A stretch of 62,775 bases of DNA, taken from positions 1 through 62,775 of the forward strand of contig JAPDJY010000025.1 in the NCBI GenBank assembly GCA_029258835.1. The letters are read 5' to 3'. Numbering within the stretch: the stretch's first letter is position 1; each line of letters opens with the position of its first letter. The DNA comes from Thermoproteota archaeon. Lineage in GTDB: Archaea; Asgardarchaeota; Jordiarchaeia; Jordiarchaeales; Freyrarchaeaceae. The position numbers and the translations under genes are program-made. Positions 1 through 62,775 of the stretch are shown here, piece after piece. Under the pieces are notes generated by a model. That model made no database searches. It was given only the letters and a program-made list of their open reading frames with translations, and was not told the DNA's origin.

Positions 1-101
1 TGAAAACATGGGAAGCAATTTTAATTTGCTTTAATCTAAGTGTTTTTTAGAGAAAGGGGAATTCCATAAGTTTTCCGTAAATGCTTGATGAGGGGTGATT
101 A

Positions 102-1205
102 ATGCGTCGTAGCGGTGTCGCTGACCTAGTTCTTCATGGTGGGAGCGCGCCTAGATGGTTGTTTAACAGGATGGTTAGGCTGGCGAGGCCGATAATTTCA
201 TTCATAGTTTTAGAGTATGGGGAGGAGGAATTTTTAAGAAGGTTGGCTGATCCGTTCTGGTTTCAGGCCTTGTCGTGCGTCTTGGGGTTTGACTGGCATA
301 GCTCCGGTACAACGACCGTGACGTGCTCCGCTATTAAGTCAGCGTTAAACCCTGATGAGCAACGTATTGCTGCGGCCGGAGGGAAAGGGGGTTTCTCGCT
401 TAAGGCTCCTGAGGAGATAGGTAGGATAGGGGCTGCTTTTAGCTTATCAGAGGACGTAGTGGAGAAGCTTACTTACTCGAGCAGGATGACTGCGAAAGTG
501 GATAACGTGGCTATCCAGGGGGGATACCAGCTTTACCATCACATGATTTTCATTTCTGAAAGTGGAAGGTGGGCTGTCGTACAGCAGGGGATGAACACGG
601 AGTTTAAATCTGCGAGAAGGTATCACTGGCTCTCTGAAAAAGTCAAGTCCTTTGTTGACGAGCCGCATACAGGGATAGTGGGAGACGTACGCCATGAAAG
701 GGTTTTAGACATGACGGCTAAGGCTAGTGAGGAGTGTAGAAAGGTATCCCTTGACCTTGTTAAAGACAACCCCTCACATCTTAGAAGCTACTTTTCTGGG
801 GGAGGGCAGAGGAGTATCCTCGAGTGGGTGCAGGGGTGGAGGGGGGAAAGAAGATTGAACATGAGGGTCAACGTTAACTGGAAAGCGTTAAGGGAGGCTT
901 ACGAGAGGCAACCTGAAAATTACGAGCAACTACTCGCCATAAGAGGTATAGGGAGGGGGACCGTGAGGGCGCTGGCGTTTATCTCGGAGCTCGTCTTCGG
1001 GGCGCCGCCAAGCTGGAAGGATCCGGTTAAATACTCCTTCGCCGTCGGAGGAAAGGACGGGGTACCGTACCCTGTTGACAGGAAGCGTATGGACGAGGCG
1101 GCAGCCTTCCTAGAGGAGGCAGTAGAGGAGGCTAAGCTTGGGGTAGAGGAGAAGGTTGAGGCTTTAAAGAGGCTTAGACGCTTCATCTGGAAGAACACTA
1201 GCTAA
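102..1205 (+). CDS. DUF763 family protein
   Basis: Motifs ADLxLHGGxAPxWL, GFDWHSSGTTT, GGKG, VQQGMN, YSFAxGGKDGVPYPVDR. Confidence 0.9.
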   Translation: MRRSGVADLVLHGGSAPRWLFNRMVRLARPIISFIVLEYGEEEFLRRLADPFWFQALSCVLGFDWHSSGTTTVTCSAIKSALNPDEQRIAAAGGKGGFSLKAPEEIGRIGAAFSLSEDVVEKLTYSSRMTAKVDNVAIQGGYQLYHHMIFISESGRWAVVQQGMNTEFKSARRYHWLSEKVKSFVDEPHTGIVGDVRHERVLDMTAKASEECRKVSLDLVKDNPSHLRSYFSGGGQRSILEWVQGWRGERRLNMRVNVNWKALREAYERQPENYEQLLAIRGIGRGTVRALAFISELVFGAPPSWKDPVKYSFAVGGKDGVPYPVDRKRMDEAAAFLEEAVEEAKLGVEEKVEALKRLRRFIWKNTS

Positions 1206-2059
1206 GATTCTAGGCGTTCTATTTCCTTGGCTACGATTTTCACGAGGAGGTTGAACTCTTCGCTTAAGTGCTCATAGTTGTTCAGCGTTTTCGATGGGAG
1301 GAGGGGGAGACGTATCACCGAGTTCTTCTCTAAGTACTGCTCCACGTCGTTGCAGTTAACCTCGTCGACGGGGGTTCCAGATTTAAGGGCATTCTGCACG
1401 CCGGCGTTAAACTTTTCAGCGTCGAAGAGAACTGCGACGCCTGGGGCTACACCTATGACCACGTCATACCTTAGTGATGGTGCAGGACACACCCTATCCT
1501 CGTGGCTTTCCACTATTACGTGACTATACCTCTCCTCTATAACCTTGTAGCAACTCTCCACGGCTTTAGGTGCAAGGTAGCTCCGTAGCTCTTTAAACTT
1601 TTCATCGCTTCCTACGCCAACCGTTCTTTCAGCGTAGTTTTTAAGCTTGCAAATGAAGTCAGGGTCAAGCGACTTAGAAGCAACCTGAGAGTTAACAGAT
1701 AGCACATTAAACATTCTCCTCTTGACGAGCGTGTAACGCTCAATTAAGACTGTTTGGAATCCTGAACCTGCAGCAGGAGACCTAAACGTCTCCAACGCGT
1801 CTACAGGGTTTGATATCTCGTAAGGCAGGTCTCTCACCATAGCGGCATTGTGAAGCCTAACGATGTCTTCGCAGAAAAGCCGCCCTTCTTCCTTACATTT
1901 GAGGTAAGTATCATAGCCATGCCATAAGTCATGTTCTGAAACAGGTTTAAAGACGCCTACATCAAACCCACGCCTGACAAGCCCCCTAGCTATTGCAGAA
2001 GAAACAGCAGTTTTCCCCACATCACCAGCTAACAGTCCAAACACGAAGATTGAAACCAT
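1202..2059 (-). CDS. Archaeal P-loop ATPase/GTPase (dethiobiotin synthetase/CobQ-like, COG4028-type)
   Basis: GLLAGDVGKT Walker A, VGVFKP, VIVES Walker B, EISNPVD. Confidence 0.7.
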   Translation of the reverse strand: MVSIFVFGLLAGDVGKTAVSSAIARGLVRRGFDVGVFKPVSEHDLWHGYDTYLKCKEEGRLFCEDIVRLHNAAMVRDLPYEISNPVDALETFRSPAAGSGFQTVLIERYTLVKRRMFNVLSVNSQVASKSLDPDFICKLKNYAERTVGVGSDEKFKELRSYLAPKAVESCYKVIEERYSHVIVESHEDRVCPAPSLRYDVVIGVAPGVAVLFDAEKFNAGVQNALKSGTPVDEVNCNDVEQYLEKNSVIRLPLLPSKTLNNYEHLSEEFNLLVKIVAKEIERLES

Positions 2060-2216
2060 AAATCCACCCGGCGGAACACGACTGTTTAACTCCTAATTTT
2101 ATGAAATAGAAGTGAGAGGTATATTTTCTTTTTCCCAGCTTGGGGGAGCAACCAAGGAGAGAGTGGACGATTAAAAGAGGGAACATGGTTTTGAGCGATA
2201 TTTCCGTCTGGTTTCC

Positions 2217-2242
2217 TATAGAAGTTTAATATAGAAGTTTAA
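2217..2242. repeat. 13-bp tandem duplication (TATAGAAGTTTAA x2) upstream of cas6
   Basis: Directly visible at 2217-2229 and 2230-2242. Confidence 0.85.
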
Positions 2243-2369
2243 TGATGCAGGACAGCAAGGTTACCGTACGTTGTAAAGGGCATGGTACGAAAGAGTCATT
2301 TATACGAGTTTCATGGTTTTCTTTTTAAGGGGAAAGTCTTCTCCTTTGTAGAAGGTACTTGGGGGTTCC

Positions 2370-3197
2370 GTGTTGCCCATTAGCCTTCACGTAAAGGTTG
2401 CCGCATTAGGTTCAGGGGGGATAAAGCGCTTTTCAGGCCATCTGGTTAGGGGAGGGCTGCTAGACTTTTTCAACAGAGTTGATCCAGAGCTTGCCAGCGA
2501 GCTTCATACGCCAAATCAGCCTAGACCTTACAGCGTTTCTCCAGCGCTCCCCGTAGGTAAAGGAAGAATTTACGGCGACCTTTTCCACGTGAGGAAAGGG
2601 GACGTGTTTGAGTTTCATCTGGGCTTTCTTATAGATGAAATTGGAGAGAAAGTGCTTGAACATCTTTCTGACTTTAAGATTAAGCTGGGAGAGGTGGGGT
2701 TTACGCCAGTCGAACTAAAGTTTAAAAGGAAAGAATATGAAGAGTTCATTAAAAGTGCAGAAATACATGATAGGTTTAGGATGGTATTTAAGACACCTAC
2801 ACAACTGTCAGTACGAAGCATGAACTATCCATTCTTATTTCCAGACCCACGCTACATCTACCCTAGCATTGCGAGGTTATGGAACACCTTTGCACCAGAA
2901 TATGTTAGAGTTGACGTCGACGAGCTTCACGGATGGGTGTCTGGCAACGTTTACGTACGTAACTACCGCCTAAACACGGTAGATGTAACAATGGGAAAAG
3001 AAAGAAAAGTTGTAGGCTTCACGGGATATGCCGACTTTTACGAGGAGAGGACGGATGGGTATGCTCCCTGGATTACGATACTCTCAGAATATGCAACGTT
3101 TTCAAACGTTGGAGCGAAAAGAACAGGTGGAATGGGAGTGGTAGAAATTAAACTCCCTAAAAGAAAGGAAGAACAAGTCGACGGCAGATCATCATAA
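2370..3197 (+). CDS. cas6: CRISPR-associated endoribonuclease Cas6 (stand-alone)
   Basis: LH..RPYSVS N-terminal motif, FKTPT, GFTG, C-terminal G-rich loop NVGAKRTGGMG. Confidence 0.9.
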   Translation: MLPISLHVKVAALGSGGIKRFSGHLVRGGLLDFFNRVDPELASELHTPNQPRPYSVSPALPVGKGRIYGDLFHVRKGDVFEFHLGFLIDEIGEKVLEHLSDFKIKLGEVGFTPVELKFKRKEYEEFIKSAEIHDRFRMVFKTPTQLSVRSMNYPFLFPDPRYIYPSIARLWNTFAPEYVRVDVDELHGWVSGNVYVRNYRLNTVDVTMGKERKVVGFTGYADFYEERTDGYAPWITILSEYATFSNVGAKRTGGMGVVEIKLPKRKEEQVDGRSS

Positions 3198-3377
3198 GCC
3201 ACCAACTCATCGGAAACCTCCAGATCAAAGTTTGCCAAAAGAATTCATTCCAAACACTACGAGATTCAGATAACTTTCCCCAATCTGCTAAAACGTGCAG
3301 CTGCCTCACTTACATATTTTTTTAACTCGTTCTAAACATGAATTTTATTTTTAAATTTTGTTCTTTCCATTCCCCTC

Positions 3378-4346
3378 TTAGTGGAGGTAGCGTGAAAGTC
3401 TGGCAATTCTTCTAAGTATGTTTGGATGTGTTGAGAAAAGCTCCACTATTCTGCTCGTGAAGCCAAGACTATTGGCCTTTTTCTCGAGTAGGAGAAGCTC
3501 GTAGGCGTCTAGTTTTCCGTCTCCGTTAACGTCTGCTTCAAGAAGAAGCTTCATTTCCTTTGATACTTTTGGCGTTGGGTCTACAGCGAAGAACGCCTTC
3601 ATCGATTTCACTGCTTTAACTTCTTTCTCGCTATTATGGAGGGTGCTCCGTGCTAGTTTGTAGAGAGCGGATGCTAATGGTTCAGGCCTCCCGATGAGAT
3701 CGACGCTTCCAGCGTCAGCGTAGTACTCTCTCACCCTGCTCACGTAGAGAACTATCAAGTTGGTTATGAAGTACATTACTAGGGCTCCAAGACCTATTAC
3801 TAGAGTGACCGCTCCCCCCTCTCTGCTTCTATATCCAGAAAATACCGTGGAAAGGAAAATGTAGTAGCATATTAACGGTATAACACTTAACGCGGTCACT
3901 ATTATCATGTCCCTGTTTTTTATGTGACTTAATTCGTGTCCTATGACAGCTTCCAGCTCATCATCGCTTAAAAGTTTAAGGAGGGGGCGGGTTACACAAA
4001 TACGAGAGTCACGCATAGTTCTTCCGAAGGCGAAAGCGTTCGGTATGTTGACATTTGAAATTCCAACTCGTGGCATTGGTATCCCCGCCTTCGCCGAAGC
4101 TTTAGCCACAATACCGTAAAGACGTGGTTCATCGCTTGAAGTGATATAATTGACGTTCATGACGAAATCGACAATTTTCGGGCCAATAATGTATTGGAAC
4201 AACATTACACCAGCAGCTATTAAGATGTAAAGCAGTGGTACGTTTACTCCAAGCAGATACATAGATACTGCTATGAGAGCATAGAAGAGAGAGAACATCA
4301 GCACTACTGCCAGAAGGACACGGAGCCGTAGACCCCACACTCTCAT
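3378..4346 (-). CDS. htpX: Zinc metalloprotease HtpX (M48)
   Basis: PNAFAFG, HELSH, SRVREYYAD, FSTHP motifs; transmembrane segments. Confidence 0.93.
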   Translation of the reverse strand: MRVWGLRLRVLLAVVLMFSLFYALIAVSMYLLGVNVPLLYILIAAGVMLFQYIIGPKIVDFVMNVNYITSSDEPRLYGIVAKASAKAGIPMPRVGISNVNIPNAFAFGRTMRDSRICVTRPLLKLLSDDELEAVIGHELSHIKNRDMIIVTALSVIPLICYYIFLSTVFSGYRSREGGAVTLVIGLGALVMYFITNLIVLYVSRVREYYADAGSVDLIGRPEPLASALYKLARSTLHNSEKEVKAVKSMKAFFAVDPTPKVSKEMKLLLEADVNGDGKLDAYELLLLEKKANSLGFTSRIVELFSTHPNILRRIARLSRYLH

Positions 4347-4374
4347 GGTAATCCCCTAAGGAAAAGATCGACTA

Positions 4375-4409
4375 TCTTCCTTTTATTAGTTTCTTCCTTT
4401 TTATTAGTT
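4375..4409. repeat. ~17-bp tandem duplication (TCTTCCTTTTATTAGTT) in the htpX promoter region
   Basis: Two adjacent copies differing by one T. Confidence 0.75.
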
Positions 4410-4839
4410 TTCAGTTAAAGGTGGGAAGGAGAAATTCATTTTAAATAACGAAAGTTTTTAATAAAAAACAGTAACAGGAAAAGATCACGTTCTAGTTTTA
4501 GTAGAAACATACACTTATGCTGACGTAAATCCTAAGTTAAAAATCTAACTTTTAAGTCTGGGCAGAGTGCTGTTACTCGTTATCCTCTTGGGTGCTTAAT
4601 GTAACTCTCAGAGTTCCTTAATTTTCGTCATAACGTTAACCGCGTGAAGAATTATACGATTGTACGTTGGGTTTCTTAATAACTCTTTTAATGTAAGATA
4701 GGAGTTTGTTCCGAGAAGTGTAGGGTTCTATAGAAAATGCTATGTTTACGTTTCTCGTTCTTAACCTCCGCAGGGCAACGCCGTTAAGCTACTTTCGAGT
4801 GAAGGCCGAATTTCGTACATAAAAGAGCAGCGCTTCCTG

Positions 4840-6390
4840 TTAAGGTAATGGAGTAACGATGTAATCTGGCGGGTATGAGACTGTAAACTTATAGTTTATT
4901 TCCAGCTGACCTCCGGGATTTAGGGTTCGCTCCCACTTAATGACTCCTACTCCAGACTTCTCGTCTGGAGACGGGTTCGAAGAGACCAGTTCAACGGAGA
5001 TTTCAGGGTCCCGAGCGACAGGTATTCTATCGTAGATAACCAGTTTAGCTTCATTTTCCAAGTGGTTCTTGACGGAGAGGAAGTAGCCGTAGGTTACATG
5101 CGCCCTACCTTTAACCACGCCCTTCTTCTCCTCCTCTCTAAGTATCATTTTACGCTCGCACTCAAGCCTTTCCTCCCAAGCTATAGGAAGCTCAAACTCT
5201 TGGTTTGGGGCGACATACGGAATGCTGGTGGTGCCTACCAGCATCCCGTTCTTAAACATCCTGCAAGTTCCAGGGCTAAGCGGAACCTCCCCATTCCTTA
5301 TTTTAACTACTTCGACGAAGTCTGAATGCTGGTAGGCGTCCCATACATAGTAGGTTTCAGCCTCAACATCGAAGCGTTTAAGAAGTATCATTGTTGGCCT
5401 CCCGGGGAAGAAAGAGCCCTTAGAGGATACTTTAAACGCGAGTGCGCCGGCTGACATAAGGTCAGCTTCCTGGAAGGCTGGTTCTAAGGCTTCCTCCATC
5501 TCTTCACCTAACGTCTCCTCAGCCATTTCCTCGGTCATAACCGCCATTTTCGGCGCTCGGGTGGGAGGGATGAAGGATGGTGCACCCGGTTTAATAGCGT
5601 TGATGAACCATGGTGCTGGCTCAGGTTTCGTAGCGGTGCGAATAATCTTGCCTGATACTGTTACGGGAACGTCTTCCCAAGACACTCCTGTAGATTGTAC
5701 TACTTGAGCGTACACGGCTATTTCAGCTTGTCCCTCCAGTAACACGTCATATACGGGAGACCAGCCAACGTTTGACGCTTCATACTGTAGTATGAAGTCA
5801 TACGTGTCTGCCCGCTCACAGATTAGATCGAGTTCGATTGCTCCTAGTTCTACGGCTTTCTTGTCGATTCCTTCAAGAAGTACTTCAATGCGCTTTATCT
5901 CGTCATTTAGAGAGGATAGCTCGCGCTCCCGCTCTATTATTTCAAAAACCTTCTTTTTCCTTATTTCCGAGATTGCTTCTAGAACTTCGTTGAGGTGTTG
6001 CTTTGAGGCTTCCCCTACAAGACCAGCGGTGACAAACGCCTCAGCTGCTTTGCTTAAAGCCTTGTCGAACGATTCAATCAGCTTTTTCGATTCTTCAATT
6101 TCGCTTTCAAGCGTTTTAACTTTCTCCTTCAACTCCCTTAACTCTCTGAGAAGGAGTTCCTTTTCGGATACAGCCTTATCTATCCCCACCACGGTTGTTT
6201 TCAAATCAGCTCCGGTTACCGTCACGCCTTTCCTAGAGAAAATCCTTATCGACCCTGGAATTATTGTTTTTTCAAGCCCTTCAACGAGGATCGTTGATGA
6301 GCCTTCCTTAAGTTCGGCTGAGAATGTGCGTCTTAAGGTGGCAAGATTTCTGAAAATTTTAACTTCTTCTATCTTGGCGAGAACACTCAT
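4840..6390 (-). CDS. DUF4140/DUF4139 (MuiA-like) protein
   Basis: N-terminal IEEVKIF..A...R, coiled coil, GWSPVYD, VQSTGVSWEDV, DRIPV, C-terminal beta domain. Confidence 0.85.
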   Translation of the reverse strand: MSVLAKIEEVKIFRNLATLRRTFSAELKEGSSTILVEGLEKTIIPGSIRIFSRKGVTVTGADLKTTVVGIDKAVSEKELLLRELRELKEKVKTLESEIEESKKLIESFDKALSKAAEAFVTAGLVGEASKQHLNEVLEAISEIRKKKVFEIIERERELSSLNDEIKRIEVLLEGIDKKAVELGAIELDLICERADTYDFILQYEASNVGWSPVYDVLLEGQAEIAVYAQVVQSTGVSWEDVPVTVSGKIIRTATKPEPAPWFINAIKPGAPSFIPPTRAPKMAVMTEEMAEETLGEEMEEALEPAFQEADLMSAGALAFKVSSKGSFFPGRPTMILLKRFDVEAETYYVWDAYQHSDFVEVVKIRNGEVPLSPGTCRMFKNGMLVGTTSIPYVAPNQEFELPIAWEERLECERKMILREEEKKGVVKGRAHVTYGYFLSVKNHLENEAKLVIYDRIPVARDPEISVELVSSNPSPDEKSGVGVIKWERTLNPGGQLEINYKFTVSYPPDYIVTPLP

Positions 6391-6437
6391 TCAAGACACT
6401 TCCATCAAACACGCTTTGCAAAGGGTAATTTAAGCTC

Positions 6438-6461
6438 GTGAAAAAGGTAACCTTCTTTCAC
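6438..6461. promoter_or_regulatory. Imperfect palindrome (possible operator) in a divergent promoter
   Basis: GTGAAAAAGGT-A-ACCTTCTTTCAC, inverted repeat with one bulge. Confidence 0.3.
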
Positions 6462-6662
6462 AAGTGATCTCAGGTAATTTTTGATGAAAGAACGATGGAT
6501 ATAAAGTTTCCTAATTTAACAGAGAAAAATGAGGGCTTCGTTAATTTTTAACTCGGTTTTAATTGTTTTCTAATAACTTTTCCAAATAACTTAAATAAAG
6601 TGGATGATGAAAGGAAGACAGGGAGGCTGTAAGGGGGGTTTCACCGTCAGAGGGTAGGAAAA

Positions 6663-8132
6663 ATGTTAGAGTTCATGGATAAAGAGAATGGAGCGTATTA
6701 TAAGTTTTACATCGTTGATGGGCATCACCATTTAGGAGCCGACGTAGACGGGCAAAGTAACCGGAACCCCGCTGCCCCCGGAGGAACGTTTGACTTTTGC
6801 TTCAAGATAACCAGCCAGCTCTTAAGAATACTTGCTGATGGGAAAGTAGACTTGAAAGCTGAGCCACATGGCTTCTTAAAAGAGATTCTCGAACAGGAAG
6901 ACAAGTGGAAGGACGTGCTTAACGGAACTTGGGCTGTAGATAAGACGGTTGTCTTCCCGTTTAACGACGAGTTCAGGTGGAGAGAAGGAGACGAGGGGAA
7001 AGCAACTTACTGGAGGTCAAATGATAACATTCACAGATGGACTGCGCGCGCCCCTTACTCCTTTAAGCTCACAGGGTATGCGCGTATAGTTCCGCATGAG
7101 GGGGACGTGGCTGTCAGGGAGCTTCACAGGGCGGTAGAGGAGCTCGGTCTCAGAGGATTAAAGCTCCATCCTAGATCTGACGGATGGGGAGGGGAGATCA
7201 ACACGGATCCTGTAGAAAGAGTTCTTGTTGAAGCTGCTAAGCTAGGTATTCCTGTGATCTTTGATACGAGAGGGTTTAACCAGGTGGTTGACATAGCGGA
7301 GGTAACCGTTAAGGCGAAGCTGAGGCTGGCAAACATCGATAAGAGGCTTGCGAAGAGGCTTAAGGTAATACTCGCCCATGTAGGGTTTCACGTGGGTCAT
7401 GATGAGCTTTTCTCCATCCTAAGTCACCCTAATATTTACGGTGAAACTTCAGGGGTTCACGACGCGGGGATAAGACGGCTTTTTGAGGAGGCCTCTGTAA
7501 GGCTAAGCGAAAACTTAGGACCATACCGTAGATGGTCGGAAAAGTTAATATTTGGGACGGATTTCCCATATTTCGACGTGCCACATGCAGTACAGTTCAT
7601 CTCCTACGTCCTTAGCGAAGATTTCCCTGGAACCTTCGAGGACGCACAGCGTATTCTGGGAGTTAACGTGCTACGCTTAATACCTCCAAAACTGGAGAGG
7701 GCACCCTTTAAACTTGAGGCGGTTCATTTTAGAAGGGAGCTGGCCCCCATGGTTAAAAGGAAAATAGCCTTAGAACTAGCTAATCTAGCATCTAATAAAA
7801 AATGTGATGTAACCTCTTTTGACCCTTTCCTCCAGCCTCCGCCGAGGGCGAACGTTAGAGAAGACTGCGTCATCTCCATTAGGAGCATGAACGGAGACGA
7901 TAAGAAAGCTTCACTCATGTTTTTCACAATACGTGGGATAGGAGTTATAGCACGGTTAGACTCTGAGTTAACCAGCCTAGACACATTATTAAGAAGAGAG
8001 TTAGCGTACGATGATTCACCATTAAGGCAAAGGTTTTACAATAAGCTCTGGCCCAGCAAGGTAGAGCGCGAACAGGCGCAAATTGAAGAGAAAATAAGGA
8101 GCATTTTGAAGCCACTCTTTGAGAAATCCTAA
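6663..8132 (+). CDS. Amidohydrolase (Amidohydro_2 TIM barrel) with an extra C-terminal domain
   Basis: IVDGHHH, GLKLHP, ILAHVG, FGTDFP motifs; ~150 aa unassigned C-terminus. Confidence 0.85.
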   Translation: MLEFMDKENGAYYKFYIVDGHHHLGADVDGQSNRNPAAPGGTFDFCFKITSQLLRILADGKVDLKAEPHGFLKEILEQEDKWKDVLNGTWAVDKTVVFPFNDEFRWREGDEGKATYWRSNDNIHRWTARAPYSFKLTGYARIVPHEGDVAVRELHRAVEELGLRGLKLHPRSDGWGGEINTDPVERVLVEAAKLGIPVIFDTRGFNQVVDIAEVTVKAKLRLANIDKRLAKRLKVILAHVGFHVGHDELFSILSHPNIYGETSGVHDAGIRRLFEEASVRLSENLGPYRRWSEKLIFGTDFPYFDVPHAVQFISYVLSEDFPGTFEDAQRILGVNVLRLIPPKLERAPFKLEAVHFRRELAPMVKRKIALELANLASNKKCDVTSFDPFLQPPPRANVREDCVISIRSMNGDDKKASLMFFTIRGIGVIARLDSELTSLDTLLRRELAYDDSPLRQRFYNKLWPSKVEREQAQIEEKIRSILKPLFEKS

Positions 8133-8271
8133 AGATGAAGAAGGAGAGAAGGAAAACATTCCATTCTCAAAAGAATTTAAGAAATTATATATGTCAGTTT
8201 TCTCTAAAATTCTTTAGTAAATTATGCTTTAAGACCTAAATGTTGCAATTGACTTTTAGGAGGACTCCTTA

Positions 8272-9738
8272 ATGCCGGATAAAGGTGCCGAGGAGCAAAA
8301 GGAGAAGGAGGTTAAGCCCCTGAAGGCTGTTAAGAAAACTGTTAAGAAAAAGAGAGCGGAGGCCGCTGAGGAGAAAGCCGTCGAGGAAAAGAAGGGGGAA
8401 GAGGAGGAAGTCATCGAGAGAATGTTTAAAGAAGCAGAGGAAGCTAAGGAGGAGAAGTCTCCTAAAAAGCAGTTTAAAGTTGTTGTTAAGGAGGGATTAT
8501 CAGGATACATATCTCTTAATGAGAAGGATGCCTCAGAGTTGCAGATTCTTGAAGGGTCAATAGTGGAGTTTGAGGACCCACTCTCGGGGGCGGGGGGTGT
8601 AGCCCTTGCCCACCTAGACAAAGATGTTTCTCCAGGAACCGCTGTCATGGAGCCTGCCCTTAGCGAGGCATGCGGCATCGATGAGGGCTTCGAGGTGAAC
8701 ATTGGCAAGTTTGAGGGAACACCACAGAAGATAACTAAGATAGTCTTTGGGGTGGAGCCGCTAGAGGGGGGAGCCGAGGAGGCTATAAGGAGGGTTCTGG
8801 ACGCTAAAGACGAATTCCAAAATTGGCTTGATGGGAGGGTTATATTCAAAGATTGGGTTTTGAAGTTTCCTAAGCTAAACGTTAACGTTTATGTCGTTTC
8901 TACGGAGCCTCCATTAACTGGAAGGCAGGTTGGAATAATAAACTTCGCTGAGATAAAAAGCTATGAAGTCAAACCTTGGAGGGCGGCTGTTCCATTCAAT
9001 GCAATCCTGTTAATAGACGTGTCAAGAAGCATGCTGACGGAGGACATGAAGGTTACGAACATAGCTCCAGCGATCGAAGCCATAAAAACGATAGGAGGGG
9101 AAATCCCTGAAATTAAGGAGTTCTTGGAGCAGTTCCGAGAGGGGAAAAACGTCAAAAGAGTTGCTGGAGCCGTGTTTGCAGCGCTACTTTACCTGGTGGA
9201 GAAGGTTGGGCGCGGTTACGGAGAGAGAGTGGCAATAATAACTTATAGTGAGACAGCTGAGCCCATAACGTTCCTCATGACAGGAGGGGTGAAGCTTCCA
9301 TACTTCCATCCTGGGAAGAGCAAGATGGCGGGGGTCTCGCAGCTTGGAAGGCTCATAATCGACAGGCTTAACAGGGTTTCCAGCAGCCACACCAATATGT
9401 CTGAGGCGCTCATGGAAGCATTAAAGCTAATAGAAACGTGGGAAAAGGAGGAGCCTGAGGGGAAAAGGCTACCTAACATGATCGTGCTGTTAAGTGACGG
9501 TTTCCCAGACATTTGGGGAGATGAAGGGCCACCCGTCCAAGTTGTTCACGACCACTTCTCAAAGAGAAGTGACGTAGTAATATATACTGTTGGAATTGGA
9601 GGGGAAGTGCAGGAAAGGATAATGGAGGCAATAGCAACTAAAGGACATGGAATTTACTATAAGGCTGAAGACTTGGGAGACCTGCTAAACTGGTATCAAA
9701 AATTAGCAAGGGACCTCGTCATCCGGCTAGAAGCTTAA
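8272..9738 (+). CDS. CDC48 N-domain-like + von Willebrand A domain protein
   Basis: E/K-rich N-tail; double-psi-barrel-like halves (ISLNEKDASELQILEGSIVEF; VMEPALSEACGIDEGFEVNI); CDC48_2-like (LDGRVI...VYVVSTEP); vWA MIDAS DVSRS, HTNM, LLSDG, IYTVGIG. Confidence 0.75.
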   Translation: MPDKGAEEQKEKEVKPLKAVKKTVKKKRAEAAEEKAVEEKKGEEEEVIERMFKEAEEAKEEKSPKKQFKVVVKEGLSGYISLNEKDASELQILEGSIVEFEDPLSGAGGVALAHLDKDVSPGTAVMEPALSEACGIDEGFEVNIGKFEGTPQKITKIVFGVEPLEGGAEEAIRRVLDAKDEFQNWLDGRVIFKDWVLKFPKLNVNVYVVSTEPPLTGRQVGIINFAEIKSYEVKPWRAAVPFNAILLIDVSRSMLTEDMKVTNIAPAIEAIKTIGGEIPEIKEFLEQFREGKNVKRVAGAVFAALLYLVEKVGRGYGERVAIITYSETAEPITFLMTGGVKLPYFHPGKSKMAGVSQLGRLIIDRLNRVSSSHTNMSEALMEALKLIETWEKEEPEGKRLPNMIVLLSDGFPDIWGDEGPPVQVVHDHFSKRSDVVIYTVGIGGEVQERIMEAIATKGHGIYYKAEDLGDLLNWYQKLARDLVIRLEA

Positions 9739-9869
9739 CTGTCAGGCTTCAACCCCACATTTCCCATTCAGGGGATAATGGCTAATGTTATTGTAACGTG
9801 TAAATGGAGGCTAAAAGTCCCAGAGGCATTTTTTGAAGGCTGGAAACCCCACCACTCTTTCCATGATTT

Positions 9870-12800
9870 TTAGGATGGGGTAAACGTCACGGTTATTAGG
9901 GAGTTTTGAACTAGCTTGTTGGGTATCTCCTTAAGCTGCCCTTTCACTTTTTCAAAGAAGATCATTCCCAGGTAATAGGATTCAGGCTGCTTAGGTTTAT
10001 GTACTTCCCATATGATTGGCTCATACGTTAGCCTCACTATGTTTCCCTTTATGAGCGTTGTTTCAACCGTTTTCCGCAGAATAACTTTTTTAGCTTTCTT
10101 TTCAAACACGGCGAAAACAGCCCTAACAGGTAGATTGTAGTCGGCAAAGCTTTGAACGGAGGGGGAAAGCTTCAACTCTAGTTTATCGCCTTCCATCTGG
10201 ATGTATTCTGACAAGGGCGGAGTGCTGATGTATGCCACTCTTATAAGAGGCTTAACTGCTTCGACAAGAAGCCGCCTTTCAGTAGTCCAGCCGGACGCAC
10301 CATTCCTTTTAATTTCAAGCTTAACCGCGCACTCCTTGTCAACAGCGAATAGAGGTACTTTTATGGGTATTCTTGCGAGAACCTTGTCCTTTGGAGCTAT
10401 TTCTATGGGTATTACACCGTCTAATACTGTAAAGTCGTCCACAGCCTCACGGTATGCGAGTTCAAAGCTGAGGGTGGAATCCGTTAGGTTCTCTATCTGG
10501 ATGATTATGTCGTGGAGAGAGCCGGGGGGAAGGGAAGGAGGAAGCTCGTGAACTATTACGCTTATAGCCTCCCTTAAGTCCAGCACGTTGACTTGAATGG
10601 AGTCCTCAGCTATTTTCTTAGAGTCTTTAATTATTGCAGCTGTTAAAAGAATGGATTTAACACCGCTTGGAACCGGTATTGGAGGAACATCTATTGACGA
10701 CTCAGTCACGGGATCTGACAGTTCCATTGTGGCAACCGTTTCAGACCCGGATGCGGTTATGCTCTCTATTACGAGTGAGCATGGAGTTAGGGAGCTGCTT
10801 AAACCGCTTATCGACAACTTTCCCCTAATCGTAGATCCTGAAAGAGAACTTTTAGGAACCTCAGACCACTTTAAGCTTACTTCTGGGCCTCTAACAACTT
10901 TAAACTTGGCAGGTGCCTCGACAAGGTTAACTAGCTCGCCGTCGTGTAAGACTTCAACCGTGAGGTAAAAGACGCCTTCACCGGCTCCCTTACCTAAGAT
11001 GTCCCTTGGAATAGTCCATTTAACCGGCATTGTCGTTGAAACTCCTGGTTTGACCGAGGCCTCAAAAATCTTTCTTTCAAATGTTTCGTCTGAAGGAGAC
11101 TTGATCTTCACTACCACCTTCACTGGTGAGGGGGATAGGAGGTCGCTTGCATCGACCATTAAAGACGTCTCCAATGTTTCCCCTACGTTATAAGTGGACT
11201 TTGGTTTCTGCCCGACTTCAACGGAGACCATGGCTCCTTGGAAGAACACTCTGAAGTCCCTAGACCAGCTTTCAGATATCACGTGGCCACTTGAATCTAG
11301 AAGCTGGGCTCTTATAGCACACCGTGGACTGATCCAAGAGCTGTAAAGCCAAGGCTTTAACACTAGCGGGTCTATTTCAACCCAGCTTCCTTCGGTTTGC
11401 CCTTCTAGCACGGCTTTAGCCCAGTCAAGCTTCGCTATCTCCTCCGACATGGCGACGAAAAGGGCGTGATCCTTCGCCCTTATAGGTTTAAGGTAGACGC
11501 CCCACGGCTTTAGATCACTCAGCACTGAGTCTAGTTCGCGTCCCTGGTCCTTGTCGACAACGGATATTTTGAGTGTTAAATACATGTCTTGGGGGGTGGT
11601 GTTCTCGACTGCTACTATAAAGGGAATCTCTGTTTCTCCAGTAACGATTACGCCGTCAACTTGGGCTATGAGGTCTGTCTTGCAAACAACCCTATATACA
11701 GGGATTGCGAGCTTTTCCACCGCGACGAGCTCGGAGGACACTGTTAGCTTGGCGCTGAGAGTATACTGAGGTACGCCTGCCTCGGTGTCAAACTCTATTT
11801 CGCCATAACGCCTCTCACCGGGTTCCAGCGTTTCAAGGGTAAAGAGCTCTTCCAATACTTCTTCCCCGGCGTGATCAATGACTACACAGCTAAGGTTGAG
11901 ATCTCTGAGGGGTTCTTCGCCCTTGTTCTCCACGAATATTTTACATGTTACCGATTGTCCCTCGAAAACGATGGATGGTTCAAACGATAATTCGAGGGAA
12001 ACCGGGACGGCTACTAGCTCCTGAAGGTTTGGAATGCCAGAGAGAGGGTCGCTCCAGACATTGCTGCATGTTTGGTCAGCTATTATCTGCAATTCTCTCG
12101 AGAGACTTTCTATGCTTTCCCCAAGCTCGAAGTACTTCTCCAGTTGATAGTCAGCCGTAGTCATGGGCGGGATAATTTTGCCAGACATGTCCCCATAGAC
12201 GCTAACCAACAACGGGTTGAGGAACTCAGACTTTAGAATGCCAAGTTCTTCGAGTTCCTCCTTCAAGAAGAAGAACATGTTTTTTACCGCGTCTACTATG
12301 CGTTTAACAGGTTCTTTCCCTCCCAGCCTGCAATCAAAAAAGTAGAATGCCGCGAAGTTAGGGTGCTTCCTAGCGAACTCGTCAAGATTCCTAGGCTTAA
12401 AGAAGGGGCCTGTTAACCCCCACCTGATCGCTGAACGTCTATTCTTGATGAGCGTTTCAGAGTCTACTTCGGGAATTAATTCCCCACTATCATGAAGCTT
12501 CTTGGCCTTAAGGGCTAATGCTTGGAGCAGTGCTGCGAGAGCCACCTTACGGATCACACTAATTTGAGAGTCAAAAACTCTAATTTCAACCGTGTTAAAG
12601 CGTGTAAAAGGGTACATATCACACATTCTGGCGGGAGTACGGCCAACAACCCTTTCAAAGAAAGATTCGTCCAAGGAGGTAAGATGTGGAATGTAGTGTT
12701 GGGGATCGTCAGGTCCGAGTTGTCGGGCGTTAAGTTGGAGTCGGATGCTTCTAATGCAACCCGGAGCCTGAAGCCTTCCATCCTTCATTGTGACGATGTC

Positions 12801-13427
12801 TGTTGGCCGTCCGGCTACGAAGGGAGAGTTGACGGAGAGAGCTACTAAGTGTGGTATGAATGCTCGGATGAGGTTATAGACGGATAGCCTGTAGCCTGGG
12901 TCAGGGACGCCGATATGGTGGTGGTCGCCGAAGCTTAAACCTTGCTGGTACTCCATCAGGGGGTTTAGCCCGGTCGTTATGAATTTGACTCCTGCAGGCA
13001 GCGAGTCGTGGGAAAGTTTGAGTATAGTGTGCATCCACCAAGCAAGCTCTTCAAGCGTAGTGCAGGGCGGTGTGGCGGCCTCAAGGATCCACGTGATCGT
13101 TCCAATATGGGGGTCGCGTCCAAGAATTTCGATGTCAACTTGTTCGCCGTTAGATAGCGTGTACGTTACTATTAGGGTGTCACCCCTTCTTTCTACGGGT
13201 GCGATCCTTATGTTAGAGGTTTTCTTGCTGATCATTTCCGTGAGCTCATCCTGTGGGTCCCTGAGAATCCCTTTAAGACCTTCCGCTACATCCTGAACTA
13301 TTTTTCCCATAATGCTGACCATTTTCTCTCCATCAATCCAACGGCCTTTCAAGTTTACGATCTGGATTTCAGATTCTATGCCATGCGTGAACGGTAGCTT
13401 GGTTAGCGTACTTGCCAACTTCACCAC
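9870..13427 (-). CDS. Carboxylate-amine ligase (GCS2/YbdK family) fused to multiple Ig-like beta-sandwich domains
   Basis: THGIESEIQIV, ILEAATPPC, GDHHHIGVPD, LVALSVNSPF, TVEIRVFD; C-terminal CARDB-like repeats (VENKGEEP..LEPGE; VENTTPQ; IENLTDS..IAPKD). Confidence 0.8.
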   Translation of the reverse strand: MVKLASTLTKLPFTHGIESEIQIVNLKGRWIDGEKMVSIMGKIVQDVAEGLKGILRDPQDELTEMISKKTSNIRIAPVERRGDTLIVTYTLSNGEQVDIEILGRDPHIGTITWILEAATPPCTTLEELAWWMHTILKLSHDSLPAGVKFITTGLNPLMEYQQGLSFGDHHHIGVPDPGYRLSVYNLIRAFIPHLVALSVNSPFVAGRPTDIVTMKDGRLQAPGCIRSIRLQLNARQLGPDDPQHYIPHLTSLDESFFERVVGRTPARMCDMYPFTRFNTVEIRVFDSQISVIRKVALAALLQALALKAKKLHDSGELIPEVDSETLIKNRRSAIRWGLTGPFFKPRNLDEFARKHPNFAAFYFFDCRLGGKEPVKRIVDAVKNMFFFLKEELEELGILKSEFLNPLLVSVYGDMSGKIIPPMTTADYQLEKYFELGESIESLSRELQIIADQTCSNVWSDPLSGIPNLQELVAVPVSLELSFEPSIVFEGQSVTCKIFVENKGEEPLRDLNLSCVVIDHAGEEVLEELFTLETLEPGERRYGEIEFDTEAGVPQYTLSAKLTVSSELVAVEKLAIPVYRVVCKTDLIAQVDGVIVTGETEIPFIVAVENTTPQDMYLTLKISVVDKDQGRELDSVLSDLKPWGVYLKPIRAKDHALFVAMSEEIAKLDWAKAVLEGQTEGSWVEIDPLVLKPWLYSSWISPRCAIRAQLLDSSGHVISESWSRDFRVFFQGAMVSVEVGQKPKSTYNVGETLETSLMVDASDLLSPSPVKVVVKIKSPSDETFERKIFEASVKPGVSTTMPVKWTIPRDILGKGAGEGVFYLTVEVLHDGELVNLVEAPAKFKVVRGPEVSLKWSEVPKSSLSGSTIRGKLSISGLSSSLTPCSLVIESITASGSETVATMELSDPVTESSIDVPPIPVPSGVKSILLTAAIIKDSKKIAEDSIQVNVLDLREAISVIVHELPPSLPPGSLHDIIIQIENLTDSTLSFELAYREAVDDFTVLDGVIPIEIAPKDKVLARIPIKVPLFAVDKECAVKLEIKRNGASGWTTERRLLVEAVKPLIRVAYISTPPLSEYIQMEGDKLELKLSPSVQSFADYNLPVRAVFAVFEKKAKKVILRKTVETTLIKGNIVRLTYEPIIWEVHKPKQPESYYLGMIFFEKVKGQLKEIPNKLVQNSLITVTFTPS

Positions 13428-14164
13428 CCTGCTATTCTCCTAGCGGCTTCCGTCAGAATTTGGAATATATTCTTCACAGCACCGTTATCAAGAAGGCTCT
13501 CAGATAGGCTTACATCTAGGAGGGATTTTTTACCTTTCTTTGCAAGCATGTGAAGGCAGTATACTACTGGTCCTCCGCCGAATGTTTCGTTATCTAAGGA
13601 TATACTTACGTTCTTGATGGAATCCTTTAGGGACGGGATTATTCCATGCTTATCTAAAGAAAATGAGTCGTTAATTATTAAGAGGTTTTTTTCCGTTGGA
13701 AGATCTTTAAAGCTCCTAAGAACTACGATGATCGCTTCAGAGTTGCTTCTCCCTAAAGGAGTGGTAGAAATTATCTTCACCACTTTTTCTCCTGTTTCGA
13801 TTCTTCCCTCAGCGTCGGGAAGAACCAAATAGTAGAATGGATTTCCGGATTTCCTCGCCTCATCAAATAATTTTTTTATTGTTTTTGAGAGAGGAGAAAG
13901 ATCTTCTGGTTGGGTTGATATGACCATGAGGGGGATGAAGCGTTCACCTTCCTTAGGGGTTGAAAAGCGACCTTTCTCCCTTAAATCCTCGAGGTATCTT
14001 AGCAGTAGCTTATCAAAGGAGGTGGCAATGAGCATGTAAAGGTCACTATACTCTGCAGCAATAGTAACAGCTAACGAGAGGCTTTTTTCAAGGTCACCTA
14101 GTAGAGAGGTGAGGGTGGAGGCAACTGAATCGACATGCTTAATTAATTCAATTACTTTTTCCAT
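13421..14164 (-). CDS. Hypothetical protein, possibly a degenerate N-formylglutamate amidohydrolase-like fold
   Basis: NETFGGG and LLDVSLSESL resemble the FGase NxPFxGG and xQxExxxxL segments; overlaps the ligase start. Confidence 0.45.
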   Translation of the reverse strand: MEKVIELIKHVDSVASTLTSLLGDLEKSLSLAVTIAAEYSDLYMLIATSFDKLLLRYLEDLREKGRFSTPKEGERFIPLMVISTQPEDLSPLSKTIKKLFDEARKSGNPFYYLVLPDAEGRIETGEKVVKIISTTPLGRSNSEAIIVVLRSFKDLPTEKNLLIINDSFSLDKHGIIPSLKDSIKNVSISLDNETFGGGPVVYCLHMLAKKGKKSLLDVSLSESLLDNGAVKNIFQILTEAARRIAGW

Positions 14165-14173
14165 GCTCTCCTC

Positions 14174-15343
14174 CTACTTTGACAAGTCTTCAATCGACCT
14201 TAAGAGCTCGCTTCGTTGCCGTCTTAACTCATGCAACTTCTCGGAGAACTCACCCATAAGTTCCCTTACCCTGCTTATGGACTCGTCTATCATCTTTACT
14301 TTTTCGTTTAAGTTACTCATCATCTCACCTAAACCTGTCAGGGATGATACAGACGACAACTTTGCCTCTAAAGAACTAACCCTATCCTCCAAAAGGCTAA
14401 ATTTATGCTTAAGATCTTCAAGTATCACTTTCAACTCTGAAACATCCTGCGGAGGGTAGAATTGCTGATGGGCTTCTGCCTTCTCGGAGCTGGCTTCAGC
14501 GGTCATTTCAGCCTTTAACGCAGCTTCTTTTGTGAAACCCAGCTGGGCTTCTACAATCCCCGTCACTTCGGGCTTTACGAGGCCGCTCGTATAACAGTCA
14601 TAAACCTCCGCTAAGGTCTCCGATATTTCCCTAGCATAAGATTCTCCCCCGAACCCGGAGAAAACACACGAGATCTTATCATGATACCGCATCCCCCATA
14701 CCCCTCTGCTCCCCTTCTGGTCTAAGAAGAGCATTAGGGATGAGGCAAAGGAAGGGCTCTCGAAAAGATTCTGCAAGGTTCTAATTATAAGGTTTAAATC
14801 TTTTGGCAGCACTCCTCCCTCTTCAAAGTCGTTACGCACCCAGATGTACTCAAGATTATTCTCTCCAAAAAGCCTTCGCAACCATTTTTCTAAGCCATCG
14901 ATGAAAATGCGCGTCCCGCTAAACTCGTAGGTTCTCTCGCCGAAGTTTAATATGGAAAGCAGGTTTGCCACGATCATTTTTGACTCTTTCTCGCGGGTCT
15001 TGAAGACACATACCCACTTCTCTTTTCCGTAGCCAACACCACAAACTCTACTCTCCCCAGACTCTAACACCGTTATCGCTATCATGTTGTTTCGTAAAAG
15101 GGGGTTAAGGATGACCTCATTGGAAAAAACTTCGAGGAGAAGCTGAGAGGTTCTAACAGTTTCAGGGTTGAGGACTACGCCTTTAACGTGTTTAAAAAGG
15201 GATTTTGCAACTTTGCCACTTTTAAGAGTTTTAACGGCTTCGCCGATGACGTTTAAGTCTACGAAGAAGTATCCGCTGATCACACCGGCAGTAAAACCAT
15301 ACCATTTATCAAGCCACTGCCTGAGAACTTCACCATACTTCAA
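14174..15343 (-). CDS. Hypothetical protein with C-terminal coiled coil
   Basis: Long ORF; TTG at 15343 follows GGGAGGG; heptads in the last ~90 aa. Confidence 0.7.
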   Translation of the reverse strand: MKYGEVLRQWLDKWYGFTAGVISGYFFVDLNVIGEAVKTLKSGKVAKSLFKHVKGVVLNPETVRTSQLLLEVFSNEVILNPLLRNNMIAITVLESGESRVCGVGYGKEKWVCVFKTREKESKMIVANLLSILNFGERTYEFSGTRIFIDGLEKWLRRLFGENNLEYIWVRNDFEEGGVLPKDLNLIIRTLQNLFESPSFASSLMLFLDQKGSRGVWGMRYHDKISCVFSGFGGESYAREISETLAEVYDCYTSGLVKPEVTGIVEAQLGFTKEAALKAEMTAEASSEKAEAHQQFYPPQDVSELKVILEDLKHKFSLLEDRVSSLEAKLSSVSSLTGLGEMMSNLNEKVKMIDESISRVRELMGEFSEKLHELRRQRSELLRSIEDLSK

Positions 15344-15587
15344 CCGATTCCCTCCCCTGAAAGCCAGCATTCACTAAATGTAGAATTTTAAGTTCAAATC
15401 AAATATAAGACTTGAAAGAAAGTTTTAATAATCATTTCCATAGTCTCGTTTCATTTTTTCGTTCCTTTTTTAACGTCCTGCAGGTAGGTTTGCAAGAGAG
15501 AGCTAAGAGAGGAAAAAGGGGAAGTGTGTTGTTCAATGACACCATTAATGAGTGGCCTTAATTTTTGTTAGAACTTACTTCTCAAGT

Positions 15588-15788
15588 TCAGCTTGGAGGG
15601 GCTTTCTTGGCTTTTTCTTCCACGTGTTTCTCAAGCGCGCTAGCAGCTTCTTGCATCATCTTTGCTCGTTCTTCCTTGGTTTTAGCTAAGGCTTCCTGCT
15701 CTTCTTTTCTTCGTTCCTCGTGGAGCTTCTCGAGTAACTCTTTAGCTTTCTTCACCTCTTCAGGTGATGGCGGAGCTTCTTCGCCCAT
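15588..15788 (-). CDS. Small Glu/Lys-rich helical protein (66 aa)
   Basis: ATG at 15788 after GAGGTGG; E/K/A-rich helix flanked by APPS at both ends. Confidence 0.65.
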   Translation of the reverse strand: MGEEAPPSPEEVKKAKELLEKLHEERRKEEQEALAKTKEERAKMMQEAASALEKHVEEKAKKAPPS

Positions 15789-16099
15789 TAAACCACCTCT
15801 CTCCTCCAGGGAGTTCATCATAAAGTAAATAGTTCACAAACACATTTATCTATTTTTTGGGAGAAAAATAAAGAAGCACCTAAAAAGTTGAAATGATTGC
15901 ACTTCAAAGGTAGAAAATACTTAACAATGAGATGATAAGCGTTTTCATAAAATTGTTAAAGAAATAATAGAAGAAGTTTAACAAAGCATTTTTAAAAACA
16001 AACTAACATTATGTTGCTATGATTTTAAAACCATCTTTAAGACATGCTTGGGAGTCTGCCACCCTTTGATGAAGGAAGTTGATTGGAAAGGGGTTCTAG

Positions 16100-16861
16100 G
16101 TGGTCACTGTGGCCATAAAAACACGTGGTCTAACTAAGTTTTACGGTTCAACTCTCGGAGTGAAAGACTTAAATTTAGAGGTTTCAAGCGGTGAGACGTT
16201 TGGCTTCCTTGGCCCTAACGGTTCAGGGAAAACAACGACTGTTAGGCTGCTAAACTGTATAATTAAGCCTACTAGCGGAACAGCCAAGGTTGGGGGATAC
16301 GACATCGTAAGTGAGCCTGAGAAGGTTAAGAGGATAACCGGGCTCCTACCCGAGACGCCAGGAGTTTACGAGAAGCTTTCGGCGAGAGAGTTCTTAGAGT
16401 TTATAGGTGGCTTATATGGCGTTCCAGAGGACACGTTGAAGAGGAGGATAGACGAACTGCTCGAGTTTTTCGAGATAGAAGACAGGGGAGACGAGTTGCT
16501 TGAGGGGTTTAGTAAGGGTATGAGGCAGAAGGTCCTACTCGCATCGGCTCTCATCCATGATCCAGAAATAGTTTTTCTAGATGAGCCCACCAGCGGTTTA
16601 GACCCTTTCTCGTCCAAGATGGTGAAGGACCTCGTAAAAACATTATCATCAGAGACAAATAAGACGTTCTTTATATGTACGCATATTCTCCCCCTCGCCG
16701 AGGAAGTATGCGGGAGGATAGGGATAATTGATAGGGGCGAACTTAAGGAGGTTGGGACGCCTGAAGGGTTAATGGAGAAGTATGGGGCAGGAAACTTAGA
16801 GGAGGTTTTCCTCCAAGTTACGGGGAGGAGGGTAACGAGGGATATGCTTGAGTTGGTGTGA
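16100..16861 (+). CDS. ABC transporter ATP-binding subunit (ABC-2 type)
   Basis: GPNGSGKTT, FSKGMRQK, FLDEPTSGLD. Confidence 0.95.
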   Translation: MVTVAIKTRGLTKFYGSTLGVKDLNLEVSSGETFGFLGPNGSGKTTTVRLLNCIIKPTSGTAKVGGYDIVSEPEKVKRITGLLPETPGVYEKLSAREFLEFIGGLYGVPEDTLKRRIDELLEFFEIEDRGDELLEGFSKGMRQKVLLASALIHDPEIVFLDEPTSGLDPFSSKMVKDLVKTLSSETNKTFFICTHILPLAEEVCGRIGIIDRGELKEVGTPEGLMEKYGAGNLEEVFLQVTGRRVTRDMLELV

Positions 16862-18635
16862 AAAATTGCCCTTATGGTATATTATAGCGAGAAACGAGTA
16901 CAGGCTTATGACTTCTGGTAAAGTGTTAAGGAGGTTACGGCCGGTTATACCAGTGGCACTCATCTCTGGTATAATTATATTAGCGGCTGTAATGTTGCTT
17001 GTGTCTAAGAACTTTTTTGTCTCAAGGTTGAATAACTACTTTAAGGAAGTTGTAATGATGCCTATGCTTGCATCAACATCGATCTTCCTTCAAGATTCGG
17101 TGTATGTTTTAAACATGGGATCTATGGCTGGGGCGGTCGCCTTCATGATACCCATATTTGCAGCAATAGGACGGCAATTGCAGGAGGCGGAGGTCGTAAG
17201 CAGAGACGTGATACTCGCAAGCCCCCTTAAAGCCCGCCACGTCCTTCTCGGCGACTTTATAGTAAATCTGATTATAGTTCCTGCGGTTCTGATAATAGCA
17301 TCCTTCATGATGATTCCAGCTGCGATCACTTTTTACTTGACACCTCAAGCCATAGCGTTGATATTTGCCTCTATTGCTATTGCGAACCTTTCAGGAATAT
17401 GGATAGGAGTCATGATTTCATCATACCTTTACATTAGAGAAACCACCGAGCGTATGAAAACTCTTTTTAAAACGTTGCTGGGTGTAGCTGGCGTTGCTAT
17501 GGGTATAGGGTTTTTCTTCTTGTCATCGTCTACTATGCCCTTAAACCTGTGGTTTCTACCGTCAACTTGGGTGGGGAATGTCGTGCACTTTGCAGTAACC
17601 CAAAGCAACATTGCAATAGCAAAGATAAATTACCTTTATATCGCGTTTCCAGTTTACCCTGACGGGTGGACAAGCCTAGCGCTCCTAGTAATGTTCACCT
17701 TCCTAGTGGTCTTAGCTGGAGTAGCCTACGCTAGCAAGGTGAGCTTCATAGAGACAGGAGGAGAGGAAGTAACAGTCATGGTTAAGGGGGAGAACTGGTT
17801 TTACAGGGCTATTAGGAAAATCACGCCCACACCCCTTAACATCATGCTAGTATCCCAGCTTAAGGAGTTCACCAGAAGAATGGATAACATAGCACGGGTA
17901 GCCACAGTCCTAGTATTTCCCGCTATAATATTCCTTATGAGAGGGACCATGCAAACTAACGTCTTCCAAGGAGATGCTGGATGGATTAGCTTCTTCTCCT
18001 CATTTACTGGCGTGTACATTATGTATATTATGATGGCTGGCGTCTTGCTTCCAATAATGATAGTTCCATACACTTTTGTAAGAAATAAAGACGTGCTTTG
18101 GACTATTAAGAAGACGCCTGCCGGCGTGAAGCTTATGGTTCACGCCATGTTCCTCGAGGCATTGATTTTAAGCACCCCCCTAGCAGTGATCTCGGCGGTA
18201 ATGTTCTACTTAGCCTTAGGAGGGGTGACGGGAAACCCTGCAACAGTTCTAGCTACAATGCTCTTTCTGGTCGCTGTGAGCTCGGCCATAACCGTTGGAG
18301 TTTACGCTTGGAGGCCTGTTTTCCAAGAGAGGGAAATAGGACACCTCATCAACTTTTTAATCACGATGATTTTAACCGGGATAACTACAGGGGTGATGCT
18401 AATTTTATCCGTAGTCCCGTGGGTACTTAACCTGATACCCTCAATGACTGTGCTTAATGGCATCCCTTGGCTTCCCCCTTCAGCCTCGATAGTGTTGGCG
18501 TTCATGTTAGTCCACTTGGAACCCGTAAGCGTCCCTGTGAGAATTGCTGGGATCGCAGTGTCTCTAATTGTGGGAGGGGTAGCAGCATACCTGGCACTTA
18601 AAAAGGGAGTAGAAAAGCTTGAAGCGTACGAGTAA
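16848..18635 (+). CDS. ABC-2 type exporter permease (duplicated membrane domain)
   Basis: Many TM segments; two halves beginning IARNEYR and SQLKEFTR; overlaps the ATPase gene. Confidence 0.8.
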   Translation: MSWCEKLPLWYIIARNEYRLMTSGKVLRRLRPVIPVALISGIIILAAVMLLVSKNFFVSRLNNYFKEVVMMPMLASTSIFLQDSVYVLNMGSMAGAVAFMIPIFAAIGRQLQEAEVVSRDVILASPLKARHVLLGDFIVNLIIVPAVLIIASFMMIPAAITFYLTPQAIALIFASIAIANLSGIWIGVMISSYLYIRETTERMKTLFKTLLGVAGVAMGIGFFFLSSSTMPLNLWFLPSTWVGNVVHFAVTQSNIAIAKINYLYIAFPVYPDGWTSLALLVMFTFLVVLAGVAYASKVSFIETGGEEVTVMVKGENWFYRAIRKITPTPLNIMLVSQLKEFTRRMDNIARVATVLVFPAIIFLMRGTMQTNVFQGDAGWISFFSSFTGVYIMYIMMAGVLLPIMIVPYTFVRNKDVLWTIKKTPAGVKLMVHAMFLEALILSTPLAVISAVMFYLALGGVTGNPATVLATMLFLVAVSSAITVGVYAWRPVFQEREIGHLINFLITMILTGITTGVMLILSVVPWVLNLIPSMTVLNGIPWLPPSASIVLAFMLVHLEPVSVPVRIAGIAVSLIVGGVAAYLALKKGVEKLEAYE

Positions 18636-18724
18636 AAATGGAGAATTAGGGATTTTAGGCAACGGTGAAAGAGATGGTATGAAGAGGCGGGGGTAGAGGG
18701 GCTAGGCCTAAAACGGGGTGATAA

Positions 18725-19948
18725 ATGCTAATGGCAGACTTGTTTTTAAAATATGTTAAGACGGAAAAATGTGTCAATTGCGGGTTCTGCGGGAGCGTTG
18801 TCCGGTGTCCAGGGTCGGGTTATTGCATAGGCTGTGGCTCATGCTACGTTGCGTGTCCGTACATGGCGCGGGAACCCGTAGAGGACCACGAGCCAAGGAG
18901 GAAAATCAAGATAATCGTTGATGGTACTGTATATGAGGTAGCTGAGAAAACGACGGTTATGAGGGCTCTGGAGTCCTTAGGATACAGGTTTACTAGGTTT
19001 CCAGAGGAAAACGCTATTTTTTCTCCGTGCCTGACCGGGGGATGTTACAGTTGCTCTGTGATTGTTAATGGAGAGGCGAAGCCCGCATGCCACACTGAGG
19101 TTAAGGATGGAGACGTAATAAGTACCAACGTGGAAGGTGTAGAGCCGCTTAGGATAGTTGAAGGATTTAGCCCCCATCAAGTTGGAGGCGTTGGAACACC
19201 GTATTGGGTTAAAGGGAAAGCAGGGTATATTGAAGTGGCCGCATTTGCCGCAGGCTGTAATCTGCGTTGTCCGACTTGCCAGAACTACTTTGTCACTTAC
19301 AATAGTGCCCTTCCTGCCATGACCCCTAATGAGGCTGCTTGGAAGCTGAGCCTTATGAGGAAGAGATACGGAGTGGATAGGATGGCGATAAGCGGAGGAG
19401 AAGCAACGCTTAACCATGACTGGATCGTTAAGTTCTTCAAGAAGTTGAGGAGGCTTAACCCCGATGAAAATGCACGGTTCCACCTTGACACTAATGCGAC
19501 AGTCCTAACTAGGGAAAGAATTGATGATTTAATTATGGCGGGGGTAACCGATATTGGGCCAGACCTTAAGGCTTTTCGCTTGGAAACGTTTCAGCTTATA
19601 ACGGGAGTAGAGGATAAAGAGCTGGCTTTAAAATACCTTAAAACTTCATGGGATGCTGTGAAGTACATTGCGGACAATTACTACCCAGAGATGGTTTTCA
19701 TGGGTATAGGGATACCATACAATAAGTTCTTCTACCCGACGCTTGAAGAGCTACTTAAAATGGGGGAGAAAATAGCGTCTATAGACCCGGACGTTCAGGT
19801 CTGCGTTCTCGACTATAGGCCGGAGTTCAGGAGAAGAGAGATTGTTCAGCCGACCCCGAAGGAGATGCTTAGGGTTAAGGAGGCGCTTAACGGGGTCGGG
19901 TTGAGGAAGGTCATCGTGCAGACTATCACAGGTCATTTTGGGCCGTAG
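18725..19948 (+). CDS. Radical SAM protein (PFL-activase-like) with N-terminal 4Fe-4S and 2Fe-2S ferredoxin domains
   Basis: CVNCGFC / CIGCGSC...CP; CLTGGCYSC...AC; GCNLRCPTC; ISGGE; LDTN. Confidence 0.88.
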   Translation: MLMADLFLKYVKTEKCVNCGFCGSVVRCPGSGYCIGCGSCYVACPYMAREPVEDHEPRRKIKIIVDGTVYEVAEKTTVMRALESLGYRFTRFPEENAIFSPCLTGGCYSCSVIVNGEAKPACHTEVKDGDVISTNVEGVEPLRIVEGFSPHQVGGVGTPYWVKGKAGYIEVAAFAAGCNLRCPTCQNYFVTYNSALPAMTPNEAAWKLSLMRKRYGVDRMAISGGEATLNHDWIVKFFKKLRRLNPDENARFHLDTNATVLTRERIDDLIMAGVTDIGPDLKAFRLETFQLITGVEDKELALKYLKTSWDAVKYIADNYYPEMVFMGIGIPYNKFFYPTLEELLKMGEKIASIDPDVQVCVLDYRPEFRRREIVQPTPKEMLRVKEALNGVGLRKVIVQTITGHFGP

Positions 19949-20284
19949 CTTTGATTTCCAGAAGCCCTGATAGCTCAAAGAATGGAGGAAGCAACTTAAG
20001 TAGCCAATTCTCGTAGCTTCAGTTTAAGGAGCAACATTATTTAAGGCTGCGGTTAATGAGGGCTTATAACCCACAAGTCGCCTACGCCGTCAAGTGACCA
20101 GTCACTTGGGAGTTAAACTAAAAATAATAGGTTTGATTAACCGTTTTACAGGGTTCCAGTAAAAACGCTAAAATCAGGGAGCCTTATGTTTGAAAAGAGT
20201 TAAATACGGTTGAGGGAGATAGCATTCTGAAAACTTGTTTCTTTCTTTTCTCCCTGAAGAGTAGAGAAGATTGGAGGTAAAGTT

Positions 20285-21268
20285 TTGCCTGTGATTCTCT
20301 ATGGTGGTTTCGAGGTTCACCCGTTCCTCAGGTGGATCGTTCAAAATTACATTACCGAGGATTTAGTCGTGGTGGCTAATACCGTTCACGATTACATGTT
20401 TTCCGGCCTTAGAATATGCTACGAGGCCGATAATCTAATTCTTGCAGCATCTAAGATAGGGGGGCTAAAGGGCGGCGAGAGGTATGCCTGCTATAGCTTG
20501 CTGGAGAAGATGGGCGAATCGGTTTTCCCTCCGGTTCCCGAAGAAATGCTGGCGTTTAGCATATTTAGGCATGGAGTCCTGCAAAAGGGTGCCTCCCTTG
20601 ACGAGGCATTTGAAAGACTTTGCGGTAGCATCAGGCTAGGATTCATGGTCATTCCTATTACAGAGGACATGCCGAGTATCAGGGTGAAGGCTGATGGGAA
20701 AAGTATGAGACTACTTGAATTCCTTCTCTCTAAGGAGGAGGGGAAGAGAGTAGGGGAAGCCCGCGTTGACTGGGAATTTAAACCCCTTAAACGGGCACTC
20801 AGCGTAATGAGGAGTAGCGAGTCTATCTTAATAGTCCTAAGCGACCCCATCAGCATTTTACCGACCATAAGAAACGAGGATGTACGTAACACGCTGAGAA
20901 ACTGTGAGGGGGAAATCACACTGATATGCCCACCCATTTCGCCTAAAAGTAGGCAAGTTTTAAACGCGTTAAAAATTGAGGCGTCACCATTAGGTGTAGC
21001 GAGGGTCTTTGAGGGATTAACTGATAGGATATTTATCGATGATGCTTATGCGGACTTAAAGAGAGAGATTTCGTCGTTAGATGTGGAGGTGATCACGGTA
21101 AACATCTCTCAAGCTTCACTAGAAGGGCAGATCCCAAAGGCGATACTTGAAGCCATCCCCTTAAGAAGGAAGAGGGCTGCTGCAATAAGAGGATTGGTGA
21201 AGACGGTTAAAGAGGAAATAACTAAGGCTATAGGGCAGGAAAAAGAAGAGGAAAATTATAGAAGGTAG
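20285..21268 (+). CDS. CofD-like (2-phospho-L-lactate transferase family), divergent
   Basis: LVVVANTxxD..SGLRIC, SDPxSIxPxI, EASPLGVA; the N-terminal GGxG and other conserved motifs look eroded. Confidence 0.65.
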   Translation: MPVILYGGFEVHPFLRWIVQNYITEDLVVVANTVHDYMFSGLRICYEADNLILAASKIGGLKGGERYACYSLLEKMGESVFPPVPEEMLAFSIFRHGVLQKGASLDEAFERLCGSIRLGFMVIPITEDMPSIRVKADGKSMRLLEFLLSKEEGKRVGEARVDWEFKPLKRALSVMRSSESILIVLSDPISILPTIRNEDVRNTLRNCEGEITLICPPISPKSRQVLNALKIEASPLGVARVFEGLTDRIFIDDAYADLKREISSLDVEVITVNISQASLEGQIPKAILEAIPLRRKRAAAIRGLVKTVKEEITKAIGQEKEEENYRR

Positions 21269-21302
21269 CGAAGGGCGACGCTGCGAGTGGAGGACGACAG
21301 CC

Positions 21303-22538
21303 ATGGCTTTAAGAGTGCTTCACGTCATAGTTCCACGCGAAAAAACGGGGGATGTTGTAGAGGCGTTAAAGGAGGAGGGTTGGGAATACTCCTGCATCTC
21401 AGGAGTCGACAACACGCTGATTTTGGTCACCGCCAACTTGGAAGAGATGGAGGACGTAGTAAGTACGCTGAACGCCCTCGGGGTAGGTAGAGAGTATGGA
21501 AGTACGTATTTAACACCTGTCTTAGCGTCCTCCCCTCAGCCTGCAAGGGAAAGGAGGCTGGCCTTGGAGAGAGCATCAAAAGAGGAGATAATGGCTGTAA
21601 TTGAAAGGTCAGGGAGGCTGACTGGCAATTACCTTCTATTAACAGCGCTTGGAGCGGTTCTAGCTGCCCTTGGCCTGCTGGCGAATAATGTAGCCGTAAT
21701 AATAGGGTCTATGCTGGTGGCTCCCTTGATGGGGCCTATAACAGGAACCGCCATGGGCACCGTCTTAAGCGACAGGCGACTTTTCGAGGAGGGCGTCAAA
21801 GCAGAAGTAATAGGAATAGGCATCTCTATTCTAATAGGCATCCTATTAACGAAGGTTTTCCCCGGTGCAGCCCCAACGCCTGAAATACTAGCCCGTGCAC
21901 AGCCTACAATAGCTGACTTCGCGTTGGCTATAGTGTCTGGTTTAGCAGCGGCAGCATGCCTTACTGGAGGCATAGAAGCCGCCCTTGTGGGGGTTGCCAT
22001 AGCCGCGGCGCTAATGCCTCCAGCAGCCAACGTTGGAATAGGGATAGGGCTTGGAAACCCTCTCATTTCCTTAGGGTCAGCATTTCTCCTTCTAATGAAC
22101 ATACTCAGCATAAATCTAGCATGCACTCTCATGTTTTGGATCCAAGGTATAAGGCCGATTGCTGGGAGGCGCAGGATAGTAGCTGCAAGAGTGTTAAAAC
22201 GTAGGATAATTACGGTTCTTTTAGCCCTCCTCGTCCTCTCTCTGCCTATCGGACTAACAACTCAGGGGATATATGAACAGGCGAAGGTGACGCCTGTCGC
22301 AACGATGGCGCTTTACTCTCAGGTTCTGGAGGCAGGAGGAATCGTTGGCAACCTTAACGTTGCGTACGATAGAGTCAACAAACTCACGATAATTCAGGCA
22401 GTAGTCTACTCTAAAACTCCATTAGGAACAGACTTTGCTAAGAAAGTTAGCGTTATAACGACCGTGGTATCCGGAGTCCCAGCAGTAACGGTCATAAGCA
22501 GTCTTCAAGTCAATTCGATATCAATAGCGTTGGGATAG
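21303..22538 (+). CDS. TIGR00341/DUF389 family membrane protein
   Basis: AVIIGSMLVAPLMGP, GVAIAAALMPP. Confidence 0.9.
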   Translation: MALRVLHVIVPREKTGDVVEALKEEGWEYSCISGVDNTLILVTANLEEMEDVVSTLNALGVGREYGSTYLTPVLASSPQPARERRLALERASKEEIMAVIERSGRLTGNYLLLTALGAVLAALGLLANNVAVIIGSMLVAPLMGPITGTAMGTVLSDRRLFEEGVKAEVIGIGISILIGILLTKVFPGAAPTPEILARAQPTIADFALAIVSGLAAAACLTGGIEAALVGVAIAAALMPPAANVGIGIGLGNPLISLGSAFLLLMNILSINLACTLMFWIQGIRPIAGRRRIVAARVLKRRIITVLLALLVLSLPIGLTTQGIYEQAKVTPVATMALYSQVLEAGGIVGNLNVAYDRVNKLTIIQAVVYSKTPLGTDFAKKVSVITTVVSGVPAVTVISSLQVNSISIALG

Positions 22539-22566
22539 ATCGAAAAGTAAGAAGGCTTAACAACTT

Positions 22567-23373
22567 TTACAATGGAATTCGAACCCACTCATCACTTATT
22601 CTTGCAGCTTTTAATATTCTAGCTGCTAACGGCTCGTCTCTGGCTTCTAAAACGACATCGTGTGTGTCAAGTATAAACGGCCGGTCTACCTTTCCAACTA
22701 CTCCGCCGTCATACATGCACAGAATTACTGTTTCTTTAAGCTTGATTTTTCTGATTCTTTCCTCGAAAATAAAGGGCTTCTTTGAGTGCGGCCTATTTTT
22801 CAAGTATGTTGAAGCATCGAAAACGATTAGGAGCCCTGAGAAACTCCTTTCAAGCGCCTTCTCCTGAAATTTTGATACTTGCTTAACCTGGTAGTACCCG
22901 TCTAGGGTTGACTCATAAAACTCGCTTAAATCCTCTAGGAGAAACGCGTTCTTCACGTTAACACGTACTCTTGGTTCTCCCAAAACCATTTGAATGCACA
23001 TGTAACCCTTCTCTAACCCGCTGAGAATACTATTCTTAACTATTAATTCCACGCCTTCGCTGCTTCCAAGTAGGGCTACGTGTGTCGAGGGAGAGAAACC
23101 GCCTCCTAAAATTAAGTCTAATCTCTCTACTCCAGTATGTATCATGAGAGGAAGCTTTCTTGCGATTTCTTTTAGCTTATCACAAACGGTTATGTACATT
23201 CCTTCACCGATCTCTTCACACCAATACCCACCGCAAACTGGGACGGAATAATCTAGCATGCACCTATCAGCTTTATCCTCACCACTCACCCAGAACCTGC
23301 AGGGCTTATTAAACGAAAAATTAAGATATTTTTTGAGTAGTTCGCAACTACTCACAAAGTCCCCCCAATCCAA
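22567..23373 (-). CDS. Cys-rich N-terminus + degenerate KaiC/RAD55 (MEDS-like) domain
   Basis: TGVERLDLILGGG; Walker A lacks GKT; ILCMYD; THDVV. Confidence 0.6.
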   Translation of the reverse strand: MDWGDFVSSCELLKKYLNFSFNKPCRFWVSGEDKADRCMLDYSVPVCGGYWCEEIGEGMYITVCDKLKEIARKLPLMIHTGVERLDLILGGGFSPSTHVALLGSSEGVELIVKNSILSGLEKGYMCIQMVLGEPRVRVNVKNAFLLEDLSEFYESTLDGYYQVKQVSKFQEKALERSFSGLLIVFDASTYLKNRPHSKKPFIFEERIRKIKLKETVILCMYDGGVVGKVDRPFILDTHDVVLEARDEPLAARILKAARISDEWVRIPL

Positions 23374-23544
23374 TCCCCGCTCAACACTCTAAACCATATC
23401 AAACCCTTTTATAACTTTTTCCCGGCACATCCAATTTGACATGTCCCCCTGAAAAGAAGGAGATGGTTGGAAAGCATGTAGTAATCCGGTCGTTTGGAAT
23501 TGTAAATTTTTTCTTTCAAGAAAGAGTTAAAAATTAAGGAGTTC

Positions 23545-24009
23545 ATGATGAAAGAACAGGTGGGAGTGAAGGTAGGAAAGGGAGGATTCCGTATTTCGTC
23601 AAAATTTTGGGGTAGGAAGAGAGCTAAGAAAATTTCTCTGGTGAGGGTAAAAAGAGAGGTAGCTGAGGGGTTACTGGAGATTTCTCGGGAGCTTTACCCT
23701 AGAGAATTTATCGGTCTATTAAGAGCGGATAATAAAGGAGTAATTTCTGAAGTAATTATACCTCCCTTTAGCGTCTATGGAGCGGGGGAGGCATCCTTCT
23801 CCCCTTACATGTTGCCATTTGACCTTTCAATAGTCGGCAGCGTTCACAGCCATCCTTCAGGAATAAAGTTTCCTTCAAAGCGTGATGTCAACGTAGCCTT
23901 CAGCTTTGGTGTTGTACATGTAATAGTCACCTACCCTTATACCAGCCTTAATGATATTTACGCGTATGATAAGGATGGAAACCCTATAAAGATCGTCATT
24001 GTTGAGTGA
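23545..24009 (+). CDS. JAB1/MPN+/Mov34 metallo-isopeptidase
   Basis: PREFIGLL, GSVHSHPSG...PSxxD JAMM motif. Confidence 0.92.
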   Translation: MMKEQVGVKVGKGGFRISSKFWGRKRAKKISLVRVKREVAEGLLEISRELYPREFIGLLRADNKGVISEVIIPPFSVYGAGEASFSPYMLPFDLSIVGSVHSHPSGIKFPSKRDVNVAFSFGVVHVIVTYPYTSLNDIYAYDKDGNPIKIVIVE

Positions 24010-24278
24010 TTAGCGGGGTACTGCTCGAAGAAACGGTGAAAACCTTTCTTTAAAAGTTCCCGTGTAACAGATGATGAACCAGCTGAGTGAGGTTAAATTT
24101 ATGTAGTTAAGTTCACCTTGATAATTATAAGTTGAAAGATCAGCTTAAGAGGGTTAAAATCGAACTGTTTAATGTTCATTGTTAACCTGTTATGAAGAAG
24201 TTTCGGCTTAAATTAGATGACCTATAGAGGGTTAGATGCCCGAAGTGTATGTTATTAATTATGTTGAGGTGAAGGCTG

Positions 24279-24890
24279 TTGTCTGATGATAAAAAGAGGG
24301 TTGATGAAGCTGATGCAAGAGCCCTTGCTCAGATATTAGAGTACCTGTTTAGGGTTCCAATGGATGAGGAGATAGGTAGGAAAGCGGCGGAAATAGATCA
24401 CATTGAGTTGATGGCGAGGGCCCCCATGAAGCCGCACTTTGAAGGCACTATAGCTGATACTTGGATTCCGAAGTTTACCGTGACAGAGTATAAGGGCGAA
24501 ACCCTTAAGTTTTACTTGAAGGATCTTTACGAGACCGCAGAGCTTATGAAAACCATCTGGGAAGAGAACAAGAAGCTTAAGAAGATTGCTGAGGAGCTCA
24601 GACTGGAGAGAAACCCTCGCTACCATGGAAAGTACATGGTCACATCGGTGGCTGTTTTCTTTAACGATGAATATAATAGTTTCTTTTACATGAATTATGA
24701 CCCTAAGAAGAGGACATACTTCTTCGCGTACCCTAAAAGGACTGCTCCAAGGGAAGTGCCACCCCTCCAGCTGAAATGGGAGGAACGGTTAAGGAAGCTG
24801 GGTTACAAAAAAATGGTTGATGAAAAAGAAATTAAAAAGGTCATGAGGCAGTACTTTAAAGGGAGAATGGAACCATTTATCTTCTTCTAA
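24279..24890 (+). CDS. Hypothetical protein
   Basis: 203-aa ORF with SD GAGGTG upstream; no family recognised. Confidence 0.75.
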   Translation: MSDDKKRVDEADARALAQILEYLFRVPMDEEIGRKAAEIDHIELMARAPMKPHFEGTIADTWIPKFTVTEYKGETLKFYLKDLYETAELMKTIWEENKKLKKIAEELRLERNPRYHGKYMVTSVAVFFNDEYNSFFYMNYDPKKRTYFFAYPKRTAPREVPPLQLKWEERLRKLGYKKMVDEKEIKKVMRQYFKGRMEPFIFF

Positions 24891-25061
24891 CAGGTGGTAA
24901 ATTTAACCGGTTTTAGAAAAAGGATGAAAAGTATTGTAGATCTGGACGGTTGAGTGAAGCGTACTCTTTTTTGTTCGGTCGATAAGAAAAGTAAAGTTTT
25001 ATTAGAAATTATTTAAAATGATATTTTTCATATTTCATGGAGAAGCGTTAAGGGATAGGGA

Positions 25062-25946
25062 ATGCTTAGGAAACTGTTGATATTACATAAAGCGTCAGGT
25101 GTCCCTCTTTTCAAGGTAGACCTTAAGGGCACAGTTGTTAATTCCGACGATGTTCTTCTTGGCGGAATGCTGCGGGCGTTAGGAGATCTTGCTGAGGAGT
25201 TGAAGATAGGGGACTTTTCCTCGTTTAAAACGTCCGACAAGTTTTTCCTAATTTCCTCCTTAAAGCATATACTGGTAGTTTTAGTGTTAGATCGTGAAGA
25301 CGATGCCGAAGAGTATAAGCAGTTCGCGTCGGAGATTGCATGGTCCTTTGAGACGACGTATTCTCTTGAGGAATGGGATGGAAACGTAGAACGGTTCTCA
25401 GGGTTTAAAGATAAGGTTATGATGGCTCTTGAACGGTTAATATGGAGGAACATGTCTGAGGGGTATGATGGGAAGAATCTCCCTAATGGAGTTGTAGGAT
25501 ATGTGCTGTACGACCGAGGTAACCGGCGCTTCTGGGCGGAGCTGAAAGTTGACGTTAGAGTCCTCGAGCTCATTCAGCTATCGGAAACCATGCCTGGCGA
25601 AGTCGTTAAGGTGAACGATGAACTCCTAACATACCTTTTCATCAAGAAGAAACGTGAACCATTCAGGATTATTGCCCTCTTATCCAAGGACATGCCAGAT
25701 AGGGATGTTCAACGTTACGTAAAGCTGTTCGAGTTCATTTGTGAGAACGCAATGAAAACGATCACGTTAAATAGGAACTTGGTTACCGCTGCAAAGGCGC
25801 TTTTCGGCGAGGAGACGATAGATGAGTTCATGGAGAAAGTTGAGGGCAAGTTCTTACTGGAGATTCTTATGGGATTTGAGGATCCCCTACAAACTCTTGA
25901 AGTAGTCCGTAAAATGGATGTTCGAGGAATGGTCTCCTTAGACTAA
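25062..25946 (+). CDS. Longin/roadblock-like domain protein (Asgard type)
   Basis: LLILHKASGVPLF...LLGGMLRAL..LAEEL...F...Y..EEWDG pattern typical of Asgard longin-like domains; possible second copy. Confidence 0.6.
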   Translation: MLRKLLILHKASGVPLFKVDLKGTVVNSDDVLLGGMLRALGDLAEELKIGDFSSFKTSDKFFLISSLKHILVVLVLDREDDAEEYKQFASEIAWSFETTYSLEEWDGNVERFSGFKDKVMMALERLIWRNMSEGYDGKNLPNGVVGYVLYDRGNRRFWAELKVDVRVLELIQLSETMPGEVVKVNDELLTYLFIKKKREPFRIIALLSKDMPDRDVQRYVKLFEFICENAMKTITLNRNLVTAAKALFGEETIDEFMEKVEGKFLLEILMGFEDPLQTLEVVRKMDVRGMVSLD

Positions 25947-25959
25947 AAAGGGAGCCACC

Positions 25960-26988
25960 ATGAGGGAGGGTTATAGTTTGTTTGAGAAGATTTCATTACT
26001 GTATGAGATATTGAAGTCGCCGATTCTTTTCTATGATAAGATTAGAATGTTGAAAGACATTAGGAAGTACATGCGTATGCTGGTGATCGAGGCTTTGGAG
26101 CCTGCCTTGTCGAGAATGCCTATCGGAAAGGAAATCCAGATAGAAAAGTTGATGAAAGTTGAAGGATATGTTGATGGGGAGCTACTCTTAGAGCTGCTGC
26201 GTTTTGTGGAGGAGGAGGGGGTCATACGCGTTAAACAGGGGAAGATTGTGCTTTTGAGGGAGGCCCCTGAGCGGCCTTTCTCAAACATGCTGGAGAAGAT
26301 GCACCCTAAACTGTTGGAGGCTTTCGGGACTTTTGGGGGGCCCACCGTGAAGGTGATCCGTGCACGCCTCTCCGGGGATGTTGATGAGGTTGGGTCAGCC
26401 GAGCTTAGAGTATACTGGAGTATAGCTCTTGGAGGGGAATTCTACAGAATTCAGAGGGATAAAGCGATAAGGTTTTCAAGGGTGAAGGAAGAAGCTGGGA
26501 AGCGCACAGGCACGTTCAGGCTGCTTGACTATGGCTGTGGAAGCGGGGAGGGAACGGTGCAACTATTTAACCACCTTTCAGAGGTTAAGGATGAACTGGA
26601 AATAGATGGATGTGACGTATCCGAGGAGCTGCTCAGGATGGCGAGGGAAGACACGGGTTTAGGTCTCCCAATACATTTCTTCAGCCTTAAGGAGGAGAGG
26701 CCCGCCGAGGGACGGTATGACGCAATATTCATATCCCACGTGCTTCACTGGTTAGAGGACCCGGTTAGGGTTGTTGGCGAGTTAAAAAGCTACTTGAAGC
26801 CGGACGGCTTCATATTTGGAGTTGAAAGCACCATATCAGACCGCTTATACCCTGTAGACCTCTTCATCCGCCTATATGGTGCAAAGGGATTCCCCACCTT
26901 TGAAGAGCTACAAAGATGGTTCGGTGAGAATAACATGAAGCTTAACTATGACCCGGTCTGGTTCTCCTTTAAGGCAACACAAGTCTAA
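25960..26988 (+). CDS. Class I SAM-dependent methyltransferase with N-terminal wHTH-like region
   Basis: LLDYGCGSG, GCDVS, YDAIFISHVLHW, LKPDG. Confidence 0.88.
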   Translation: MREGYSLFEKISLLYEILKSPILFYDKIRMLKDIRKYMRMLVIEALEPALSRMPIGKEIQIEKLMKVEGYVDGELLLELLRFVEEEGVIRVKQGKIVLLREAPERPFSNMLEKMHPKLLEAFGTFGGPTVKVIRARLSGDVDEVGSAELRVYWSIALGGEFYRIQRDKAIRFSRVKEEAGKRTGTFRLLDYGCGSGEGTVQLFNHLSEVKDELEIDGCDVSEELLRMAREDTGLGLPIHFFSLKEERPAEGRYDAIFISHVLHWLEDPVRVVGELKSYLKPDGFIFGVESTISDRLYPVDLFIRLYGAKGFPTFEELQRWFGENNMKLNYDPVWFSFKATQV

Positions 26989-27080
26989 AGGGCACGAGCC
27001 ACGGAAGACCTTTAAGGCAGCCCTCCTCCTAGAAAACCTTGATAAAAAGGATGGAAGAAGGCTTCTTTGGGGGCTTCTTG

Positions 27081-28877
27081 ATGGTGCGCATAGCGGTTAT
27101 TGACAGGGACAGGTGTAAGCCTAATGACTGCTCTAAGGAATGCTACCGGTTCTGCCCGGGGGTCAGGATGGGGCAGGAAACCATAGTTTTCGACGAGGAA
27201 ACAGGGAAGGCAAGGATCATAGAGTCTCTTTGTGAGGGGGAAGGGATTTGCGTTAAAAAGTGTCCCTTCCACGCCATACGAATAGTGAACCTTCCCGAGG
27301 AGCTCGAAAGCGACTTAACGTTCAGGTACGGGCCAAACATGTTTAAGCTCTACCGCTTACCGATACCCAAAAGCGGAAGGGTGACCGGGCTCATCGGGCC
27401 GAACGGGGTAGGGAAGACGACGGCTATGCGTATACTAGCAGGAGAGCTGAAGCCTAACTTTGGACGCTATGACGACCCGCCTAGCTGGGAGGAGATAATT
27501 AAATACTATAGGGGAAGCGAACTGCAGGGGTACTTTGAAAGGATGTCTAACGGTGACTTAAAGGTTGTTCACAAACCGCAGAACATAACGCTGCTCCCTA
27601 AAGTTGTTAAAGGGGTTGTTGGGGAACTCTTAGAGAGGGTGGACGAAAGAGGCGTCATGGAGAAACTTGTGAGGGAGCTTGAGCTTAAGGAGGTTCTTGA
27701 AAGAGAGCTGAGCGTTCTTAGTGGAGGGGAGCTTCAACGGGTGGCTATAGCGGCCGCAATATCCCGCGACGCTGAGGTTTACCTCTTTGACGAGCCTTCA
27801 AGCTACCTAGACATATACCAGAGGCTTAATGCTGCACGCGTAATAAGAAGGCTCGTGGACGAGGGGAAAACAGTGGTGTGCATAGAACATGACTTAGCGC
27901 TGGTTGACTACCTAAGCGATGTTGTATGTATGTTTTACGGGGAGCCCGGAGTGTATGGTGTGGTAACGAACCCCCATGGGGTGAGAGAAGGTATAAACAT
28001 ATATTTGGACGGTTACCTTCCCGACGAAAACCTTAGGTTTAGAAGCGAAGCGATAAGGTTCCATGTGAACCCGGTTCCATCTGAGAGGTGGACGAGCGAA
28101 GACGTCCTCCTCTCTTTCGGAGAGATGGAGAAGCGACTCGGCGAGTTCTCGCTGAGGGTGGAGGGTGGAGAGGTTCACAGGGGAGAGGTCGTCGGGATAA
28201 TAGGTCCAAACGGCATCGGGAAAACGACGTTTATAAAGCTCGTGGCAGGATTACTGAAGCCGGATACGGGAGCTGCTCCGCCCAGAACATTAAAGGTGAG
28301 CTACAAGCCACAGTACTTGACTCCGAGCTACGATGGAACAGTCCAGTCGTTACTGCTAGAATCTGGAGGGAAAGAGGTTTTCTCAAGTGCGTTTAAGACG
28401 GAGGTCTTAGAGCCGTTAGAGGTTACTCCTCTTCTAGATAGGGAGGTTAAAAGTTTAAGCGGCGGTGAACTTCAGAGGGTCGCTGTAGCCGCATGCTTGG
28501 CTAGAGAAGCAGACTTATACTTGCTGGACGAGCCAAGCGCGTTCTTGTCTTCCGAGCAGAGGCTTAACATGGCAAAGGTTGTAAGGAGGACTGTGGAGAA
28601 AGCCGAGGCGGCTGCATTCGTTGTAGAACACGACATAGTCCTCGTAGATGCGATATCAGACAGCTTAATGGTCTTCACGGGGAAGCCTGGAGTGATGGGG
28701 GTTGCCAATAAGCCTATGGATCTAAGGAGCGGCATGAACGTCTTCTTAAGGCAGATGAACGTGACTTTTCGAAGGGATCCTAGGACAGGAAGGCCACGTG
28801 TGAACAAGGAGGGAAGCCGCCTTGACAGAGAGCAAAAGGCGATAGGAGAATTCTATTACGTGGGAGGGGAGGAATGA
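27081..28877 (+). CDS. rli1: Ribosome recycling ATPase ABCE1/Rli1
   Basis: Fe-S N-domain (CKPNDC..EC..CP; C.G.GICVKKCP), two NBDs, RPRVNK; ATG at 27081. Confidence 0.97.
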   Translation: MVRIAVIDRDRCKPNDCSKECYRFCPGVRMGQETIVFDEETGKARIIESLCEGEGICVKKCPFHAIRIVNLPEELESDLTFRYGPNMFKLYRLPIPKSGRVTGLIGPNGVGKTTAMRILAGELKPNFGRYDDPPSWEEIIKYYRGSELQGYFERMSNGDLKVVHKPQNITLLPKVVKGVVGELLERVDERGVMEKLVRELELKEVLERELSVLSGGELQRVAIAAAISRDAEVYLFDEPSSYLDIYQRLNAARVIRRLVDEGKTVVCIEHDLALVDYLSDVVCMFYGEPGVYGVVTNPHGVREGINIYLDGYLPDENLRFRSEAIRFHVNPVPSERWTSEDVLLSFGEMEKRLGEFSLRVEGGEVHRGEVVGIIGPNGIGKTTFIKLVAGLLKPDTGAAPPRTLKVSYKPQYLTPSYDGTVQSLLLESGGKEVFSSAFKTEVLEPLEVTPLLDREVKSLSGGELQRVAVAACLAREADLYLLDEPSAFLSSEQRLNMAKVVRRTVEKAEAAAFVVEHDIVLVDAISDSLMVFTGKPGVMGVANKPMDLRSGMNVFLRQMNVTFRRDPRTGRPRVNKEGSRLDREQKAIGEFYYVGGEE

Positions 28878-28904
28878 CTTCTCTTATGCTTTTAAAGGTG
28901 AGGT

Positions 28905-29060
28905 TCACGCTTGATAGGCTTTTATGGGTAATGTGTGTTTTGATCTGTCAGGCGTTTCCCCATCACCGAGGCGTACGCCTCTACGCCTCTGATGGGGCTT
29001 TCGGGGGACCCCGGAGCCCCGCATCCGAATGTTCCGCCCCATAGGCCACCCTGTGGCCAA
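28905..29060 (-). CDS. Putative small basic protein (51 aa), alternatively a structured ncRNA
   Basis: TTG at 29060 five nt after GGGGTG; MATGWPMGRNIRMRGSGVPRKPHQRRRGVRLGDGETPDRSKHTLPIKAYQA. Confidence 0.45.
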   Translation of the reverse strand: MATGWPMGRNIRMRGSGVPRKPHQRRRGVRLGDGETPDRSKHTLPIKAYQA

Positions 29061-29259
29061 ACCAGCACCCCAAACACCCACCAAACATTTAACTGCTTCG
29101 CAAGGCATCTTAAGTTGATTAGAGGGGGTCGCGAGGGGGTTTAATTGAGAAAGGAAATTTTGAATGGGCTCTTCGCGGCGCGTTGGCTATGTGCAAAACT
29201 CTAACTTTATATTTAAGCTGTTTCACCGTTTATTCGGAACCATTTAAAGGGGTTCTAGG

Positions 29260-29988
29260 ATGATCGGTGGAAGCGAGGTTCCATATCTCCTTAGTGGAGA
29301 AAAACTGTTATGGGTTGTCCGGGGAGTTAAGGTTAGCGATGCTGAGGGGGTTGAGCTGGAGACAGATAAAGGAGACCTTTACGTAACTAATATGAGGCTT
29401 ATCTTTCACGGGAAGCTTGGATCCTTCTCGAAGCTCTTAAGAAAAGGAAAGAAGGGGGTTGCAACCCTCAGCCTTTTCTTTAGGAACATGGAGGAGATTA
29501 AGGCGGTCGGCGTCATCTCTAAAGGACTTGAAGTTAAGTATCCTAAGAGCAGCAGGTTCTCACTGTTGAAAAGTGATAGGGTAGTTTTAAAGGGGCTAAC
29601 GGATGAGCAGATTGGACGCATAGTATCCATCGTGGAGGAGTTCAAGGAGTCCTCGAAGCCCATCCCTGTAGCAGAGCTGGCAGGGGAGGAAGGGGAAACG
29701 GGAAAGGAAGGATTAATAAGCAAGATCCTTAAGGTGATAAACCCTGATGAGGGAAGGGAGGGAGCGGTCAGTTTCGGGATAGCCGATATTTTTAAGAGGA
29801 AAAAGGAGGTAGAAGCGAAAAGAAAGGAGGAGGAGCTACTTAAAGTTCCCCCAGACGTGGAGGTTGAAGGGGAAATGGAGCTTATATGTCCTGCTTGCGG
29901 AGAGTATGTGCTATGGCGGCCAGGAATGTACGTTTGCCCGGCGTGCGGAAGGAAGGTGAACTTCTTCTCGGGAAAGGTTCTGGATTAA
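29260..29988 (+). CDS. PH-like (GRAM/GLUE-like) domain + C-terminal zinc ribbon
   Basis: GEKLL...GDLYVTNMRLIF; CPACG...CPACG. Confidence 0.6.
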   Translation: MIGGSEVPYLLSGEKLLWVVRGVKVSDAEGVELETDKGDLYVTNMRLIFHGKLGSFSKLLRKGKKGVATLSLFFRNMEEIKAVGVISKGLEVKYPKSSRFSLLKSDRVVLKGLTDEQIGRIVSIVEEFKESSKPIPVAELAGEEGETGKEGLISKILKVINPDEGREGAVSFGIADIFKRKKEVEAKRKEEELLKVPPDVEVEGEMELICPACGEYVLWRPGMYVCPACGRKVNFFSGKVLD

Positions 29989-30006
29989 ATTAGGGTTACC
30001 ATCGAG

Positions 30007-30693
30007 GTGCTGTGGTTGCTTGATGCTTGGCTGACAGACTTGCTGGTTAGCGTGGCGGCACTTGTCTTTCTAGGGTTCATGACTGCCTTCACCGTTAACT
30101 ATTTTGTCGGCTTGAGGCGGAACAGGAGATTGATGGAAAAGTACTGGACCTTACTAAATGAATGGTTTAAGGAAGGTTTCCGCGTGGTTGGGCATAAAGC
30201 TTACAGGCTTAGTGGGTTTAACGTTAAGTGTAAGGCTAAAAGGGAGCCCTTAGACGACTTGGATGTCACCCTCTACCTAGTTAGCAGAGAAAACCTTTTA
30301 CATCACGTAGTGTCAAGGTTTAGGCCTCATAGCGACATGTTCCTTTGCAAGGCTAACTTCAAAGCGAAGCCGCGGTTATCAATGGAGATCTTCAACCCGA
30401 GCAAGGTCGAGGCGCCGGGGGAGGGCATGCTCAAAGTTGACGACTTGGATGGGTTAGAGGTTTGGGCTTCAAACGTTGACGCTGCTAAGGAAATACTGGA
30501 AAGAGGAGGGTTAAAAGGAGAGGTAACACGCGTTAAAGATCTTATAGTTAGGATTTCGGTGAGAAGGGAGAAGCCACACCTAATTTACTCTTTCACTCCA
30601 AGCGAGACCAAAACCGTAACGGCCCTTAGACTTGCAGAGGAAGTAGGTAAGTGCCTTAAGCCGAGCAGGCCTAAACCCAAGATCGCAGGGTAA
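30007..30693 (+). CDS. CCDC47/DUF1682-like membrane-anchored protein
   Basis: TM helix then NYFVGxRRNxRL...W...F..VG and LxxRENLL...RxRPxSD, matching my recollection of conserved CCDC47 segments. Confidence 0.6.
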   Translation: MLWLLDAWLTDLLVSVAALVFLGFMTAFTVNYFVGLRRNRRLMEKYWTLLNEWFKEGFRVVGHKAYRLSGFNVKCKAKREPLDDLDVTLYLVSRENLLHHVVSRFRPHSDMFLCKANFKAKPRLSMEIFNPSKVEAPGEGMLKVDDLDGLEVWASNVDAAKEILERGGLKGEVTRVKDLIVRISVRREKPHLIYSFTPSETKTVTALRLAEEVGKCLKPSRPKPKIAG

Positions 30694-30696
30694 CGG

Positions 30697-31365
30697 TTAC
30701 GGTGGAGCTTTCTTGAAGAATCCCGGCTTTACTTCTATTATTAAGCCCCGATTATGGAGGGCTTCTATCGCTTCTTCGACTTGTTGAGGGGAAAATCCCT
30801 GTTCAGCGAGCAGTTCAACTATCTCAGACTCTGAAAGGGAGGAGCGTGAAAGGGCGTCTAGTACTACTTTATAGATGTTTCCCGTCTTCCGGGATTTAAC
30901 CTCAGGTTTGCGCTTGCGGTCTATAAACTTGAGGGTCCATGGGGTGGGGAAGAAAACTATGCCCTTCACCCCTAGTTCCGGCAGCTTCTCCCTAACCCAT
31001 CCAGGGTCTAAATCGTATTCTTTACAGAGAGAGTCTAACGCGTCAAGCGATATAGGGGTATCCGAGCATCTTTCTGCGAGCATTTTGAGGAGGAGCGATG
31101 AGCTTCGCACACCCTCCCGTGGAGGTAGCCTAGCGTCTTCACCCTTCATTCTTATGGCTTGCTTCACGTTTGGAGGAGCTTCCTTCGCATTCCGATACCT
31201 CACCAGCTCGCTGGCTCTCCTGGCGTCTCCAACAATCTCGGCTCGTGAAAGGTCAACCTTAATTATCTTTCCGCAATTAGAGCAAAGCCTACTTTTGCTG
31301 GATGCTGGCGCGAAGGTGTAGCGTCCACATTTAGGACATTTAAATACGGCGTAGCCAGCCTTCAA
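30697..31365 (-). CDS. DUF1922-like zinc-ribbon protein with C-terminal wHTH
   Basis: YAVFKCPKCG...CSNCG; C-terminal helix-turn-helix + GLIIEVKPGFF wing; TTG at 31365 after GGAGGGAG. Confidence 0.7.
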   Translation of the reverse strand: MKAGYAVFKCPKCGRYTFAPASSKSRLCSNCGKIIKVDLSRAEIVGDARRASELVRYRNAKEAPPNVKQAIRMKGEDARLPPREGVRSSSLLLKMLAERCSDTPISLDALDSLCKEYDLDPGWVREKLPELGVKGIVFFPTPWTLKFIDRKRKPEVKSRKTGNIYKVVLDALSRSSLSESEIVELLAEQGFSPQQVEEAIEALHNRGLIIEVKPGFFKKAPP

Positions 31366-31484
31366 TGGTCTCCCTCCATGAACCGATTTATTTTTAGGGA
31401 GAGAAATATTATAAAGTAAGGGGGTACATAGAGAATTTGCCACGTTTTTCGTCGATGCCCTGATGCTGATGGAGTTGAAGGCTG

Positions 31485-32015
31485 ATGGACGCAGAGGTGC
31501 TCGCCGAGCTTAAGTCGTACCTTGACAAGGAAATAGCCGAAATGACGTATAAAATTGAGATTCTTAAGAAGATTAGGGAAATCATCGAGAAAGAGTTGAA
31601 AGCGGTGAGCTTTAAGACGGCTGCGGAGGTCATGGAGACTGATAAGCAGGCTAAAGAGGAAAGGGTTATACCCTTGCTTTCAAAGGACGGAGGGGTGCTC
31701 GCCGAGATCTACGTTAGGAAGGATATGCTTAGGATCGTGCCTTCGGCAGGCATAGATTTCAGCTATAATTCCCCTCCCATCGCTTCATTTCTCATAGGGA
31801 AAGTTCTAGCAAGCATGGTTGAGGAGGATAGGCGGCTGCTCGAGGAGGGTAAGATCTCGGAGGAGGAGAGGTTAAAGTACGAGGTCAACGTTTCCGGTGA
31901 CGCGTTAAAGGAGATCGTGGTTTTCAACTATAGAGACCAGCGGAGGCTTAACAGGATTAGGGAAGCCGCTAAGTGGGCTTTCCAGAAGGCGTACGAGCAG
32001 GAACGGTCTAAGTAG
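31485..32015 (+). CDS. Conserved archaeal hypothetical protein (N-terminal coiled coil)
   Basis: 176-aa ORF, SFKTAAE, NYRDxxRLxxI...W. Confidence 0.75.
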   Translation: MDAEVLAELKSYLDKEIAEMTYKIEILKKIREIIEKELKAVSFKTAAEVMETDKQAKEERVIPLLSKDGGVLAEIYVRKDMLRIVPSAGIDFSYNSPPIASFLIGKVLASMVEEDRRLLEEGKISEEERLKYEVNVSGDALKEIVVFNYRDQRRLNRIREAAKWAFQKAYEQERSK

Positions 32016-32027
32016 GCTGGAGGCTGC

Positions 32028-32669
32028 GTGAGGAATGATAAGGGGGAAGGGGTGGTGTTTTACAATTATTTTTCAGGTAGGGACGTCTTCGCCCTCAGCG
32101 AGGAGGAGGTTGAACTAATTAAGGACGCTTACAAGTTTTTCGTGAAGAATGATGTGGAGGAGGCGCTCTCAGTTTACGCTGTCACGATCCTTAAGCGCTA
32201 CGTGGAAGCCGCCGGCTTACCGAAGGAGAGGGAGGCGGCGTATACTGCATCGATATATTTGGCTAGTAGGCATCCATTCTCTTTCCCCAACCACGTTTCC
32301 AAGGGAGAGTTTGCGGAGAGGTTTAGGCTTAAGGCGAGCAGCCTTGAATGGTACGCTGAAACGATAAGTGAAAGGCTGGGGTTCATTAAGATCTACGATT
32401 ATAATAGGTTTCCATACTATATAGATCCTGAAAGCGTGATAGGAACCGTTCTATGTTCGGTTGTTAAGTCAACGGTTGAGGAGATAGGAGTGCGAACAAT
32501 GCTTGGCATAGAGGTGATGAATGAGGACGAAGTGGTTGAAGGCCTAGTTGAAAGGCTTGTTGACAGGCTAAAAATAGTGCCGCCAATCTTTAGGAGGGAA
32601 ATGCACAGGGTGATTAGAGAATTAATGTATAGGGAAATTGAAAAGTTGAGAGAGAGGAGGAGTGTTTGA
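32028..32669 (+). CDS. Hypothetical protein with cyclin/TFIIB-like helical repeat
   Basis: AAYTASIYLASR...SKGEFAERFRLKASSL resembles a TFIIB cyclin-fold repeat. Confidence 0.5.
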   Translation: MRNDKGEGVVFYNYFSGRDVFALSEEEVELIKDAYKFFVKNDVEEALSVYAVTILKRYVEAAGLPKEREAAYTASIYLASRHPFSFPNHVSKGEFAERFRLKASSLEWYAETISERLGFIKIYDYNRFPYYIDPESVIGTVLCSVVKSTVEEIGVRTMLGIEVMNEDEVVEGLVERLVDRLKIVPPIFRREMHRVIRELMYREIEKLRERRSV

Positions 32670-33412
32670 GGCTTAGAGTGCCGACCGTAAGGGTGAAGGG
32701 GAGAGAAATACCAAGAGTACTGCTTGGAACATCCCCCTTCCTCGGCGCAGGGCAGTTTGGTGTGAGGGCGTACGAGTACTACAGAGCATTTTTTCGGCAA
32801 CCTGAGAACATAACAAGGTTGGTTGAGGGATGCATAGAGATGGGTGTTAACGGCGTCCAGCTGGTTGCCTACCCTCAGATAGGTAAGGCGATTAGGAAGG
32901 CGGAAGAAAACGTTGGACGGCGACTTATCGTTGTGGGAAGCTTACCTTACGATATCCCTGAGCGAGCGTTAGAGTGTCTTTCAGAGTTTAAGACTGTAGC
33001 CGCTTTGCTTCATGGGGAGCAGACGGATAAAATGGATATGAACGAGAATCGCAGATGGCTGAGGAGGATAGAGAGGGAGGGATACCTAACCGGCGTTGTA
33101 ACGCATAGTCCAAGTAGAACAATCCCCGCCATCCTTAAGGAGCTAGAATTTGACATATTAATGCTTCCACTAAACAAAGTTGGATATTTGATGGGTGACA
33201 GACGAGAGGAACTGATTGATAGAATAAAGGAAAGTGACGTCTACGTTATAGCCATGAAGCCATTAGCCGCTGGCAGGATAAAGCCTGAAGCAGCCATGAA
33301 GTACCTTTTCTCCATCGGGAAAGTTGGGTCGGTTGCTGTGGGCGTGGCATCCATAGAGGAGGCAAAAGAAACTTTTTCATCAGCCATAAAAGCCCTGACG
33401 GAGTCAACCTGA
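32666..33412 (+). CDS. Aldo/keto reductase-like protein
   Basis: IPRVLLGTSPF, GVVTH, VIAMKPLAAGR, VAVGVAS..EA. Confidence 0.8.
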   Translation: MRLRVPTVRVKGREIPRVLLGTSPFLGAGQFGVRAYEYYRAFFRQPENITRLVEGCIEMGVNGVQLVAYPQIGKAIRKAEENVGRRLIVVGSLPYDIPERALECLSEFKTVAALLHGEQTDKMDMNENRRWLRRIEREGYLTGVVTHSPSRTIPAILKELEFDILMLPLNKVGYLMGDRREELIDRIKESDVYVIAMKPLAAGRIKPEAAMKYLFSIGKVGSVAVGVASIEEAKETFSSAIKALTEST

Positions 33413-33466
33413 AGACCCAGCAGGGAACATAAAGTTCACTGGCTAGGAGATGAGAAGGGTTAAGAG

Positions 33467-34147
33467 CTACTTGTTTTTGCAGGATAATGCCAGTTCGTAG
33501 CAGTATATTATCCGGGAAACTACAGTCCACGCGTCGAGAACCCTGTGATGGATTGAGACTTGCTCGTCTGCGAGCAGGAGGGTGGACTCTGAGAAGGAGC
33601 CGTGGGGAAAGCCTCCAACTATCGTTGCTATCCTCCCTAAGGGCTGTTGCGCCATGTAATCGTCCAGCTTCACAGGTTTCCCTCCCTCACTAAATAAAAT
33701 GATTTTTTCAGGGTTTAACTCTTTCATGAGTTCCGCTAAGGTTTTCTCTTTAAGAGTTAGGAGTGGGGGGGAGGAGGGAGGGACTTGGCCGTGCTCGTAA
33801 AGCTGCTCTATTAATCCTATGAAGCGGTTGTAGTTTCTCGGAAGCCTCACTTCAGGATTCACCTCTATCACTTTGTCTTGGATGGTGTGAACGAAAACTC
33901 TGAGGAGGCCTTCCATGTTAAGAGGAGTGCCTAGAGCGCAGAGGAGTGATATGTGAACGATGTCTGGTCGCCCTCTTTTCTCGCTCATCGGGAGACGACG
34001 TATAAGCTGGGGGTAAAGCGACGAGTCAAGGATGAGGGCGGATGGCTTCTTACCTTTCCGCCTTGCCAGCCTACGTATTATTGGATCTGAGTGAAACTTG
34101 CGAGGTACAGGTTCCAAGGCAGACTCCGCTAGAATCAAGAACAGCAT
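33467..34147 (-). CDS. nep1: 16S rRNA pseudouridine N1-methyltransferase Nep1/Emg1
   Basis: LILAESALE, KRGRPDIVH, RLPRNYNRFIGL, GGFPHG; ATG at 34147. Confidence 0.95.
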   Translation of the reverse strand: MLFLILAESALEPVPRKFHSDPIIRRLARRKGKKPSALILDSSLYPQLIRRLPMSEKRGRPDIVHISLLCALGTPLNMEGLLRVFVHTIQDKVIEVNPEVRLPRNYNRFIGLIEQLYEHGQVPPSSPPLLTLKEKTLAELMKELNPEKIILFSEGGKPVKLDDYMAQQPLGRIATIVGGFPHGSFSESTLLLADEQVSIHHRVLDAWTVVSRIIYCYELALSCKNK

Positions 34148-34274
34148 CACATTAACCCCTTTAAGGTGGATGGCCAAAACGTAAAAAGCGTTGAAGCATC
34201 TAAGAGAACTTAAGAAGAAAGAAGGGAAAAGGTTTTCTGGTGATGAATGCACCCATGGCTTGAAGGTGTAATGG

Positions 34275-34613
34275 TTGATTCGGATTAGCAGACGGCCTAG
34301 CAGGAAGGACGTCAAGAAGATAGCTATCAGCAGAATGAAAAGGCTTATGGAGCTTGCAGAGAAGGTGTTCTCAGAAGATCAAGAGCTGGCGCAGAGGTAT
34401 GTTGAGCTGGCTAGAGCAATTGGGGCTAAAGCGAACGTGAGGTTTCCGAAGTGGCTACGTAGGAGGATATGCCGGCACTGTGGGGCATACCTGTGGCCAG
34501 GAGTTAGCTGCAGGGTGCGTCTCAGAATCAACAGGAGCCCACATGTAACAGTCACATGCCTCAAATGTAAAAGGCAAATGAGATATTACTATAAAGTTAG
34601 AAAGGAAGGTTAG
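34275..34613 (+). CDS. rnp4: RNase P protein component 4 (Rpp21)
   Basis: IAxxRMxxL, RYVELA, ICRHC...CLKC..RY. Confidence 0.93.
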   Translation: MIRISRRPSRKDVKKIAISRMKRLMELAEKVFSEDQELAQRYVELARAIGAKANVRFPKWLRRRICRHCGAYLWPGVSCRVRLRINRSPHVTVTCLKCKRQMRYYYKVRKEG

Positions 34614-34722
34614 ATAAGGAATTTTGATTAGGTGGCTTCCCCGTTTACATCTAGCAAAATTTATATTAGTTTGAGGTATTTGTCTCCCCACCAAAGCTGG
34701 GAAGTTTCGAGGAGGATTTTGA

Positions 34723-35181
34723 ATGGTGAGTGCTTACGACGTGCCGGCATGGGACCTGATAAGGGAGGTAGCTAAAATACTTAAGGAGGAGTATCCATCT
34801 GTGAGCCCGCCTCCAGGATATCAGTTCTGGAAAACAGGAGTTCATAAGGAGGTTCCACCGGAGCAGGCAGACTGGTGGTACATAAGGTGTGCTTCGATAC
34901 TCCGAAAACTGTACGTTCACGGCCCTGTCGGCGTATCACGTCTCAGAACGGCTTACGGAGGTAGGAAGAGGAGGGGAGTTAGACCTGAACACTTCGCGAA
35001 GGGTAGCGGATCCATCATTAGGCGGGCGCTTCAGCAGTTAGAGGAAGCAGGATTGGTTGAGAAGGTTGAAAAGGAAGGGAGAAGGATAACGAATAAAGGG
35101 CGGTCTCTTCTAGATAGAACAGCATATAAGATAAGTTTAAAGCTTAGAAAGGAGATCCCTGAAATTAAGAGCTATCTTTAA
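34723..35181 (+). CDS. rps19e: 30S ribosomal protein S19e
   Basis: KTGVHKE, DWWYIRCASILRK, YGGRKRRG. Confidence 0.97.
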   Translation: MVSAYDVPAWDLIREVAKILKEEYPSVSPPPGYQFWKTGVHKEVPPEQADWWYIRCASILRKLYVHGPVGVSRLRTAYGGRKRRGVRPEHFAKGSGSIIRRALQQLEEAGLVEKVEKEGRRITNKGRSLLDRTAYKISLKLRKEIPEIKSYL

Positions 35182-35271
35182 TTAGGATCCATGTTTGCAT
35201 TAATGTTCGATTAATGAGCGGCTTGCCACATTTCTATTAGGGCCGTTAAGGCGTTAACTGGGTGGTTTACG

Positions 35272-35601
35272 TTGTCCGAGGAGGAGCTTGAGGAGATAAG
35301 AAGAAGGAGAATGCTTGAGCTTCAAAGGCAGATTGCTGAGGCGCAAAGGCAGGAGGAGATCAGGCGGGAAATGGAGGCTCAAAAGCAGGCTGCTCTCAGG
35401 CAGATTCTAACCCCTGAGGCAAGGGAGAGGTTAGCAAACTTGAAAATGGTTAGGCCGGCTTTCGCGGAGCAGTTGGAAGCCCAGCTTATTCAGCTTGCTC
35501 AGAGCGGGAGGGTTAAGCTGCCCATAACAGATGACATGTTAAAGAGGATCTTGCTTCAGCTTCAGGGTTCCAGGAGGGAAACAAGGGTTAAGTTCAGGTG
35601 A
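35272..35601 (+). CDS. PDCD5/TFAR19-like DNA-binding protein
   Basis: [29 protein letters not shown]. Confidence 0.93.
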
Positions 35602-35606
35602 TCCTG

Positions 35607-35762
35607 ATGGCTAGAGTTAAACCTTTAGGAAAAAAGTTGAGGCTTGCCAAGGCTAATAAGCAAAATTCTAGCGTTCCAGCATGGGTGATAGTTAAAACAG
35701 CTGGACGTGTAAGGACAAACCCTAAAAGGCGTCATTGGAGGTCAAGTAGGATTAAACCGTAA
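35607..35762 (+). CDS. rpl39e: 50S ribosomal protein L39e (absent from the ORF track)
   Basis: Translated by hand: [31 protein letters not shown]...[13 protein letters not shown]. Confidence 0.95.
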
Positions 35763-35774
35763 AGACGTTGACGG

Positions 35775-36140
35775 GTGGACAGGAAGATGAGCGGGGAAGA
35801 AGCCAAAGTTGAAGGAGTGGAAGAGGAGAAGGGAGAAGAGGGAAAGGTTGAGGAGGAGCGAGAGGTCCCGCTGGTTGAAGAGGAGGAGAAGGAAAGCAGA
35901 ATCTACACTGTACCCTTAAAGAAGGCTTACTACGTTCCTAGGTACAAGAGGGCTAAGAAGGCTGTTAAGATCCTGCGAGAGTTTATTAGAAGGCACATGA
36001 AAGCTGAAAGGGTTATTATTTCCCAGCGTCTCAATGAGAAGATATGGAGTAGGGGGATAGAGAAGCCGCCTAGAAGGGTTAAGGTTAAGGCTGTCAAAAG
36101 CGAGGAAGGCGTTGTCGAAGTAGATCTCGCATCAGAGTAG
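35775..36140 (+). CDS. rpl31e: 50S ribosomal protein L31e (acidic N-terminal extension)
   Basis: RIYTVPL, KRAKKAVK, NEKIWSRGIEKPPRRVKV. Confidence 0.95.
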   Translation: MDRKMSGEEAKVEGVEEEKGEEGKVEEEREVPLVEEEEKESRIYTVPLKKAYYVPRYKRAKKAVKILREFIRRHMKAERVIISQRLNEKIWSRGIEKPPRRVKVKAVKSEEGVVEVDLASE

Positions 36141-36154
36141 GCGAGGGACGTCTT

Positions 36155-36823
36155 TTGGCCGTCACGCGTATAAGATACAAGGGCACTTCTAACATAGGCG
36201 TCTTTATTCTGGCGACGGAGAAATATGCTCTGGTTCCGCCTGACGCTCCAGATAAGGTTTTAAATGTTTTAAAGGAAACCTTAGAGGTCGAAGTGGTTAA
36301 GGCATCCATTGGTGAAAGCAGTATTGTTGGGGTTCTAGCTGCAGGCAACTCTGAGGGTGTTGTGGTGCCATACTACACTTTAGATGAAGAAATAGAGAGG
36401 TTAAGGAAGACCCTACAGGTTGAGGTCGCTAGGGTTCCAGGCAAGATAACGGCTCTCGGCAATGTTGTGCTGGCCAGCGACGATGCAGCTGTCGTCAGCC
36501 CAGAGCTAACAGAGGAAGCTGTTAGCGTGATCGAGGACGCTTTAAACGTTAACGTGCGGAAAGGTACTGTGGCTCGTCTCCCCATAGTTGGGTCTTCGGC
36601 TGTGGCGACAACTAAAGGCGTTCTGGTTCATCCTCAGTCGACCGGAAAGGAGATAATGCTTCTCGAAGAGGTTTTTGGGGTTTCAGTTGACGTTGGAACC
36701 GTTAACAGCGGTATGCCCTATGTTGGTATAGGAATGGTTGCCAACTCCGTTGGGGCTGTAGTGGGCGAGGACACTACAGGACCAGAGATTCAGAACATAA
36801 TAAGTATTTTAGATGTTGCGTGA
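36155..36823 (+). CDS. eif6: Translation initiation factor 6
   Basis: NIGVF, ALGNVVLA, GTVNSG, TTGPE. Confidence 0.95.
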   Translation: MAVTRIRYKGTSNIGVFILATEKYALVPPDAPDKVLNVLKETLEVEVVKASIGESSIVGVLAAGNSEGVVVPYYTLDEEIERLRKTLQVEVARVPGKITALGNVVLASDDAAVVSPELTEEAVSVIEDALNVNVRKGTVARLPIVGSSAVATTKGVLVHPQSTGKEIMLLEEVFGVSVDVGTVNSGMPYVGIGMVANSVGAVVGEDTTGPEIQNIISILDVA

Positions 36824-36838
36824 AACGGGGGTGGCAAC

Positions 36839-37087
36839 GTGAGTTCAGACGGCGAAGTTAGGGTTTTTAGGATTGAAGGTTACTACATTAAAAAGAAGAG
36901 GAAAATATTCTTTAGCGAGGAGGTTCGGGGGTTACGTGAGGAGGATGCGTTAGAGCTAGTTTACTCGAATCTAGGTAGTAGGCATCGTGTTAAGAGGAGA
37001 GAGATTAAAGTAGAACGGGTAAATGTTATTAATCCCGAGGAAGCTAAGAAGGTGATTGTTAGACTTCTCTCCGGATTGGAGACGTGA
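36839..37087 (+). CDS. rplX: 50S ribosomal protein LX/L18Ae
   Basis: VFRIEG, YSNLGSRHRVKR. Confidence 0.93.
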   Translation: MSSDGEVRVFRIEGYYIKKKRKIFFSEEVRGLREEDALELVYSNLGSRHRVKRREIKVERVNVINPEEAKKVIVRLLSGLET

Positions 37088-37530
37088 AGAAAATGTCGGA
37101 AAACGAGCAGAAGTTTAGGTTGGCGTTAAGCCAGCTTAACGCCTACGAGCAACAGGCACAGGTGCTTGAGGGGCGCATAGAAGCCATCAACCAAATGATG
37201 GAAGAGATAGCTAGGGCTAGCGCAGCCCTAGACGAACTTAAGAACATGGTGCCTGACCAAGAGATCCTAGTCTCCTTGGGAGCAGGCACGTTCTTAAAGG
37301 CGAGGGTTGCTGAAAGGGAAAGGGTTGTGTTTCAGGTTGGAGCAGGGGTTGTGATAGAGAAAAGCGTTGATGAGGTTAAAGCTAAGCTGAGTGAGAGGCA
37401 GGGAGAGTTGCAGAAGAGCCTTCAGACTACCGCGCAGCAGCTAGATGCAATAGTAAGGAGGGCGAGGGAGCTTAACAGGCAAGTGCAGGATTTAGCCGCG
37501 AAAATAAGCGAGGAGAGAGGGCTTAGGTAA
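37084..37530 (+). CDS. pfdA: Prefoldin subunit alpha
   Basis: ILVSLGAG...VGAGVVIEK flanked by coiled coils. Confidence 0.93.
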   Translation: MKKMSENEQKFRLALSQLNAYEQQAQVLEGRIEAINQMMEEIARASAALDELKNMVPDQEILVSLGAGTFLKARVAERERVVFQVGAGVVIEKSVDEVKAKLSERQGELQKSLQTTAQQLDAIVRRARELNRQVQDLAAKISEERGLR

Positions 37531-37564
37531 AAGGGTTACATCCTTTGGGAAAAGGCGATGCCAA

Positions 37565-38467
37565 GTGTTCGAGAAGGTTAAAGAGGGACTTGGGAAGGTT
37601 ATCGAGAAGATTAGTGTTAGAGAGCTCAGTGAGAAGGAGCTTGACGAGGTGCTCTGGGAACTTCAGCTTGTACTCCTTCAAAACGACGTGTCCCTTAAAG
37701 TTGCAGAGCAGATAGCTTGGAGCGTAAAGGAGAAGCTTGTGGGCGAGAAGGTCAGAAGGTTTAGTGACGTAAGGGGCATGGTCAGGGAGGCTCTTAGGGA
37801 GGCCATTCTAGAAGTACTGGAGAGCGGAGGGAAAATAGACCTGTTCGGGATTCTGGAGGAGAAGAAGAGGAGGAGGGAACCGCTTGTAATGGTTTTCGTC
37901 GGCGTTAACGGAACCGGGAAAACGACGACTATAGCGAAGCTCGCCTGGCTACTTCAGAAGAAGGGGTACACGTGTGTTCTTGCGGCTGCAGACACGTTCA
38001 GGGCTGGAAGCATAGAGCAAATAGAGAAACATGCAAAGAGGCTGGGTGTTAAACTTGTGAAGCAGTCTTACCATGCCGACGCGGCGGCAGTAGCATGGGA
38101 TGCCGTGGAGCACGCGAAGGCTAAATTCATAAACGCGGTTCTAGTTGATACTGCTGGAAGGATGCAAACTGATAGGAACCTCCTTGAAGAAATGAAGAAG
38201 ATCGTAAGGGTTGCTGATCCAGACCTCAAGGTATTCGTTGGAGACGCGTTAACGGGTAACGACGCTGTGGAGCAGGCGGAGAAGTTTAACGAGGCGATAG
38301 GCTTAGACGCGATAATTCTAACAAAGGTTGATGCTGACGTTAGGGGGGGCACCGCATTGTCGGTGACCTACGCTACCAGGAAGCCGATCATCTTCGTCGG
38401 GGTAGGGCAGGGATACGACGACTTAGAAGAGTTTGACCCAAAGTGGTTTGCAGACAGGATACTTTAG
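37565..38467 (+). CDS. ftsY: SRP receptor FtsY
   Basis: GVNGTGKTTT, DTFRAG, DTAGR, TKVD. Confidence 0.96.
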   Translation: MFEKVKEGLGKVIEKISVRELSEKELDEVLWELQLVLLQNDVSLKVAEQIAWSVKEKLVGEKVRRFSDVRGMVREALREAILEVLESGGKIDLFGILEEKKRRREPLVMVFVGVNGTGKTTTIAKLAWLLQKKGYTCVLAAADTFRAGSIEQIEKHAKRLGVKLVKQSYHADAAAVAWDAVEHAKAKFINAVLVDTAGRMQTDRNLLEEMKKIVRVADPDLKVFVGDALTGNDAVEQAEKFNEAIGLDAIILTKVDADVRGGTALSVTYATRKPIIFVGVGQGYDDLEEFDPKWFADRIL

Positions 38468-38488
38468 CGATTTAGCAAGGGAGACGGG

Positions 38489-39406
38489 ATGAAGGCTAGG
38501 TGCTTCTTAACGTTAAAGGATCTTTCACGAATGGAGGTGGAGGCTCTCATCAATAGGGCAGAAGAAATGAAGAGGAGGAAGGAAAAATCCGATGTTTTAA
38601 GGGGGAAGGTTTTAGCTGCCTTGTTCCTCAAGCCCTCGACTAGGACGAGGGTTTCCTTTGAAGTCGCCGTGAGGCATCTAGGCGGAGAGATTATTTTTCT
38701 TAGGGGGGACGAGTTACAGCTCGTTAGGGGGGAGACATTAAAGGATACCGCTAGAGTTCTTGGAAGGTACGTTGACGGGTTAATTGCTAGGGTGTACGGC
38801 CATGAGGACCTTGAAGTGCTAGCCGAGTATTCAGGTGTTCCCGTCATAAACGCTTTAAGCAACATGTACCATCCATGTCAGGTTCTCGCTGACATGCTCA
38901 CCTTAAAGGAGAGGTTTGGCAGGCTTGAAGGAGTCAACTTGGCTTACGTTGGGGACGGAAATAATGTCTGCCATTCCCTTCTCATCGGATGCAGTATGCT
39001 TGGAGTTAATATAAGAGTGGCTACCCCTAAAGGCTACGAGCCGTCAGAAGGCGTGGTCAGGGCAGCCCTTGTCAGCGCTGAGAGGTCAGGAGCCGAGGTG
39101 AAGGTCATCGATTCCCCGAGAGAGGCTGTTAAGGGAGCAGATGTCGTTTACACCGACGTTTTTGTGAGTATGGGAGAGGAGGGGGAGGCAGAGGAAAAGC
39201 TATCAACTTTTCTACCAAGGTTTCAGGTTAACAAGGCGTTGCTAAGGGAGGCTAAGCCGGACGCTGTGGTGATGCACTGCCTCCCAGCTCACAGAGGAGA
39301 GGAGATAACCGACGACGTTTTAGAGAGCGACAGGTCTATTGTGTGGGATCAGGCAGAGAACAGGCTTCACGTTCAGAAAGCGCTGTTAGAGTTCCTTTTC
39401 AGGTAG
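38489..39406 (+). CDS. argF: Ornithine carbamoyltransferase
   Basis: STRTR, HPCQ, GDGNNV, SMG, HCLP. Confidence 0.95.
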   Translation: MKARCFLTLKDLSRMEVEALINRAEEMKRRKEKSDVLRGKVLAALFLKPSTRTRVSFEVAVRHLGGEIIFLRGDELQLVRGETLKDTARVLGRYVDGLIARVYGHEDLEVLAEYSGVPVINALSNMYHPCQVLADMLTLKERFGRLEGVNLAYVGDGNNVCHSLLIGCSMLGVNIRVATPKGYEPSEGVVRAALVSAERSGAEVKVIDSPREAVKGADVVYTDVFVSMGEEGEAEEKLSTFLPRFQVNKALLREAKPDAVVMHCLPAHRGEEITDDVLESDRSIVWDQAENRLHVQKALLEFLFR

Positions 39407-39415
39407 CAGTGAGGG

Positions 39416-40318
39416 GTGCTATGGTTGATAGGGGAGCTGGCAGCGATTACTTCAGCGATTTGCTGGGCTACAGCGGCGGTCATGTATAAGAGCGCCATGG
39501 ACGAGAAGAGCGTGGACCCAGTATCAGTTAACTTCGTAAGGTTGATACCGGTCTCCATATTCCTGTTCTTCCTCGTTTGGGGCATGGGGAAACTATGGCA
39601 AATATGGTATCTAAGCATGACCCACCTCACATACCTTATTTTGGGAAGCATAATGGCTCTTGGCTTAGGAGACTCAGTTTACTTTCTAGCGTTAAAGTAT
39701 GCGGGTGTAAGCAGGGGGGTTGCTATTTCATCCACATATCCGCTCTTCACCGCAGTGATAGAGATAGCGTTACGGCGTGAACGCTTAGACCCCTTCAAAC
39801 TAATAGGCATAGTGATGATAGTTTCAGCTATATGGATCTTGTCGGGGAGGGAAGGGGGGGAGGAGGGGGAAGAGGGGGAGGGAGGTGACGTGGTGAGGGG
39901 GGTGACGTTCTCTGTTTTAACAGCGATTATATGGGCGATCGGGATAGTCCTAATAGATTATGCTTTGGAGGGAATAGATTTTTACATTGCAAACATGATA
40001 CGCTTCCCGGTTCTAGCCGTGGTGGTTGGTGGGGTATTGTTAGCAACCGGAAACCACAGAAACATGCTTGAAATGACACGTAGACAGGCGGTTATGCTGG
40101 TTCTAGCAGGTATCTTGGCTCTCGCAATAGGAGGCTTAACCTTCTTTGCCAGCATAACCTTTGTGGGCGCCGCCGAGGCGACGGCCCTATCCTCTCTAAG
40201 CCCGATCTTCTCGGCGGTGATAAGCGTGTCCTCAGGCAAGGAGGCCTTCTCGTGGAGGGTTACGGCAGGCGTCATCCTAGCCACCTCGGGAACGGTCATA
40301 CTCGTCCTCTTCGGTTAG
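39416..40318 (+). CDS. EamA/DMT family transporter
   Basis: Two EamA repeats, ~10 TM helices. Confidence 0.88.
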   Translation: MLWLIGELAAITSAICWATAAVMYKSAMDEKSVDPVSVNFVRLIPVSIFLFFLVWGMGKLWQIWYLSMTHLTYLILGSIMALGLGDSVYFLALKYAGVSRGVAISSTYPLFTAVIEIALRRERLDPFKLIGIVMIVSAIWILSGREGGEEGEEGEGGDVVRGVTFSVLTAIIWAIGIVLIDYALEGIDFYIANMIRFPVLAVVVGGVLLATGNHRNMLEMTRRQAVMLVLAGILALAIGGLTFFASITFVGAAEATALSSLSPIFSAVISVSSGKEAFSWRVTAGVILATSGTVILVLFG

Positions 40319-41157
40319 GAGCACTTCACGTCCTTGGCTTTAACAACCTTTATACCTCTCTCCCGTGCAAAATTGATTAATTTTACGCGATCCTCAGACT
40401 TTAACCCCTTCCAGTCAAGTATGAACATCTCCACTCCGCCAACGGTTTTCTCGATAGCTTGAGATAGAAGGAAGCGATCTAGGAATGGAACATGGTATTT
40501 TGAGGCTATATGCCCTACTCCGACAGACGAATTAATGTTTATGTGGGTGAACTTTGGGGCGTAGTGTCCACCGCCAAACCCGACCGCGTTGACGCAGTTC
40601 TCCGGCGGGTTCTCCACTAACTGGAGGATCGTATCCGCAATTATTTCGCCTGCCAGCTGGTTCACCCATTCTCTCCTACTACTGCCAATTTCAATGAACA
40701 TCGATGGAATGTTAACTGTTGGGCCATGGTGGGTTTGTTCCTGAGAGACGGTGAACCCATCAAGGGAACGTTCCTCCCTTAATACGTGGAGAAGCCTTAA
40801 TGCAGCCTTTACGTATTTAGGGTATGCTACGCTGATGGTTCTAGGAGAGCCGCCGTAGTCAGCGTTTCCCCAGTTTCCCGACACGTGAACAGTTAAGGCG
40901 GGTATGTTCACGGAACTACTATGCCTGCTTGCATAAACAACCAGTTCAGGGTTGAATGGCTTTTCAACGCCTTCACAGTATATTATGTCGGATTCCACGT
41001 GGACTAAGTAGACCTTCACGTCGCTTATGTTAGCCATCCAGCATGCAACGCACCCAGGGAAGTCACGCTCCTTAAATGAGGCGAGGCGTCGGAGGTGCTG
41101 TGAAATGTTCATTCCAGCAGGGTCGACCACTGAAGCTACTATTAGCATTCTACGCAT
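40315..41157 (-). CDS. dtdA: D-aminoacyl-tRNA deacylase (archaeal DTD2)
   Basis: SRHSS, LTVHVSGN, THHGP, FIEIGS, GFGGGHY. Confidence 0.93.
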   Translation of the reverse strand: MRRMLIVASVVDPAGMNISQHLRRLASFKERDFPGCVACWMANISDVKVYLVHVESDIIYCEGVEKPFNPELVVYASRHSSSVNIPALTVHVSGNWGNADYGGSPRTISVAYPKYVKAALRLLHVLREERSLDGFTVSQEQTHHGPTVNIPSMFIEIGSSRREWVNQLAGEIIADTILQLVENPPENCVNAVGFGGGHYAPKFTHININSSVGVGHIASKYHVPFLDRFLLSQAIEKTVGGVEMFILDWKGLKSEDRVKLINFARERGIKVVKAKDVKCS

Positions 41158-41246
41158 TAACTCACCGCCGAGAACTTGGGTGGTTACTCGAATATTACAG
41201 GTGTAACATCAAAAGTTTTACGTTCAACCTGTATGGTTGATTTGAG

Positions 41247-42317
41247 GTGGTTTCCTTGGAGGCGTTAATCGAGAAGGTGGTAAGTGGGGTTCAGGAAGAA
41301 GACAGACGACTCTTAGACGAGCTCTTCGAGCATACGCCTAAGATCCAAGTGTTTGGAGTCGGCGGAGCGGGGAATAACGCTGTAAGTAGACTTTTGGAGG
41401 CGGGGATAGAGGGAGCAGAACTTATCGCAGTCAACACGGACGCTCAAGACCTCGCAAGTGTAAGGGCTGACAGGAAAATACTGATAGGGAGAGAGACGAC
41501 TAAGGGTTTAGGGGCTGGGAACGACCCTGAGGTAGGTGAGGCGGCGGCTAAGGAGAGCATTGAAGAGTTAAAGGAGGCTATCTCGGCGGACATGGTCTTC
41601 GTCACCTGCGGCTTAGGGGGAGGAACCGGCACCGGCGCCGCTCCAATAATAGCGGAGGCAGCGCGTAAAATGGGCATTCTAACAGTTTCAGTTTGCACCT
41701 TACCGTTTATAGCTGAAGGAGTGAAAAGGTGGAGGAGCGCATCCTCCGGGCTTAAAAAGCTTTCTAGAAATTCGGACACGCTCATAGTTATACCCAACGA
41801 TAAGCTACTCGAGGTTGCCCCGAACCTGTCTCTCATACAGGCGTTCAGGCTGGCAGATGAGATATTGATCAGAGGGGTCAAAGCGGTGGCTGAGCTGGTG
41901 ACCAAGCCTGGACTAGTCAACGTGGATTTAGCGGATATTAGAACAATAGTGAAGAAGGGAGGTACCGCACTCATATCGCTCGGTGAAGCTAGCGGTGAAA
42001 GAAAGGAGATTGAAGCCGTGGAGGACGCGTTAAACAGCCCCCTCCTCGACGTGGACTTGAAGAGTGCTAACGGGGCACTTGTAAACGTTAGCGGAGACCA
42101 GAACCTTAAGCTTCACGAGGCGGAGTCTGTTGTAAGGGTTATATCAGACAGGATCGGCTCGGACGCGGAGATCATTTGGGGGGCGCTGATAGATCCAACG
42201 TTGAAGGACAAACTAAGAGTGTCACTGGTGGTTAGCGGTGTGGCGTACCGTTACGTGGAACAGATCCTGTCAGGAGACTACATTTTTCCGCCGGAGTTAC
42301 AGTTAAGCAGACTGTAG
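41247..42317 (+). CDS. ftsZ: Cell division protein FtsZ
   Basis: GVGGAGNN, NTDAQ, GLGGGTGTG, NVDLAD. Confidence 0.96.
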   Translation: MVSLEALIEKVVSGVQEEDRRLLDELFEHTPKIQVFGVGGAGNNAVSRLLEAGIEGAELIAVNTDAQDLASVRADRKILIGRETTKGLGAGNDPEVGEAAAKESIEELKEAISADMVFVTCGLGGGTGTGAAPIIAEAARKMGILTVSVCTLPFIAEGVKRWRSASSGLKKLSRNSDTLIVIPNDKLLEVAPNLSLIQAFRLADEILIRGVKAVAELVTKPGLVNVDLADIRTIVKKGGTALISLGEASGERKEIEAVEDALNSPLLDVDLKSANGALVNVSGDQNLKLHEAESVVRVISDRIGSDAEIIWGALIDPTLKDKLRVSLVVSGVAYRYVEQILSGDYIFPPELQLSRL

Positions 42318-42530
42318 CCACGCGCAGCAATGCTAAATCGGGGTGAGAGGAAGCACGAGCGACGTGGTTTCTCAGCTAAGGCTAATCCACAGGTGGAAAC
42401 GCTGAAAAACCTTCTGGATGATCAGGCAAATTCCACCGAAAAGGAAAATTTAACATTTGGGAAAAATATTTCAATATGCAAACTGATGGTTTCCTGAGGG
42501 AGTAGGCTGCTTGAAAGAAGGGATGCTTTA

Positions 42531-42821
42531 ATGGCGAGTAGACGTTTAGCTAAGCTAACGGCGATCTCTGAAAAGGTGAAGCAAAACCACCTACTGAAGA
42601 GGATAGCCGATTCCAACACTGTTAAAAGGATAGCACAGTCAAGTGTTGTCCGGAAGACCGCTAGGGTTTTCAGGGCTGCAAGGTATCCTTCTAGGGATGA
42701 GCTCTGGATGATCATCAGGATATGCCTTATCGGGATACTCATAGTTGGCGGGGTGGCATTCCTCGTAAAGTTCGTTTTTGCAAACGGGTTTTTACCCATG
42801 ATCGGTTTATCCCCCACCTGA
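42531..42821 (+). CDS. secE: Protein translocase SecE/Sec61-gamma with N-terminal extension
   Basis: RVFRAARYPSRDE + TM helix; position between ftsZ and spt5. Confidence 0.85.
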   Translation: MASRRLAKLTAISEKVKQNHLLKRIADSNTVKRIAQSSVVRKTARVFRAARYPSRDELWMIIRICLIGILIVGGVAFLVKFVFANGFLPMIGLSPT

Positions 42822-42833
42822 GGAGGAAGCTTA

Positions 42834-43307
42834 ATGCCTGGTAATACTAGCATATTCGCCATAAGAACCACTGTTGGGCAGGAAAGAATCGTAGCTGAAA
42901 TAATAGAGAGGAGAGTTAAGGGATCGAAGGACATGGATGTAAAGGCGATTCTAGTTCCGGAGACGCTGAGTGGGTACGTCTTCATAGAGGCGGCAAGCCT
43001 TAAGGACGTAGTTTCAGCCATTTCAGGCATCCCACACGTGCGAGGACAGGTAAGTGGAAAGGTCAAAATAGAGGATATAGAACAGTTTATAACCCCCAAG
43101 ACACGTATCGACATGATCGGTGCAGGCGACCTAGTAGAGATTGTTAGGGGCCCATTTAAGGGGGAAAGAGCTAAGATTGTAAGGGTTGATTCTAGCAGAG
43201 AGGAGGTTGTTTTAGAACTTATCGAGTCCCCGAATCCCATCCCAATAAAGGTTCACGCCGACTATGTTAAACTTGTCGAGAGGAGAGAGGAAAAAGAGGA
43301 GTTTTAA
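42834..43307 (+). CDS. spt5: Transcription elongation factor Spt5
   Basis: TTVGQE, GYVFIE, KOW GDLVEIVRGPFKG. Confidence 0.96.
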   Translation: MPGNTSIFAIRTTVGQERIVAEIIERRVKGSKDMDVKAILVPETLSGYVFIEAASLKDVVSAISGIPHVRGQVSGKVKIEDIEQFITPKTRIDMIGAGDLVEIVRGPFKGERAKIVRVDSSREEVVLELIESPNPIPIKVHADYVKLVERREEKEEF

Positions 43308-43353
43308 GGAAACTCCCTCCGCTCTTCATTCTTCTCCTTGTGGGGGTAGAAGA

Positions 43354-44214
43354 TTGATAAAAGGGGATACTAGGGTTGTAGGGATAATAGGCGACCCTGT
43401 GGAACATAGCTTGTCCCCGATCATGCATAATTCAGCTTTTAGGCATTTAAACATGAACTACGTGTACGTCGCCTTCAAGGTTAGAAAAGAGGCGCTCAGG
43501 GAAGCCATTGAGGGGGTGAGGGCGCTGAACATGAGAGGGGTTAATGTCACAATCCCCCATAAGATTTCAGTCCTCTCATTCCTAGATTGGCTGGATGAAA
43601 ACGCAGAGAAGATAGGTGCCGTTAACACCATAGTCGTAGATGAAGGCGTGCTTAGGGGATATAACACGGATGGGGTTGGGGGGCTGAAAGCGTTAGTGGA
43701 GGAGGGCGTTAACGTGGAGGGGATGAAAGTTGTCCTTTTAGGTGCTGGCGGAGCCGCTAGGGCGCTTGCCTACACTTTCGCCCCTCTAGCCTCCGAGATT
43801 GTGATACTTAATAGAACAGTACGTAAGGCCTTATCGTTGGCCTCGGAGCTGGAGAGGGAGGGGTGGAACGCGAGGGGTGGAGGGCTGAGCGAAAGCGTTC
43901 TTGGAAGGGAGTTAAGGGATGCCGACCTACTAGTAAACGCTACATCGGTCGGTATGCACCCTAACGTCGAGGAGAGCCCCGTCCCCTCTAACCTCTTGAG
44001 GAGTGATATGGCGGTTTTCGACATAGTCTATAATCCGGTCGAGACGAGGCTGCTTAGAGATGCAAGAAGGGTGGGGGCTAAAACCGTCGACGGGGTTGGA
44101 ATGCTGGTTAACCAGGGGGCCATAGCATTTAAGCTGTGGACAGGGGTGGAACCCCCAAGAGATGTTATGAGGGAAGCCGTGGTTAAGGCGTTGCATGGGG
44201 GCAGAAGTAAGTGA
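43354..44214 (+). CDS. aroE: Shikimate dehydrogenase
   Basis: [28 protein letters not shown]; TTG at 43354. Confidence 0.95.
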
Positions 44215-45089
44215 TCGGTGAAGCAGTAGCTCACGGGGCGGGAACAATAATTAACGCCATAGCTTGCGGTAAAGGGGCTGCTTTCGGCGTAGACCGCTGG
44301 ACCAAAGTTCAGGTTAAGCTCACCGACGAGAAGGGGGTCATAGAAGTGAGGATCCTGAACGAGCCCGGTGAAGACGACAGGCTGGTGAAGGCGGCTGTCA
44401 GGAAGGTTCTGAAAAAGTTTAACGGGCTATGTTATGGGGCTAAGGTGACCACTAACTCGAACATACCGATCTCGAAAGGGCTTAAAAGCAGTAGTGCCGC
44501 GGCTAACGCTACCGTTCTTGCAACACTTGCAGCTTTAGGGCGAAGAATAAGCGATATTGAAGCGGTAAAACTTGGCGTTGAGGCAGCTATAGAAGCTGGT
44601 GTAACGGTTACCGGGGCTTTCGACGATGCATGTGCATCATACTTTGGAGGGGTGGTTATCACGGACAACCATCAGCGACGCATAATCCGTAAAGAAAAAT
44701 TCACCACCGACTTCAAAGTTTTAATATTGGTTCCTCCCGGGAAAATAACGAAGAGAGGACTTAACGTTGGACGCATGAGAGTCATGGCGCCACTAGTGGA
44801 AGTAGCTTTAGACCTTGCTTTGGAGGGGAGATACTTGGAGGCGTTAACCCTTAACGGGATAATTTACTCTGCATCATTGAAGCTTAGTCCAGAGCCAGCG
44901 GTAAAAGCCCTCGAGTCCGGGGCGGTAGCTGCGGGGCTTTCAGGAACCGGGCCGGCAACCATAGCCTTAACCCCCCCTGAGAGGGTGGACGACGTAGTAG
45001 ACGTGTGGAGGGAGTTTGAGGGAGATATAATTTTAGCCAACGTGAACAATGAGAAGGCTAAGGTGGTTAGGAGGCGAATATCATTCTGA
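44211..45089 (+). CDS. aroK: Archaeal (GHMP) shikimate kinase
   Basis: [28 protein letters not shown]. Confidence 0.93.
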
Positions 45090-46354
45090 AGGTTAGGAGA
45101 AGTCTCCTTAAGGGAAAAATCGACGCTCCTCCATCTAAAAGCTACACCCATAGAGGGGTAATTTTGGCATCCCTAGCCGATGGAACGTCTGAAATCTTGA
45201 ACCCATTAACTAGCAGGGACACGGTGGCGACTGTTAGAGCATGTGAGGCCCTAGGCGCTGAAGTGAGGAAGGAGGAGAGGAAATGGGTCGTTAAGGGGAG
45301 TAGCACCCTTACAACTCCTGATGATGTTATAAACGTGGAGAATTCGGGTACAACTATCAGGATAATGACGGCTGTTTCAGCTCTTGCACCCGGTTTCACT
45401 GTGTTAACGGGTGACGCCTCGGTGAGGAGGAGGCCTATGATGCCACTTCTTGACGCACTTCGCCAGATTGGGGTTGAATGCTGGTCAACTAAGGGGGATG
45501 GAACACCGCCGATCGTGGTTAAGGGAGGGGGGGTGAGGGGAGGGAGAGCTACGATGAGGGGGGACGTGAGCTCACAGTTCATCTCAGCCATCCTCATAGT
45601 TTCACCCATGGCAAAGGAGGATACGGTGGTGCTTTTAACCTCGGAGCTTAAGTCTAAGCCCTACGTAGATATGACAAGGGAAGTAATGAAGTACTTCGGG
45701 GTAAATGTTGAGTGCTTGAAGAATGGCTTCCTAATCGAGGCAGGGCAAAGGTATCAGCCTAGGAGGTTTAATGTCCCAGGGGACTTCTCATCGGCCGCCT
45801 TCATTCTGGCGGCCGCAGCGGTGACGGGGTCTAACGTTACTGTTTCAAACCTTAGCATGGATACCTTGCAGGGAGACAGGAAGATCATTGATGTTTTAAG
45901 GGAAATGGGGTGCCAGGTTAAGGTTGGGGACGGCTGGGTTAGAGTTGAAGGGTCAGGGATGCTTCGGGGGGTTAAGGTTGATTGTGGTGATACGCCAGAT
46001 CTTCTCCCGGTTATTTCCGTCCTTGGAGCAGTAGCGGAAGGGGAAACCGTGCTATTTAACGCGGAACATGCAAGGTTTAAAGAGAGTGACAGGATTCACG
46101 CCATGTCAAGGGAGCTTTCAAAGATGGGTGTAAAGGTGAAAGAGACTAAGGATGGACTGATTGTGGAGGGGGGAAGGTTGAAGGGGGGCATTGTAGACGC
46201 CCACGGGGACCACCGTGTTTTCATGGCTCTCGCTGTCGCGGGGCTGGTAGCAGATGGCGAAACGGTCGTCGTAGGGGAGGAGTCTGTGGATGTATCGTAC
46301 CCGGAGTTTATAGAGGATATGGTTAAGCTTGGCGCCAACTTCAGGAGGGTTTGA
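45086..46354 (+). CDS. aroA: EPSP synthase; true start upstream of the track call, probably CTG at 45086
   Basis: In-frame PPSKSYTHR lies upstream of the TTG at 45164; NSGTT, SSQF, KESDR, DHR. Confidence 0.93.
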   Translation: MKVRRSLLKGKIDAPPSKSYTHRGVILASLADGTSEILNPLTSRDTVATVRACEALGAEVRKEERKWVVKGSSTLTTPDDVINVENSGTTIRIMTAVSALAPGFTVLTGDASVRRRPMMPLLDALRQIGVECWSTKGDGTPPIVVKGGGVRGGRATMRGDVSSQFISAILIVSPMAKEDTVVLLTSELKSKPYVDMTREVMKYFGVNVECLKNGFLIEAGQRYQPRRFNVPGDFSSAAFILAAAAVTGSNVTVSNLSMDTLQGDRKIIDVLREMGCQVKVGDGWVRVEGSGMLRGVKVDCGDTPDLLPVISVLGAVAEGETVLFNAEHARFKESDRIHAMSRELSKMGVKVKETKDGLIVEGGRLKGGIVDAHGDHRVFMALAVAGLVADGETVVVGEESVDVSYPEFIEDMVKLGANFRRV

Positions 46355-47454
46355 TGTTGGGAGGAAACGTTTTCGGGAAAAACTTTGTTTTGGTTTCCTT
46401 CGGGGAGAGCCACGGTAAGTGTATTGGAGCCGTGGTGGATGGGTGCCCCGCCGGATTAGAGCTATCCGAGGAAGACGTTCAAAGAGAGCTCGACAGGAGG
46501 AGGCCTGGTGGAGGAGGGATTTCAACCAGTAGGGTTGAAATGGATAAGGTGGAGATCCTGTCAGGGGTTTTTGACGGGTACACTACCGGTGCCCCTATAT
46601 GCATGATTGTCTGGAACACCGACGTTGATTCAAGCGTGTACTATGAGATTAAGGATAAGCCCCGTCCTGGACATGCAGACTACACCGCTAGGGTGCGGTA
46701 TGGCGGGTTTAACGATTTTAGGGGTGGAGGGAGGTTTTCCGGCCGCGTTACCGTTTCGCTTGTCATGGGTGGCGCCGTTGCCAAGAAGGTTTTAGAGGAG
46801 GTTTTAGGTGTAAGGGTGGAGGCGTACACCATCAAAATTGGAGGGGTGAGTGCTCCGGAAGTAAGCGATGAGGGGATAGCTGAGAGGTACGGTAACCCTG
46901 TCAGGTGCCCTGACCCGGATGCAGCAGCCAGGATGGTTAAGGTGATCGAGAAGGCAAGGTCGCAGGGGGATAGTGTGGGCGGGGTGGTGGAGTGCAGGGT
47001 AACAGGTCTTCCACCGGGCGTTGGGAACCCGATATTCAACAGTCTTGAGGGAGATCTCAGCAAGGCGTTGTTTTCTATTCCAGCCGTTAAAGCAGTCGAG
47101 TTCGGCTCAGGGGTTAAAGCCGCCGACATGTGGGGCTCGTCACATAATGACCCCTTCAGGCTTGAGGACGGTAAGGTGGTTACCGAGTCTAACAATGCGG
47201 GAGGGATCCTCGGCGGGATAAGCACCGGTATGCCTATTAAGTGCAGGGTCACCTTTAAGCCGACTCCTTCCATATCTAAGCCTCAGAAGACCGTAGATTT
47301 GTCCCGGATGGAAGAGGTGTTCATAAGGGTTAAGGGGAGACATGACCCGTGCATCGTTCCGAGGGCGGTCCCTGTTGTTGAGGCTGTTGTCTCCATGGTC
47401 CTGGTGGACCACGCCATAACATTGGGGTTAATACCTCCAGTCTTAAGGCGGTGA
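46351..47454 (+). CDS. aroC: Chorismate synthase
   Basis: GESHG, RPGHAD, GGRFSGR, KPTPSI, GRHDPC. Confidence 0.97.
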   Translation: MMLGGNVFGKNFVLVSFGESHGKCIGAVVDGCPAGLELSEEDVQRELDRRRPGGGGISTSRVEMDKVEILSGVFDGYTTGAPICMIVWNTDVDSSVYYEIKDKPRPGHADYTARVRYGGFNDFRGGGRFSGRVTVSLVMGGAVAKKVLEEVLGVRVEAYTIKIGGVSAPEVSDEGIAERYGNPVRCPDPDAAARMVKVIEKARSQGDSVGGVVECRVTGLPPGVGNPIFNSLEGDLSKALFSIPAVKAVEFGSGVKAADMWGSSHNDPFRLEDGKVVTESNNAGGILGGISTGMPIKCRVTFKPTPSISKPQKTVDLSRMEEVFIRVKGRHDPCIVPRAVPVVEAVVSMVLVDHAITLGLIPPVLRR

Positions 47455-47756
47455 AAAGGTTGAGTGAGGAAAGGGGTGAGGTTGACGAGTTAAGGAGGCA
47501 GATAATGGATGCGACCTTAGACGTCTTGAAGGCTATTAGGAGGAGGGTTGAGCTCGTGGAAAGGCTGGGTGAGGTTAAGAGGAGGATGGGGGTTCCGCTC
47601 AGAGACTTAGACGTTGAGAAAACTGTTGTTTTGAGGGTTAGGGAGGAGGCTGAAAGGATGGGGTTAGACCCGGAGTTCTGCGGTAAGATAGCTGAGATGC
47701 TTATCGAGTACTCGGTTAAAGTGCAGGAAAGGATTATTGGAGGAAAGGAAGGGTGA
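47451..47756 (+). CDS. Chorismate mutase (AroQ)
   Basis: LRRQI...RR...GEVK...RDxxVE; operon context. Confidence 0.88.
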   Translation: MKRLSEERGEVDELRRQIMDATLDVLKAIRRRVELVERLGEVKRRMGVPLRDLDVEKTVVLRVREEAERMGLDPEFCGKIAEMLIEYSVKVQERIIGGKEG

Positions 47757-48634
47757 GGGTTGCAATTTTAGGCGGCTCAGGGAGGATGGGGTCTTGGTTT
47801 GCAAGGTACTTTAGGATGAAGGGATGTGACGTTATCCTATGGGCGCGGAACATTGAAAGGCTAGCTAACGTAGCTCGAAGCATAGGTGTGAGCTATGCTT
47901 CGGATGCTGCCGCAGCAGTGAGGGATGCAGACATCGTTATGGTTTCCGTCCCTGTAAGCGCGGTGGTGGAAACGGTCAGGATGGTGTCCCCTTTCGTGAG
48001 AAGGAATGCCCTCCTCTTCGACGTGGCATCCGTGAAAGGGGAGATACCAGACGTCATCGGGAGGGAAGGGTTGAAGCATGGTTATAGGGCCGTCAGCCTC
48101 CATCCTATGTTTGGACCTGGGGCTAGGGGGATCGAGGGGCAGAGGGTTATTGTGATCCCATTGAAGGGGCACGAGGAAGCTGCCAGATGGCTTGCAGACT
48201 ACTTTGCTCGTGACGGTGCTAAGGTGATATTCTCCGACAAGGAGACACATGACAGGATGGTTGCGTTAACGCTCGCCCTCCCCCACTTCCTAAACATCGC
48301 CTTCACAGCGTATCTTGCAGACACGGGTGAGGAGGTGGAGAGGCTGATGGAGTTTTCAGGAACGACGTTCAGCATCCAACTCATCCTATCAGAAAGCGTC
48401 CTCCAGGAAAACCCCCTAGTCTACGCTGACATCCAAATGGAGAATGAAGAGTTTAAGAAGACCGTTAAAGGTGTTACGTGCGTTATACAGCAACTCTGCA
48501 ACGTTATTCTGGAAAAGGATAAGGAGATGTTTATTGAGGTATTTGGTAAAGCGCGAAGATGGACGGCTAAAGATGCACAGAAACGTCAAGCTTACGAAAA
48601 ACTCTACAAGATCTTTGAAGGAGCTATAAGCTAG
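47753..48634 (+). CDS. tyrA: Prephenate/arogenate dehydrogenase
   Basis: GGSGRMG, DVASVK, HPMFGP, HDRMVA. Confidence 0.92.
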   Translation: MRVAILGGSGRMGSWFARYFRMKGCDVILWARNIERLANVARSIGVSYASDAAAAVRDADIVMVSVPVSAVVETVRMVSPFVRRNALLFDVASVKGEIPDVIGREGLKHGYRAVSLHPMFGPGARGIEGQRVIVIPLKGHEEAARWLADYFARDGAKVIFSDKETHDRMVALTLALPHFLNIAFTAYLADTGEEVERLMEFSGTTFSIQLILSESVLQENPLVYADIQMENEEFKKTVKGVTCVIQQLCNVILEKDKEMFIEVFGKARRWTAKDAQKRQAYEKLYKIFEGAIS

Positions 48635-48715
48635 CACCGCCTAACTTAAAGCTGCAACCTCTAAGGGAGCGTTTCTAAGTTTAGCTGATGGAATGTTGCA
48701 ACCACCTCAAAGTTT

Positions 48716-48733
48716 AAAGGAAAAGTTTCCTTT
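48716..48733. promoter_or_regulatory. Perfect 8-bp inverted repeat (possible operator)
   Basis: AAAGGAAA-AG-TTTCCTTT upstream of the small Zn-finger gene. Confidence 0.3.
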
Positions 48734-48787
48734 GAAACATTAAATTCAAATATTTGGTTGGCCTGCCTCCTTTCAGGAGGAGTAAAA

Positions 48788-48943
48788 ATGAGCTGGTTGT
48801 TCCTTCTCCAAGAGTACAAGTGCTACATATGTGGAAAGGAAACGAAGGAAATATGCGAAGACTGCGGCCGACCTGTTTGCACAGAGCACTCAACCAGTTG
48901 CGAGTATTGTGGAAGAAGAATCTGCCTAAACTGTGACTATTAA
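48788..48943 (+). CDS. Small Cys-rich zinc-finger protein (B-box/AN1-like), 51 aa
   Basis: AGGAGG SD then ATG at 48788; CYIC..CEDC..CTEH..CEYC..CLNC. Confidence 0.75.
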   Translation: MSWLFLLQEYKCYICGKETKEICEDCGRPVCTEHSTSCEYCGRRICLNCDY

Positions 48944-49061
48944 CACCCCTAACTTTGAGTTGCTCATTTCCTCGCTCTTTCTCGCCCTAGGTGGAAAGCT
49001 AATGTTAAGTGGGTGTTAATGTGGTTAATTCTGCTGGGTAGTTCCTTTAAAAGAAAGGTTA

Positions 49062-51092
49062 TTACCTGTTAAGGTAAACGGTTTCCCCTTCGATCCTCAC
49101 CATTCCTACGCGTTCAAGCCATGCTAGGGTTGCTTGGAGTTCGGCTGGCGCGATCCCTGTTGCCTTTTGAAGATTACTAAATGTTATTTTCTTCAGAGAC
49201 TCTATTATGAAGTACACCTTGAATTTTGGATCAAGCATCATGGCACCCTTATAGCGTTCAAGCTGCTCCTCCCTCTTCTTCTTCTCCCTTTCAAGCTCTT
49301 CCTTAATCTTCTCGAGTTCCTTGTTTTTGCTCTCAAGCTCCTTAACCCTGCTGTCGATTTCTTCCCTAACCTCCACCACTTTCCTCTCTAGCAGGCTGAC
49401 TGTTCTACGTAGCCCTTCAAGCTCCTCCTCCTTAAGCCTTAACATGCGTTCTTTCTCAGCTAAAACTTCAGGGTCAACTTCAGGACGCTTCCTTAACTCC
49501 TCAACTTCCTTACGTAGCCCTTCAACTTCTCCCTCCAGTTCGGAGAGGAGGGTCTTGTGGAATTCAAGCTCCTCCTCCTTAACCTCCAAATCTTTAGTTC
49601 TTTCTTCGATAATGGATTGAAGCCTTTCGATCTCCTTCTCCTTAAGCCTTAACCGGTCTTCTCCAGCTGCTATTATGCTGTCCCTTTCCTTGAGCATCTC
49701 CTCAAGGGTTCTGATCTGCTCGGTGAACATTGTTATTTCACGCTGAGCTCCCTCGAGCTTACCTTCAAGCTCCGCTACGCGCATACGTTCTTTTTCGAGG
49801 CGCTCACGGGTTGCCAAGAACTCTTCCCGAGCTAAGTCGAGCTCACGCTTCACCTTTTCCAGCTCGGCTTTCCGTAACTCGAGCTCTTGCTCCTTCTCGC
49901 TCAGCTCCTTCTTCTTTTCCTCCAACGCTCTGGTGGCTTCCTCCAGGGCTTGCTCGCGCTCGGCAAGCTGCCTAGTAGCCTCCTCCAGGGCTTGCTCACG
50001 CTCGGCAAGCTGCCTAGTAGCCTCCTCCAAGGCACGCTCACGCTCGGCAAGCTGCCTAGTAGCCTCCTCAACTCTTGCCCTCGCCTCCGCTTCCTCAGTC
50101 CTCAACCTTTCAATTTCAGCCTTGGCGGTTTCAAGCTCCTCAAGCAACTTGTTGGAGCGTTCTTGCTCTTCTTTAAGGCGCGCTTGAGTAGCCTCGTATT
50201 CAAGCTTGGCAGCCTCAAGTTCCTTTTCAATCCCTCTTAAGGCTTCTTCCCTTTCCCTTAGAAGGGCCTCCCTCTCCTTAAGCAGCGTGCTACTCTCTTC
50301 AAGCAGCTTTTCCAAGCTCTCCCTTTCGCTGTTGAGTTCCTGAATACGCTTCTTCATCGCCTCTTCTTCAGCCTTTAGCCTTGAAACTTCCTCTCTGGAT
50401 TCCTCAAGCATTTTAGAAAGGTAACTAGACTTTTCCCTTTCCAATTCAAGATTTTTAACCAGCTCCTGGAGTTCTCCCTTAGCCTTCTCAACTTCGACCC
50501 TTTTCGCCTCTAACTCCTGTCTGATGAATTCCAACTCACGCCTTTTTTCTTCTAGCTCTAGCTCCCTCCGCCTCAGGGCTTCGGAGCTTTCCTTCAGTAG
50601 CCTCTCTCGTTCGGTAAGCTCTCTGTCAAGCCTTGATATTTCCTCAACTAGCCTAGCTTCCTCTCTGCTTAGCGCTTCGGTGAATTCCTCGGCGAAGCGG
50701 GCTAATGCATCCCTGAAGGCCTCCAGTTCAGCCTCGGTAGCAGACGTAACCTCCTCCATTGTATTGCGGGCGACCTCGTCTACAACGCCCGACACGGCTT
50801 CGCTAAAAACATTCTTTATTAATTCGGATGCAAATTGAATTCTAACTTTTGAAACAACCTCCCTGCTGACGTCCTCCCTCATATCTAATATCCTACGCTT
50901 CAGGAGTTCAAGGCTGCGCGACACTGCAGAGTCGAGTCCTGCCCGCACGTTCTCGACAATAGACTCTAACGACCTGACATGCCTGTGGACGAACTCTGGC
51001 GACAGAAGAGAGATGCCTGACTCGCCGCTTCCACCTTCCAACAAGATAACCTCCCTTGAGGAATATCCACAGAAATAAGTATCAAAACGCAC
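49062..51092 (-). CDS. Long coiled-coil protein with C-terminal winged helix
   Basis: ~500 aa of E/L/R/K heptads; C-terminal DPKFKV...wHTH; true start probably TTG near 51044. Confidence 0.8.
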   Translation of the reverse strand: MRFDTYFCGYSSREVILLEGGSGESGISLLSPEFVHRHVRSLESIVENVRAGLDSAVSRSLELLKRRILDMREDVSREVVSKVRIQFASELIKNVFSEAVSGVVDEVARNTMEEVTSATEAELEAFRDALARFAEEFTEALSREEARLVEEISRLDRELTERERLLKESSEALRRRELELEEKRRELEFIRQELEAKRVEVEKAKGELQELVKNLELEREKSSYLSKMLEESREEVSRLKAEEEAMKKRIQELNSERESLEKLLEESSTLLKEREALLREREEALRGIEKELEAAKLEYEATQARLKEEQERSNKLLEELETAKAEIERLRTEEAEARARVEEATRQLAERERALEEATRQLAEREQALEEATRQLAEREQALEEATRALEEKKKELSEKEQELELRKAELEKVKRELDLAREEFLATRERLEKERMRVAELEGKLEGAQREITMFTEQIRTLEEMLKERDSIIAAGEDRLRLKEKEIERLQSIIEERTKDLEVKEEELEFHKTLLSELEGEVEGLRKEVEELRKRPEVDPEVLAEKERMLRLKEEELEGLRRTVSLLERKVVEVREEIDSRVKELESKNKELEKIKEELEREKKKREEQLERYKGAMMLDPKFKVYFIIESLKKITFSNLQKATGIAPAELQATLAWLERVGMVRIEGETVYLNR
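49939..50069. repeat. 42-bp tandem repeat x3 (encodes LEEATRQLAEREQA)
   Basis: Units at 49939, 49981 and 50023, near-identical. Confidence 0.95.
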
Positions 51093-51261
51093 TAATAATT
51101 TCTTCTACATAAAAAAACAATGAGAAAAACATCCTTAGCAAGAAAGGCGGTAGAGGGGGAATGAAGGAGGTTTCAATAGGCGTGCTGGCTAAAATGGAGG
51201 AAAAACATTAGTGTTAACGAAGAGGAGGTTTCAAAGGGGGTTTGAAGGGAGTATAAGAGGT

Positions 51262-52197
51262 ATGGGCACGTTGGCAGGATGCGTTGTGGTTGTCGGAAGC
51301 AGCCACGTGGATTTTACCGTTCAGCTGGATAGGATGCCTAGGTTGGGGGAGACCGTTATAGGTAAGGGGTTTAAGGTTGCTCCGGGGGGGAAAGGGGCTA
51401 ACCAAGCTGTCGCTGCCTCAAGACTTGGAGCAAAGGTTTTCATGGTGAGTAGGGTTGGAAGAGATTACTGGGGAGGCTTCCTGAGGGAAAACTTCGTTAA
51501 GAATGATGTTTCAGTGGAGTACTTGGTTGAGGATGAGGAGGAGCAGACTGGTGTAGCGTTGATACTTGTAGATTCGGAGGGGAGGAACATTATAGCCGTT
51601 GCCCCTGGAGCCGACAGGAAAGTTTCAAGGGAAGACGTCGACAGGGCTGAGAGGGTTTTCAGGGAGGCTGGGGCTGTGGCCCTTCAACTTGAAATCCCCA
51701 TAGAAACGGTGATCTACGCTGCGGAGAAAGCTTGGAGGCATGGTGTAAGGGTCGTTTTGACGCCGGCTCCAGTTCATCCGCTCCCAGAGAAGCTGCTGGA
51801 GAAGGTAACTGTTCTAACCCCCAACAGGGTTGAAGCCGAAGAGCTTACAGGGGTTAAAATAAGAGATTTGAAGGATGCTGCAACAGCCGGCACGATCCTC
51901 GTGGAGAGAGGAGTGGACAACGTGGTCATAACCTTGGGCGAGAGAGGAGCATTCCTTGTTAACGCAGAGAGAAGCGTCCACATTCCTCCATTTAAGGTTA
52001 AAGCGGTTGACACCACCGGGGCCGGCGACGCCTTCAGCGGCGCTTTAGCGGTAGCCTTAGCGGAGGGAAAGAATGTGGATGATGCTGTTAGGTTTGCCAA
52101 CGTTGCCGCGGCCATATCAACGACTAAGCTTGGAGCCCAAGAGGCCCTCCCGGAAAGGGGAGAGGTTGAAGAGGCCTTAAAACTCCTTGGATTTTAA
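51262..52197 (+). CDS. rbsK: Ribokinase (PfkB family)
   Basis: GGKGANQA, QLEIP, PNRVEA, DTTGAGDAF. Confidence 0.9.
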   Translation: MGTLAGCVVVVGSSHVDFTVQLDRMPRLGETVIGKGFKVAPGGKGANQAVAASRLGAKVFMVSRVGRDYWGGFLRENFVKNDVSVEYLVEDEEEQTGVALILVDSEGRNIIAVAPGADRKVSREDVDRAERVFREAGAVALQLEIPIETVIYAAEKAWRHGVRVVLTPAPVHPLPEKLLEKVTVLTPNRVEAEELTGVKIRDLKDAATAGTILVERGVDNVVITLGERGAFLVNAERSVHIPPFKVKAVDTTGAGDAFSGALAVALAEGKNVDDAVRFANVAAAISTTKLGAQEALPERGEVEEALKLLGF

Positions 52198-52239
52198 TTT
52201 TAGCTGTTTAAGGCTACTGGGCAGCGTCGTCAATGGAAC

Positions 52240-52360
52240 CTATTTTCCCATGTACTCTTTTCTTACCCATTCAGAAATTTCGTTGAAGAGGCTTTGATAC
52301 GTCTGCTTCGTTCTCCATTTTAGCTCTCTTAGCCCTTGAATTGTCCACGTCATTGTCCCG
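52240..52360 (-). pseudogene. 3' remnant of the same SDR epimerase gene
   Basis: GRDNDVDNSRAK / RELKW...EISEWV resembles the SDR C-terminal DxSKAxxELGW motif. Confidence 0.6.
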
Positions 52361-53573
52361 CCGTTCTGACTCTCGCTAACTTTGGAACATTTGATAGTAA
52401 TTGTTAGCGGGAGTCTTCCCCCCTCTGGTTTCATTGAGGGGCTTTTGCGGGGAACGGAACTCCGCACATCTATCTTTTCTAATCCTCTTAACCTAATGTT
52501 ACATGCACCTATAACGTCTCTATCTGCTCCTAAGCCGCATTTCTTACATTTCATGATTCTATGCCCATTCAGGCTTAGCTTTTCCCCACATATCGGGCAT
52601 GTGCGAGAAGTTCCCTTAGCATCAACATAAATTACGGGAACTCCATTCAACTTAGCCTTATATTCAATAATTAATTGGAGTTTGCGGAAGCTCCATCTAT
52701 GTAGCCTTCCATTCATCTCACTAGAATATTTAATTTTTCTTCGAATATTTTTGAGGTTCTCAAGTGCTATTGCAGAATTGTTTTTCAATGCTTTTTTAAC
52801 AATACAGTTCGCAACCTTATGATAAACATCCAAAACCCTATTTTTCTCCCTCTCACCATATTTAGCTAAGAGCTTCCTCCTAGTTTTCCCAGTCTTAATT
52901 TTTGACTGTATTTTTCTACGCTTAAGAAAGTAAGCAGTCCTAATAGTTTTCTCCTTCGTAATCTTCTTATCAAAATCATCAAGCAAAGCTAACGTAACAT
53001 TATTCTCATTAACATCTACACCAACAACATCTATTACATTTCTAACTCAACTTCTTTCGAGAAGACAACATTCAAAAACAAACCATTACATTTCTTAATT
53101 AACCATGCTTGCCCAATTCTCCAATCTTTAAACCTTTCATGATATTTTCCATGTAGAAGCTTAACCTTAACTCTCCCATTTAAAGTAGCTATGCTTGCAT
53201 CCCTTTTTTCTAAGTTAATGGAGAATAAGTGGTCGTCGAGCATAACAACATCTCTTTTAAACACAGGTTTATCTCCTTTAGCTTTACCCTTGCGTTTAAG
53301 CTTCCTAAAAGACTTGTAGATTGAGCAAGCCATTTGGCAAGCAGTATAAACATAATGGGAAGGCAAATCAGGATATTTATGCCTTAACTCATAATACTTC
53401 TCTTTTTTAAGCCTTTTAAAAGAAGATATGTTCCTAAATGATATATAACCTAGCAGTTCGTTTAATATTTGCTTGTAAATAGTAAACAAACTTCCTAACC
53501 TGGTTTGAGGGGGAAGCTTGAAGCTTGCTGTAAGCCTAACAGTCTCTAATTGCTTTTTTGACATTTTCAACAA
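52240..53573 (-). pseudogene. tnpB: TnpB (RNA-guided RuvC nuclease), frameshifted near 53040
   Basis: N-half 53034-53573; RuvC-I VGVDVNENN in another frame; ALENL, TSRTCPICG, CKKCG..DRDxxGACNI. Confidence 0.88.
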
Positions 53574-54222
53574 CCCTCTTCTTATGGCTTCTCATTCCAT
53601 AAAGTCTATCAGCAAAAGATGTTATAATCGCTATTAGGCCCTCAACAAGTTCTTGTCGCATATCTTTTGGCTCTTCTCCAAAAATCGCCTCAACCTTAAC
53701 TCTATGAGGCTTAAAAAACAAAAACTTTTCAAGGTAGCTGAACCCGAATCTTGTCAACCTATCTTTGTAAGTTAAAACTACGATATCCACAGATGTACTT
53801 TCAACAAGTTTGAATAGCTTTCTTAAACCTCTACGCTTCTCATTTAAACCACTAGCTACGTTCGTCAAAACCTCAATGACTTTATAGCCTCTAGCTGAAC
53901 AATATTCCTGCAAATATTTAACTTGTCTTTCTAAATCATCTTTTTGGTCACTTGAAGAAACCCTTGCGTAGATAGCAGCCCTAGAAACAACTTCTCCCTC
54001 CCCTAAAAGCCTCATAATTTCGCTCTCAGATACTCTAAATTCTCCACCAACAGTTCTTTTAGCCTTAACTTTCCCAGCCTTAATCCACCTTCTAAGAGTC
54101 ATAGGATGAACTCCTAAAAGCTTGCCGCCTCACCAGTTCTATAAAGCCGCTCCATTTCAATCAAACTTACCATGCATATGAAAGTATATAATGTTTCGAA
54201 AGTTTCACTTTATGTTACTGCC
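52361..54222 (-). mobile_element. IS607-family element (serine-recombinase tnpA + tnpB), decayed
   Basis: AT-rich block; ends GG-CAGTAAC... and ...CAGAAC-GG on the minus strand; subterminal AATGTT(T)C(G/C)AAAGTT imperfect inverted repeats; boundaries approximate. Confidence 0.85.
53536..54155 (-). pseudogene. tnpA: IS607 TnpA serine recombinase, 1-nt frameshift in the N-terminal HTH
   Basis: MERLYRTGEAA (54155) out of frame with LLGVHPMTLRRW; YARVSS, DRLTRFG. Confidence 0.85.
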
Positions 54223-54783
54223 CTCCTCGAGTAGGCGTCTAGCACGTCTAGCACGTCTCGCACCCACACGCTTCCCGGACCAGTCACATTGCTTGGCCTC
54301 AAATAGTGTATTCAACGCCTTTCCTCTCGTGGAACTCCCTAACGATCTTCTCAGCTTCTATTTTTGAGTCGCCATATGGTATTCCCGTCTTAACCAGCTC
54401 CTCGTCTTCGGTGAAGCCCTTCATGTGGCGCCCTACACCGTAAGCGGCAATGCTACTAAAGTAAACGAGTCGCTTCACCCGTGTACACTCTTGCAAAAGG
54501 TTTCTTGTTCCATCAACTGTTACCTCGAAGAACAGTTTTTTCCGGCCCCAGTAGGATACACGCGCAGCCAGGTGAAAAACTATGTCCACGCCCTCGGCTA
54601 TTCCTTTGAGCGTTTCAGGCTTTGTGAGGTCACCTCTCCAAACCTCCACTCCAATACGTTCTAAGGCGCCGGCTGGCTCCTCTGGGAGGAAGAGGCCTCG
54701 AACCTCGCATCCTTCACTAATCAGCTTATCGCAGAGATGGCGCCCTATAATCCCCCTGCACCCGTAACGAGAACCCTCAACAT
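54223..54783 (-). pseudogene. NAD-dependent epimerase/dehydratase (SDR), 5' part
   Basis: MLRVLVTGAGG (54783) frameshifted; VFHLAA, YGDSK; second frameshift before RPSNVTGPG; truncated at the IS. Confidence 0.85.
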
Positions 54784-55071
54784 AACACCTCGTTGATTGG
54801 CTGCCTTTTACAATTAAAGCGAAAAGCGTTAAAAACACTATCTTTCCAGGGTCTCCCGATAAAAGGAGTTTAAGGCTGAGGCTGCACTGTTCATGGATAC
54901 GGGCAGCTCACGAGAGAGTAATGAAATGAAGTCTCCTTTTTGTAGAAGTTTCTGTGGTTGATCTAAATTTATTTTAGGGATAATGAGTTTATTTTGATGG
55001 TCTAACGGTTGCTCCGAAAGTTTATTTAGTTCCCCCTTTAAGTTAACAATAGTGAAAAAGCATGTTGACCG

Positions 55072-56034
55072 ATGAAAGGGGCGGTGTACATTATGCAGGT
55101 CAGCGAGGAGAAGGCTGCATCAAGGCTTCAAGAGGAAATTTTAAAGTTGAAGGAGCGGGAAAACGCCATCATACTCGCACACAACTATCAAACCATAGAG
55201 ATTCAGGAGATAGCGGATGCTGTTGGAGACAGCCTTGAACTTGCAAGGATAGCACAGAGAAACAAGGATGCTGATATTATAATTTTTTCAGCAGTCAGGT
55301 TTATGGCGGAGACCGCCGCTATCCTGAACCCGGACAGGGAAGTTTACATTCCAGACCCTACAGCTAGATGTCCAATGGCCTTAATGTGTCCTAGAGAGCT
55401 GGTAGCCGAGGTGAAGAAGATGCATAGGGGGATACCCGTGGTCCTTTACGTGAACACGCTTGCGGAGGCGAAGGCTGAAGCGGACATCATGTGCACTTCA
55501 GCTAACGCAGCCAAGGTAGTTGAAAAGCTAGGTGCCCCCCAAGTCGTGTTCGGGCCAGACAGGAACCTGGGGTTGTACGTTGAGAGGATTACAGGGGTTA
55601 AAACGATACCGGTTCCAGAGGATGGCTACTGCTACGTTCATCGCATGTTTAAACCCCAGCACATTTTAAAACTGAGAGGGGAGCATCCAGATGCCGTGGT
55701 CATGGTTCACCCGGAGTGCGTGCCAGAAGTCCAAGAGAACGCCGACTTTATAGGGTCTACGAGTCAGATGTACAGGTACGCTGAGGAGTCAGGGAGGGAA
55801 AAGTTCATTGTTGGAACTGAAGTGGGCCTCGTGGAGAGGATGCGGAGAGAGATCGGAGGAGGGAAAGTGTTTATTCCATTGCTGGACAAAGCAATATGTG
55901 AAAACATGAAAAAGAACACCTTAGAAAAGATAAGAGATGTCTTACTGAAAAAGAGAAGCGAAAACTTGGTGATGGTTCCAGAAGAAGTGGCGGAAAAGGC
56001 GAGGAAGGGAATAGAGAGGATGCTTAGGCTTTAG
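55072..56034 (+). CDS. nadA: Quinolinate synthase
   Basis: ILAHNYQ, GDSL, VRFMAE, CPMA, YVNT, HPEC, GSTS, C.NMK. Confidence 0.96.
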   Translation: MKGAVYIMQVSEEKAASRLQEEILKLKERENAIILAHNYQTIEIQEIADAVGDSLELARIAQRNKDADIIIFSAVRFMAETAAILNPDREVYIPDPTARCPMALMCPRELVAEVKKMHRGIPVVLYVNTLAEAKAEADIMCTSANAAKVVEKLGAPQVVFGPDRNLGLYVERITGVKTIPVPEDGYCYVHRMFKPQHILKLRGEHPDAVVMVHPECVPEVQENADFIGSTSQMYRYAEESGREKFIVGTEVGLVERMRREIGGGKVFIPLLDKAICENMKKNTLEKIRDVLLKKRSENLVMVPEEVAEKARKGIERMLRL

Positions 56035-56041
56035 AGGGGAA

Positions 56042-56080
56042 ACGCGGCACCTGAAGGTTGAAAGCCTTTCCGCGTCTTTT
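56042..56080 (+). terminator. Hairpin + T-run after nadA
   Basis: ACGCGG...GAAGGTT-GAA-AGCCTTT-CCGCGT followed by CTTTT. Confidence 0.4.
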
Positions 56081-56204
56081 AACTTTCTTAGTAAAGGGTT
56101 GAAGGCTTGGGTGAGGGTGGCAATAGAAGTTATGTTTCCTAGAATGCTGCTGCCATTTGCATGTCCTTTCCAAAAAAGATTTAGAATAGAGGGCGTATTT
56201 AATC

Positions 56205-56468
56205 TTGGTGGGAGAAAAGTTGGGTACTATGACTGTGCCAATACCTCATAGGTTCGCGATAACCAAAGTTAGGATAGTTGGCGAGTGGAGTTGGGACCAG
56301 AAGTGTGTTATATGCCTCGGCGACATAAAGCCTGGAGAGAAGATCTTGATGTGTCCCAAGTGCGGTGCAATAGGACATGAAGACCACTTTTTAGAGTGGA
56401 TAAAGGTGAAGGCGCTGTGCCCAAATTGTAGAAGTATCCTGAGGGAGAAAGACTTAAAGAGGTTTTAA
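56205..56468 (+). CDS. Small RING-finger E3 ubiquitin ligase
   Basis: CVIC...CPKC...HEDH..EW...CPNCR; first gene of the Ub operon. Confidence 0.88.
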   Translation: MVGEKLGTMTVPIPHRFAITKVRIVGEWSWDQKCVICLGDIKPGEKILMCPKCGAIGHEDHFLEWIKVKALCPNCRSILREKDLKRF

Positions 56469-56481
56469 GGAGGAGGACGGC

Positions 56482-56715
56482 GTGATCGTTAGGGTGGTTT
56501 CAGCTATTGGAGGAGACGTCTGGGAGATGGATCTCCCCCCTGAAACCGACATAGGAAAACTTAAGAGGGAGGTTGCCAAAAAAAGGAAGGTTTCCCCGAA
56601 CATGATAGCTATAGCATTCAGGGGTATGCAGCTTGACGACGATGTCACCCTTAAAGAGGCGGGAGTAGAAGAATACGACAAACTCTATGTAATAACCCGG
56701 ACTGAGGGTGGATGA
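56482..56715 (+). CDS. Ubiquitin-like protein with free C-terminal GG
   Basis: Beta-grasp pattern, FRGMQLDDDVTLKEAGV, ends TRTEGG-stop. Confidence 0.92.
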   Translation: MIVRVVSAIGGDVWEMDLPPETDIGKLKREVAKKRKVSPNMIAIAFRGMQLDDDVTLKEAGVEEYDKLYVITRTEGG

Positions 56716-56739
56716 ACAGTAGGACTTGGGGGGCTAAAA

Positions 56740-57201
56740 ATATTAACGGACGAGCAGTTTTACGCCCGCCTGGTTTACGAGGCTAAGCTGCTGGAGAAAG
56801 AGGAGCCGACGTTTAAACCGGTGAATGGAGACTTAACCCATTGGAAGGGTGTCATCTTAGGGACGGGAGTGTATGATGGAGGAGTGTTTGAGATAGAGAT
56901 ATTCATACCCAGAGACTACCCGTTTAAACCCCCCAAGGTTTTTTGGAACACCCCCATATGGCACCCTAACATAAATAGGCGTGAAGTATGCGTGGGTATA
57001 CTGGGGAAAGAATGGACGCCTAACACAACGATCGTTGGGGTTATAGAGGCGCTAAGAACCCTCCTAAACTTCCCGAACCCTCACTCCCCTCTTAACACTA
57101 ATGCTGCAAGGCAGATGCTTAGGGACATGAAAAAGTTCAGAAGGAAGGTTAAAGAGTACATTGAAAAGTATGCCACGTGGCAGAAGGTTCTGAAAGGATA
57201 A
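56740..57201 (+). CDS. Ubiquitin-conjugating enzyme E2 (start uncertain; ATA at 56740 proposed)
   Basis: YPFKPPKV, WHPNI...VCVGIL...W; helix-1-like YARLVYEAKLL lies upstream of the GTG at 56821. Confidence 0.9.
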   Translation: MLTDEQFYARLVYEAKLLEKEEPTFKPVNGDLTHWKGVILGTGVYDGGVFEIEIFIPRDYPFKPPKVFWNTPIWHPNINRREVCVGILGKEWTPNTTIVGVIEALRTLLNFPNPHSPLNTNAARQMLRDMKKFRRKVKEYIEKYATWQKVLKG

Positions 57202-57223
57202 AGGGAAGAGTAAGGTTGGTGGA

Positions 57224-58222
57224 ATGAGGGAGGACAGGTATCACAGGCAGCGTCTCCTGAAGGAGTGGAGTCAGGAGAAGGTTAGAGGGTCTACTGTTTT
57301 CATTGCTGGAGTAGGGGCTTTAGGATCCGTGGTGGCCCTAAACTTGGTGATGATGGGGGTTGGGGAAATACTTATTGCAGACTACGACACGGTTGAAGTC
57401 TCCAACCTGAACAGGCAGCTTCTCTTCAAGGAGGACGATGTTGGACGGAACAAGGCTGAAGCCGCTAGGGATGCACTCTTGGAAGTTAACCCTGACGTGA
57501 AGGTTGAAGCCTTCCCGGTCGACATAGCAGAGGTTCCAAGGGAGCATTATGAGAAGTGCGACGTGATAGTAGACGGACTAGATACTTTCGAGGCTAGACG
57601 ATGGATAAACTCTCTAGCTGTAGAGTTAAAGAAGCCGCTTGTGCACGGTGGAATGTATGGGTGGTGGGGGAACGTTCAGGTGGTGATACCTTACGTTACA
57701 CCGTGCCTTGAATGTCAACCGCTAATCCCAGAAGACAGGCTGATGCAGATTTGCACCCCCTTAGGGGTGAAAAGGAAGAAGAGGGAAAGGGTAAAGGTGA
57801 GGGAGGCGCTCCCTGCAGTCGTCACTGTTAGCTGCGTGATAGGTGGTATACAGTCGCAGGAAGTTGTAAAGATCCTTCTTGGCTTGAAGCCGCTCGACAG
57901 CTTCCTGTTCTATGACGGTTTAAACCAGGCGTTCACCTTAGTTCCGCTTAGAAGGAATCCTAAATGTGTTGTTTGCGGTGAGGAGTACGCTTTGAAAGGG
58001 GTGGAGTACGCCTTGGATCCGGAGGAAACGGTAGGGGAGCTTAAAGGCAGGCTTAGCGCTACGTGGGGGCTAAGGGAGCCTGTAAGGCTCGTTTACAAGG
58101 CAAGGTTAATAGAGGGCGACGATAAGAAAATAAAAGAGTTGAACGTTAAGAGCGGAGACGTACTCTTCGTTTACGATCAAAGCAGGGCTAAGCCAGTAAA
58201 AATAACGGTTAAGATCTCATGA
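57224..58222 (+). CDS. Ubiquitin-activating enzyme E1 (ThiF) with C-terminal ubiquitin-fold domain
   Basis: RYHRQ, GVGALG, SNLNRQ, CLEC, candidate catalytic ICT, CVVC, C-terminal Ubl-like domain. Confidence 0.92.
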   Translation: MREDRYHRQRLLKEWSQEKVRGSTVFIAGVGALGSVVALNLVMMGVGEILIADYDTVEVSNLNRQLLFKEDDVGRNKAEAARDALLEVNPDVKVEAFPVDIAEVPREHYEKCDVIVDGLDTFEARRWINSLAVELKKPLVHGGMYGWWGNVQVVIPYVTPCLECQPLIPEDRLMQICTPLGVKRKKRERVKVREALPAVVTVSCVIGGIQSQEVVKILLGLKPLDSFLFYDGLNQAFTLVPLRRNPKCVVCGEEYALKGVEYALDPEETVGELKGRLSATWGLREPVRLVYKARLIEGDDKKIKELNVKSGDVLFVYDQSRAKPVKITVKIS

Positions 58223-58354
58223 AGTCTTTTCTCGTCTCTCCTTTCGGTAGCAGTGAACGCAGAGAAAGTGGGTTTTCTGGCAGTCGACTGGAAGAACTTT
58301 AGGGAACTCGTAGCCGCACTCAGGACACTTCACTTTTTTTATCCTGTAGGGCAA
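58217..58354 (-). CDS. Small zinc-ribbon protein (45 aa)
   Basis: TTG at 58354; KCPECG...LCVHCY; stop adjoins the E1 stop in TCATGA. Confidence 0.55.
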   Translation of the reverse strand: MPYRIKKVKCPECGYEFPKVLPVDCQKTHFLCVHCYRKERREKTS

Positions 58355-58426
58355 GGCTGCATCCCCGGCTTTAGCCTTGAGAAAGCTATGTTTGGATGTT
58401 TGGGTACGCATATAAAACTGCTGGTC

Positions 58427-59542
58427 TTACGTAAGGAAGTCCACGATCTTCCTTTCGAGCTTTGAGAGAGCTCTGAGAACGATCGGTTTCTTGAAAACCA
58501 ACTCTAATTCTACGAGTAAGGTGAAGAGAATGATGGTGGACGACACGTAGTCGTTTGCGAGGAAATAGCCTAGGGCGCCAAGGGAGCCATAGAAGCCTAT
58601 GATGGTTGCAGTTATGACTTTTAACCTTTCCTCCCACGCCCCCCCGCTTCGCTTAAGGTACATTACAAATCCTAAGGGAGCTAACGTGACGAAGAGAAGC
58701 AGGTAAACGAGCGCGCCTACCTCAGGGAAACCCTCATACTGGTAGGAGTAAGGCAACCACCAGGCAATCTGAAGGAGAGTTAAGATGGAAACGTCAACTA
58801 CTGGAACGTAACGTTTCACCTTCCTCCCGCCTCCCTCATATTCCCCCCCAAGTAACGTCCTCGAGTGCGACCTGTCCTTCACCCTCTTAACAGATAAAAT
58901 GGCGAATACTGCTATGAGAGACGCGACCGCTAACGCCGCCTCCAGCCTAGGTTTAAAATGCTGTGTCACTGAGACGTAGATCGGATTTCCAACGTAGAGA
59001 GCCGCCAAGTAGGTTAAGACGAGTAGGTATTTTCTTCTTGTCAGAATTGGGCCTCTATTCCTCGGGAAGTACCGGTCTACTATTAGGAAGGTTAGGGTTA
59101 CCGTGTAAACGGCGTGGAAGACTGTTAGGAAGGTAGCCCAGACAGTGTTTAACCCCAGGAAACGGCCGTATCCAGGCTTAAGCCACTCGGTGACTGGGGC
59201 ATAGAACGTTAACGTCATCACCCCCTCTTCCAGCAGTCCAAAGAGAACGCCTAGAAAGAAGACGTCCTTGTAGTTGAGGTCGAAACGAGAGTAAATATCT
59301 TCCAGTATTAGGAGTTGGAGGGCGTAATACATGAACGTGACAACAATGTTTGACGGATAAAGGAACTCATACGGGAAAGTCCCCATGGATACTGCCTCAG
59401 CGTTCCATGCACCCACCAAAACTAATGCTAGACATCTTCTCAGAGAGAAGCGTCTCTCGGCGACTGCAAGGCTTGGCTCAGCCCTCAACTCCTCTCCCCC
59501 TCTTCCAGAGCAAGCCGTAGGGAAACCTTTTGTAACCAACAT
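58427..59542 (-). CDS. Polytopic membrane protein of unknown function
   Basis: ~9-10 TM segments; LGxxFGLLEEG and GxNxxW...FHAV motifs. Confidence 0.75.
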   Translation of the reverse strand: MLVTKGFPTACSGRGGEELRAEPSLAVAERRFSLRRCLALVLVGAWNAEAVSMGTFPYEFLYPSNIVVTFMYYALQLLILEDIYSRFDLNYKDVFFLGVLFGLLEEGVMTLTFYAPVTEWLKPGYGRFLGLNTVWATFLTVFHAVYTVTLTFLIVDRYFPRNRGPILTRRKYLLVLTYLAALYVGNPIYVSVTQHFKPRLEAALAVASLIAVFAILSVKRVKDRSHSRTLLGGEYEGGGRKVKRYVPVVDVSILTLLQIAWWLPYSYQYEGFPEVGALVYLLLFVTLAPLGFVMYLKRSGGAWEERLKVITATIIGFYGSLGALGYFLANDYVSSTIILFTLLVELELVFKKPIVLRALSKLERKIVDFLT

Positions 59543-59602
59543 AGTTATAAGTATTACGTGTCTTTTTACCTTTGCTAAACGGTCCTCCTTGAGGGATAAA
59601 GC

Positions 59603-60931
59603 TTGAACCCTGAAGAAGCATTTTCTAGAGTGAGAGCCTTAATGAAGGAGCACCATAACTTCTTCCGCGGATGCATACCCTTAATCGCAAGCGAGAACGT
59701 GGCTAGCCCGGCTGTTAGGGAGGCCCTTCTCTGCGACTTCGCGCATAGGTACGCTGAGGGATGGCCGGGGGAGAGGGTGTACGCCGGGTGCAGGTACATA
59801 GATGAGGTCGAATTATTATGCATAGATTTGGCTAAGAAGCTCTTTAAAGCGGAGTTCGTTGACGTGAGGCCTGTCTCAGGGGTGATAGCGAACCTTGCAG
59901 TTTACACAGCTTTCACGAGCCCCGGAGACACCATGATGGCGCTCTCCATCCCAAACGGGGGGCATATAAGTCATGCCGCCATGAAAACGAAGAATGGCAG
60001 GTTTCTCGGAGGGACGGCAGGAGCCGTCCATGGGCTTAACGTTGAGTACTTCGTCTTCGACAGGGAGGAGATGAACATAGACGTGGATGCGTCCGCCAAG
60101 AAGATAAAGGAGGTTAAGCCAAAACTCGTCCTCTTCGGCGCGTCAGTGTTTCTTTTCCCCCACCCCGTTAAGGAGCTCAGCGAGGTTGCAAGGGAAGTGG
60201 ACGCATACGTGTGCTATGACGCGGCACACGTAGCAGGGCTGATAGCGGGGGGATACTTCCAAGACCCGTTGAGGGAGGGAGCGGACACGATGCAGATGAG
60301 CACGCATAAAACCCTTCCCGGACCGCAGCACGGCCTTATAGCAGCTAGGGAGGAGCATGGTGAAGCGGTAAGGAGGGCGGTTTTCCCGGGCTTGACCAGC
60401 AACCATCACCTTCACCATGTGGCTGCATTAGCCATAGCACTAGCAGAGTTCATGAAGTACGGAAGGGAGTATGCCGGGCAGGTCATTAGGAACGCTAAGG
60501 CGTTAGCGCAGGCACTCTACGAGAGGGGGTTTAACGTCTTGGGAGAGCACAAGGACTTCACCGAGTCGCACACGTTAATAGTGGACGTAACAGGTTTTAA
60601 GGGTAAGGTTGGGCTGGGCGGAGACATAGAGAGGCTCTTAGAGAAGGCGGGGATAATAGTTAATAGGAACCTTCTCCCTTGGGATTCAAGCGAGGGGAGG
60701 AGCTACCTTAACCCCGGCGGGATCAGGCTTGGAACCAGCGAAGTAACCAGGATAGGGATGAAAGAGGGTGAAATGGAGGAAATAGCTGAGTTCATAAAGA
60801 GGGTGGTCGTCGACGGAGAGAAGCCGGAAATTGTCCGTGAGGAGGTAGCCGAGTTCAGGAGGGAATACCAAAAGGTGCACTACTGCTTCAAGTCGATGAC
60901 GGAAGCATACGAGTACATTGAGATACCCTAA
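59603..60931 (+). CDS. glyA: Serine hydroxymethyltransferase
   Basis: LIASEN, RYAEG, GGHISH, YDAAH, STHKTLPGP, GIRLGT. Confidence 0.97.
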   Translation: MNPEEAFSRVRALMKEHHNFFRGCIPLIASENVASPAVREALLCDFAHRYAEGWPGERVYAGCRYIDEVELLCIDLAKKLFKAEFVDVRPVSGVIANLAVYTAFTSPGDTMMALSIPNGGHISHAAMKTKNGRFLGGTAGAVHGLNVEYFVFDREEMNIDVDASAKKIKEVKPKLVLFGASVFLFPHPVKELSEVAREVDAYVCYDAAHVAGLIAGGYFQDPLREGADTMQMSTHKTLPGPQHGLIAAREEHGEAVRRAVFPGLTSNHHLHHVAALAIALAEFMKYGREYAGQVIRNAKALAQALYERGFNVLGEHKDFTESHTLIVDVTGFKGKVGLGGDIERLLEKAGIIVNRNLLPWDSSEGRSYLNPGGIRLGTSEVTRIGMKEGEMEEIAEFIKRVVVDGEKPEIVREEVAEFRREYQKVHYCFKSMTEAYEYIEIP

Positions 60932-60981
60932 AACACACTTTAACGTTAAGAAGCATTTTTGGTTGGGTGACGGCGGAGCTG

Positions 60982-62628
60982 CTAGCCCCCCTTCCTCCTT
61001 TTAAGAGACTCTCTTATGAAGGCTTTGTACACTGGGCTAGGGTTGTCAGGTCTGCTCTTAAATTCCGGGTGGAACTGCACCCCGACGATCCATCCGTCTT
61101 CAAGTTCTATTGCGTTGATTATTCTGCCTGTCTCGTCGTAGGCTGACACCTTCATCCCTGCTTCCTCGGCCTTTCTGGCGTACTCGGGAATTATATGGTA
61201 TCTGTGCCTGAAGCGTTCAACTACGACGTCTTGCTTGTAGGCGTCCCACAGCTTCGTGCCCCTAACCAAGTACACTTTATGTCCTCCGAGACGCATGGTT
61301 CCGCCTTTATTCCTAAGTTTCCTTTGCTCCGGTAGAAGGTCGACGACAAGGTGGGGAGCACTTGGGTTAACCTCCGAGCTGTTAGCATTCTTTAAGCCGA
61401 GGATGCTCCTGCAGAAGGCTACGAAGAGAAGTTGCCCTCCAAAGCATATTCCTAGGTAGGGGATTCTCCGCTCTATTGCATACTCTGCAGAGAGGATCAT
61501 CCCCTCCACGCCTCTCATTCCGAATCCTGGCGTTAGGAGGATGCCGTCAAAGTTCTCGAGGACTTCCACGCTGCCAGGGTCTTCCTCAAAGCTCGTGGTG
61601 TCTATCCATTCTATGCTTGGCTTGGCGCCGAGGCTGGCGGCGGCATGCCTAATTGCCTCGTTAATGCTTATGTAGCTGTCAACTATCTGAGTGTATTTTC
61701 CCGGCATAGCTATCCTAACAGTCTCCCTAGCGTTTTCGTATAGGGAGACGAGACGACTCCACTTTTCAAGGGAGGGCTTCCGTGGGGGGAGGGAGAGGAT
61801 CTTGCACAGGTATTCTCCTAGCCTCTGCTCCTCAAAAAGGAGCGGCAACTTGTATATAACTTCCATGTTGGGGTTCGATATTACTGCTTCAGGGGGGACG
61901 TTGCAGTAGAGGCTAAGTTTCCTTCTAACGTCTTCCGACAGTGGCTCCTCCGACCTGCACACTATGATGTCTGGCTGAAGCCCCATTCCCTGAAGCGTCC
62001 TCACACTATGCTGGGTTGGCTTCGACTTTTGCTGCTGAACCGTCTCTAGGAAGGGAACGTAGGTCACGTGCACGAGGGCAGTGTTCCCTTTACCCTCCTC
62101 CAGCCTAAACTGCCTAATGGCTTCTAGGAAGGGCATTGCTTCTATGTCGCCGACCGTACCTCCTACTTCTATCAGCAGGATGTCCGGCTTTTTCTTCTCG
62201 GCGACACCTCTAATTCTCCTTTTGATCTCATCAGTTATGTGAGGGATGATTTGTATGGTTCTGCCTAAGAATTCTCCCCTTCTTTCCTGAAGGATAACCG
62301 TGAGATAGATTTGACCGGACGTTATGTTCTGCTCAGGTGAAATAAACTTCCCGAGGAAGCGCTCGTACGTCCCAAAGTCCTGGTCTATCTCGGAGATGGT
62401 GAGTTTGAATCCTTTAACCGGCCTGAACTCCCAGACCTCCTCCGTGATGTAAACCTCCCCGTGTTCTACGGGATTGAGCGTACCGGGGTCAACGTTAAGG
62501 TAGGGGTCTATTTTTATCACTTCAACATCATAGTTCCTAAACTGGAATAGCTTACCTATCGACGCGGTAGTGACGCCTTTACCTATACCAGACATTACAC
62601 CTCCGGTCACCATGACGTACTTGGTCAC
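60982..62628 (-). CDS. pyrG: CTP synthase
   Basis: [42 protein letters not shown]. Confidence 0.97.
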
Positions 62629-62775
62629 CTATACCACCACTCCGGACAGGGGAACCGAGTTACGTAGGAAGAAAAACCTCCTCCACTATTTAAAGTTACC
62701 ACGAGGAAGATATTAACATTAAAAGCATATAAAAGTAGATGAGCCCTCGGTAAGTGAGCGAGGGACGTGCGGTTT

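Follow-up and report, generated by a model that had tools for sequence, protein, structure and literature searches.

The locus described here raises the question of whether a giant carboxylate-amine ligase and its neighbours act as one enzyme system in Asgard archaea and, if so, on what kind of substrate. The window analysed is a stretch of 62,775 nucleotides from a Jordarchaeia genome, and its positions 6663-15788 had been read in an earlier note as a peptide tagging and untagging system of six genes. The open reading frame list and translations place all six where they had been reported, with the genes of a hydrolase (AH) and a vWA protein (VWA) on the plus strand and those of the ligase (LIG) and three further proteins (P2, P3 and P4) on the minus strand. 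The 9-bp gap claimed between the P3 and P2 genes exists (14165-14173), as does the claimed overlap, in which the end of the P2 gene, with its stop codon, covers the GTG start of LIG by 7 nt (13421-13427). A sequence scan revealed no TM-like segment in any of the six proteins, and all six are predicted to be soluble, with a cytosolic location expected for the module. Metatranscriptomes of a single marine-sediment sample (two runs) give weak RNA evidence in 11 short contigs of depth 2-5 and 97-100% identity, which together lie on all six genes, one of them spanning the P2/P3 junction; a depth of 2-5 is no proof of transcription, and the uncovered parts of the six genes carry no meaning. One contig also links non-adjacent parts of the LIG repeat tail, probably through an assembly artefact.

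LIG (9870..13427, minus strand) encodes 1185 aa, with a GCS2/YbdK domain at about 1-470 and repeats at about 480-1185. Its proposed identity as a giant GCS2/YbdK-type ligase was borne out, as evidenced in the matches of the N-terminus to TIGR02050 (E 2.7e-24) and to YbdK in the PDB (1r8g, E 1.9e-9). With 30.9 bits against a cut-off of 21 bits, LIG belongs to the PF04107 family, for which the genome's two copies score 29.6 and 50 bits, and its 86 bits against TIGR02050 lie under the subfamily cut-off of 176 bits. The only PDB relatives found by sequence or profile are the YbdK structures of E. coli (1r8g) and Salmonella (1tt4), which have the fold and catalytic motifs in common with the N-terminal ~470 aa of LIG. 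Residues G16-E18-E20, E116, N155, H169/H171, R188, R226/R229 and E281-R283-D286 are invariant in 19 LIG sequences from four clades, and the GxExE, central E, HxH and ExRxxD motifs align with those of YbdK; judged by sequence, the ligase domain appears intact, with all GCS2 catalytic motifs kept. By family chemistry, LIG would turn a carboxylate into an acyl-phosphate at the expense of ATP and then join it to an amine. Unlike YbdK, the LIG domain is ~100 aa longer and is followed by a repeat tail of ~700 aa or a tail of ~90 aa, the clade is Asgard-only with obligate partners in AH, VWA and P2, and the Arg of the YbdK 'WDIRP' motif, which probably serves in substrate binding, is replaced by F/Y/W in 19/19 Asgard ligases, where the motif reads D-[VLMI]-[FYW]-P.

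The reported fusion of the ligase to Ig domains held in part. The tail (480-1185) does consist of about seven mutually similar repeats of ~100 aa (hhalign probability up to 92%), putatively beta-rich and Ig-like, while the matches to Ig-type families are weak (Transglut_C at E 0.0037, CARDB/NPCBM_assoc look-alikes at 0.90). Homologues of 1140-1190 aa occur in Jordarchaeia and Thorarchaeota, and a short form of ~550 aa in Loki, Hel, Hod and Heimdall-named lineages lacks the Ig arm, suggesting that the core function can do without this arm.

LIG carries the database annotation 'glutamate-cysteine ligase family', which would fit a plain gamma-glutamylcysteine ligase that supplies a low-molecular-weight thiol, in the manner of haloarchaea, and has unrelated neighbours. 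Weak NCBIfam glutamate-cysteine ligase matches (E 1e-8 to 1e-16, each well short of its cut-off) point the same way, as does the lack of any GCS2 gene in the genome besides LIG and a giant paralogue, LIG2, an observation that also upholds the earlier claim of an absent glutathione-type context. However, the scores against the glutamate-cysteine ligase equivalogs (PRK13515-13518) stay far under the cut-offs, with 77.7 against 371 bits for the best and 33-65 against 360-437 bits for the others (e.g. 58.8 against 409 bits), and a sharp score gap (E 1e-33 to 1e-13) separates the LIG clade from ordinary YbdK/GshA. Moreover, each of the two giant paralogues has an AH and a VWA of its own, and co-occurrence with AH/VWA would be unexpected for a thiol synthase. 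A thiol-forming role is consequently regarded as improbable.

Linkage and co-occurrence in other genomes, expected of all six genes, were found for LIG, P2, AH and VWA, but not for P3, which is confined to Jordarchaeia, or for P4, which is confined to one family. LIG is present in 252 and AH in 249 of 400 Asgard genomes, the same families having or lacking both, and a VWA ortholog was found in 5/5 tested LIG-bearing genomes and in 0/5 tested LIG-lacking genomes. LIG and AH are adjacent or within 8 kb of each other in most loci. Other Jordarchaeia show the same arrangement at 51-72% LIG identity with different flanks, and in Thor-like genomes P2 followed by LIG lies 6-8 kb from the AH-VWA pair in 17/20 loci. 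The short-form lineages have the order P2-domain protein, LIG (~550 aa), AH, the genes being immediate neighbours in 7/14 loci and lying no more than ~5.5 kb apart in four others. A second complete set, AH-VWA-LIG2, is located on another contig of the source genome, and the set is duplicated together in Jordarchaeia. A related-locus search with a single protein retrieved only three close Jordarchaeia loci, and the wider counts come from genome-set searches. The LIG, AH and VWA trees, of which the latter two were built with FastTree only, recovered the clades Jord1, Jord2, Thor-like and short-form with support of 99-100, except that Thor-like has 90/85 in the LIG tree and does not form a single clade in those of AH and VWA, and that the short form is a single row in the VWA tree.

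Could the adjacency merely be synteny inherited among related genomes, with no functional link between the six genes? Numerous genomes in the comparison are related to one another, much of the gene order shared inside Thor or inside f20 may come from kinship rather than selection, and in Thor the P2-LIG and AH-VWA parts are separated by about eight unrelated genes. Against this, three arrangements (convergent, operonic and 6-8 kb apart) are found in deeply diverged clades with ~30-40% identity and changed flanks, the phyletic patterns of LIG and AH are identical at family level, and the genes were not only duplicated as a set, but AH and vWA were also fused. The absence of a functional link is already disfavoured and would now be very surprising; LIG, P2, AH and VWA form one conserved, vertically inherited module, which is confined to part of the Asgard archaea. 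A literature search on Asgard carboxylate-amine ligases and on combinations of GCS2, amidohydrolase and vWA genes found no description of this gene set.

The same comparisons bear on the idea of a conflict or defence system with a vWA component on a mobile, variable island. vWA proteins are known in several conflict systems, and a dead paralogue (see below) together with lineage-specific accessories suggests diversification. However, PADLOC matches amount to coiled-coil noise in P3, the genomes carry one or two copies, the trees follow taxonomy, and synteny is conserved in surroundings of housekeeping genes, leaving a defence role scarcely credible.

AH (6663..8132, plus strand) is a 489-aa metal-dependent hydrolase of the Amidohydro_2 type with an extra C-terminal region of ~140 aa. 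It matches PF04909 with E 3.9e-15 and 56.8 bits (cut-off 26.4 bits), and the residues D19-H21-H23, H169, H239 and D300 stay the same across 20-36 sequences, K167 being invariant as well. Its best PDB matches are LigW-type decarboxylases (E 1.4e-4), and a family profile retrieved no PDB relative at E<=1e-3. From family chemistry, AH would be an active metal hydrolase acting on the same substrate or product as LIG. VWA (8272..9738, plus strand; 488 aa) comprises a putative Cdc48_N-type double-psi barrel region (~65-235) between a K/E-rich N-terminus (1-65) and a vWA domain, the latter being matched by Pfam VWA (E 2.5e-9) and also VWA_2. CDC48_N (PF02359) was detected in 7/22 members of the VWA family (best E 1.9e-9) and is not significant in the VWA of this locus, where only Molydop_binding, another double-psi barrel, appears (E 0.054). 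Of the MIDAS residues, D249-S251-S253 and D409 do not vary and T324 has a conservation of at least 90%; both the metal site of AH and the vWA MIDAS are predicted to be intact. The best PDB match of VWA is weak (vWA2 protein 5a8j, E 0.0033). In Thor and Jordarchaeia, AH-like and DPBB-vWA-like parts are fused, with the gene order kept, in proteins of ~850-900 aa that represent a catalytically dead paralogue. VWA resembles Cdc48/p97 N-domain and vWA adaptors in its complete-MIDAS vWA and its putative Cdc48_N-type barrel (known examples being Rpn10-type vWA and the archaeal ArnB vWA 5a8j) but has no AAA ATPase domain, being paired or fused with an amidohydrolase instead. A link of this protein to AAA or proteasome machinery, as had been suggested, found no support; in the loci compared across lineages, neither an AAA gene nor a proteasome gene recurs as a neighbour.

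P2 (13421..14164, minus strand; 247 aa) starts with a long helix (2-63), and the alpha/beta domain behind it (75-245) has a putative FGase / poly-gamma-glutamate hydrolase / pyroglutamyl-peptidase fold. The idea of pairing GCS2 with FGase is said to stem from the 2009 amidoligase paper by Iyer et al. Conservation reaches 90% or more only at D191, G196, G197 and G198 among 24 P2 sequences, which show no conserved metal-binding His/Glu or catalytic Cys; accordingly, P2 is not a plausible eraser, the role once assigned to it as an FGase-like protein, and is probably non-catalytic. PF05013 matched 0/24 members at E<=10, and Pfam scans of all 24 gave noise only. In contrast to FGase (PF05013), PghP/YndL (PF05908) and pyroglutamyl peptidase I, P2 has no sequence match to these families, lacks the catalytic residues and adds the N-terminal helix of 60 residues. 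A complex prediction of LIG(1-480) with P2 scored 0.00, which is no evidence either way.

P3 (14174..15370, minus strand; 398 aa) has a probable Roadblock/LC7-like domain (9-143) at its N-terminus, followed by another globular region, and ends in a coiled coil (305-398). No usable match was obtained in an ESM Atlas feature search, and hhalign comparisons (probabilities 0.2-30%) gave no detectable homology to a 146-aa Thor protein or to the N-terminal part of a ~600-aa protein of the short-form lineages, and no clear homology to the 506-aa protein upstream of LIG2. With its narrow distribution, this coiled-coil protein drops out of the conserved system. P4 (15588..15788, minus strand) encodes 66 aa, or 77 aa if the start is at 15821, and is K/E-rich and helical. 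It is a real gene, with variable sites of 20/18/62 on codon positions 1/2/3 in five relatives, and no Pfam family scored above threshold. Its homologues occur in only five loci, all from the source genome's own family, and it ends in ..KKAPPS(S/G/A) rather than in Glu, Gln or Gly-Gly. This small E/K protein is therefore not a core tag, and a role as a Pup-like tag was rejected. The 146-aa Thor protein was likewise rejected as a tag; it is conserved and helical but without a conserved acidic or Gly-Gly C-terminus. A non-exhaustive look revealed no conserved small ORF adjoining LIG in other lineages. P3 and P4 are lineage-specific accessories outside the core, and upstream accessories vary, being Roadblock-like or containing an ESCRT-II EAP30 domain.

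On what substrate, then, would the module act? We tentatively favour a macromolecule-directed (protein or peptide) ligase/hydrolase module over small-molecule amide metabolism, at a probability somewhat short of even. This is suggested by the protein-binding nature of the partners (Cdc48_N, vWA and ~7 Ig-like repeats), by the variable accessories, by the replaced WDIRP Arg and by the solubility of all six proteins, as well as by the finding that no transporter, small-molecule pathway gene or further pathway enzyme is conserved with LIG-AH across lineages. The Cdc48N barrel and vWA MIDAS of VWA would recruit the macromolecular substrate, a MIDAS typically binding an acidic side chain, and the Ig-like arm of giant LIG would position it. 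P2, as a non-catalytic subunit of FGase/PghP fold, would bind or present a Glu-like or peptide moiety to LIG, and AH, in complex with VWA, would remove or process the modification. Several observations count against the macromolecule-directed reading. The Ig arm is missing in the short form, in whose genomes VWA is only loosely linked (10-22 kb off or on another contig), P2 is absent next to LIG2 and, in 4/20 Thor-like loci, from the position immediately upstream of LIG, and no conserved gene for a tag or precursor turned up.

Small-molecule amide metabolism is a serious though doubtful alternative, in which LIG would join a small carboxylate (e.g. glutamate) to a small amine, AH would hydrolyse or process the compound or its precursor, and VWA, P2 and the Ig arm would do no more than scaffold or regulate the two enzymes; the outcome would be either a cycle of the gamma-glutamylation/deglutamylation type or the production of a metabolite with an amide link. 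The characterised close relatives of LIG, YbdK/GCS2, all act on small molecules, as do most Amidohydro_2 enzymes, which count against a macromolecular substrate, and in short-form lineages LIG and AH make up a tight operon of two genes, the core ligase domain occurring without the Ig arm in many lineages. The LigW-type matches of AH also agree with it. Conversely, the missing pathway genes, the replaced Arg on the substrate side, the protein-interaction modules as conserved partners and the dead AH-vWA fusion all speak against this alternative. PuuA/PuuD and EgtA/EgtC resemble AH-LIG in co-encoding a ligase and a hydrolase for one amide bond, but PuuD/EgtC-type hydrolases are glutamine-amidotransferase or Ntn-type and are encoded with further pathway enzymes, whereas AH-LIG has none conserved nearby and is partnered by protein-binding modules.

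A more specific form of the macromolecule-directed reading, rather unlikely as it stands, is a reversible ATP-dependent protein modification of Asgard archaea (Jord-, Thor-, Loki-, Hel-, Hod- and some Heimdall-type lineages), unrelated to ubiquitin or Pup. The YbdK-type ligase would write an amide bond (isopeptide or C-terminal), the Cdc48N-vWA:amidohydrolase complex would recognise and remove it, and the Roadblock-/ESCRT-II-like accessories would tie it to eukaryote-like regulatory machinery. The likeness to the actinobacterial Pup system (PafA, Dop, Pup) may lie in its logic, a ligase of the glutamine-synthetase/GCS superfamily with a bond-reversing hydrolase. In contrast to that system, the AH fold is an unrelated amidohydrolase TIM barrel, and neither a Pup-like tag gene nor a proteasome/AAA neighbour was seen in the LIG loci compared. 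PafA/Dop membership of LIG was rejected, as no Pfam, NCBIfam or PDB match was found with single sequence or profile, and this too counts against a macromolecular substrate. The Glu-isopeptide tagging proposed in the earlier note was not sustained, there being no sign of a protein substrate or a gamma-Glu-Lys bond, and the nearest relatives being YbdK.

No known relatives of eukaryotes are closer than the Asgard archaea, most of whose lineage-specific proteins are functionally uncharacterised. LIG, P2, AH and VWA appear to constitute an undescribed four-component enzyme system with catalytic sites predicted to be intact. The module is kept in roughly 60% of the sampled Asgard genomes, and this retention, together with the duplication as a set in Jordarchaeia and the dead fused paralogue, argues for an undescribed function under strong selection. 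If the substrate is a small molecule, the module defines an Asgard metabolite not yet known; if it is a protein, prokaryotes would have, next to the ubiquitin-like and Pup systems, a third ligase-based system of protein modification. Either way, the LIG domain (~470 aa, soluble) and AH are directly testable in vitro.

The gene layout described in the earlier note was reproduced exactly in the ORF list and translations. The plus-strand genes for AH, an amidohydrolase of 489 aa (6663-8132), and VWA, a probable Cdc48_N-vWA protein of 488 aa (8272-9738), converge with a minus-strand string comprising the YbdK/GCS2-type ligase LIG (9870-13427, 1185 aa, GTG start), its partner P2 (13421-14164, 247 aa), which overlaps the LIG start by 7 nt, the coiled-coil protein P3 (14174-15370, 398 aa), separated from P2 by a 9-bp gap, and the small K/E-rich protein P4 (15588-15788/15821, 66-77 aa). 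Pfam and NCBIfam assign three of the six proteins, as Amidohydro_2 (E 3.9e-15), VWA (E 2.5e-9) and GCS2/YbdK (PF04107; TIGR02050, E 2.7e-24), and no TM-like segments were found in any of the six. Weak RNA-library contigs, which are not proof of expression, map onto all six genes. One metatranscriptome contig (11490-12178) joins non-adjacent, reordered pieces of the LIG repeat tail (e.g. 11832 to 12071) and is probably an assembly artefact arising from the internal repeats.

On the AH side, the module adjoins a minus-strand gene for a MuiA/DUF4139-DUF4140 protein (4840-6390; TIGR02231, E 7e-59), which is retained with 51% identity in one close relative (L006/L030) and absent at more distant Jordarchaeia loci. 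On the other flank, the plus strand encodes a DrrA-like ABC ATPase of 253 aa and, with its start overlapped by the ATPase gene, a 595-aa protein (16100-18635 together), presumably the permease, for which no Pfam match was obtained; the corresponding region upstream of the ligase in Thor-like loci carries Opp-type ABC ATPases instead. Further along the plus strand, a block at 34275-40318 encodes RNase P Rpr2, ribosomal S19e, a dsDNA-binding protein, L31e, eIF6, L18Ae and prefoldin alpha, as well as an FtsY/SRP54-type GTPase, an aspartate/ornithine carbamoyltransferase and an EamA transporter. This housekeeping content places the module in the core chromosome rather than on an island, a setting in which a role as a defence system is unlikely.

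Full-length LIG homologues (~1140-1190 aa) were found in Jordarchaeia (51-72% identity) and many Thorarchaeota (29-33%), while the ligase domain alone makes up ~550-620-aa proteins named Promethearchaeota/Loki, Hel, Hod, Sigyn and Heimdallarchaeaceae; beyond this clade, scores drop sharply to ordinary YbdK proteins (E 1e-33 to 1e-13). LIG is present in 252 of 400 Asgard genomes and an AH ortholog (E<=1e-25) in 249. At the level of families, both are present in f1-3, f11, f13, f15-21, f30 and f31 and both are absent from f4-10, f12, f14 and f22-29. A VWA ortholog was detected in 5/5 tested LIG carriers versus 0/5 near-complete non-carriers.

Comparison of the gene maps of 47 loci revealed three arrangements. 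Jordarchaeia and family f3 display AH->VWA convergent with LIG<-P2; Thor-like loci display P2->LIG, about eight other genes and then <-VWA<-AH (17/20 loci); and short-form loci, whose ligases lack the Ig-like tail, display a P2-domain protein followed by LIG and AH, with LIG and AH adjacent at 7/14 loci and within ~5.5 kb at four more. P2 is the gene directly preceding the giant ligase at all six distinct Jordarchaeia loci and 16 of the 20 Thor-like loci. The protein of ~600 aa upstream of the short ligases carries a P2-like domain at its C-terminus (hhalign probability 89%), and a structural match to a Promethearchaeota cluster of 620 aa agrees with this. The module is both real and conserved: LIG, AH, VWA and P2 are linked in other genomes, and LIG and AH occur in the same families, as the proposal in the earlier note required. 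Across these arrangements, mere inherited synteny is an unlikely explanation of the linkage.

Other neighbours vary with the clade. An undecaprenyl-diphosphate-synthase-type cis-prenyltransferase (PF01255, E 1.7e-57) precedes the operon at 12/14 short-form loci (L037:13349-14074 and 11 others). In f30 and f3, the gene just before P2-LIG (L008:3-2306 and L023:17693-19999) encodes a protein of 767 aa whose C-terminus is an ESCRT-II EAP30/Vps36-family domain (E 1.7e-19). A strongly conserved helical protein of 142-148 aa, belonging to no Pfam family, sits between the Opp-type ATPases and P2-LIG at Thor-like loci (L010:1763-2203 and 19 others), and directly upstream of LIG at the P2-less loci L017, L020 and L025.

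LIG is by membership a divergent GCS2/YbdK ligase, and LIG and its paralogue LIG2 are the only two GCS2 genes in the genome. Its first 470 residues can be aligned to YbdK of E. coli (1r8g) across three catalytic blocks; no solved relatives beyond YbdK proteins were found, even with the family profile. Across 19 aligned sequences drawn from four deep clades, the residues G16/E18/E20, E116, N155, H169/H171, R188, R226/R229 and E281/R283/D286 are invariant, and LIG is almost certainly enzymatically active. A conspicuous clade-specific change is that every member carries F/Y/W instead of the Arg of the YbdK WDIRP motif. A plain gamma-Glu-Cys synthase is an unlikely identity for LIG. The tail (480-1185) is less conserved, with column identity of 0.21-0.38 versus 0.46-0.68, and consists of about seven mutually matching units of ~100 aa (profile comparison, probability up to 92%), with weak Ig-type matches to Transglut_C, to CARDB/NPCBM_assoc look-alikes and to Ig-type Pfam entries precomputed for homologues.

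AH is an Amidohydro_2 enzyme by membership, with the ligand set of its superfamily (HxH, His, His and Asp) fully invariant, and its clade is remote from solved structures. VWA is likewise a probable Cdc48_N-vWA protein, with a complete MIDAS and an N-terminal region that is probably a Cdc48_N-type barrel, to judge by matches in 7/22 homologues (best E 1.9e-9). The AlphaFold2 model of P2 (24 homologues, pLDDT 91) has a helix of 60 residues leading into an alpha/beta domain, for which Foldseek ranked the poly-gamma-glutamate hydrolases PghP/YndL at the top (E 2e-4) and Atlas matches included FGase and Gamma_PGA_hydro clusters. Since no FGase family match was obtained by sequence, 'FGase-like' probably holds at the fold level only. 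P2 probably shares this fold but not the family's catalytic residues, only D191 and a GGG turn being conserved, and would most readily be a non-catalytic member. P4 is a real gene on account of its codon-position bias (20/18/62); an 87-aa plus-strand ORF lies antisense to it (15565-15828) and is probably spurious, as the codon-position bias of substitutions favours the P4 frame. P3, tentatively Roadblock-like and ending in a C-terminal coiled coil, is confined to Jordarchaeia and P4 to the family of this genome; both are accessories, not core. The earlier note's observation is confirmed and its interpretation supported in part: the writer/eraser/reader roles, the tag and the Glu-isopeptide chemistry are hypothetical, and neither an eraser role for the FGase-like protein nor a substrate or tag role for the small E/K protein is supported.

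A second set, AH2 (476 aa), VWA2 (441 aa) and LIG2 (1228 aa), is encoded on contig C2 of the same genome (L031:7752-14373 and L031:14472-15992). AH2 and VWA2 again converge on LIG2, with a 506-aa protein upstream in place of P2/P3 that has a ~125-aa region in common with the 767-aa EAP30-domain protein (hhalign probability 87.5%). The same four clades (Jord1, Jord2, Thor-like and short-form) recur in the trees of LIG (IQ-TREE), AH and VWA (both FastTree), with support mostly 99-100 (Thor-like sequences form no single clade in the AH and VWA trees), indicating that the set was duplicated long ago and each ligase retained its own partners. Thor genomes and Jordarchaeia, this genome included, also encode proteins of ~850-900 aa in which an AH-like N-half is fused to a DPBB-vWA-like C-half, in the order of the separate genes (C12:18417-20957 in this genome; L006:552-3095; L015:17062-19683). 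Neither the MIDAS nor any AH metal ligand survives, which makes the fusion a pseudoenzyme paralogue of AH:VWA. The existence of such a dead fused copy is an argument for AH and VWA working as a physical pair, and predicts an AH:VWA heterodimer. The fusion lies beside AH-VWA in Thor genomes; in close relatives it is ~5 kb away from P4, and here it is on a separate contig.

The module exists, and the catalytic sites of LIG, the ligands of AH and the MIDAS are conserved. By family chemistry, LIG would activate a carboxylate with ATP to an acyl-phosphate for transfer to an amine, AH would serve as a metal hydrolase, and both may act on the same molecule. That molecule could tentatively be a protein or other macromolecule, a reading that falls somewhat short of probable. 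It is favoured because the obligatory partners are protein-binding modules, namely the probable Cdc48_N barrel, the Ig-like arm and the MIDAS, which typically binds an acidic side chain; because the genes that vary upstream are tentatively Roadblock-like or encode the EAP30 domain; because no gene of a small-molecule pathway accompanies LIG and AH; and because the YbdK active-site Arg is replaced. Three points count against a macromolecular substrate: no conserved tag gene was found, no relation to PafA/Dop was detectable, and both enzyme families are known mainly from small-molecule chemistry. A small-molecule amide cycle is the somewhat more doubtful reading. The Asgard set resembles Pup/PafA/Dop and gamma-glutamylation cycles in its possible mode of working and is a member of neither. 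A literature search returned no published description of the gene set, which we rate as a ligase-plus-hydrolase system that is new in its clade, its architecture and its set of partners.

Follow-up and report, generated by a model that had tools for sequence, protein, structure and literature searches.

A motorless Cdc48-type N domain joined to a MIDAS-bearing vWA domain and genetically linked to an amide hydrolase and a carboxylate-amine ligase in Asgard archaea

The Jordarchaeia genome studied here encodes a 488-residue protein in which an N domain of the Cdc48/p97/PEX1 type is joined to a vWA domain with an intact MIDAS, and which has no ATPase domain. Across Asgard archaea, its gene is inherited together with those for an Amidohydro_2-type metal hydrolase and a GCS2-type carboxylate-amine ligase; the hydrolase gene is frequently its direct neighbor, and in one related family the two are fused. 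That the conserved partners are a hydrolase and a ligase, and not ubiquitin or proteasome genes, points to an undescribed enzyme-docking system, and a literature search found no paper describing this domain combination or family. On balance, we lean toward reading it as a docking protein that would bring an amide-making ligase and an amide-breaking hydrolase onto one substrate, in a reversible and possibly tag-like cycle of amide modification.

The gene lies in a 62,775-nucleotide stretch of DNA, which was analyzed whole and is referred to here as the window. Its open reading frame spans positions 8272..9738 of the plus strand, exactly the coordinates given in an initial annotation made from the sequence alone, and all parts of the gene described below are on this strand. 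Direct reading of the sequence finds a Shine-Dalgarno-like element, taGGAGGA, 7 nucleotides 5' of the ATG (8258..8265, plus strand), with a TATA-like ttatatat in the AT-rich spacer 5' of it. Residues 1 to 61 (8272..8454) form a Lys/Glu-rich tail predicted to be disordered (pLDDT 30 to 45). Alignments show that this tail is variable in sequence and is swapped out in other members of the family: paralog 3 has a C-terminal K/E tail in its place, and the 700-residue forms have extra barrels and a Pro-rich linker.

The tail is followed by a double-psi beta-barrel subdomain (Nn, residues 62 to 149; 8455..8718), delimited by barrel-only structure alignments and hhalign and carrying the family motif FEDPLSG at residues 100 to 106, and then by a second, CDC48_2/beta-clam-like subdomain (residues 150 to 238; 8719..8985), delimited by structural alignments and hhalign, which contains VYVVSTEPPLTG. 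The initial annotation had recognized both CDC48-N subdomains at residues ~65 to 235, and hhalign, AF2, Foldseek, and VIA agree that residues 62 to 238 are a genuine two-subdomain N domain of the Cdc48/p97/PEX1 type. Its placement of the end of the domain at VYVVSTEP holds in part, as VYVVSTEPP (residues 207 to 214) does belong to a second-subdomain strand, but the domain continues to about residue 238. Comparison by hhalign of the family's N domains (n = 33) with those of Asgard Cdc48 proteins (n = 24) gave a probability of 96.9% and an E value of 1.3e-10 over 150 columns (columns 2 to 168), covering both subdomains. The AF2 model has a pLDDT of 93.2 across residues 62 to 238, and the Foldseek comparison with p97-N that the initial annotation had proposed returned TM values of 0.70 to 0.74 (rmsd 3.3 to 4.0 Å, ~178 columns). 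In VIA, the N domain matched PEX1-N with a Z-score of 17.3 (2.6 Å, 159 residues), CDC48A-N with 16.4, p97 with 15.7, and Sec18/NSF-N with 15.0 to 15.3. Two-subdomain N domains covered 155 to 164 of the 177 residues of the N-domain model, while barrel-only structures covered its residues 3 to 86; among the latter, the double-psi barrel of VAT matched Nn with a Z-score of 13.7 (rmsd 1.5 Å, 81 residues).

CDC48_N is absent among the Pfam matches to the 488-residue protein (E up to 1), the sole Pfam signal in its N region being Molydop_binding, a related double-psi barrel (E = 0.054); a paralog in the same genome (L004:1465-2787) clears the CDC48_N gathering threshold, with 38.0 bits against 35.1. 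The double-psi barrel plus beta-clam fold is shared with the N domains of AAA ATPases (Cdc48/p97/VAT, NSF/Sec18, and PEX1/PEX6; PF02359 plus PF02933), but the Asgard domain has conserved motifs of its own (FEDPLSG and STEPxLxG) and constitutes a small, separate sequence family. An exhaustive HMM search of 1.84 billion representatives found it in just 143 clusters, nearly all of which have the lengths of short, long, or fused family members. Whereas AAA rings follow the N domain in the Cdc48/p97/NSF ATPases, here the vWA domain follows directly and the protein has no AAA domain, as initially annotated; a genome search with Pfam AAA (PF00004) had no match anywhere on the contig that carries the gene.

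The vWA domain (residues 239 to 488; 8986..9735), with which the protein terminates, is canonical. It matches PF00092 (E = 2.5e-9, 38 bits against a cutoff of 23.8) and aligns in VIA with BatB and an aerotolerance protein at Z-scores of 20.8 to 20.9 (rmsd 2.0 to 2.2 Å, 176 to 180 residues) and with Sulfolobus ArnB at 18.1 (24% identity). The initial reading of an intact MIDAS with the DxSxS/T/D pattern was borne out: the motif D249-V-S251-R-S253 (9016..9030), the threonine T374 (9391..9393), and the aspartate D409 (9496..9498) make it complete, and D249, S251, S253, T374, and D409 are invariant across 88 homologues. The best PDB sequence match was VWA2 of Sulfolobus (E = 2.3e-7). A profile of the Jordarchaeia members run against PDB sequences found vWA matches only, with no DEPDC5, Cdc48, or Ufd1, and the ESM Atlas returned just the cluster of the protein itself and generic vWA clusters from bacteria. 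BatB, ArnB/VWA2, TFIIH p44/p34, Rpn10, and Rea1/MDN1 have the canonical fold and MIDAS in common with the Asgard protein. Compared with these stand-alone and archaeal vWA proteins, however, it has the N-terminal Cdc48-type module and a mostly helical, family-specific insert of ~45 residues, and it lacks UIMs, zinc fingers, and an AAA partner. Secondary structure and invariant columns place the insert at residues 254 to 296 (9031..9159), after the first vWA strand, with M254, D258, V261, N263, P266, E269, I271, F284, F288, and R296 invariant; 3' of it comes an equally distinctive invariant EKVGRGxGE at residues 310 to 318.

The N domain of Cdc48/p97-type ATPases grips cofactors and substrates, and the protein ligands of other vWA domains are held by an acidic side chain at the MIDAS metal site. 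Because the Asgard protein is made only of two such protein-binding modules and a disordered tail, its natural reading is that of an adaptor.

The genes around it suggest what the adaptor may serve. Directly upstream lies the gene for an Amidohydro_2-type metal hydrolase of 489 residues (6663..8132, plus strand; Pfam E = 3.9e-15), and the stand-alone hydrolase retains its metal ligands in invariant columns: HxH (H21 and H23), K167, H169, H239, and D300. Convergent with the vWA gene is that for a giant GCS2/YbdK-type carboxylate-amine ligase of 1185 residues (9870..13427, minus strand; Pfam GCS2, NCBIfam TIGR02050), in which the ligase module makes up the N-terminal ~450 residues and Ig-like repeats are also present; the nearest solved relative of the ligase is YbdK (1r8g, E = 1.3e-9). 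Cluster analysis and Pfam searches place two more genes in the ligase operon, encoding a 247-residue protein with no Pfam match (13421-14164, minus strand) and a 398-residue coiled-coil protein (14174-15370, minus strand), which are kept beside the ligase in three Jordarchaeia loci only.

Gene order was compared across 21 loci from several Asgard families, namely, the present window and 20 related loci; the whole set takes in two paralogous trios of this genome (C11 and C2). Neighborhoods were derived from crude ORF calling and BLAST clustering, in which short or overlapping genes may be miscalled. In 12 of the 21 loci, the hydrolase gene is the same-strand neighbor of the vWA gene, and in 2 others the two share an operon; the gene for the GCS2-type ligase adjoins in 8 and lies within ~10 kb in a further 5. 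The arrangement varies: in one large family, the gene for a long form of the protein is found 10 to 50 kb from an adjacent ligase-hydrolase pair, and one paralog per Jordarchaeia genome has no hydrolase or ligase neighbor (loci L039 and L041).

The three families also co-occur. Among 151 sampled Asgard genomes, the Cdc48N-vWA protein was found in 62, the hydrolase in 63 (E at most 1e-25), and the ligase in 62, with the matches of all three confined to the same eight Asgard families. The complete trio was present in 60 genomes and an incomplete set in only 5, and four of the eight families have the Cdc48N-vWA protein in every sampled member. These counts overstate the evidence, as genomes of one phylum are not independent. 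Orthologues are 64 to 99% identical within Jordarchaeales/Freyarchaeota and 33 to 36% identical in other Asgard classes, and the family is present in Heimdall-, Hod-, Loki-, and Thor-type lineages. A homologue search for longer relatives found none, a result that carries little weight since the fused forms are just ~21 to 23% identical. Fusion is seen in a family of 850- to 900-residue proteins in which one half is hydrolase-like (hhalign 99.95%, E = 1.4e-38) and the other corresponds to Cdc48N-vWA (99.7%, E = 2.2e-26). Both the HxH and the MIDAS consensus are lost in this family; the fusion shows association and not joint catalysis.

The tight adjacency and occasional fusion of the hydrolase/vWA pair could also fit a second role, in which the protein is a maturation or activation factor for the adjacent hydrolase, working without a MoxR ATPase of its own or borrowing one in trans. 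NorD, CoxE, CbbO, and the chelatase D subunits are vWA-type factors that serve client enzymes; the Asgard vWA domain matches that of NorD (Z = 16.3) and BatB (Z = 20.8), and the partner hydrolase is a metal-dependent TIM barrel in which a set of Lys and His residues is conserved. Yet MoxR-vWA chaperone pairs have an adjacent MoxR-type AAA+ gene, and none of the 21 loci has such a gene conserved nearby. A maturation role would also leave the equally strict co-inheritance of the ligase unexplained, and the hydrolase-like modules of the fused forms lack metal ligands. We regard it as improbable.

The initial annotation had proposed a Ufd1/Rpn10-like adaptor for ubiquitin- or tag-dependent degradation. 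The adaptor part of that proposal stands, but the Ufd1/Rpn10-like ubiquitin/proteasome role is not supported for a protein conserved together with a hydrolase and a ligase, and a shuttle in which the N domain binds ubiquitin or a ubiquitin-like tag and the vWA domain docks substrates on Cdc48, PAN, or the proteasome seems very unlikely to us. The N fold, used by Ufd1 to bind ubiquitin and by p97 to bind UBX/UBL domains, is that of UFD1 UT3 (Z = 13.0, rmsd 3.1 Å, 160 residues), but this two-subdomain match is weaker than those to the ATPase N domains (PEX1, Cdc48, and NSF; Z = 15 to 17). Likewise, the Rpn10 vWA domain is matched with Z-scores of 17.6 to 17.7, lower than many unrelated vWA domains, and no UIM-like motif is evident by eye; the MIDAS domains of Rea1/MDN1, which have been solved with UBL ligands, score 16.6. 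Three Cdc48 paralogs and a ubiquitin-like protein with a terminal GG are indeed encoded in the genome, and a ubiquitin-like domain at the C terminus (PF00240, E = 3.1e-5, 24.1 bits, slightly below the cutoff) occurs in two rare clusters of the family, of which one is from Sigynarchaeota. Genomic context speaks against the shuttle, however. The initial annotation had placed CDC48 and PAN in the window, but the Cdc48 and PAN-like genes lie outside it, on contigs C10, C25, C1, and C19, and the window's ubiquitin-like gene is 47 kb away. When the window's ubiquitin-cluster proteins and one Cdc48 were compared by BLAST with 352 neighbor proteins from the 21 loci, no relative of the ubiquitin-cluster proteins was found, and a lone AAA ATPase near a paralog was not conserved in the orthologous locus. 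Neither an Npl4-type partner nor a conserved linkage to ubiquitin, Cdc48, or PAN was found at the Cdc48N-vWA loci. Finally, the phyletic pattern tracks the ligase and hydrolase, whereas each of 26 sampled genomes has Cdc48. The idea of a tag-dependent role is kept alive by the carboxylate-amine ligase class of the ligase and by the two clusters with a ubiquitin-like domain, but no link to degradation emerged from the analysis.

The whole model shows a further likeness. Its top Foldseek matches were to DEPDC5/Iml1 (E = 1.2e-11 to 5.5e-10, TMq 0.35 to 0.40), with alignments of ~420 to 450 columns that span both domains in the order NTD then SABA; DEPDC5/Iml1 (Sea1) were the only solved proteins in that search to match both domains in the same order. 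The DEPDC5 NTD (residues 3 to 166) matched the N domain with a Z-score of 12.1 over 157 residues, and a review likens the DEPDC5/Iml1 NTD to the Sec18/NSF N domain and SABA to a Sec23 domain (PMC8534245). DEPDC5/Iml1 and the Asgard protein are also alike in being scaffolds that lack catalytic residues. The protein might then be an archaeal counterpart or ancestor of the NTD-plus-SABA half of GATOR1/SEACIT that organizes small-GTPase regulators of the longin/Roadblock kind, as its presence in Heimdall-, Hod-, Loki-, and Thor-type lineages and a weak small-GTPase-like gene at the operon head in one family would allow. In another family, four loci have a Roadblock gene ahead of the long form, but it is accompanied there by a gelsolin-like gene; because both are limited to this one family, we rejected them as partners and take them as bystanders. 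No longin- or Nprl-like gene occurs among the annotated neighbors.

Such a scaffold role has little probability in our view. Identity to DEPDC5 is just 10 to 12%, no sequence relationship was detectable, and Pfam IML1 (PF12257) had no match in the whole genome (E up to 10). Taken singly, the domains are nearer to those of ordinary families: Z-scores are 15 to 17 for the N domain, against 9 to 12 with DEPDC5/Iml1, and ~21 for the vWA domain. Since VIA listed single-domain matches only and DEPDC5 was not among its best 50 whole-model rows (Z at least 15.8), a rigid two-domain superposition is unsupported. The Asgard protein ends at the vWA domain, without the SHEN, DEP, and C-terminal domains, and no protein of ~1,500 residues with an N-terminal match came out of the exhaustive N-domain search. 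The Asgard protein has an intact MIDAS, and it is partnered with a hydrolase and a ligase, whereas the partners of DEPDC5/Iml1 are Nprl2/3; the SABA domain of Sea1 binds Npr2 (PMC9646525). The likeness is one of fold and domain order, for which common descent would at most be a candidate explanation.

We return to the docking role as the reading we prefer. The Jordarchaeia protein would be a cytosolic, ATPase-less docking protein and the nonenzymatic member of an Asgard-restricted trio with the hydrolase and the ATP-dependent ligase. It would be physically attached to the Amidohydro_2-type hydrolase, while its second binding module may hold a carboxylate-bearing determinant, located either on the ligase or on a target that the enzymes share. 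Amide-bond formation and amide-bond cleavage would in this way be brought onto one substrate, the predicted outcome being a reversible amide modification. We infer the physical binding, the pairing of modules with partners, the chemistry, and the nature of the substrate, which may be a protein or a small molecule; since Amidohydro_2 and GCS2 enzymes act mostly on small molecules, the cycle may be metabolic and not one of protein modification.

PafA and Dop share the carboxylate-amine ligase fold. Their writer-eraser system of pupylation and the FluG/NodGS-type fusions, which join an Amidohydro_2 domain to a ligase of the glutamine synthetase fold, likewise combine an ATP-dependent carboxylate-amine ligase with an amide hydrolase, but the Asgard ligase is of the GCS2/YbdK type and carries Ig-like repeats, the hydrolase has a gene of its own, and a nonenzymatic Cdc48N-vWA subunit is obligatory as the third component. 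One account (PMC6478659) describes FluG as a bifunctional protein with amidohydrolase and glutamine synthetase-like parts. A more speculative and rather unlikely extension would be an undescribed Asgard system of reversible protein modification, loosely comparable to pupylation, in which the GCS2 ligase writes an amide-linked mark, the Amidohydro_2 enzyme erases it, and the Cdc48N-vWA protein reads it or delivers the substrate, its layout possibly being the prokaryotic source of the DEPDC5/Iml1 NTD-SABA arrangement. A hunt through the small neighboring ORFs identified no Pup-like tag. A 77-residue E/K-rich protein (15588-15821, minus strand) was considered; its C terminus reads PPS here and SGG in a relative, and we do not propose it as a tag because this end is not conserved.

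Both domains of this protein are textbook modules. No paper found describes their combination here, in which a cofactor-binding head of the Cdc48 type, without a motor, is set on a MIDAS vWA domain and genetically locked to a pair of enzymes, an amide hydrolase and an amide ligase. As the only prokaryotic protein found in this analysis with the domain order of the DEPDC5/Iml1 front half, it is also a concrete candidate for the origin of that portion of GATOR1, a nutrient-sensing scaffold. Widespread as it is in Asgard archaea, the closest archaea to eukaryotes, the module would, if the trio works as a writer/eraser/adaptor machine, represent a regulatory system of a new kind, post-translational or metabolic, at the boundary between prokaryotes and eukaryotes.

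The Cdc48N-vWA ORF lies at 8272..9738 (+), exactly where the initial annotation had placed it, and encodes 488 aa; GGAGGA stands 7 nt 5' of its ATG, and an AT-rich spacer of 139 nt precedes. The source organism belongs to the Jordarchaeia, a group of Asgard archaea; among named homologues, those nearest to the protein come from 'Candidatus Jordarchaeales/Freyarchaeota' and carry only the annotation 'VWA domain-containing protein'. In an AlphaFold2 model built from 88 homologues (mean pLDDT 80.6), residues 1-61 are Lys/Glu-rich and disordered and residues 62-488 are confident for the most part. The protein has no ATPase domain.

Pfam makes no CDC48_N call in the window's copy, its sole signal in the N region being a weak one to Molydop_binding, a related double-psi barrel. 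Homologues give CDC48_N matches below threshold; a paralog encoded by the window's genome exceeds it (38.0 vs 35.1 bits). By hhalign, the N region (residues 62-238) excised from 33 family members (alignment A4) matched the N domains of 24 genuine Asgard Cdc48 proteins (alignment A5) at 96.9% probability and E 1.3e-10, the 150 aligned columns reaching across both subdomains. Modelled by itself, the domain reaches pLDDT 93.2 and superposes in Foldseek on p97-N (TM 0.70-0.74, rmsd 3.3-4.0 A) and NSF-N (TM 0.65-0.68). A Foldseek-independent structure search returned PEX1-N (Z 17.3, 2.6 A, 159 residues), plant CDC48A-N (16.4), p97 (15.7), Sec18-N (15.3), NSF-N (15.0), a mycobacterial AAA ATPase (13.9), UFD1 (13.0), VAT-N (12.7), DEPDC5 (12.1), and Iml1 (9.1). 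These results make the N region a real Cdc48-type N domain with both subdomains, as had been proposed; its nearest relatives are the N domains of AAA ATPases and not Ufd1. When 1.84 billion cluster representatives were searched exhaustively with the domain as an HMM profile (E at most 0.001), only 143 clusters were retrieved, nearly all of short (~410-500 aa), long (~660-765 aa), or hydrolase-fused (~850-890 aa) length, and no canonical Cdc48 protein was among them. It is a small, distinct sequence family.

Forms of 700 aa (alignment A2, e.g., P0030 and P0086) occur in Loki-, Thor-, Hod-, and Heimdall-type lineages. They precede the 420-aa core with a double-psi-barrel-like domain, a ~150-aa Pro-rich linker, and a second small barrel (WEDPLTR...YSTEPP), additional barrels that bring the N-like modules to as many as three. 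Two other variants (P0180 and P0152) end C-terminally in zinc-ribbon-like Cys motifs.

The second domain matches Pfam VWA (E 2.5e-9). Its structural relatives (VIA Z scores) are BatB-type proteins (20.8-20.9), ANTXR2 (~20), TFIIH p44/p34 (18-19.9), ArnB (18.1), Rpn10 (17.6-17.7), and the Rea1/MDN1 MIDAS domains (16.6). The MIDAS residues D249, S251, S253, T374, and D409 show no variation among 88 sequences, in which an EKVGRGxGE motif and many residues of a ~45-residue helical insert past the first vWA strand are likewise invariant. The earlier description of a MIDAS-intact vWA domain without AAA modules is thus borne out: the protein has two binding modules and an intact metal site and lacks an ATPase domain.

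For the whole model, the top Foldseek matches are DEPDC5 and yeast Iml1/Sea1 (E 1.2e-11 to 5.5e-10), in alignments of ~420-450 columns spanning both domains; p97 N-D1 ranks below them, and by TM score its N domain alone superposes. The DEPDC5 NTD has been likened to the Sec18/NSF N domain and SABA to a Sec23 domain (review, PMC8534245), and the domain order is truly shared with the Cdc48N-vWA protein, which could be read as a DEPDC5-like GTPase-regulator scaffold. However, Pfam IML1 has no match anywhere in the window's genome, sequence identity to DEPDC5 is 10-12%, each domain taken singly is nearer to ordinary families, DEPDC5 is absent from the best 50 whole-model matches of a rigid-body search, and neither the remaining DEPDC5 domains nor partners of the Nprl type are present. 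A Roadblock/LC7 gene does lie directly upstream of the 720-aa long form (loci L048-L051, e.g., L049:6924-8232), but in one family only (f9) and accompanied by a two-domain gelsolin-like gene, with an actin gene nearby. Common descent with DEPDC5/Iml1 is improbable, and we give the scaffold reading equally little credence. In one Jordarchaeia genome, too, the pair has a gelsolin-like gene in its vicinity (L038:5847-6725, -). Liu et al. (10.1101/2020.10.19.343400) found Nprl2-like longin proteins in Asgards; where they name GATOR1 and Depdc5, that passage mentions no homologue of DEPDC5.

Gene neighborhoods were sampled in 20 loci of ~20 kb from 16 Asgard genomes and in the window's first 20 kb (21 loci), whose 352 proteins, from crude ORF calling, were clustered. 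In 12 of the 21 loci, the same-strand neighbor of the Cdc48N-vWA gene encodes a ~490-aa Amidohydro_2-type hydrolase (6663-8132 in the window); in 2 more, the two share an operon and only the ligase separates them. The metal ligands of the hydrolase family (HxH, Lys/His, His, and Asp) are retained. A GCS2/YbdK carboxylate-amine ligase domain forms the N-terminal part of a second partner, a very large protein that is encoded next to Cdc48N-vWA in 8 loci and within ~10 kb of it in 5 further ones; the window's copy (9870-13427, -; 1185 aa) carries Ig-like repeats, and E. coli YbdK is its nearest solved relative (E 1.3e-9).

Directly upstream of the hydrolase gene, a 516-aa DUF4139/DUF4140 (MuiA-family) protein with a central coiled coil is encoded at 4840-6390 (-); the other loci do not conserve it there. 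In family f21 (L052, L053) the operon runs hydrolase, ligase, Cdc48N-vWA and is headed by two genes, one for a 206-aa protein (L052:16108-16725, -) with weak small-GTPase matches (GTP_EFTU E 1.9e-4, Roc, Ras), the other for a 303-aa protein lacking a Pfam match. A 77-aa Glu/Lys-rich protein (15588-15821, -) lies upstream of the coiled-coil, 247-aa, and ligase genes; because its end is not conserved (KKAPPS in the window vs KKAPSGG in a related genome, L037:16319-16546, -), a role as a tag is doubtful. Elsewhere, the window encodes a Cas6-like endoribonuclease (2370-3197), an ABCE1/RLI-type ATPase (27039-28877), and FtsZ (41247-42317); it contains no tRNA genes.

One set of 151 Asgard genomes was searched with each protein of the trio (hydrolase cutoff, E at most 1e-25). 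Cdc48N-vWA was found in 62 genomes, the hydrolase in 63, and the ligase domain in 62; the same eight families hold every match, other families having none. Comparison of the three genome lists gives a complete trio in 60 genomes and an incomplete set in only 5. In f9 the ligase beside the hydrolase is shorter (550-590 aa, without Ig repeats), and the gene for the long form of Cdc48N-vWA is 10-50 kb away from this pair on the same contig. Complete trios occur twice in the window's genome (contigs C11 and C2), which also has an orphan paralog of Cdc48N-vWA on C19 and, on C12, one fused protein (L005:88-2631, +; 848 aa) that joins a hydrolase-like module lacking HxH to a Cdc48N-vWA module whose MIDAS is degenerate. 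This fused protein is a member of an 850-900-aa family (alignment A7) present in several Asgard families; hhalign matches the first half of its proteins to the hydrolase family (99.95%, E 1.4e-38) and the second half to the Cdc48N-vWA family (99.7%, E 2.2e-26). The HxH and MIDAS consensus are missing from these fused forms, which argue for a physical association of the two modules and not for joint catalysis. The coupling of Cdc48N-vWA to an amide hydrolase and an amide ligase is strict at the gene level and occasionally extends to fusion.

The initial annotation had inferred a Ufd1/Rpn10-like substrate adaptor. A ubiquitin-like gene with a ...TRTEGG end lies at ~56.5 kb (PF00240 at 56503-56703, E 8.9e-11), while ORF 57224-58222 has another ubiquitin-like domain at its C-terminal end; the interval 56400-58222 probably belongs to an Asgard ubiquitin-type cluster. 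In favor of a ubiquitin-fold connection, two family clusters (P0153, named Candidatus Sigynarchaeota, and P0154; 565-570 aa) add a C-terminal ubiquitin-like domain past the vWA domain, and the related Rea1/MDN1 MIDAS domains have been solved with UBL ligands. Yet the window's ubiquitin-like genes are 47 kb from the Cdc48N-vWA gene and show no link to it in other genomes, no AAA ATPase lies on the window's contig, and the three Cdc48 genes and PAN-like genes of the same genome sit on other contigs. With the window's ubiquitin-cluster proteins and a Cdc48 as BLAST queries, the 352 neighbor proteins yielded no relative of the former; the single AAA ATPase that turned up is encoded close to the orphan paralog and is not conserved at the orthologous locus. 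A ubiquitin/proteasome shuttle is therefore a poor prospect, and the earlier interpretation survives in part: an adaptor role is likely, while a degradation role of the Ufd1/Rpn10 type finds no support.

The literature searched contained no description of the Cdc48N-vWA family or of its trio with the hydrolase and the ligase. The protein might act as a vWA maturation factor for the hydrolase that dispenses with MoxR, which seems unlikely. We somewhat favor the view that Cdc48N-vWA is a docking subunit that would join the hydrolase, and probably the ligase too, to a common carboxylate-bearing target. Acting on that target, the two enzymes would run a reversible amide-bond cycle, and the target itself could be a protein, modified in a tag-like manner, or a metabolite.

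Follow-up and report, generated by a model that had tools for sequence, protein, structure and literature searches.

What might a ligase act on when its catalytic domain is followed by a long arm of modules with immunoglobulin-like (Ig-like) signatures? The question is raised by P0001, a protein of 1185 amino acids encoded in the window, that is, the whole 62,775-nucleotide stretch of DNA analysed here. The source is a Jordarchaeia (Asgard) archaeon, and the gene is conserved. Full-length orthologues have 1126-1190 residues and are 51-72% identical to P0001 in Jordarchaeia/Freyarchaeota and ~30% identical in Thorarchaeota. That the gene is an annotation or assembly artefact, with two genes joined by a sequencing error, is barely conceivable: the same unbroken architecture is found in dozens of independent assemblies, closed chromosomes included, and internal stops are confined to a few copies.

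The ligase domain and its clade

The gene and its catalytic features are as follows.

9870..13427, (-) strand: ligase-arm gene, 1185 aa, a single open frame with a GTG start; stop codon at 9870-9872
12015..13427, (-) strand: ligase domain, aa 1-471; Pfam GCS2, PDB profile matches 1r8g and 1tt4
13368..13382, (-) strand: GhExE motif G16-I-E18-S-E20, the strand-1 Mg/ATP site; motif defined in the available text of PMC2588565
12915..12923, (-) strand: [HD]x[NH] motif of strand 4, H169-H-H171, aligned to the FGQHVHV segment of YbdK
12570..12587, (-) strand: Ex[RK]x2D motif of strand 6, E281-I-R283-V-F-D286, aligned to TVEVRVMD of YbdK

The Pfam family GCS2 (PF04107) matches P0001 with 30.9 bits, above its gathering cut-off of 21, and is found in all 42 family members searched. 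When a profile of 48 members is compared with the PDB, the matches include E. coli YbdK (1r8g, 372 aa; E 8.8e-11) and Salmonella 1tt4 (E 2.8e-10), each in three blocks. By sequence, the protein thus shares its fold family with the YbdK/GCS2 ligases, and GhExE, an acidic strand residue, HxH, N-S-P, an invariant arginine and ExRxxD all align. Insertions make the catalytic domain about 100 residues longer than YbdK.

The superfamily motifs, as defined in the part of PMC2588565 available, are GhExE, acidic residues of strands 2 and 3, [HD]x[NH], arginines and Ex[RK]x2D. Four motifs had been named in a sequence-only reading of this DNA, and each occurs once in P0001: ExE as E18-S-E20, E.AT as E116-A-A-T, HxH as H169-H-H171 and EIR as E281-I-R283. 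Within the ligase clade, E18 is kept in 63 of 67 members and E20 in 66 (both in 21/21 canonical GCS2 proteins), H169 in 64 and H171 in 66, E281 and R283 in 66 each, and D286 in all 67. E116 (66/67, and 21/21 canonical) and D105 (63/67) are probably the acidic residues of strands 2 and 3, their strand placement being inferred. Among the arginines, R229 is present in every clade member and in 21/21 canonical proteins, R267 in 58/67. Taken as a set, GhExE, E116, HxH, N200-S-P, R229, D270, T279 and ExRxxD are found in 63-67 of the 67 members, N200 alone in 56, and in 20-21 of the 21 canonical proteins. One position differs: residue 272 is Tyr or Phe in 56/67 clade members, whereas YbdK has Arg there (D-I-R-P), although this position also varies among the canonical proteins (R in 8, T in 9 of 21). 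With the whole Mg/ATP and acyl-phosphate motif set intact, P0001 is apparently an active ATP-dependent amide-bond (carboxylate-amine) ligase. The intact YbdK/GCS2 catalytic domain that had been claimed is borne out by the Pfam score, the PDB matches and the conserved motifs.

The enzyme is nevertheless distinct from canonical YbdK/GshA. Eight YbdK/GshA-type NCBIfam models match P0001, and all fall far below their cut-offs. For the YbdK models TIGR02050, NF010039 and NF010040 the scores are 86 against 176.4, 77.7 against 371 and 65.2 against 425 bits; for the GshA-type models (NF010041-45, TIGR02048) the best is 58.8 against 409, and TIGR02048 reaches 12.3 against 249. In a tree, a clade of 63 rows (SH-aLRT 100) lies apart from canonical proteins of 349-440 aa. 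The canonical rows are nameless, so the tree separates the clade from the canonical proteins as a whole rather than from YbdK, GshA and EgtA one by one. A gap in E-values, from 1e-59 or better for clade members to ~1e-13 for canonical enzymes, points the same way. Judged from these comparisons, the ligase belongs to a clade of its own, mostly Asgard, and the architecture, with 1185 aa against single-domain enzymes of 349-440 aa, is as unusual as had been suggested.

The clade is matched in 254 of 400 Asgard genomes, and in 62 of 90 high-quality ones. The six-module arm is limited to copies of the Thor- and Jordarchaeia type; members from other lineages are short, N-extended or giant forms, the last being fusions of 2200-3800 aa. 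The arm is missing altogether from many clade members, so it would be dispensable for the core reaction. This Asgard-wide clade of varying architecture had gone unseen in the sequence-only reading.

An arm with Ig-like signatures

The arm comprises aa 472-1185, about 715 residues or ~79 kDa. When its profile is compared with itself, a shift by one module spans 503 columns (probability 97.8%, E 6.9e-13) and a shift by two modules is also recovered (92.6%, E 4.5e-7). From these shifts six modules of 107-150 aa each can be delimited, with approximate boundaries.

11673..12014, (-) strand: module R1, aa 472-585; sub-threshold Transglut_C, CARDB and ASH; invariant G490, N501 and Y555
11223..11672, (-) strand: module R2, aa 586-735, the longest; orthologue P0091 is above the Mannosidase_ig cut-off here
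10884..11222, (-) strand: module R3, aa 736-848; sub-threshold MG2 match at 742-803
10563..10883, (-) strand: module R4, aa 849-955; hhalign matches to R3 and R5
10203..10562, (-) strand: module R5, aa 956-1075; LacZ_4 at 982-1048, sub-threshold, above cut-off in orthologue P0005
9873..10202, (-) strand: module R6, aa 1076-1185; with pI 9.6 the sole basic module; Ig-like character least clear

The modules are not equally alike. In pairwise hhalign comparison R3-R4 reaches a probability of 92%, R3-R5 85% and R4-R5 81%, while R1, R2 and R6 are weakly related to the remaining modules (13-22% for R6). Hydrophobic periodicity of the beta type is seen in 57-69% of windows in R1-R5 (58% in R1, 69% in R5), compared with 35% in the ligase domain; in R6 it is 44%. 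The arm also diverges faster than the enzyme, with mean identities to Thor orthologues of 13-22% in the arm modules against 43% in the ligase domain. Within Jordarchaeia R2 is the best conserved arm module, 89% identical to close and 61% to far orthologues.

All Ig-like Pfam families in P0001 itself stay below cut-off (17.8 against 26.6, 16.3 against 32.8 and 15.4 against 27.3 bits). Weak matches nevertheless recur among 42 family members: MG2 in 13, LacZ_4 in 8, CARDB in 6, Transglut_C in 4 and Mannosidase_ig in 3. Only two orthologues reach an Ig-like cut-off, both at aligned modules: P0005 with LacZ_4 (28.3 against 27.3 bits, module 5) and P0091 with Mannosidase_ig (26.0 against 23.4 bits, module 2). 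The families concerned are Ig-like (E-set) accessory domains, such as the transglutaminase C-terminal domain, domain 4 of beta-galactosidase, the mannosidase Ig-like domain and MG domains. We take the Transglut_C, LacZ_4, Mannosidase_ig and MG types to share one Pfam clan. Compared with other cytoplasmic enzymes that carry E-set accessory domains, P0001 has six such modules in a row behind a ligase.

The arm may thus be described as six tandem modules with Ig-like (beta-sandwich) signatures, a fold assignment that derives from sequence profiles. This agrees with the array of some 700 residues of beta-sandwich modules that had been read from the sequence. Two other parts of that description are not borne out. 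The short motifs thought to recur are scarce, the arm having one V.N.G and two L.PG (shuffle p ~0.07 and ~0.02), and the supposed likeness to TRAPP-, adaptin- or arrestin-type sandwiches finds no significant match to any of them. Arrestin chains in the PDB give E 0.34-0.47, the COP-gamma platform matches one of 42 members at E 0.041, and ASH, for TRAPP, has E 0.17 in P0001. These specific kinships thus lack support; the recurrent weak matches are to generic Ig-like families (MG2, LacZ_4, CARDB, Transglut_C).

Arrays of the Ig/CARDB type are typical of archaeal cell-surface proteins, and the weakly matched families CARDB, DUF11, Transglut_C and MG2 are common there, so the arm might be pictured as pointing outward from a secreted or surface protein. 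This is highly improbable. P0001 has no predicted transmembrane segment, its top 19-residue Kyte-Doolittle mean being 1.54 and lying within the ligase domain. It has no signal peptide either: in 46 of 48 members the catalytic GhExE motif begins between residues 2 and 21, and the other two are N-truncated. An ATP-dependent enzyme needs the cytoplasm, and the partner proteins likewise lack secretion signatures. The cytoplasmic location put forward earlier is thus supported by sequence features.

A conserved set of partner genes

The following genes surround the ligase gene.

13421..14164, (-) strand: p247, 247 aa, the upstream partner; homologues in Thor and short-form loci
8272..9738, (+) strand: Cdc48N-vWA protein, 488 aa; Pfam VWA, convergent with the ligase, MIDAS DxSxS (D-V-S-R-S) present
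6663..8132, (+) strand: Amidohydro_2 metal hydrolase, 489 aa; Pfam E 3.9e-15, metal-ligand set kept
14174..15370, (-) strand: p398, coiled-coil-rich, at the operon head; in 7/80 loci, all Jordarchaeia; weak coiled-coil-type matches only

The TGA stop of p247 lies within GTGGTGA, which also contains the start of the ligase, with GGAG ~10 nt upstream. Such an arrangement indicates that the two genes are translationally coupled. The p247 protein has no match in PDB, Pfam or NCBIfam. In Thorarchaeota its homologue is an ORF of 214-242 aa directly next to the ligase (hhalign 98.0%, E 1.6e-13). In short-form loci the protein encoded upstream is larger, 361-649 aa, and p247 is homologous to its C-terminal portion (88.7%, E 2.6e-6).

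The Cdc48N-vWA gene is close to the ligase in 45 of 80 loci, and in 9 of 15 further Asgard loci. For the Amidohydro_2 gene the corresponding counts are 26/80 and 13/15, and at locus L089 the reading frames of hydrolase and ligase share 4 nt. The metal ligands of the hydrolase are conserved (H21 and H23 in 22/25, H169 in 23/25, H239 and D300 in 24/25), and among solved structures it comes closest to small-molecule decarboxylases (LigW, E 1.4e-4).

In Jordarchaeia p398, p247 and the ligase follow one another in that order and converge with the Cdc48N-vWA and Amidohydro_2 genes. The Thorarchaeota differ in that 6-8 kb, with unrelated genes, separate the ligase from the vWA and hydrolase genes. 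Loci L078-L080, from Thermoplasmatota and Aenigmatarchaeota, retain the trio, its ligase being of the short form. Linked across distant lineages, the ligase, p247, Amidohydro_2 and Cdc48N-vWA make up a conserved set of four genes with the ligase at its core. Membership of p398 is uncertain, because it is confined to Jordarchaeia. Models of known defence systems match neither the ligase nor its three conserved partners, p398 giving weak coiled-coil-type matches only. No further conserved metabolic genes were found in the ligase neighbourhoods.

The same genome contains a second, paralogous cassette of identical layout. Its Cdc48N-vWA copy shares 34% identity over 431 aa with the one described here and exceeds the Pfam CDC48_N cut-off (38 against 35.1 bits). 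Neither the four-gene set nor the second cassette had been noticed in the sequence-only reading.

Possible functions

The reading that we tentatively favour, though it falls somewhat short of an even chance, is of a cytoplasmic ATP-dependent ligase/hydrolase module in which P0001 supplies the catalytic subunit and the docking arm, and which probably acts on a protein or peptide. The ligase would activate a carboxylate as an acyl-phosphate and then join it to an amine, making it the “writer” of the module. The Ig arm would be rigid and without catalytic function, and would dock partners or substrate. The Amidohydro_2 hydrolase would remove or process the bond made by the ligase, and the metal site of the vWA protein might read an acidic group. 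Recognition of a macromolecular substrate, or scaffolding, by the arm is plausible from the gene context, namely the Cdc48N-vWA protein and the coupled partner protein. Counting against the favoured reading are the sub-threshold Ig-like matches in P0001, the weak likeness of R1, R2 and R6 to the remaining modules, the armless clade members, the distance between ligase and partners in Thorarchaeota, and a search for a small tag gene that gave none.

A serious rival to a protein or peptide target, if a rather unlikely one, is a small-molecule pathway. The ligase would then gamma-glutamylate or acylate a free amine or metabolite, the hydrolase would make or hydrolyse an intermediate as in PuuA-, GlnA3- or FluG-type systems, and the arm and vWA protein would only build an oligomer or metabolon. 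To our knowledge, every biochemically characterised enzyme of the GCS2 family (YbdK, GshA, EgtA) acts on small molecules. The hydrolase, with its decarboxylase relatives, is the most tightly linked partner in the further Asgard loci, its ORF sometimes overlapping that of the ligase, and many clade members do without the arm. Small-molecule gamma-glutamylation pathways, moreover, typically pair a ligase with an amidohydrolase: in the available text of PMC6478659, FluG and its bacterial homologues have an amidohydrolase-superfamily enzyme fused or paired with a gamma-glutamyl ligase of the glutamine synthetase (GS) fold. The association of the two enzyme types is a feature shared with the set described here. 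FluG differs in that its ligase is of the GSI type rather than GCS2, that both halves lie in one chain, and that it lacks an Ig arm, a vWA protein or a p247-like partner. Set against a small-molecule substrate are the conserved linkage to a MIDAS-bearing Cdc48N-vWA protein and a coupled non-enzymatic partner, the fusions into giant proteins, an arm of a size unusual for a metabolic enzyme, and the lack of other conserved metabolic genes nearby. The N-terminal half of FluG is, we presume, Pfam Amidohydro_2.

It is very unlikely that the protein is a conventional gamma-glutamylcysteine ligase, in other words a YbdK/GshA orthologue making low-molecular-weight thiols with a decorative tail. Public annotation does call family members “glutamate-cysteine ligase family protein”, the GCS2 cut-off is passed, and GshA InterPro matches in Asgard archaea are counted in the part of the review PMC7278568 available. 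The YbdK/GshA-type models nevertheless fail by wide margins (TIGR02048, 12 against 249 bits), the clade is separate, an aromatic residue stands where YbdK has Arg, and the gene context, with its conserved partner set, is unlike thiol metabolism. The glutathione synthetase model PF02955, used to search the source genome, also matches glutathione-free control organisms and so does not discriminate.

A bolder version of the favoured protein or peptide target, which we consider unlikely, is an Asgard protein-modification system independent of ubiquitin. Its writer would be the GCS2-fold ligase with arm and p247, its eraser the Amidohydro_2 hydrolase and its reader the Cdc48N-vWA protein, whose MIDAS metal site would bind the newly added acidic group. 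The logic would be analogous to that of pupylation and protein glutamylation, with different parts. PafA and Dop belong to the same carboxylate-amine ligase superfamily and offer a functional analogy: according to the available text of PMC2588565, a GS-fold ligase writes an isopeptide bond on proteins and is paired with an enzyme that removes the bond. Dop is a paralogue of PafA, whereas the putative eraser of this set, the Amidohydro_2 hydrolase, is of another fold. Pup-ligase models give no match to P0001 at E up to 1, and neither a Pup-like tag gene nor a link to the proteasome turned up in the neighbourhoods inspected. A search near the ligase for a small tag gene that ends in a conserved residue, Glu/Gln in the Pup case, gave none, and the last residue of p247 and its relatives (214-263 aa) is not conserved.

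The superfamily is well known, but our literature searches found no paper that describes the clade, the six-module arm or the fixed partner set. Asgard archaea are the closest archaeal relatives of eukaryotes. Since the ligase set occurs in about two thirds of the sampled Asgard genomes, and twice in the source genome, it is likely to have a central role in the lineage that gave rise to eukaryotes. Were its target a protein, the set would represent a new kind of post-translational tagging, beside the ubiquitin system of the same genomes; were it a metabolite, the set would point to a new Asgard pathway. In both cases, the set provides a concrete group of four proteins for expression and assay.

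The ligase domain and its clade

The window protein, P0001, is encoded by one uninterrupted frame of 1185 amino acids (9870-13427, minus strand). The nearest database copies of its gene bear Jordarchaeia or Freyarchaeota (Asgard) names. A word-indexed protein search with P0001 gave 159 matches at E ≤0.001. Among the matches listed (best 120 of 159), full-length orthologues of 1126-1190 residues share 51-72% identity with P0001 in Jordarchaeia; for those of Thorarchaeota and their relatives the figure is about 30%.

Residues 1-471 pass the Pfam GCS2 model (30.9 bits, cut-off 21), and a 48-member family profile matches the solved YbdK structures 1r8g (E 8.8e-11) and 1tt4 (E 2.8e-10) in three blocks. 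The motifs defining the superfamily of carboxylate-amine ligases are given by Iyer, Burroughs and Aravind (PMC2588565). Those noted in the sequence-only reading are indeed present in P0001: GhExE as G16-I-E18-S-E20, the acidic strand residue as E116, [HD]x[NH] as H169-H-H171, and Ex[RK]x2D as E281-I-R283-V-F-D286. In an alignment of 88 rows, the motif columns, together with S201-P202, R229, D270 and T279, are conserved in 63-67 of 67 clade members, and N200 is kept in 56 of them. All of these columns, N200 included, are kept in 20-21 of the 21 canonical GCS2 proteins. Where YbdK has the Arg of its D-I-R-P, 56 of the 67 clade members have an aromatic residue (Tyr in 29, Phe in 27); the canonical proteins have Thr in 9 and Arg in 8 of 21. 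From the kept motifs and the aromatic residue at this Arg position, activity of the enzyme is very probable, and its pocket would differ from that of YbdK.

Eight NCBIfam models of YbdK/GshA type matched P0001, all far under their curated cut-offs (the best at 86 vs 176 bits). Searched exhaustively with a profile, 1.84 billion representatives gave 644 matches at E ≤0.001 and 108 at ≤1e-30. When shorter proteins were searched with residues 1-470, near-complete clade members appeared at E ≤1e-59 with 34-49% identity and ordinary “carboxylate-amine ligases” at only about 1e-13, leaving an E-value gap between these and the clade. PF02955 matches, which might point to a glutathione pathway, occur in the genome, but controls without glutathione match PF02955 too.

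For the tree, 222 complete ligase domains were reduced to 75 by a 62% identity filter and joined by 13 canonical rows, giving 88; P0002, identical to P0001, was removed. The canonical rows are GCS2 proteins of 349-440 residues without names. In a quick maximum-likelihood tree, 63 rows form one clade (SH-aLRT 100) apart from the 349-440-residue proteins. A subclade of 36 rows (support 96) unites the window protein with Thorarchaeota proteins, short Heimdall and Loki forms, Thermoplasmatota forms and giant proteins, and another of 21 rows (support 100) contains the paralogous ligase of the source genome. The outgroup is non-monophyletic, and the window protein takes no firm position within the 36-row subclade. 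Of the catalytic-domain phylogeny that had been proposed, the tree supplies the separation from the unnamed 349-440-residue GCS2 proteins.

The arm: modules, location and distribution

When the profile of the arm (residues 471-1185) is compared with itself, it aligns at a shift of one module over 503 columns (probability 97.8%, E 6.9e-13) and at a shift of two modules (92.6%, E 4.5e-7); a shift of three gives a weaker alignment. These off-diagonal alignments define six modules of 107-150 residues each, numbered R1 to R6. R3, R4 and R5 are clearly alike in pairwise comparison (81-92%), R1 is weaker (12-49%), and R2 and R6 are weakest.

Several sequence signals are consistent with an Ig-like fold, if modest. 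Hydrophobic periodicity of the beta type prevails in 57-69% of windows in R1-R5, compared with 44% in R6 and 35% in the ligase domain. In P0001, Transglut_C, CARDB and ASH match R1, MG2 matches R3 and LacZ_4 matches R5, all under the Pfam cut-off. Among 42 members, the Ig-like families matched are MG2 (13), LacZ_4 (8), CARDB (6), Transglut_C (4) and Mannosidase_ig (3). Cut-offs are passed in two orthologues, by LacZ_4 at R5 (28.3 vs 27.3) and by Mannosidase_ig at R2 (26.0 vs 23.4). The tandem Ig-like arm of the sequence-only reading therefore stands as a six-module arm with Ig-like signatures, on the strength of its modularity and family matches; the patterns cited for it, V.N.G (found once) and L.PG (twice), are not what supports the case. 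The likeness it drew to arrestin, adaptin or TRAPP domains finds no support in Pfam or PDB profile matches.

Taken as a whole, the arm is acidic, with a pI of 5.0; R6 is the exception, being basic (pI 9.6). Identity to the Thorarchaeota orthologues is 13-22% in the arm vs 43% in the ligase domain, so the arm evolves much faster. R2 is well conserved among Jordarchaeia.

The absence of a signal peptide, also claimed earlier, holds. In 46 of 48 members the catalytic GhExE begins at residues 2-21, too early for a signal peptide to precede it; the remaining two are N-truncated. The hydropathy mean over 19 residues in P0001 peaks at 1.54, within a conserved ligase-domain helix. By these features P0001 is predicted to be cytoplasmic.

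Among 222 proteins whose ligase domain is complete, a tail of about 700 residues without an N-terminal extension is found in 113, 22 have neither, and the others have N-terminal extensions of 50-600 or tails of 100-1000 residues, counts that are rough because many of the proteins are fragments. Nine giants, of 2200-3900 residues in total, carry more than 1200 residues ahead of the ligase. In the giants P0138, P0139, P0146, P0148, P0149, P0162 and P0180, of 2200-3800 residues, the ligase lies at the C-terminal end, in most cases followed by about 250 residues to which the start of the arm profile aligns. A Pfam search of P0138 and P0139 found only GCS2, leaving the 1500-2800 residues that precede the ligase unmatched. 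Ligases of 717-743 residues from Thermoplasmatota and Aenigmatarchaeota (L078 2350-4503, L079 2404-4599 and L080 2698-4929) are extended at the N-terminus by about 270 conserved residues, which are unrelated to p247, the 247-residue protein encoded upstream of the window ligase. In L079 this extension has a hydrophobic stretch as well as a run of prolines.

In a phylum sample of 400 genomes, 254 have a match at E ≤1e-20 (62 of 90 high-quality genomes). Matches across the whole arm are found in only five family codes, which correspond to Jordarchaeia-type and Thorarchaeota-type genomes. The arm is for this reason read from the sequences as an elaboration, specific to these lineages, of an older set of ligase, hydrolase and vWA protein. 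In a few long ligases of Thorarchaeota the frame contains one internal stop codon, TAA or TGA (G368:C1:1477734-1481156, G333:C3:772610-775817 and G358:C41:2429-6009). Each may be a broken gene, a split gene or the result of a sequencing error.

A conserved and duplicated gene set

In the window, the ligase is found with the following genes:

6663-8132, plus strand: Amidohydro_2 hydrolase, toward which the ligase operon converges
8272-9738, plus strand: Cdc48N-vWA protein, between the hydrolase gene and the ligase operon, convergent with the latter
Ligase operon, minus strand: p398 (coiled-coil-rich), p247 and the ligase, in that order

The ligase starts with the GTG of GTGGTGA, a string that also contains the TGA stop of p247, and GGAG stands about 10 nt ahead; from this arrangement the two genes look translationally coupled. 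The hydrolase retains its metal ligands (H21 and H23 in 22/25, H169 in 23/25, H239 and D300 in 24/25). The vWA protein contains a DxSxS MIDAS motif and is 34% identical over 431 residues to its paralogue, which passes Pfam CDC48_N.

A second cassette with the same layout lies on another contig (G000:C2:106752-114992; L081 5752-13992):

Amidohydro_2 hydrolase, 476 aa
Cdc48N-vWA protein, 441 aa
Ligase, 1228 aa
Upstream protein p506, 506 aa

Its ligase domain is 41% identical to that of the window, and its tail is divergent and weakly alike. The upstream protein is coiled-coil-rich and unrelated to p247. Two ligase matches occur in each of ten sampled Jordarchaeia relatives (10/10).

Evidence for the set is also provided by other lineages. 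In tblastn searches of 80 public loci, many shortened by contig ends, Cdc48N-vWA was found in 45, Amidohydro_2 in 26, p247 in 8 and p398 in 7. Jordarchaeia loci share the gene layout of the window. In Thorarchaeota, the vWA and hydrolase pair lies 6-8 kb downstream of the ligase, with unrelated genes in between. Hydrolase, short ligase and vWA protein are adjacent in three Thermoplasmatota/Aenigmatarchaeota loci. Of 15 further Asgard loci from other families, 13 have Amidohydro_2 beside the ligase or close to it, and 9 have the vWA protein within the 20-kb stretch. At L089 the hydrolase and ligase frames overlap by 4 nt.

Neither p247 by itself nor a profile of 29 members is matched in Pfam, NCBIfam or PDB; the best PDB E-value is 0.011 (designed helical proteins), and 3 of 29 members show Pfam DRTGG at 9.5e-4. 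These sequence tests gave no match to a formylglutamate amidohydrolase or an inactive peptidase. A frame of 214-242 residues abutting the Thorarchaeota ligase start is a p247 homologue (hhalign 98.0%, E 1.6e-13, 159 columns). Directly before short-form ligases, eight loci (L082-L088, L091) have an upstream protein of 361-649 residues whose C-terminal part is homologous to p247 (hhalign 88.7%, E 2.6e-6) and whose first ~430 residues are without any match. This protein was rejected as a detached Ig arm (only 10% probability against the arm profile). p247 itself is not a Pup-like tag, since its last residues are not conserved. No support was found for p398 or p506 as relatives of p247 or of a 145-residue Thorarchaeota frame (Thor-145). 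Nor do the 80-330-residue N-terminal extensions of Loki-type, Thermoplasmatota and Aenigmatarchaeota short-form ligases show the relation expected of a fused p247 (≤0.4% against p247, Thor-145, p398 and Thor-223, another Thorarchaeota frame).

Other neighbours were considered. At L018 (13782-19522) and equivalent Thorarchaeota loci, genes for DUF92, Band_7/NfeD, an Rce1-like CAAX protease and a HEAT-repeat protein follow a fixed order. These genes, between ligase and vWA, are interpreted as synteny of the lineage rather than as members of the set, and so are the upstream Opp-type ABC ATPases. An M48 peptidase (3378-4346, minus strand) and a DUF4139/DUF4140 protein (4840-6390, minus strand) are probably mere neighbours, because they recur beside the set only in the closest relative, L002. 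A fusion of Amidohydro_2 with Cdc48N-vWA, suggested by a single-linkage cluster merging both, was not confirmed: the long proteins carry vWA only, and the two window proteins are unrelated to each other. The window also contains a Cas6-family endoribonuclease gene (2370-3197, plus strand; Pfam CRISPR_Cas6, E 2.5e-13) and a gene for a radical-SAM protein with an N-terminal 4Fe-4S ferredoxin-like domain and a 2Fe-2S domain (18725-19948, plus strand), preceded by an ABC ATPase and a 595-residue protein without family. PADLOC matched none of the ligase, p247, vWA protein and hydrolase to a known defence system.

The target of the ligase

Two kinds of target can be considered. To our knowledge, all GCS2 enzymes characterised to date have small-molecule chemistry, which favours a small-molecule pathway, as do the numerous relatives without an arm. 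The tight pairing of ligase and amidohydrolase points the same way, and FluG-type enzymes offer a precedent for it (PMC6478659). Several observations favour a protein or peptide target instead: the Cdc48N-vWA partner, a coupled subunit that is non-enzymatic, and the giant fusions.

In the open full-text literature, no description of this ligase family or its gene set was found. One review does no more than count GshA-type hits in Asgard archaea (PMC7278568).

Sequence comparison establishes that the ligase is intact and belongs to a distinct clade, that six modules with Ig-like signatures make up its tail, that its predicted location is cytoplasmic, and that its gene set is conserved and duplicated. 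By inference, the arm would serve as a docking platform, and the gene set may write and remove an amide bond.

Follow-up and report, generated by a model that had tools for sequence, protein, structure and literature searches.

The gene for the ubiquitin-conjugating enzyme (E2) in the ubiquitylation operon of a Jordarchaeia-type Asgard archaeon has no ATG, GTG or TTG at its beginning. Comparison with related loci indicates that its translation very probably starts at an ATA codon, at position 56740, behind a strong Shine-Dalgarno (SD) sequence and as a cistron separate from the preceding ubiquitin gene. Fusion of ubiquitin to E2, a frameshift and an error in the assembly can almost certainly be dismissed.

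The operon consists of genes for a RING protein, ubiquitin, E2 and E1, in this order, and occupies positions 56205-58222 of the window on the + strand. By the window we mean the whole stretch of 62,775 nucleotides that was analysed, which is contig C11 of a 2.72-Mb metagenome-assembled genome (MAG) with a completeness of 94.7%. The nearest named homologues are proteins from Jordarchaeia/Freyarchaeota MAGs, and the gene order is kept in most related loci. The genes and sequence elements are as follows.

56205-56468, + strand: operon gene 1, encoding a small RING-finger (E3-like) protein (Pfam zf-RING_2, 3.9e-08; Prok-RING_1, 1e-06).
56482-56715, + strand: ubiquitin gene with a GTG start, 77 aa, ending in ...TEGG followed by TGA at 56713-56715 (Pfam ubiquitin, 2.1e-11).
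56728-56733, + strand: SD-like run of six G (G6), 6 nt upstream of ATA (-9.0 kcal/mol for the duplex with the 3' end of 16S rRNA).
56736-56740, + strand: A5 run, read from the sequence.
56740-56742, + strand: ATA, proposed as the E2 start (34 of 68 loci have ATG at the aligned position).
56740-57201, + strand: redefined coding sequence of the UBC-fold E2, 153 aa and a TAA stop (Pfam UQ_con, 1.8e-34).
56749-56802, + strand: region encoding helix alpha-1 of E2, residues 4-21 (DSSP on the AlphaFold model).
56791-56793, + strand: internal CTG, apparently the start of the public 136-aa call P0001, which begins MEKEEPTFKPV.
56821-56823, + strand: GTG (Val28), the first canonical in-frame start, judged internal; it lies 3' of helix 1, in strand beta-1.
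56962-56970, + strand: HPN motif of E2.
56989-56991, + strand: TGC codon of the catalytic Cys of E2.
57224-58222, + strand: ThiF-type E1 with a C-terminal ubiquitin-like domain (Pfam ThiF, 7e-67).

The C-terminal domain of E1 (residues 260-316) matches the Pfam ubiquitin family at 7.5e-05. Converging on the end of the E1 gene and overlapping it, a 64-aa Cys-rich ORF (58217-58411, - strand) has a weak match to a RING/U-box-like zinc ribbon (zf-RING_14, E = 0.0016); its product might serve the cascade as another small RING-type partner. Just 5' of the operon neighbourhood, the translations point to an IS607-like element (52240-54102, - strand), in which an ORF for a serine recombinase (53536-54102), bearing an HTH at its N-terminus, comes before a TnpB-like protein that is apparently split into ORFs 53034-53573 and 52240-52986.

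Ubiquitin (56482-56715) and E2 share one frame across the TGA at 56713-56715, and this frame reads ...ITRTEGG-TGA-TVGLGGLKILTDEQFYARLVYEAKLLEKEEPTFKPV(GTG 56821)NGDLTHW. The initial annotation, which had described the two genes as in frame across a single TGA and had found no canonical start of E2 before GTG 56821, is exact on both points: between 56716 and 56820 this frame contains no ATG, GTG or TTG. The ORF listing opens E2 at GTG 56821, yielding 126 aa, while ATG 56712 opens another frame that reaches a stop after 24 codons. The Pfam UQ_con match begins at residue 28 of the frame counted from 56716, which corresponds to profile position 14; this means that the preceding ~13 profile positions, covering helix 1, are encoded upstream. 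As 18 of the 68 related E2 loci (see below) likewise lack a canonical start at this position, its absence here is more than a chance event.

To locate the beginning of the coding region, we compared the codons with those of five relatives from the same family or order. Counted from ATA, codons 2-27 show 9-15 synonymous and 3-12 non-synonymous differences; in the comparison with locus L003, nine of these codons are identical, 14 differ synonymously and three non-synonymously. In the eight codons between TGA and ATA, almost all differences are non-synonymous, the G-run excepted. Codons 2-27 are thus under purifying selection and the eight upstream codons are not, so that the coding constraint begins at ATA. 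Strain variants, present in three of the four runs, change CTG to TTA (56770 C>T and 56772 G>A) in two runs and to CTA in the third, and all of them are synonymous in the E2 frame.

The AlphaFold model of the 153-aa product translated from ATA has a mean pLDDT of 90.9. By DSSP, helix 1 comprises residues 4-21 of the model, and strand 1, residues 26-28; helix 1 is therefore encoded upstream of GTG 56821, as had been proposed from its sequence. In the match to UbcH5b/UBE2D from PDB (2e-29), residue 21 of the chain is aligned to residue 24 of E2. Together with the modelled helix, this correspondence argues that initiation at ATA gives a normal E2 N-terminus, the canonical one of the UBC fold as judged from the model, while initiation at GTG 56821 (residue 28) would delete both helix 1 and strand 1. 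The HPN motif and the catalytic Cys are invariant in the alignment, and the protein has the features of the UBC fold.

For the comparison across Asgard archaea, we used 20 E2 loci from related genomes and 58 from named Asgard MAGs, which gave 68 non-identical loci after anchoring on the conserved motif xLxxExF..RL..E. At the position of 56740, 34 loci have ATG, 15 have ATA, three each have ATT and TTG, two have GTG and one has CTG, and in ten more loci the start is one codon further upstream. Among the 20 loci from related genomes, 12 have an in-frame ATA or ATT at this codon. These homologous codons strongly support one of the options listed in the initial annotation, that is, a start at ATA 56740 with the G-run as its SD. 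In the alignment of the junction in relatives, suggested there as a check, the position of the ATA/ATG codon is kept and the frame relation between ubiquitin and E2 varies.

In some loci the reading frame itself leaves little choice of a start. The frame of L075 reads TGA AAA ATT, and in L065, L070 and L072 a TAG precedes the near-cognate start by three codons; ATA/ATT is thereby almost the only possible start in these four. The in-frame stop is only two or three codons upstream of the start in some Heimdall loci, and six codons upstream of the near-cognate start in L017 and L043. Counting against the ATA reading, L002 has an in-frame GTG five codons upstream, a possible alternative start in that locus.

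On the E2 tree, inferred with the first residue omitted, the distribution of ATA/ATT versus canonical starts takes at least five changes, at least four of which are forced by well-supported (starred) branches. By this tree, ATA/ATT starts of E2 arose at least four to five times, and they persist within clades. ATA/ATT is kept throughout the Odin clade (4/4) and the f2 clade (6/6, with interchange of ATA and ATT), and one Heimdall clade has three ATA and one ATT. As every ubiquitin, E1 and RING gene of the compared loci has a canonical start, the non-canonical start is specific to E2 within the operon. The loci also differ in the gap between the ubiquitin stop and the E2 start, which is ~20-30 nt in Jord, Baldr and Odin, ~175 nt in f2 (L006-L010), and ~198 nt in many Hermod/Thor/Loki-type loci (L038-L060, Hermod/Thor/Promethearchaeota).

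The genome's own 16S rRNA has the 3' end AUCACCUCCU, with the terminus ...GGATCACCTCCT. In this genome, SD-type motifs are most frequent at -12/-11 from the start, as counted upstream of 1,248 confident starts. The G6 run, which pairs with the 3' end of the 16S rRNA, spans positions -12 to -7 from ATA. Hence, the SD of E2 stands at the spacing preferred in the genome. A G-rich SD-like run (GGGGGG, GGTGGG or GGGGT) is located ~6-7 nt upstream of the codon in 17 of the 18 ATA/ATT loci, the remaining one, L044, having only a weak run. The mean energy of the SD duplex is -7.9 kcal/mol in ATA/ATT loci vs. -5.5 kcal/mol in ATG loci, for loci that are phylogenetically non-independent; the stronger SDs of the ATA/ATT loci are therefore suggestive, but confounded by lineage.

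Several other explanations of the junction have to be weighed against initiation at ATA. One would be an N-terminally truncated E2 starting at GTG 56821 (or CTG 56791), with the upstream frame non-coding. GTG 56821 is the first canonical start, and short versions are present in public records (P0001, 136 aa; P0005, 137 aa; P0017, P0020 and P0021, 135 aa). However, the strong purifying selection on codons 2-27 (14 synonymous vs. three non-synonymous differences in L003), the helix alpha-1 and strand beta-1 that these codons encode in a high-confidence model, the ATG-start orthologues that begin at the position of ATA, and the lack of an SD before GTG 56821 make a truncated enzyme very improbable. 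The CTG 56791 start of P0001, which comes from a 99%-identical strain, was judged a mis-call; ACG 56746, considered as another near-cognate start, is 12 nt from the SD and unconserved, and was rejected. A further proposal, readthrough of UGA 56713 by a near-cognate tRNA or as selenocysteine (Sec), would produce a ubiquitin-E2 polyprotein cleaved after Gly-Gly. It is suggested by the single TGA separating the two in-frame genes, by the Sec-recoding machinery of Jordarchaeia, where a few genes have UGA decoded as Sec (PMC9723677), and by a gene for a JAB-domain protease in this genome, found only on another contig (C31). Still, ubiquitin and E2 are in frame in three of the 14 adjacent loci, less than the one in three expected by chance, and these three loci have three different stops, TGA, TAG and TAA. 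As neither the frame relation nor the stop codon is conserved, both readthrough and a +1 shift are disfavoured. Besides, the eight codons after TGA are not conserved as protein, and E2 genes starting with ATA/ATT also occur without an adjacent ubiquitin gene. No fused (longer) E2 homologues were found at E <= 1e-15, which is weak evidence, and the Rfam scan of 56000-58600, with a collection that may lack Asgard SECIS models, yielded no SECIS or other element except a chance match to a C/D snoRNA (E = 0.42) inside the E1 gene. The RNA fold at the junction is not unusual (MFE -27.1 kcal/mol, z = -0.28 vs. shuffles). Taken with the three in-frame loci, these results leave the polyprotein a slim chance at best. 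Finally, translation could begin at ATG 56712 and undergo a programmed +1 shift in the G6 or A5 run, or a homopolymer error in the assembly could hide a start of the ATGA overlap type. This ATG does overlap the ubiquitin stop (GGATGA), as is common at operon junctions, and would come into frame if either the G run or the A run were a base shorter. But the overlapping ATG and the GGATGA are absent in L002-L005, the frame relations differ, and the ubiquitin genes of relatives end in GGC TAG, TGG TGA or GGT TAG, which argues against a +1 shift; an in-frame ATA or ATT at the same codon in 12 of the relatives' 20 loci is inexplicable by an assembly error. Furthermore, the stretch 56716-56745 is free of indels and other changes in the Logan contigs of three DNA studies (one of them at depth 49), and one metatranscriptome contig (56719-57188), which shows only presence in an RNA library, has the same G6, A5 and ATA. 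The agreement between three DNA studies and one RNA run speaks against an assembly error: the sequence is correct, at the contig level, in independent assemblies, and the G-run, another length of which would have indicated an error, is G6 in all these contigs. The homopolymer error is thus refuted at the contig level, and we consider a hidden overlap start, by frameshift or by error, extremely improbable.

Termination-reinitiation differs from these proposals in that it retains AUA 56740 as the start codon, but supplies it mostly with ribosomes fresh from termination at the ubiquitin stop, 24 nt upstream; the E2 output would then be tied to ubiquitin translation, with little de novo SD-led initiation. 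Coupled reinitiation generally tolerates weak starts, and in Jord and Odin loci the ubiquitin stop is -26 to +24 nt from ATA. However, in f2 and Heimdall loci ATA/ATT starts are also found 84-276 nt from the end of the closest upstream ORF, or with no such ORF, and these include Heimdall loci whose E2 gene adjoins neither ubiquitin nor E1; moreover, ATA/ATT loci carry an SD-like run of their own (weak in L044). The f2 and Heimdall loci, with the upstream ORF distant or missing, rule out coupling as the general basis of these starts. As the main route to E2 at this locus we regard it as unlikely, although it may contribute here as a local variant.

To see whether the organism can initiate at AUH codons, we scanned the whole MAG for SD-preceded codons in coding-like 5' extensions that lack a canonical start for 10 codons or more. 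The scan recovered the ATA site of E2. Of 58 codons, ATT ranked first (8/39, with a background of ~8%), and there was no excess over the background of SD-preceded ATA (5/53) or CTG (4/47). Accordingly, initiation at ATA or CTG is not claimed to be widespread; AUA starts are rare in this genome.

Three other hits of the scan, compared with their homologues, illustrate AUH starts, and a fourth gene is a candidate. The fusion of MeaB GTPase with ATP:corrinoid adenosyltransferase (CobA/CobO; 500 aa, C17:14625-16124, - strand) has no canonical start for 65 codons and has ATT-ATT behind GGAAGGAGG, while its relatives have ATG. The LarB-like gene of the AIR carboxylase family (C4:20946-21752, - strand) has an ATT start behind GAGGAGGG; the start is ATA in four sister-genus genomes and ATG or TTG in other families. 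The gene for a 377-aa protein without a Pfam family (C8:52105-53235, - strand) starts with ATT, with a stop one codon upstream; its relatives have ATA in four of four sister-genus genomes, again with a stop one codon upstream, and ATT in f2, the AUH start being maintained throughout an order. In the enolase-superfamily (MR/MLE) gene (C19:50926-52008, + strand), a candidate ATT/ATA start stands behind GGTGGTGA, where ATT ATA is two codons past a stop and the next canonical start is 21 codons downstream. ATT starts in at least three other genes, with ATG or ATA in relatives, imply that the organism uses AUH starts, and AUA and AUU are, as judged by homology, genuine but rare start codons of this lineage, aIF1 notwithstanding.

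More generally, the start spectrum of the 1,248 confident ORFs, a crude one obtained by taking the first canonical start within eight codons of the upstream stop, is nearly even (ATG 455, GTG 406, TTG 387). The share of ATG is unusually low in this genome, and goes together with a strong SD signal. Using aragorn, we found 25 tRNA genes in the MAG, an incomplete set, among which there is one initiator-like tRNA-Met(CAT) with an ordinary anticodon loop and no unusual initiator tRNA.

Both ATA and ATT are listed as initiators in NCBI table 11. In Escherichia coli, infC and pcnB have AUU starts, and in Staphylococcus aureus, infC (AUA), ccpN (AUA), cvfC1 (AUU) and citZ (AUA) start behind extended SDs; the weak starts of both species are established as attenuating (PMC13009471; PMC4705826). 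AUA/AUU reporters in S. aureus yield about 10% of the AUG level (PMC13009471), and aIF1 of Saccharolobus selects against AUU (review, PMC4705826). The E2 start resembles the bacterial AUU/AUA starts in having AUH where orthologues have AUG, a strong SD at the optimal spacing, a weak codon conserved across related species, and an expected attenuation. Unlike the bacterial genes, E2 is archaeal, has the eukaryote-type factors aIF1 and aIF2 where bacteria have IF3, and encodes a ubiquitin-conjugating enzyme. Unlike infC, it has no sign of an autoregulatory loop, and the efficiency has been measured in bacteria, whereas the E2 start is known from sequence.

The operon itself is of a described type, similar to the RING-ubiquitin-E2-E1 ubiquitylation operon of Caldiarchaeum subterraneum. 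It shares with that operon and with those of other Asgard archaea the gene set and order, an E2 with the HPN motif and the catalytic Cys, and a ThiF-type E1. Asgard clusters of ubiquitin, E1, E2 and E3 genes have been surveyed, and the start codon of E2 is not mentioned in the descriptions of Asgard ubiquitin systems that were consulted (PMC9192718). What is new compared to the described operons is the non-AUG start of E2 and its recurrence.

In one public record, the start has been placed at ATA: NCBI annotates the Odinarchaeota E2 P0018 (JAWBON010000034.1) from this codon with an initiator Met, in a single automated call. P0018 is identical to the product of L043 except for M instead of I at residue 1, and is an orthologue of the E2 studied here with the start at the same codon position. 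Other records of the orthologue are called short (P0001, P0005, P0012, P0017, P0020, P0021, P0026 and P0034) and begin at internal CTG, ATG or GTG codons.

Returning to initiation at ATA 56740, the G6 SD would place the small ribosomal subunit 6 nt upstream of AUA, which the initiator tRNA would decode as Met, and the product would be an ordinary 153-aa UBC-fold E2 with helix 1 from residue 4. By analogy with bacterial AUA/AUU starts, initiation at AUA would be less efficient than at AUG and would keep the synthesis of E2 low relative to ubiquitin and E1. The genome encodes aIF1 (SUI1), and hence AUA initiation should be inefficient. It is plausible that the weak start would tune the ubiquitin:E2 stoichiometry, as the initial annotation had proposed for this start among others. 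A tentative extension, which we hold to be possible rather than probable, is that AUA/AUU of E2 is a selected translational attenuator that has arisen repeatedly (Jord, f2, Odin, Heimdall), and that it keeps E2 far below ubiquitin and E1, in an amount tied to initiation fidelity via aIF1. If so, the ubiquitylation capacity would follow the cell's initiation fidelity, and thus its stress or growth state, and control of the infC/ccpN type would have an archaeal counterpart in E2, with a eukaryote-like ubiquitin cascade as its target.

The practical consequence concerns annotation. Standard gene finders shorten the E2 orthologues that start with ATA/ATT by 18-40 residues, and public collections contain versions of 114-141 aa that lack helix 1, the E1/E3-binding helix. 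E2 proteins cloned from such records for biochemistry would be crippled enzymes. As for translation, the E2 start is further evidence that AUA/AUU behind a strong SD is accepted by archaea whose initiation factors are of the eukaryote type. As judged from the loci compared, the same weak start recurs in E2 in at least four Asgard lineages, with the operon partners canonical. Such recurrence beside the canonical starts of ubiquitin, E1 and RING suggests that a low dose of E2 is favoured in Asgard cascades, and makes the weak E2 start a testable handle on how ubiquitin cascades are balanced.
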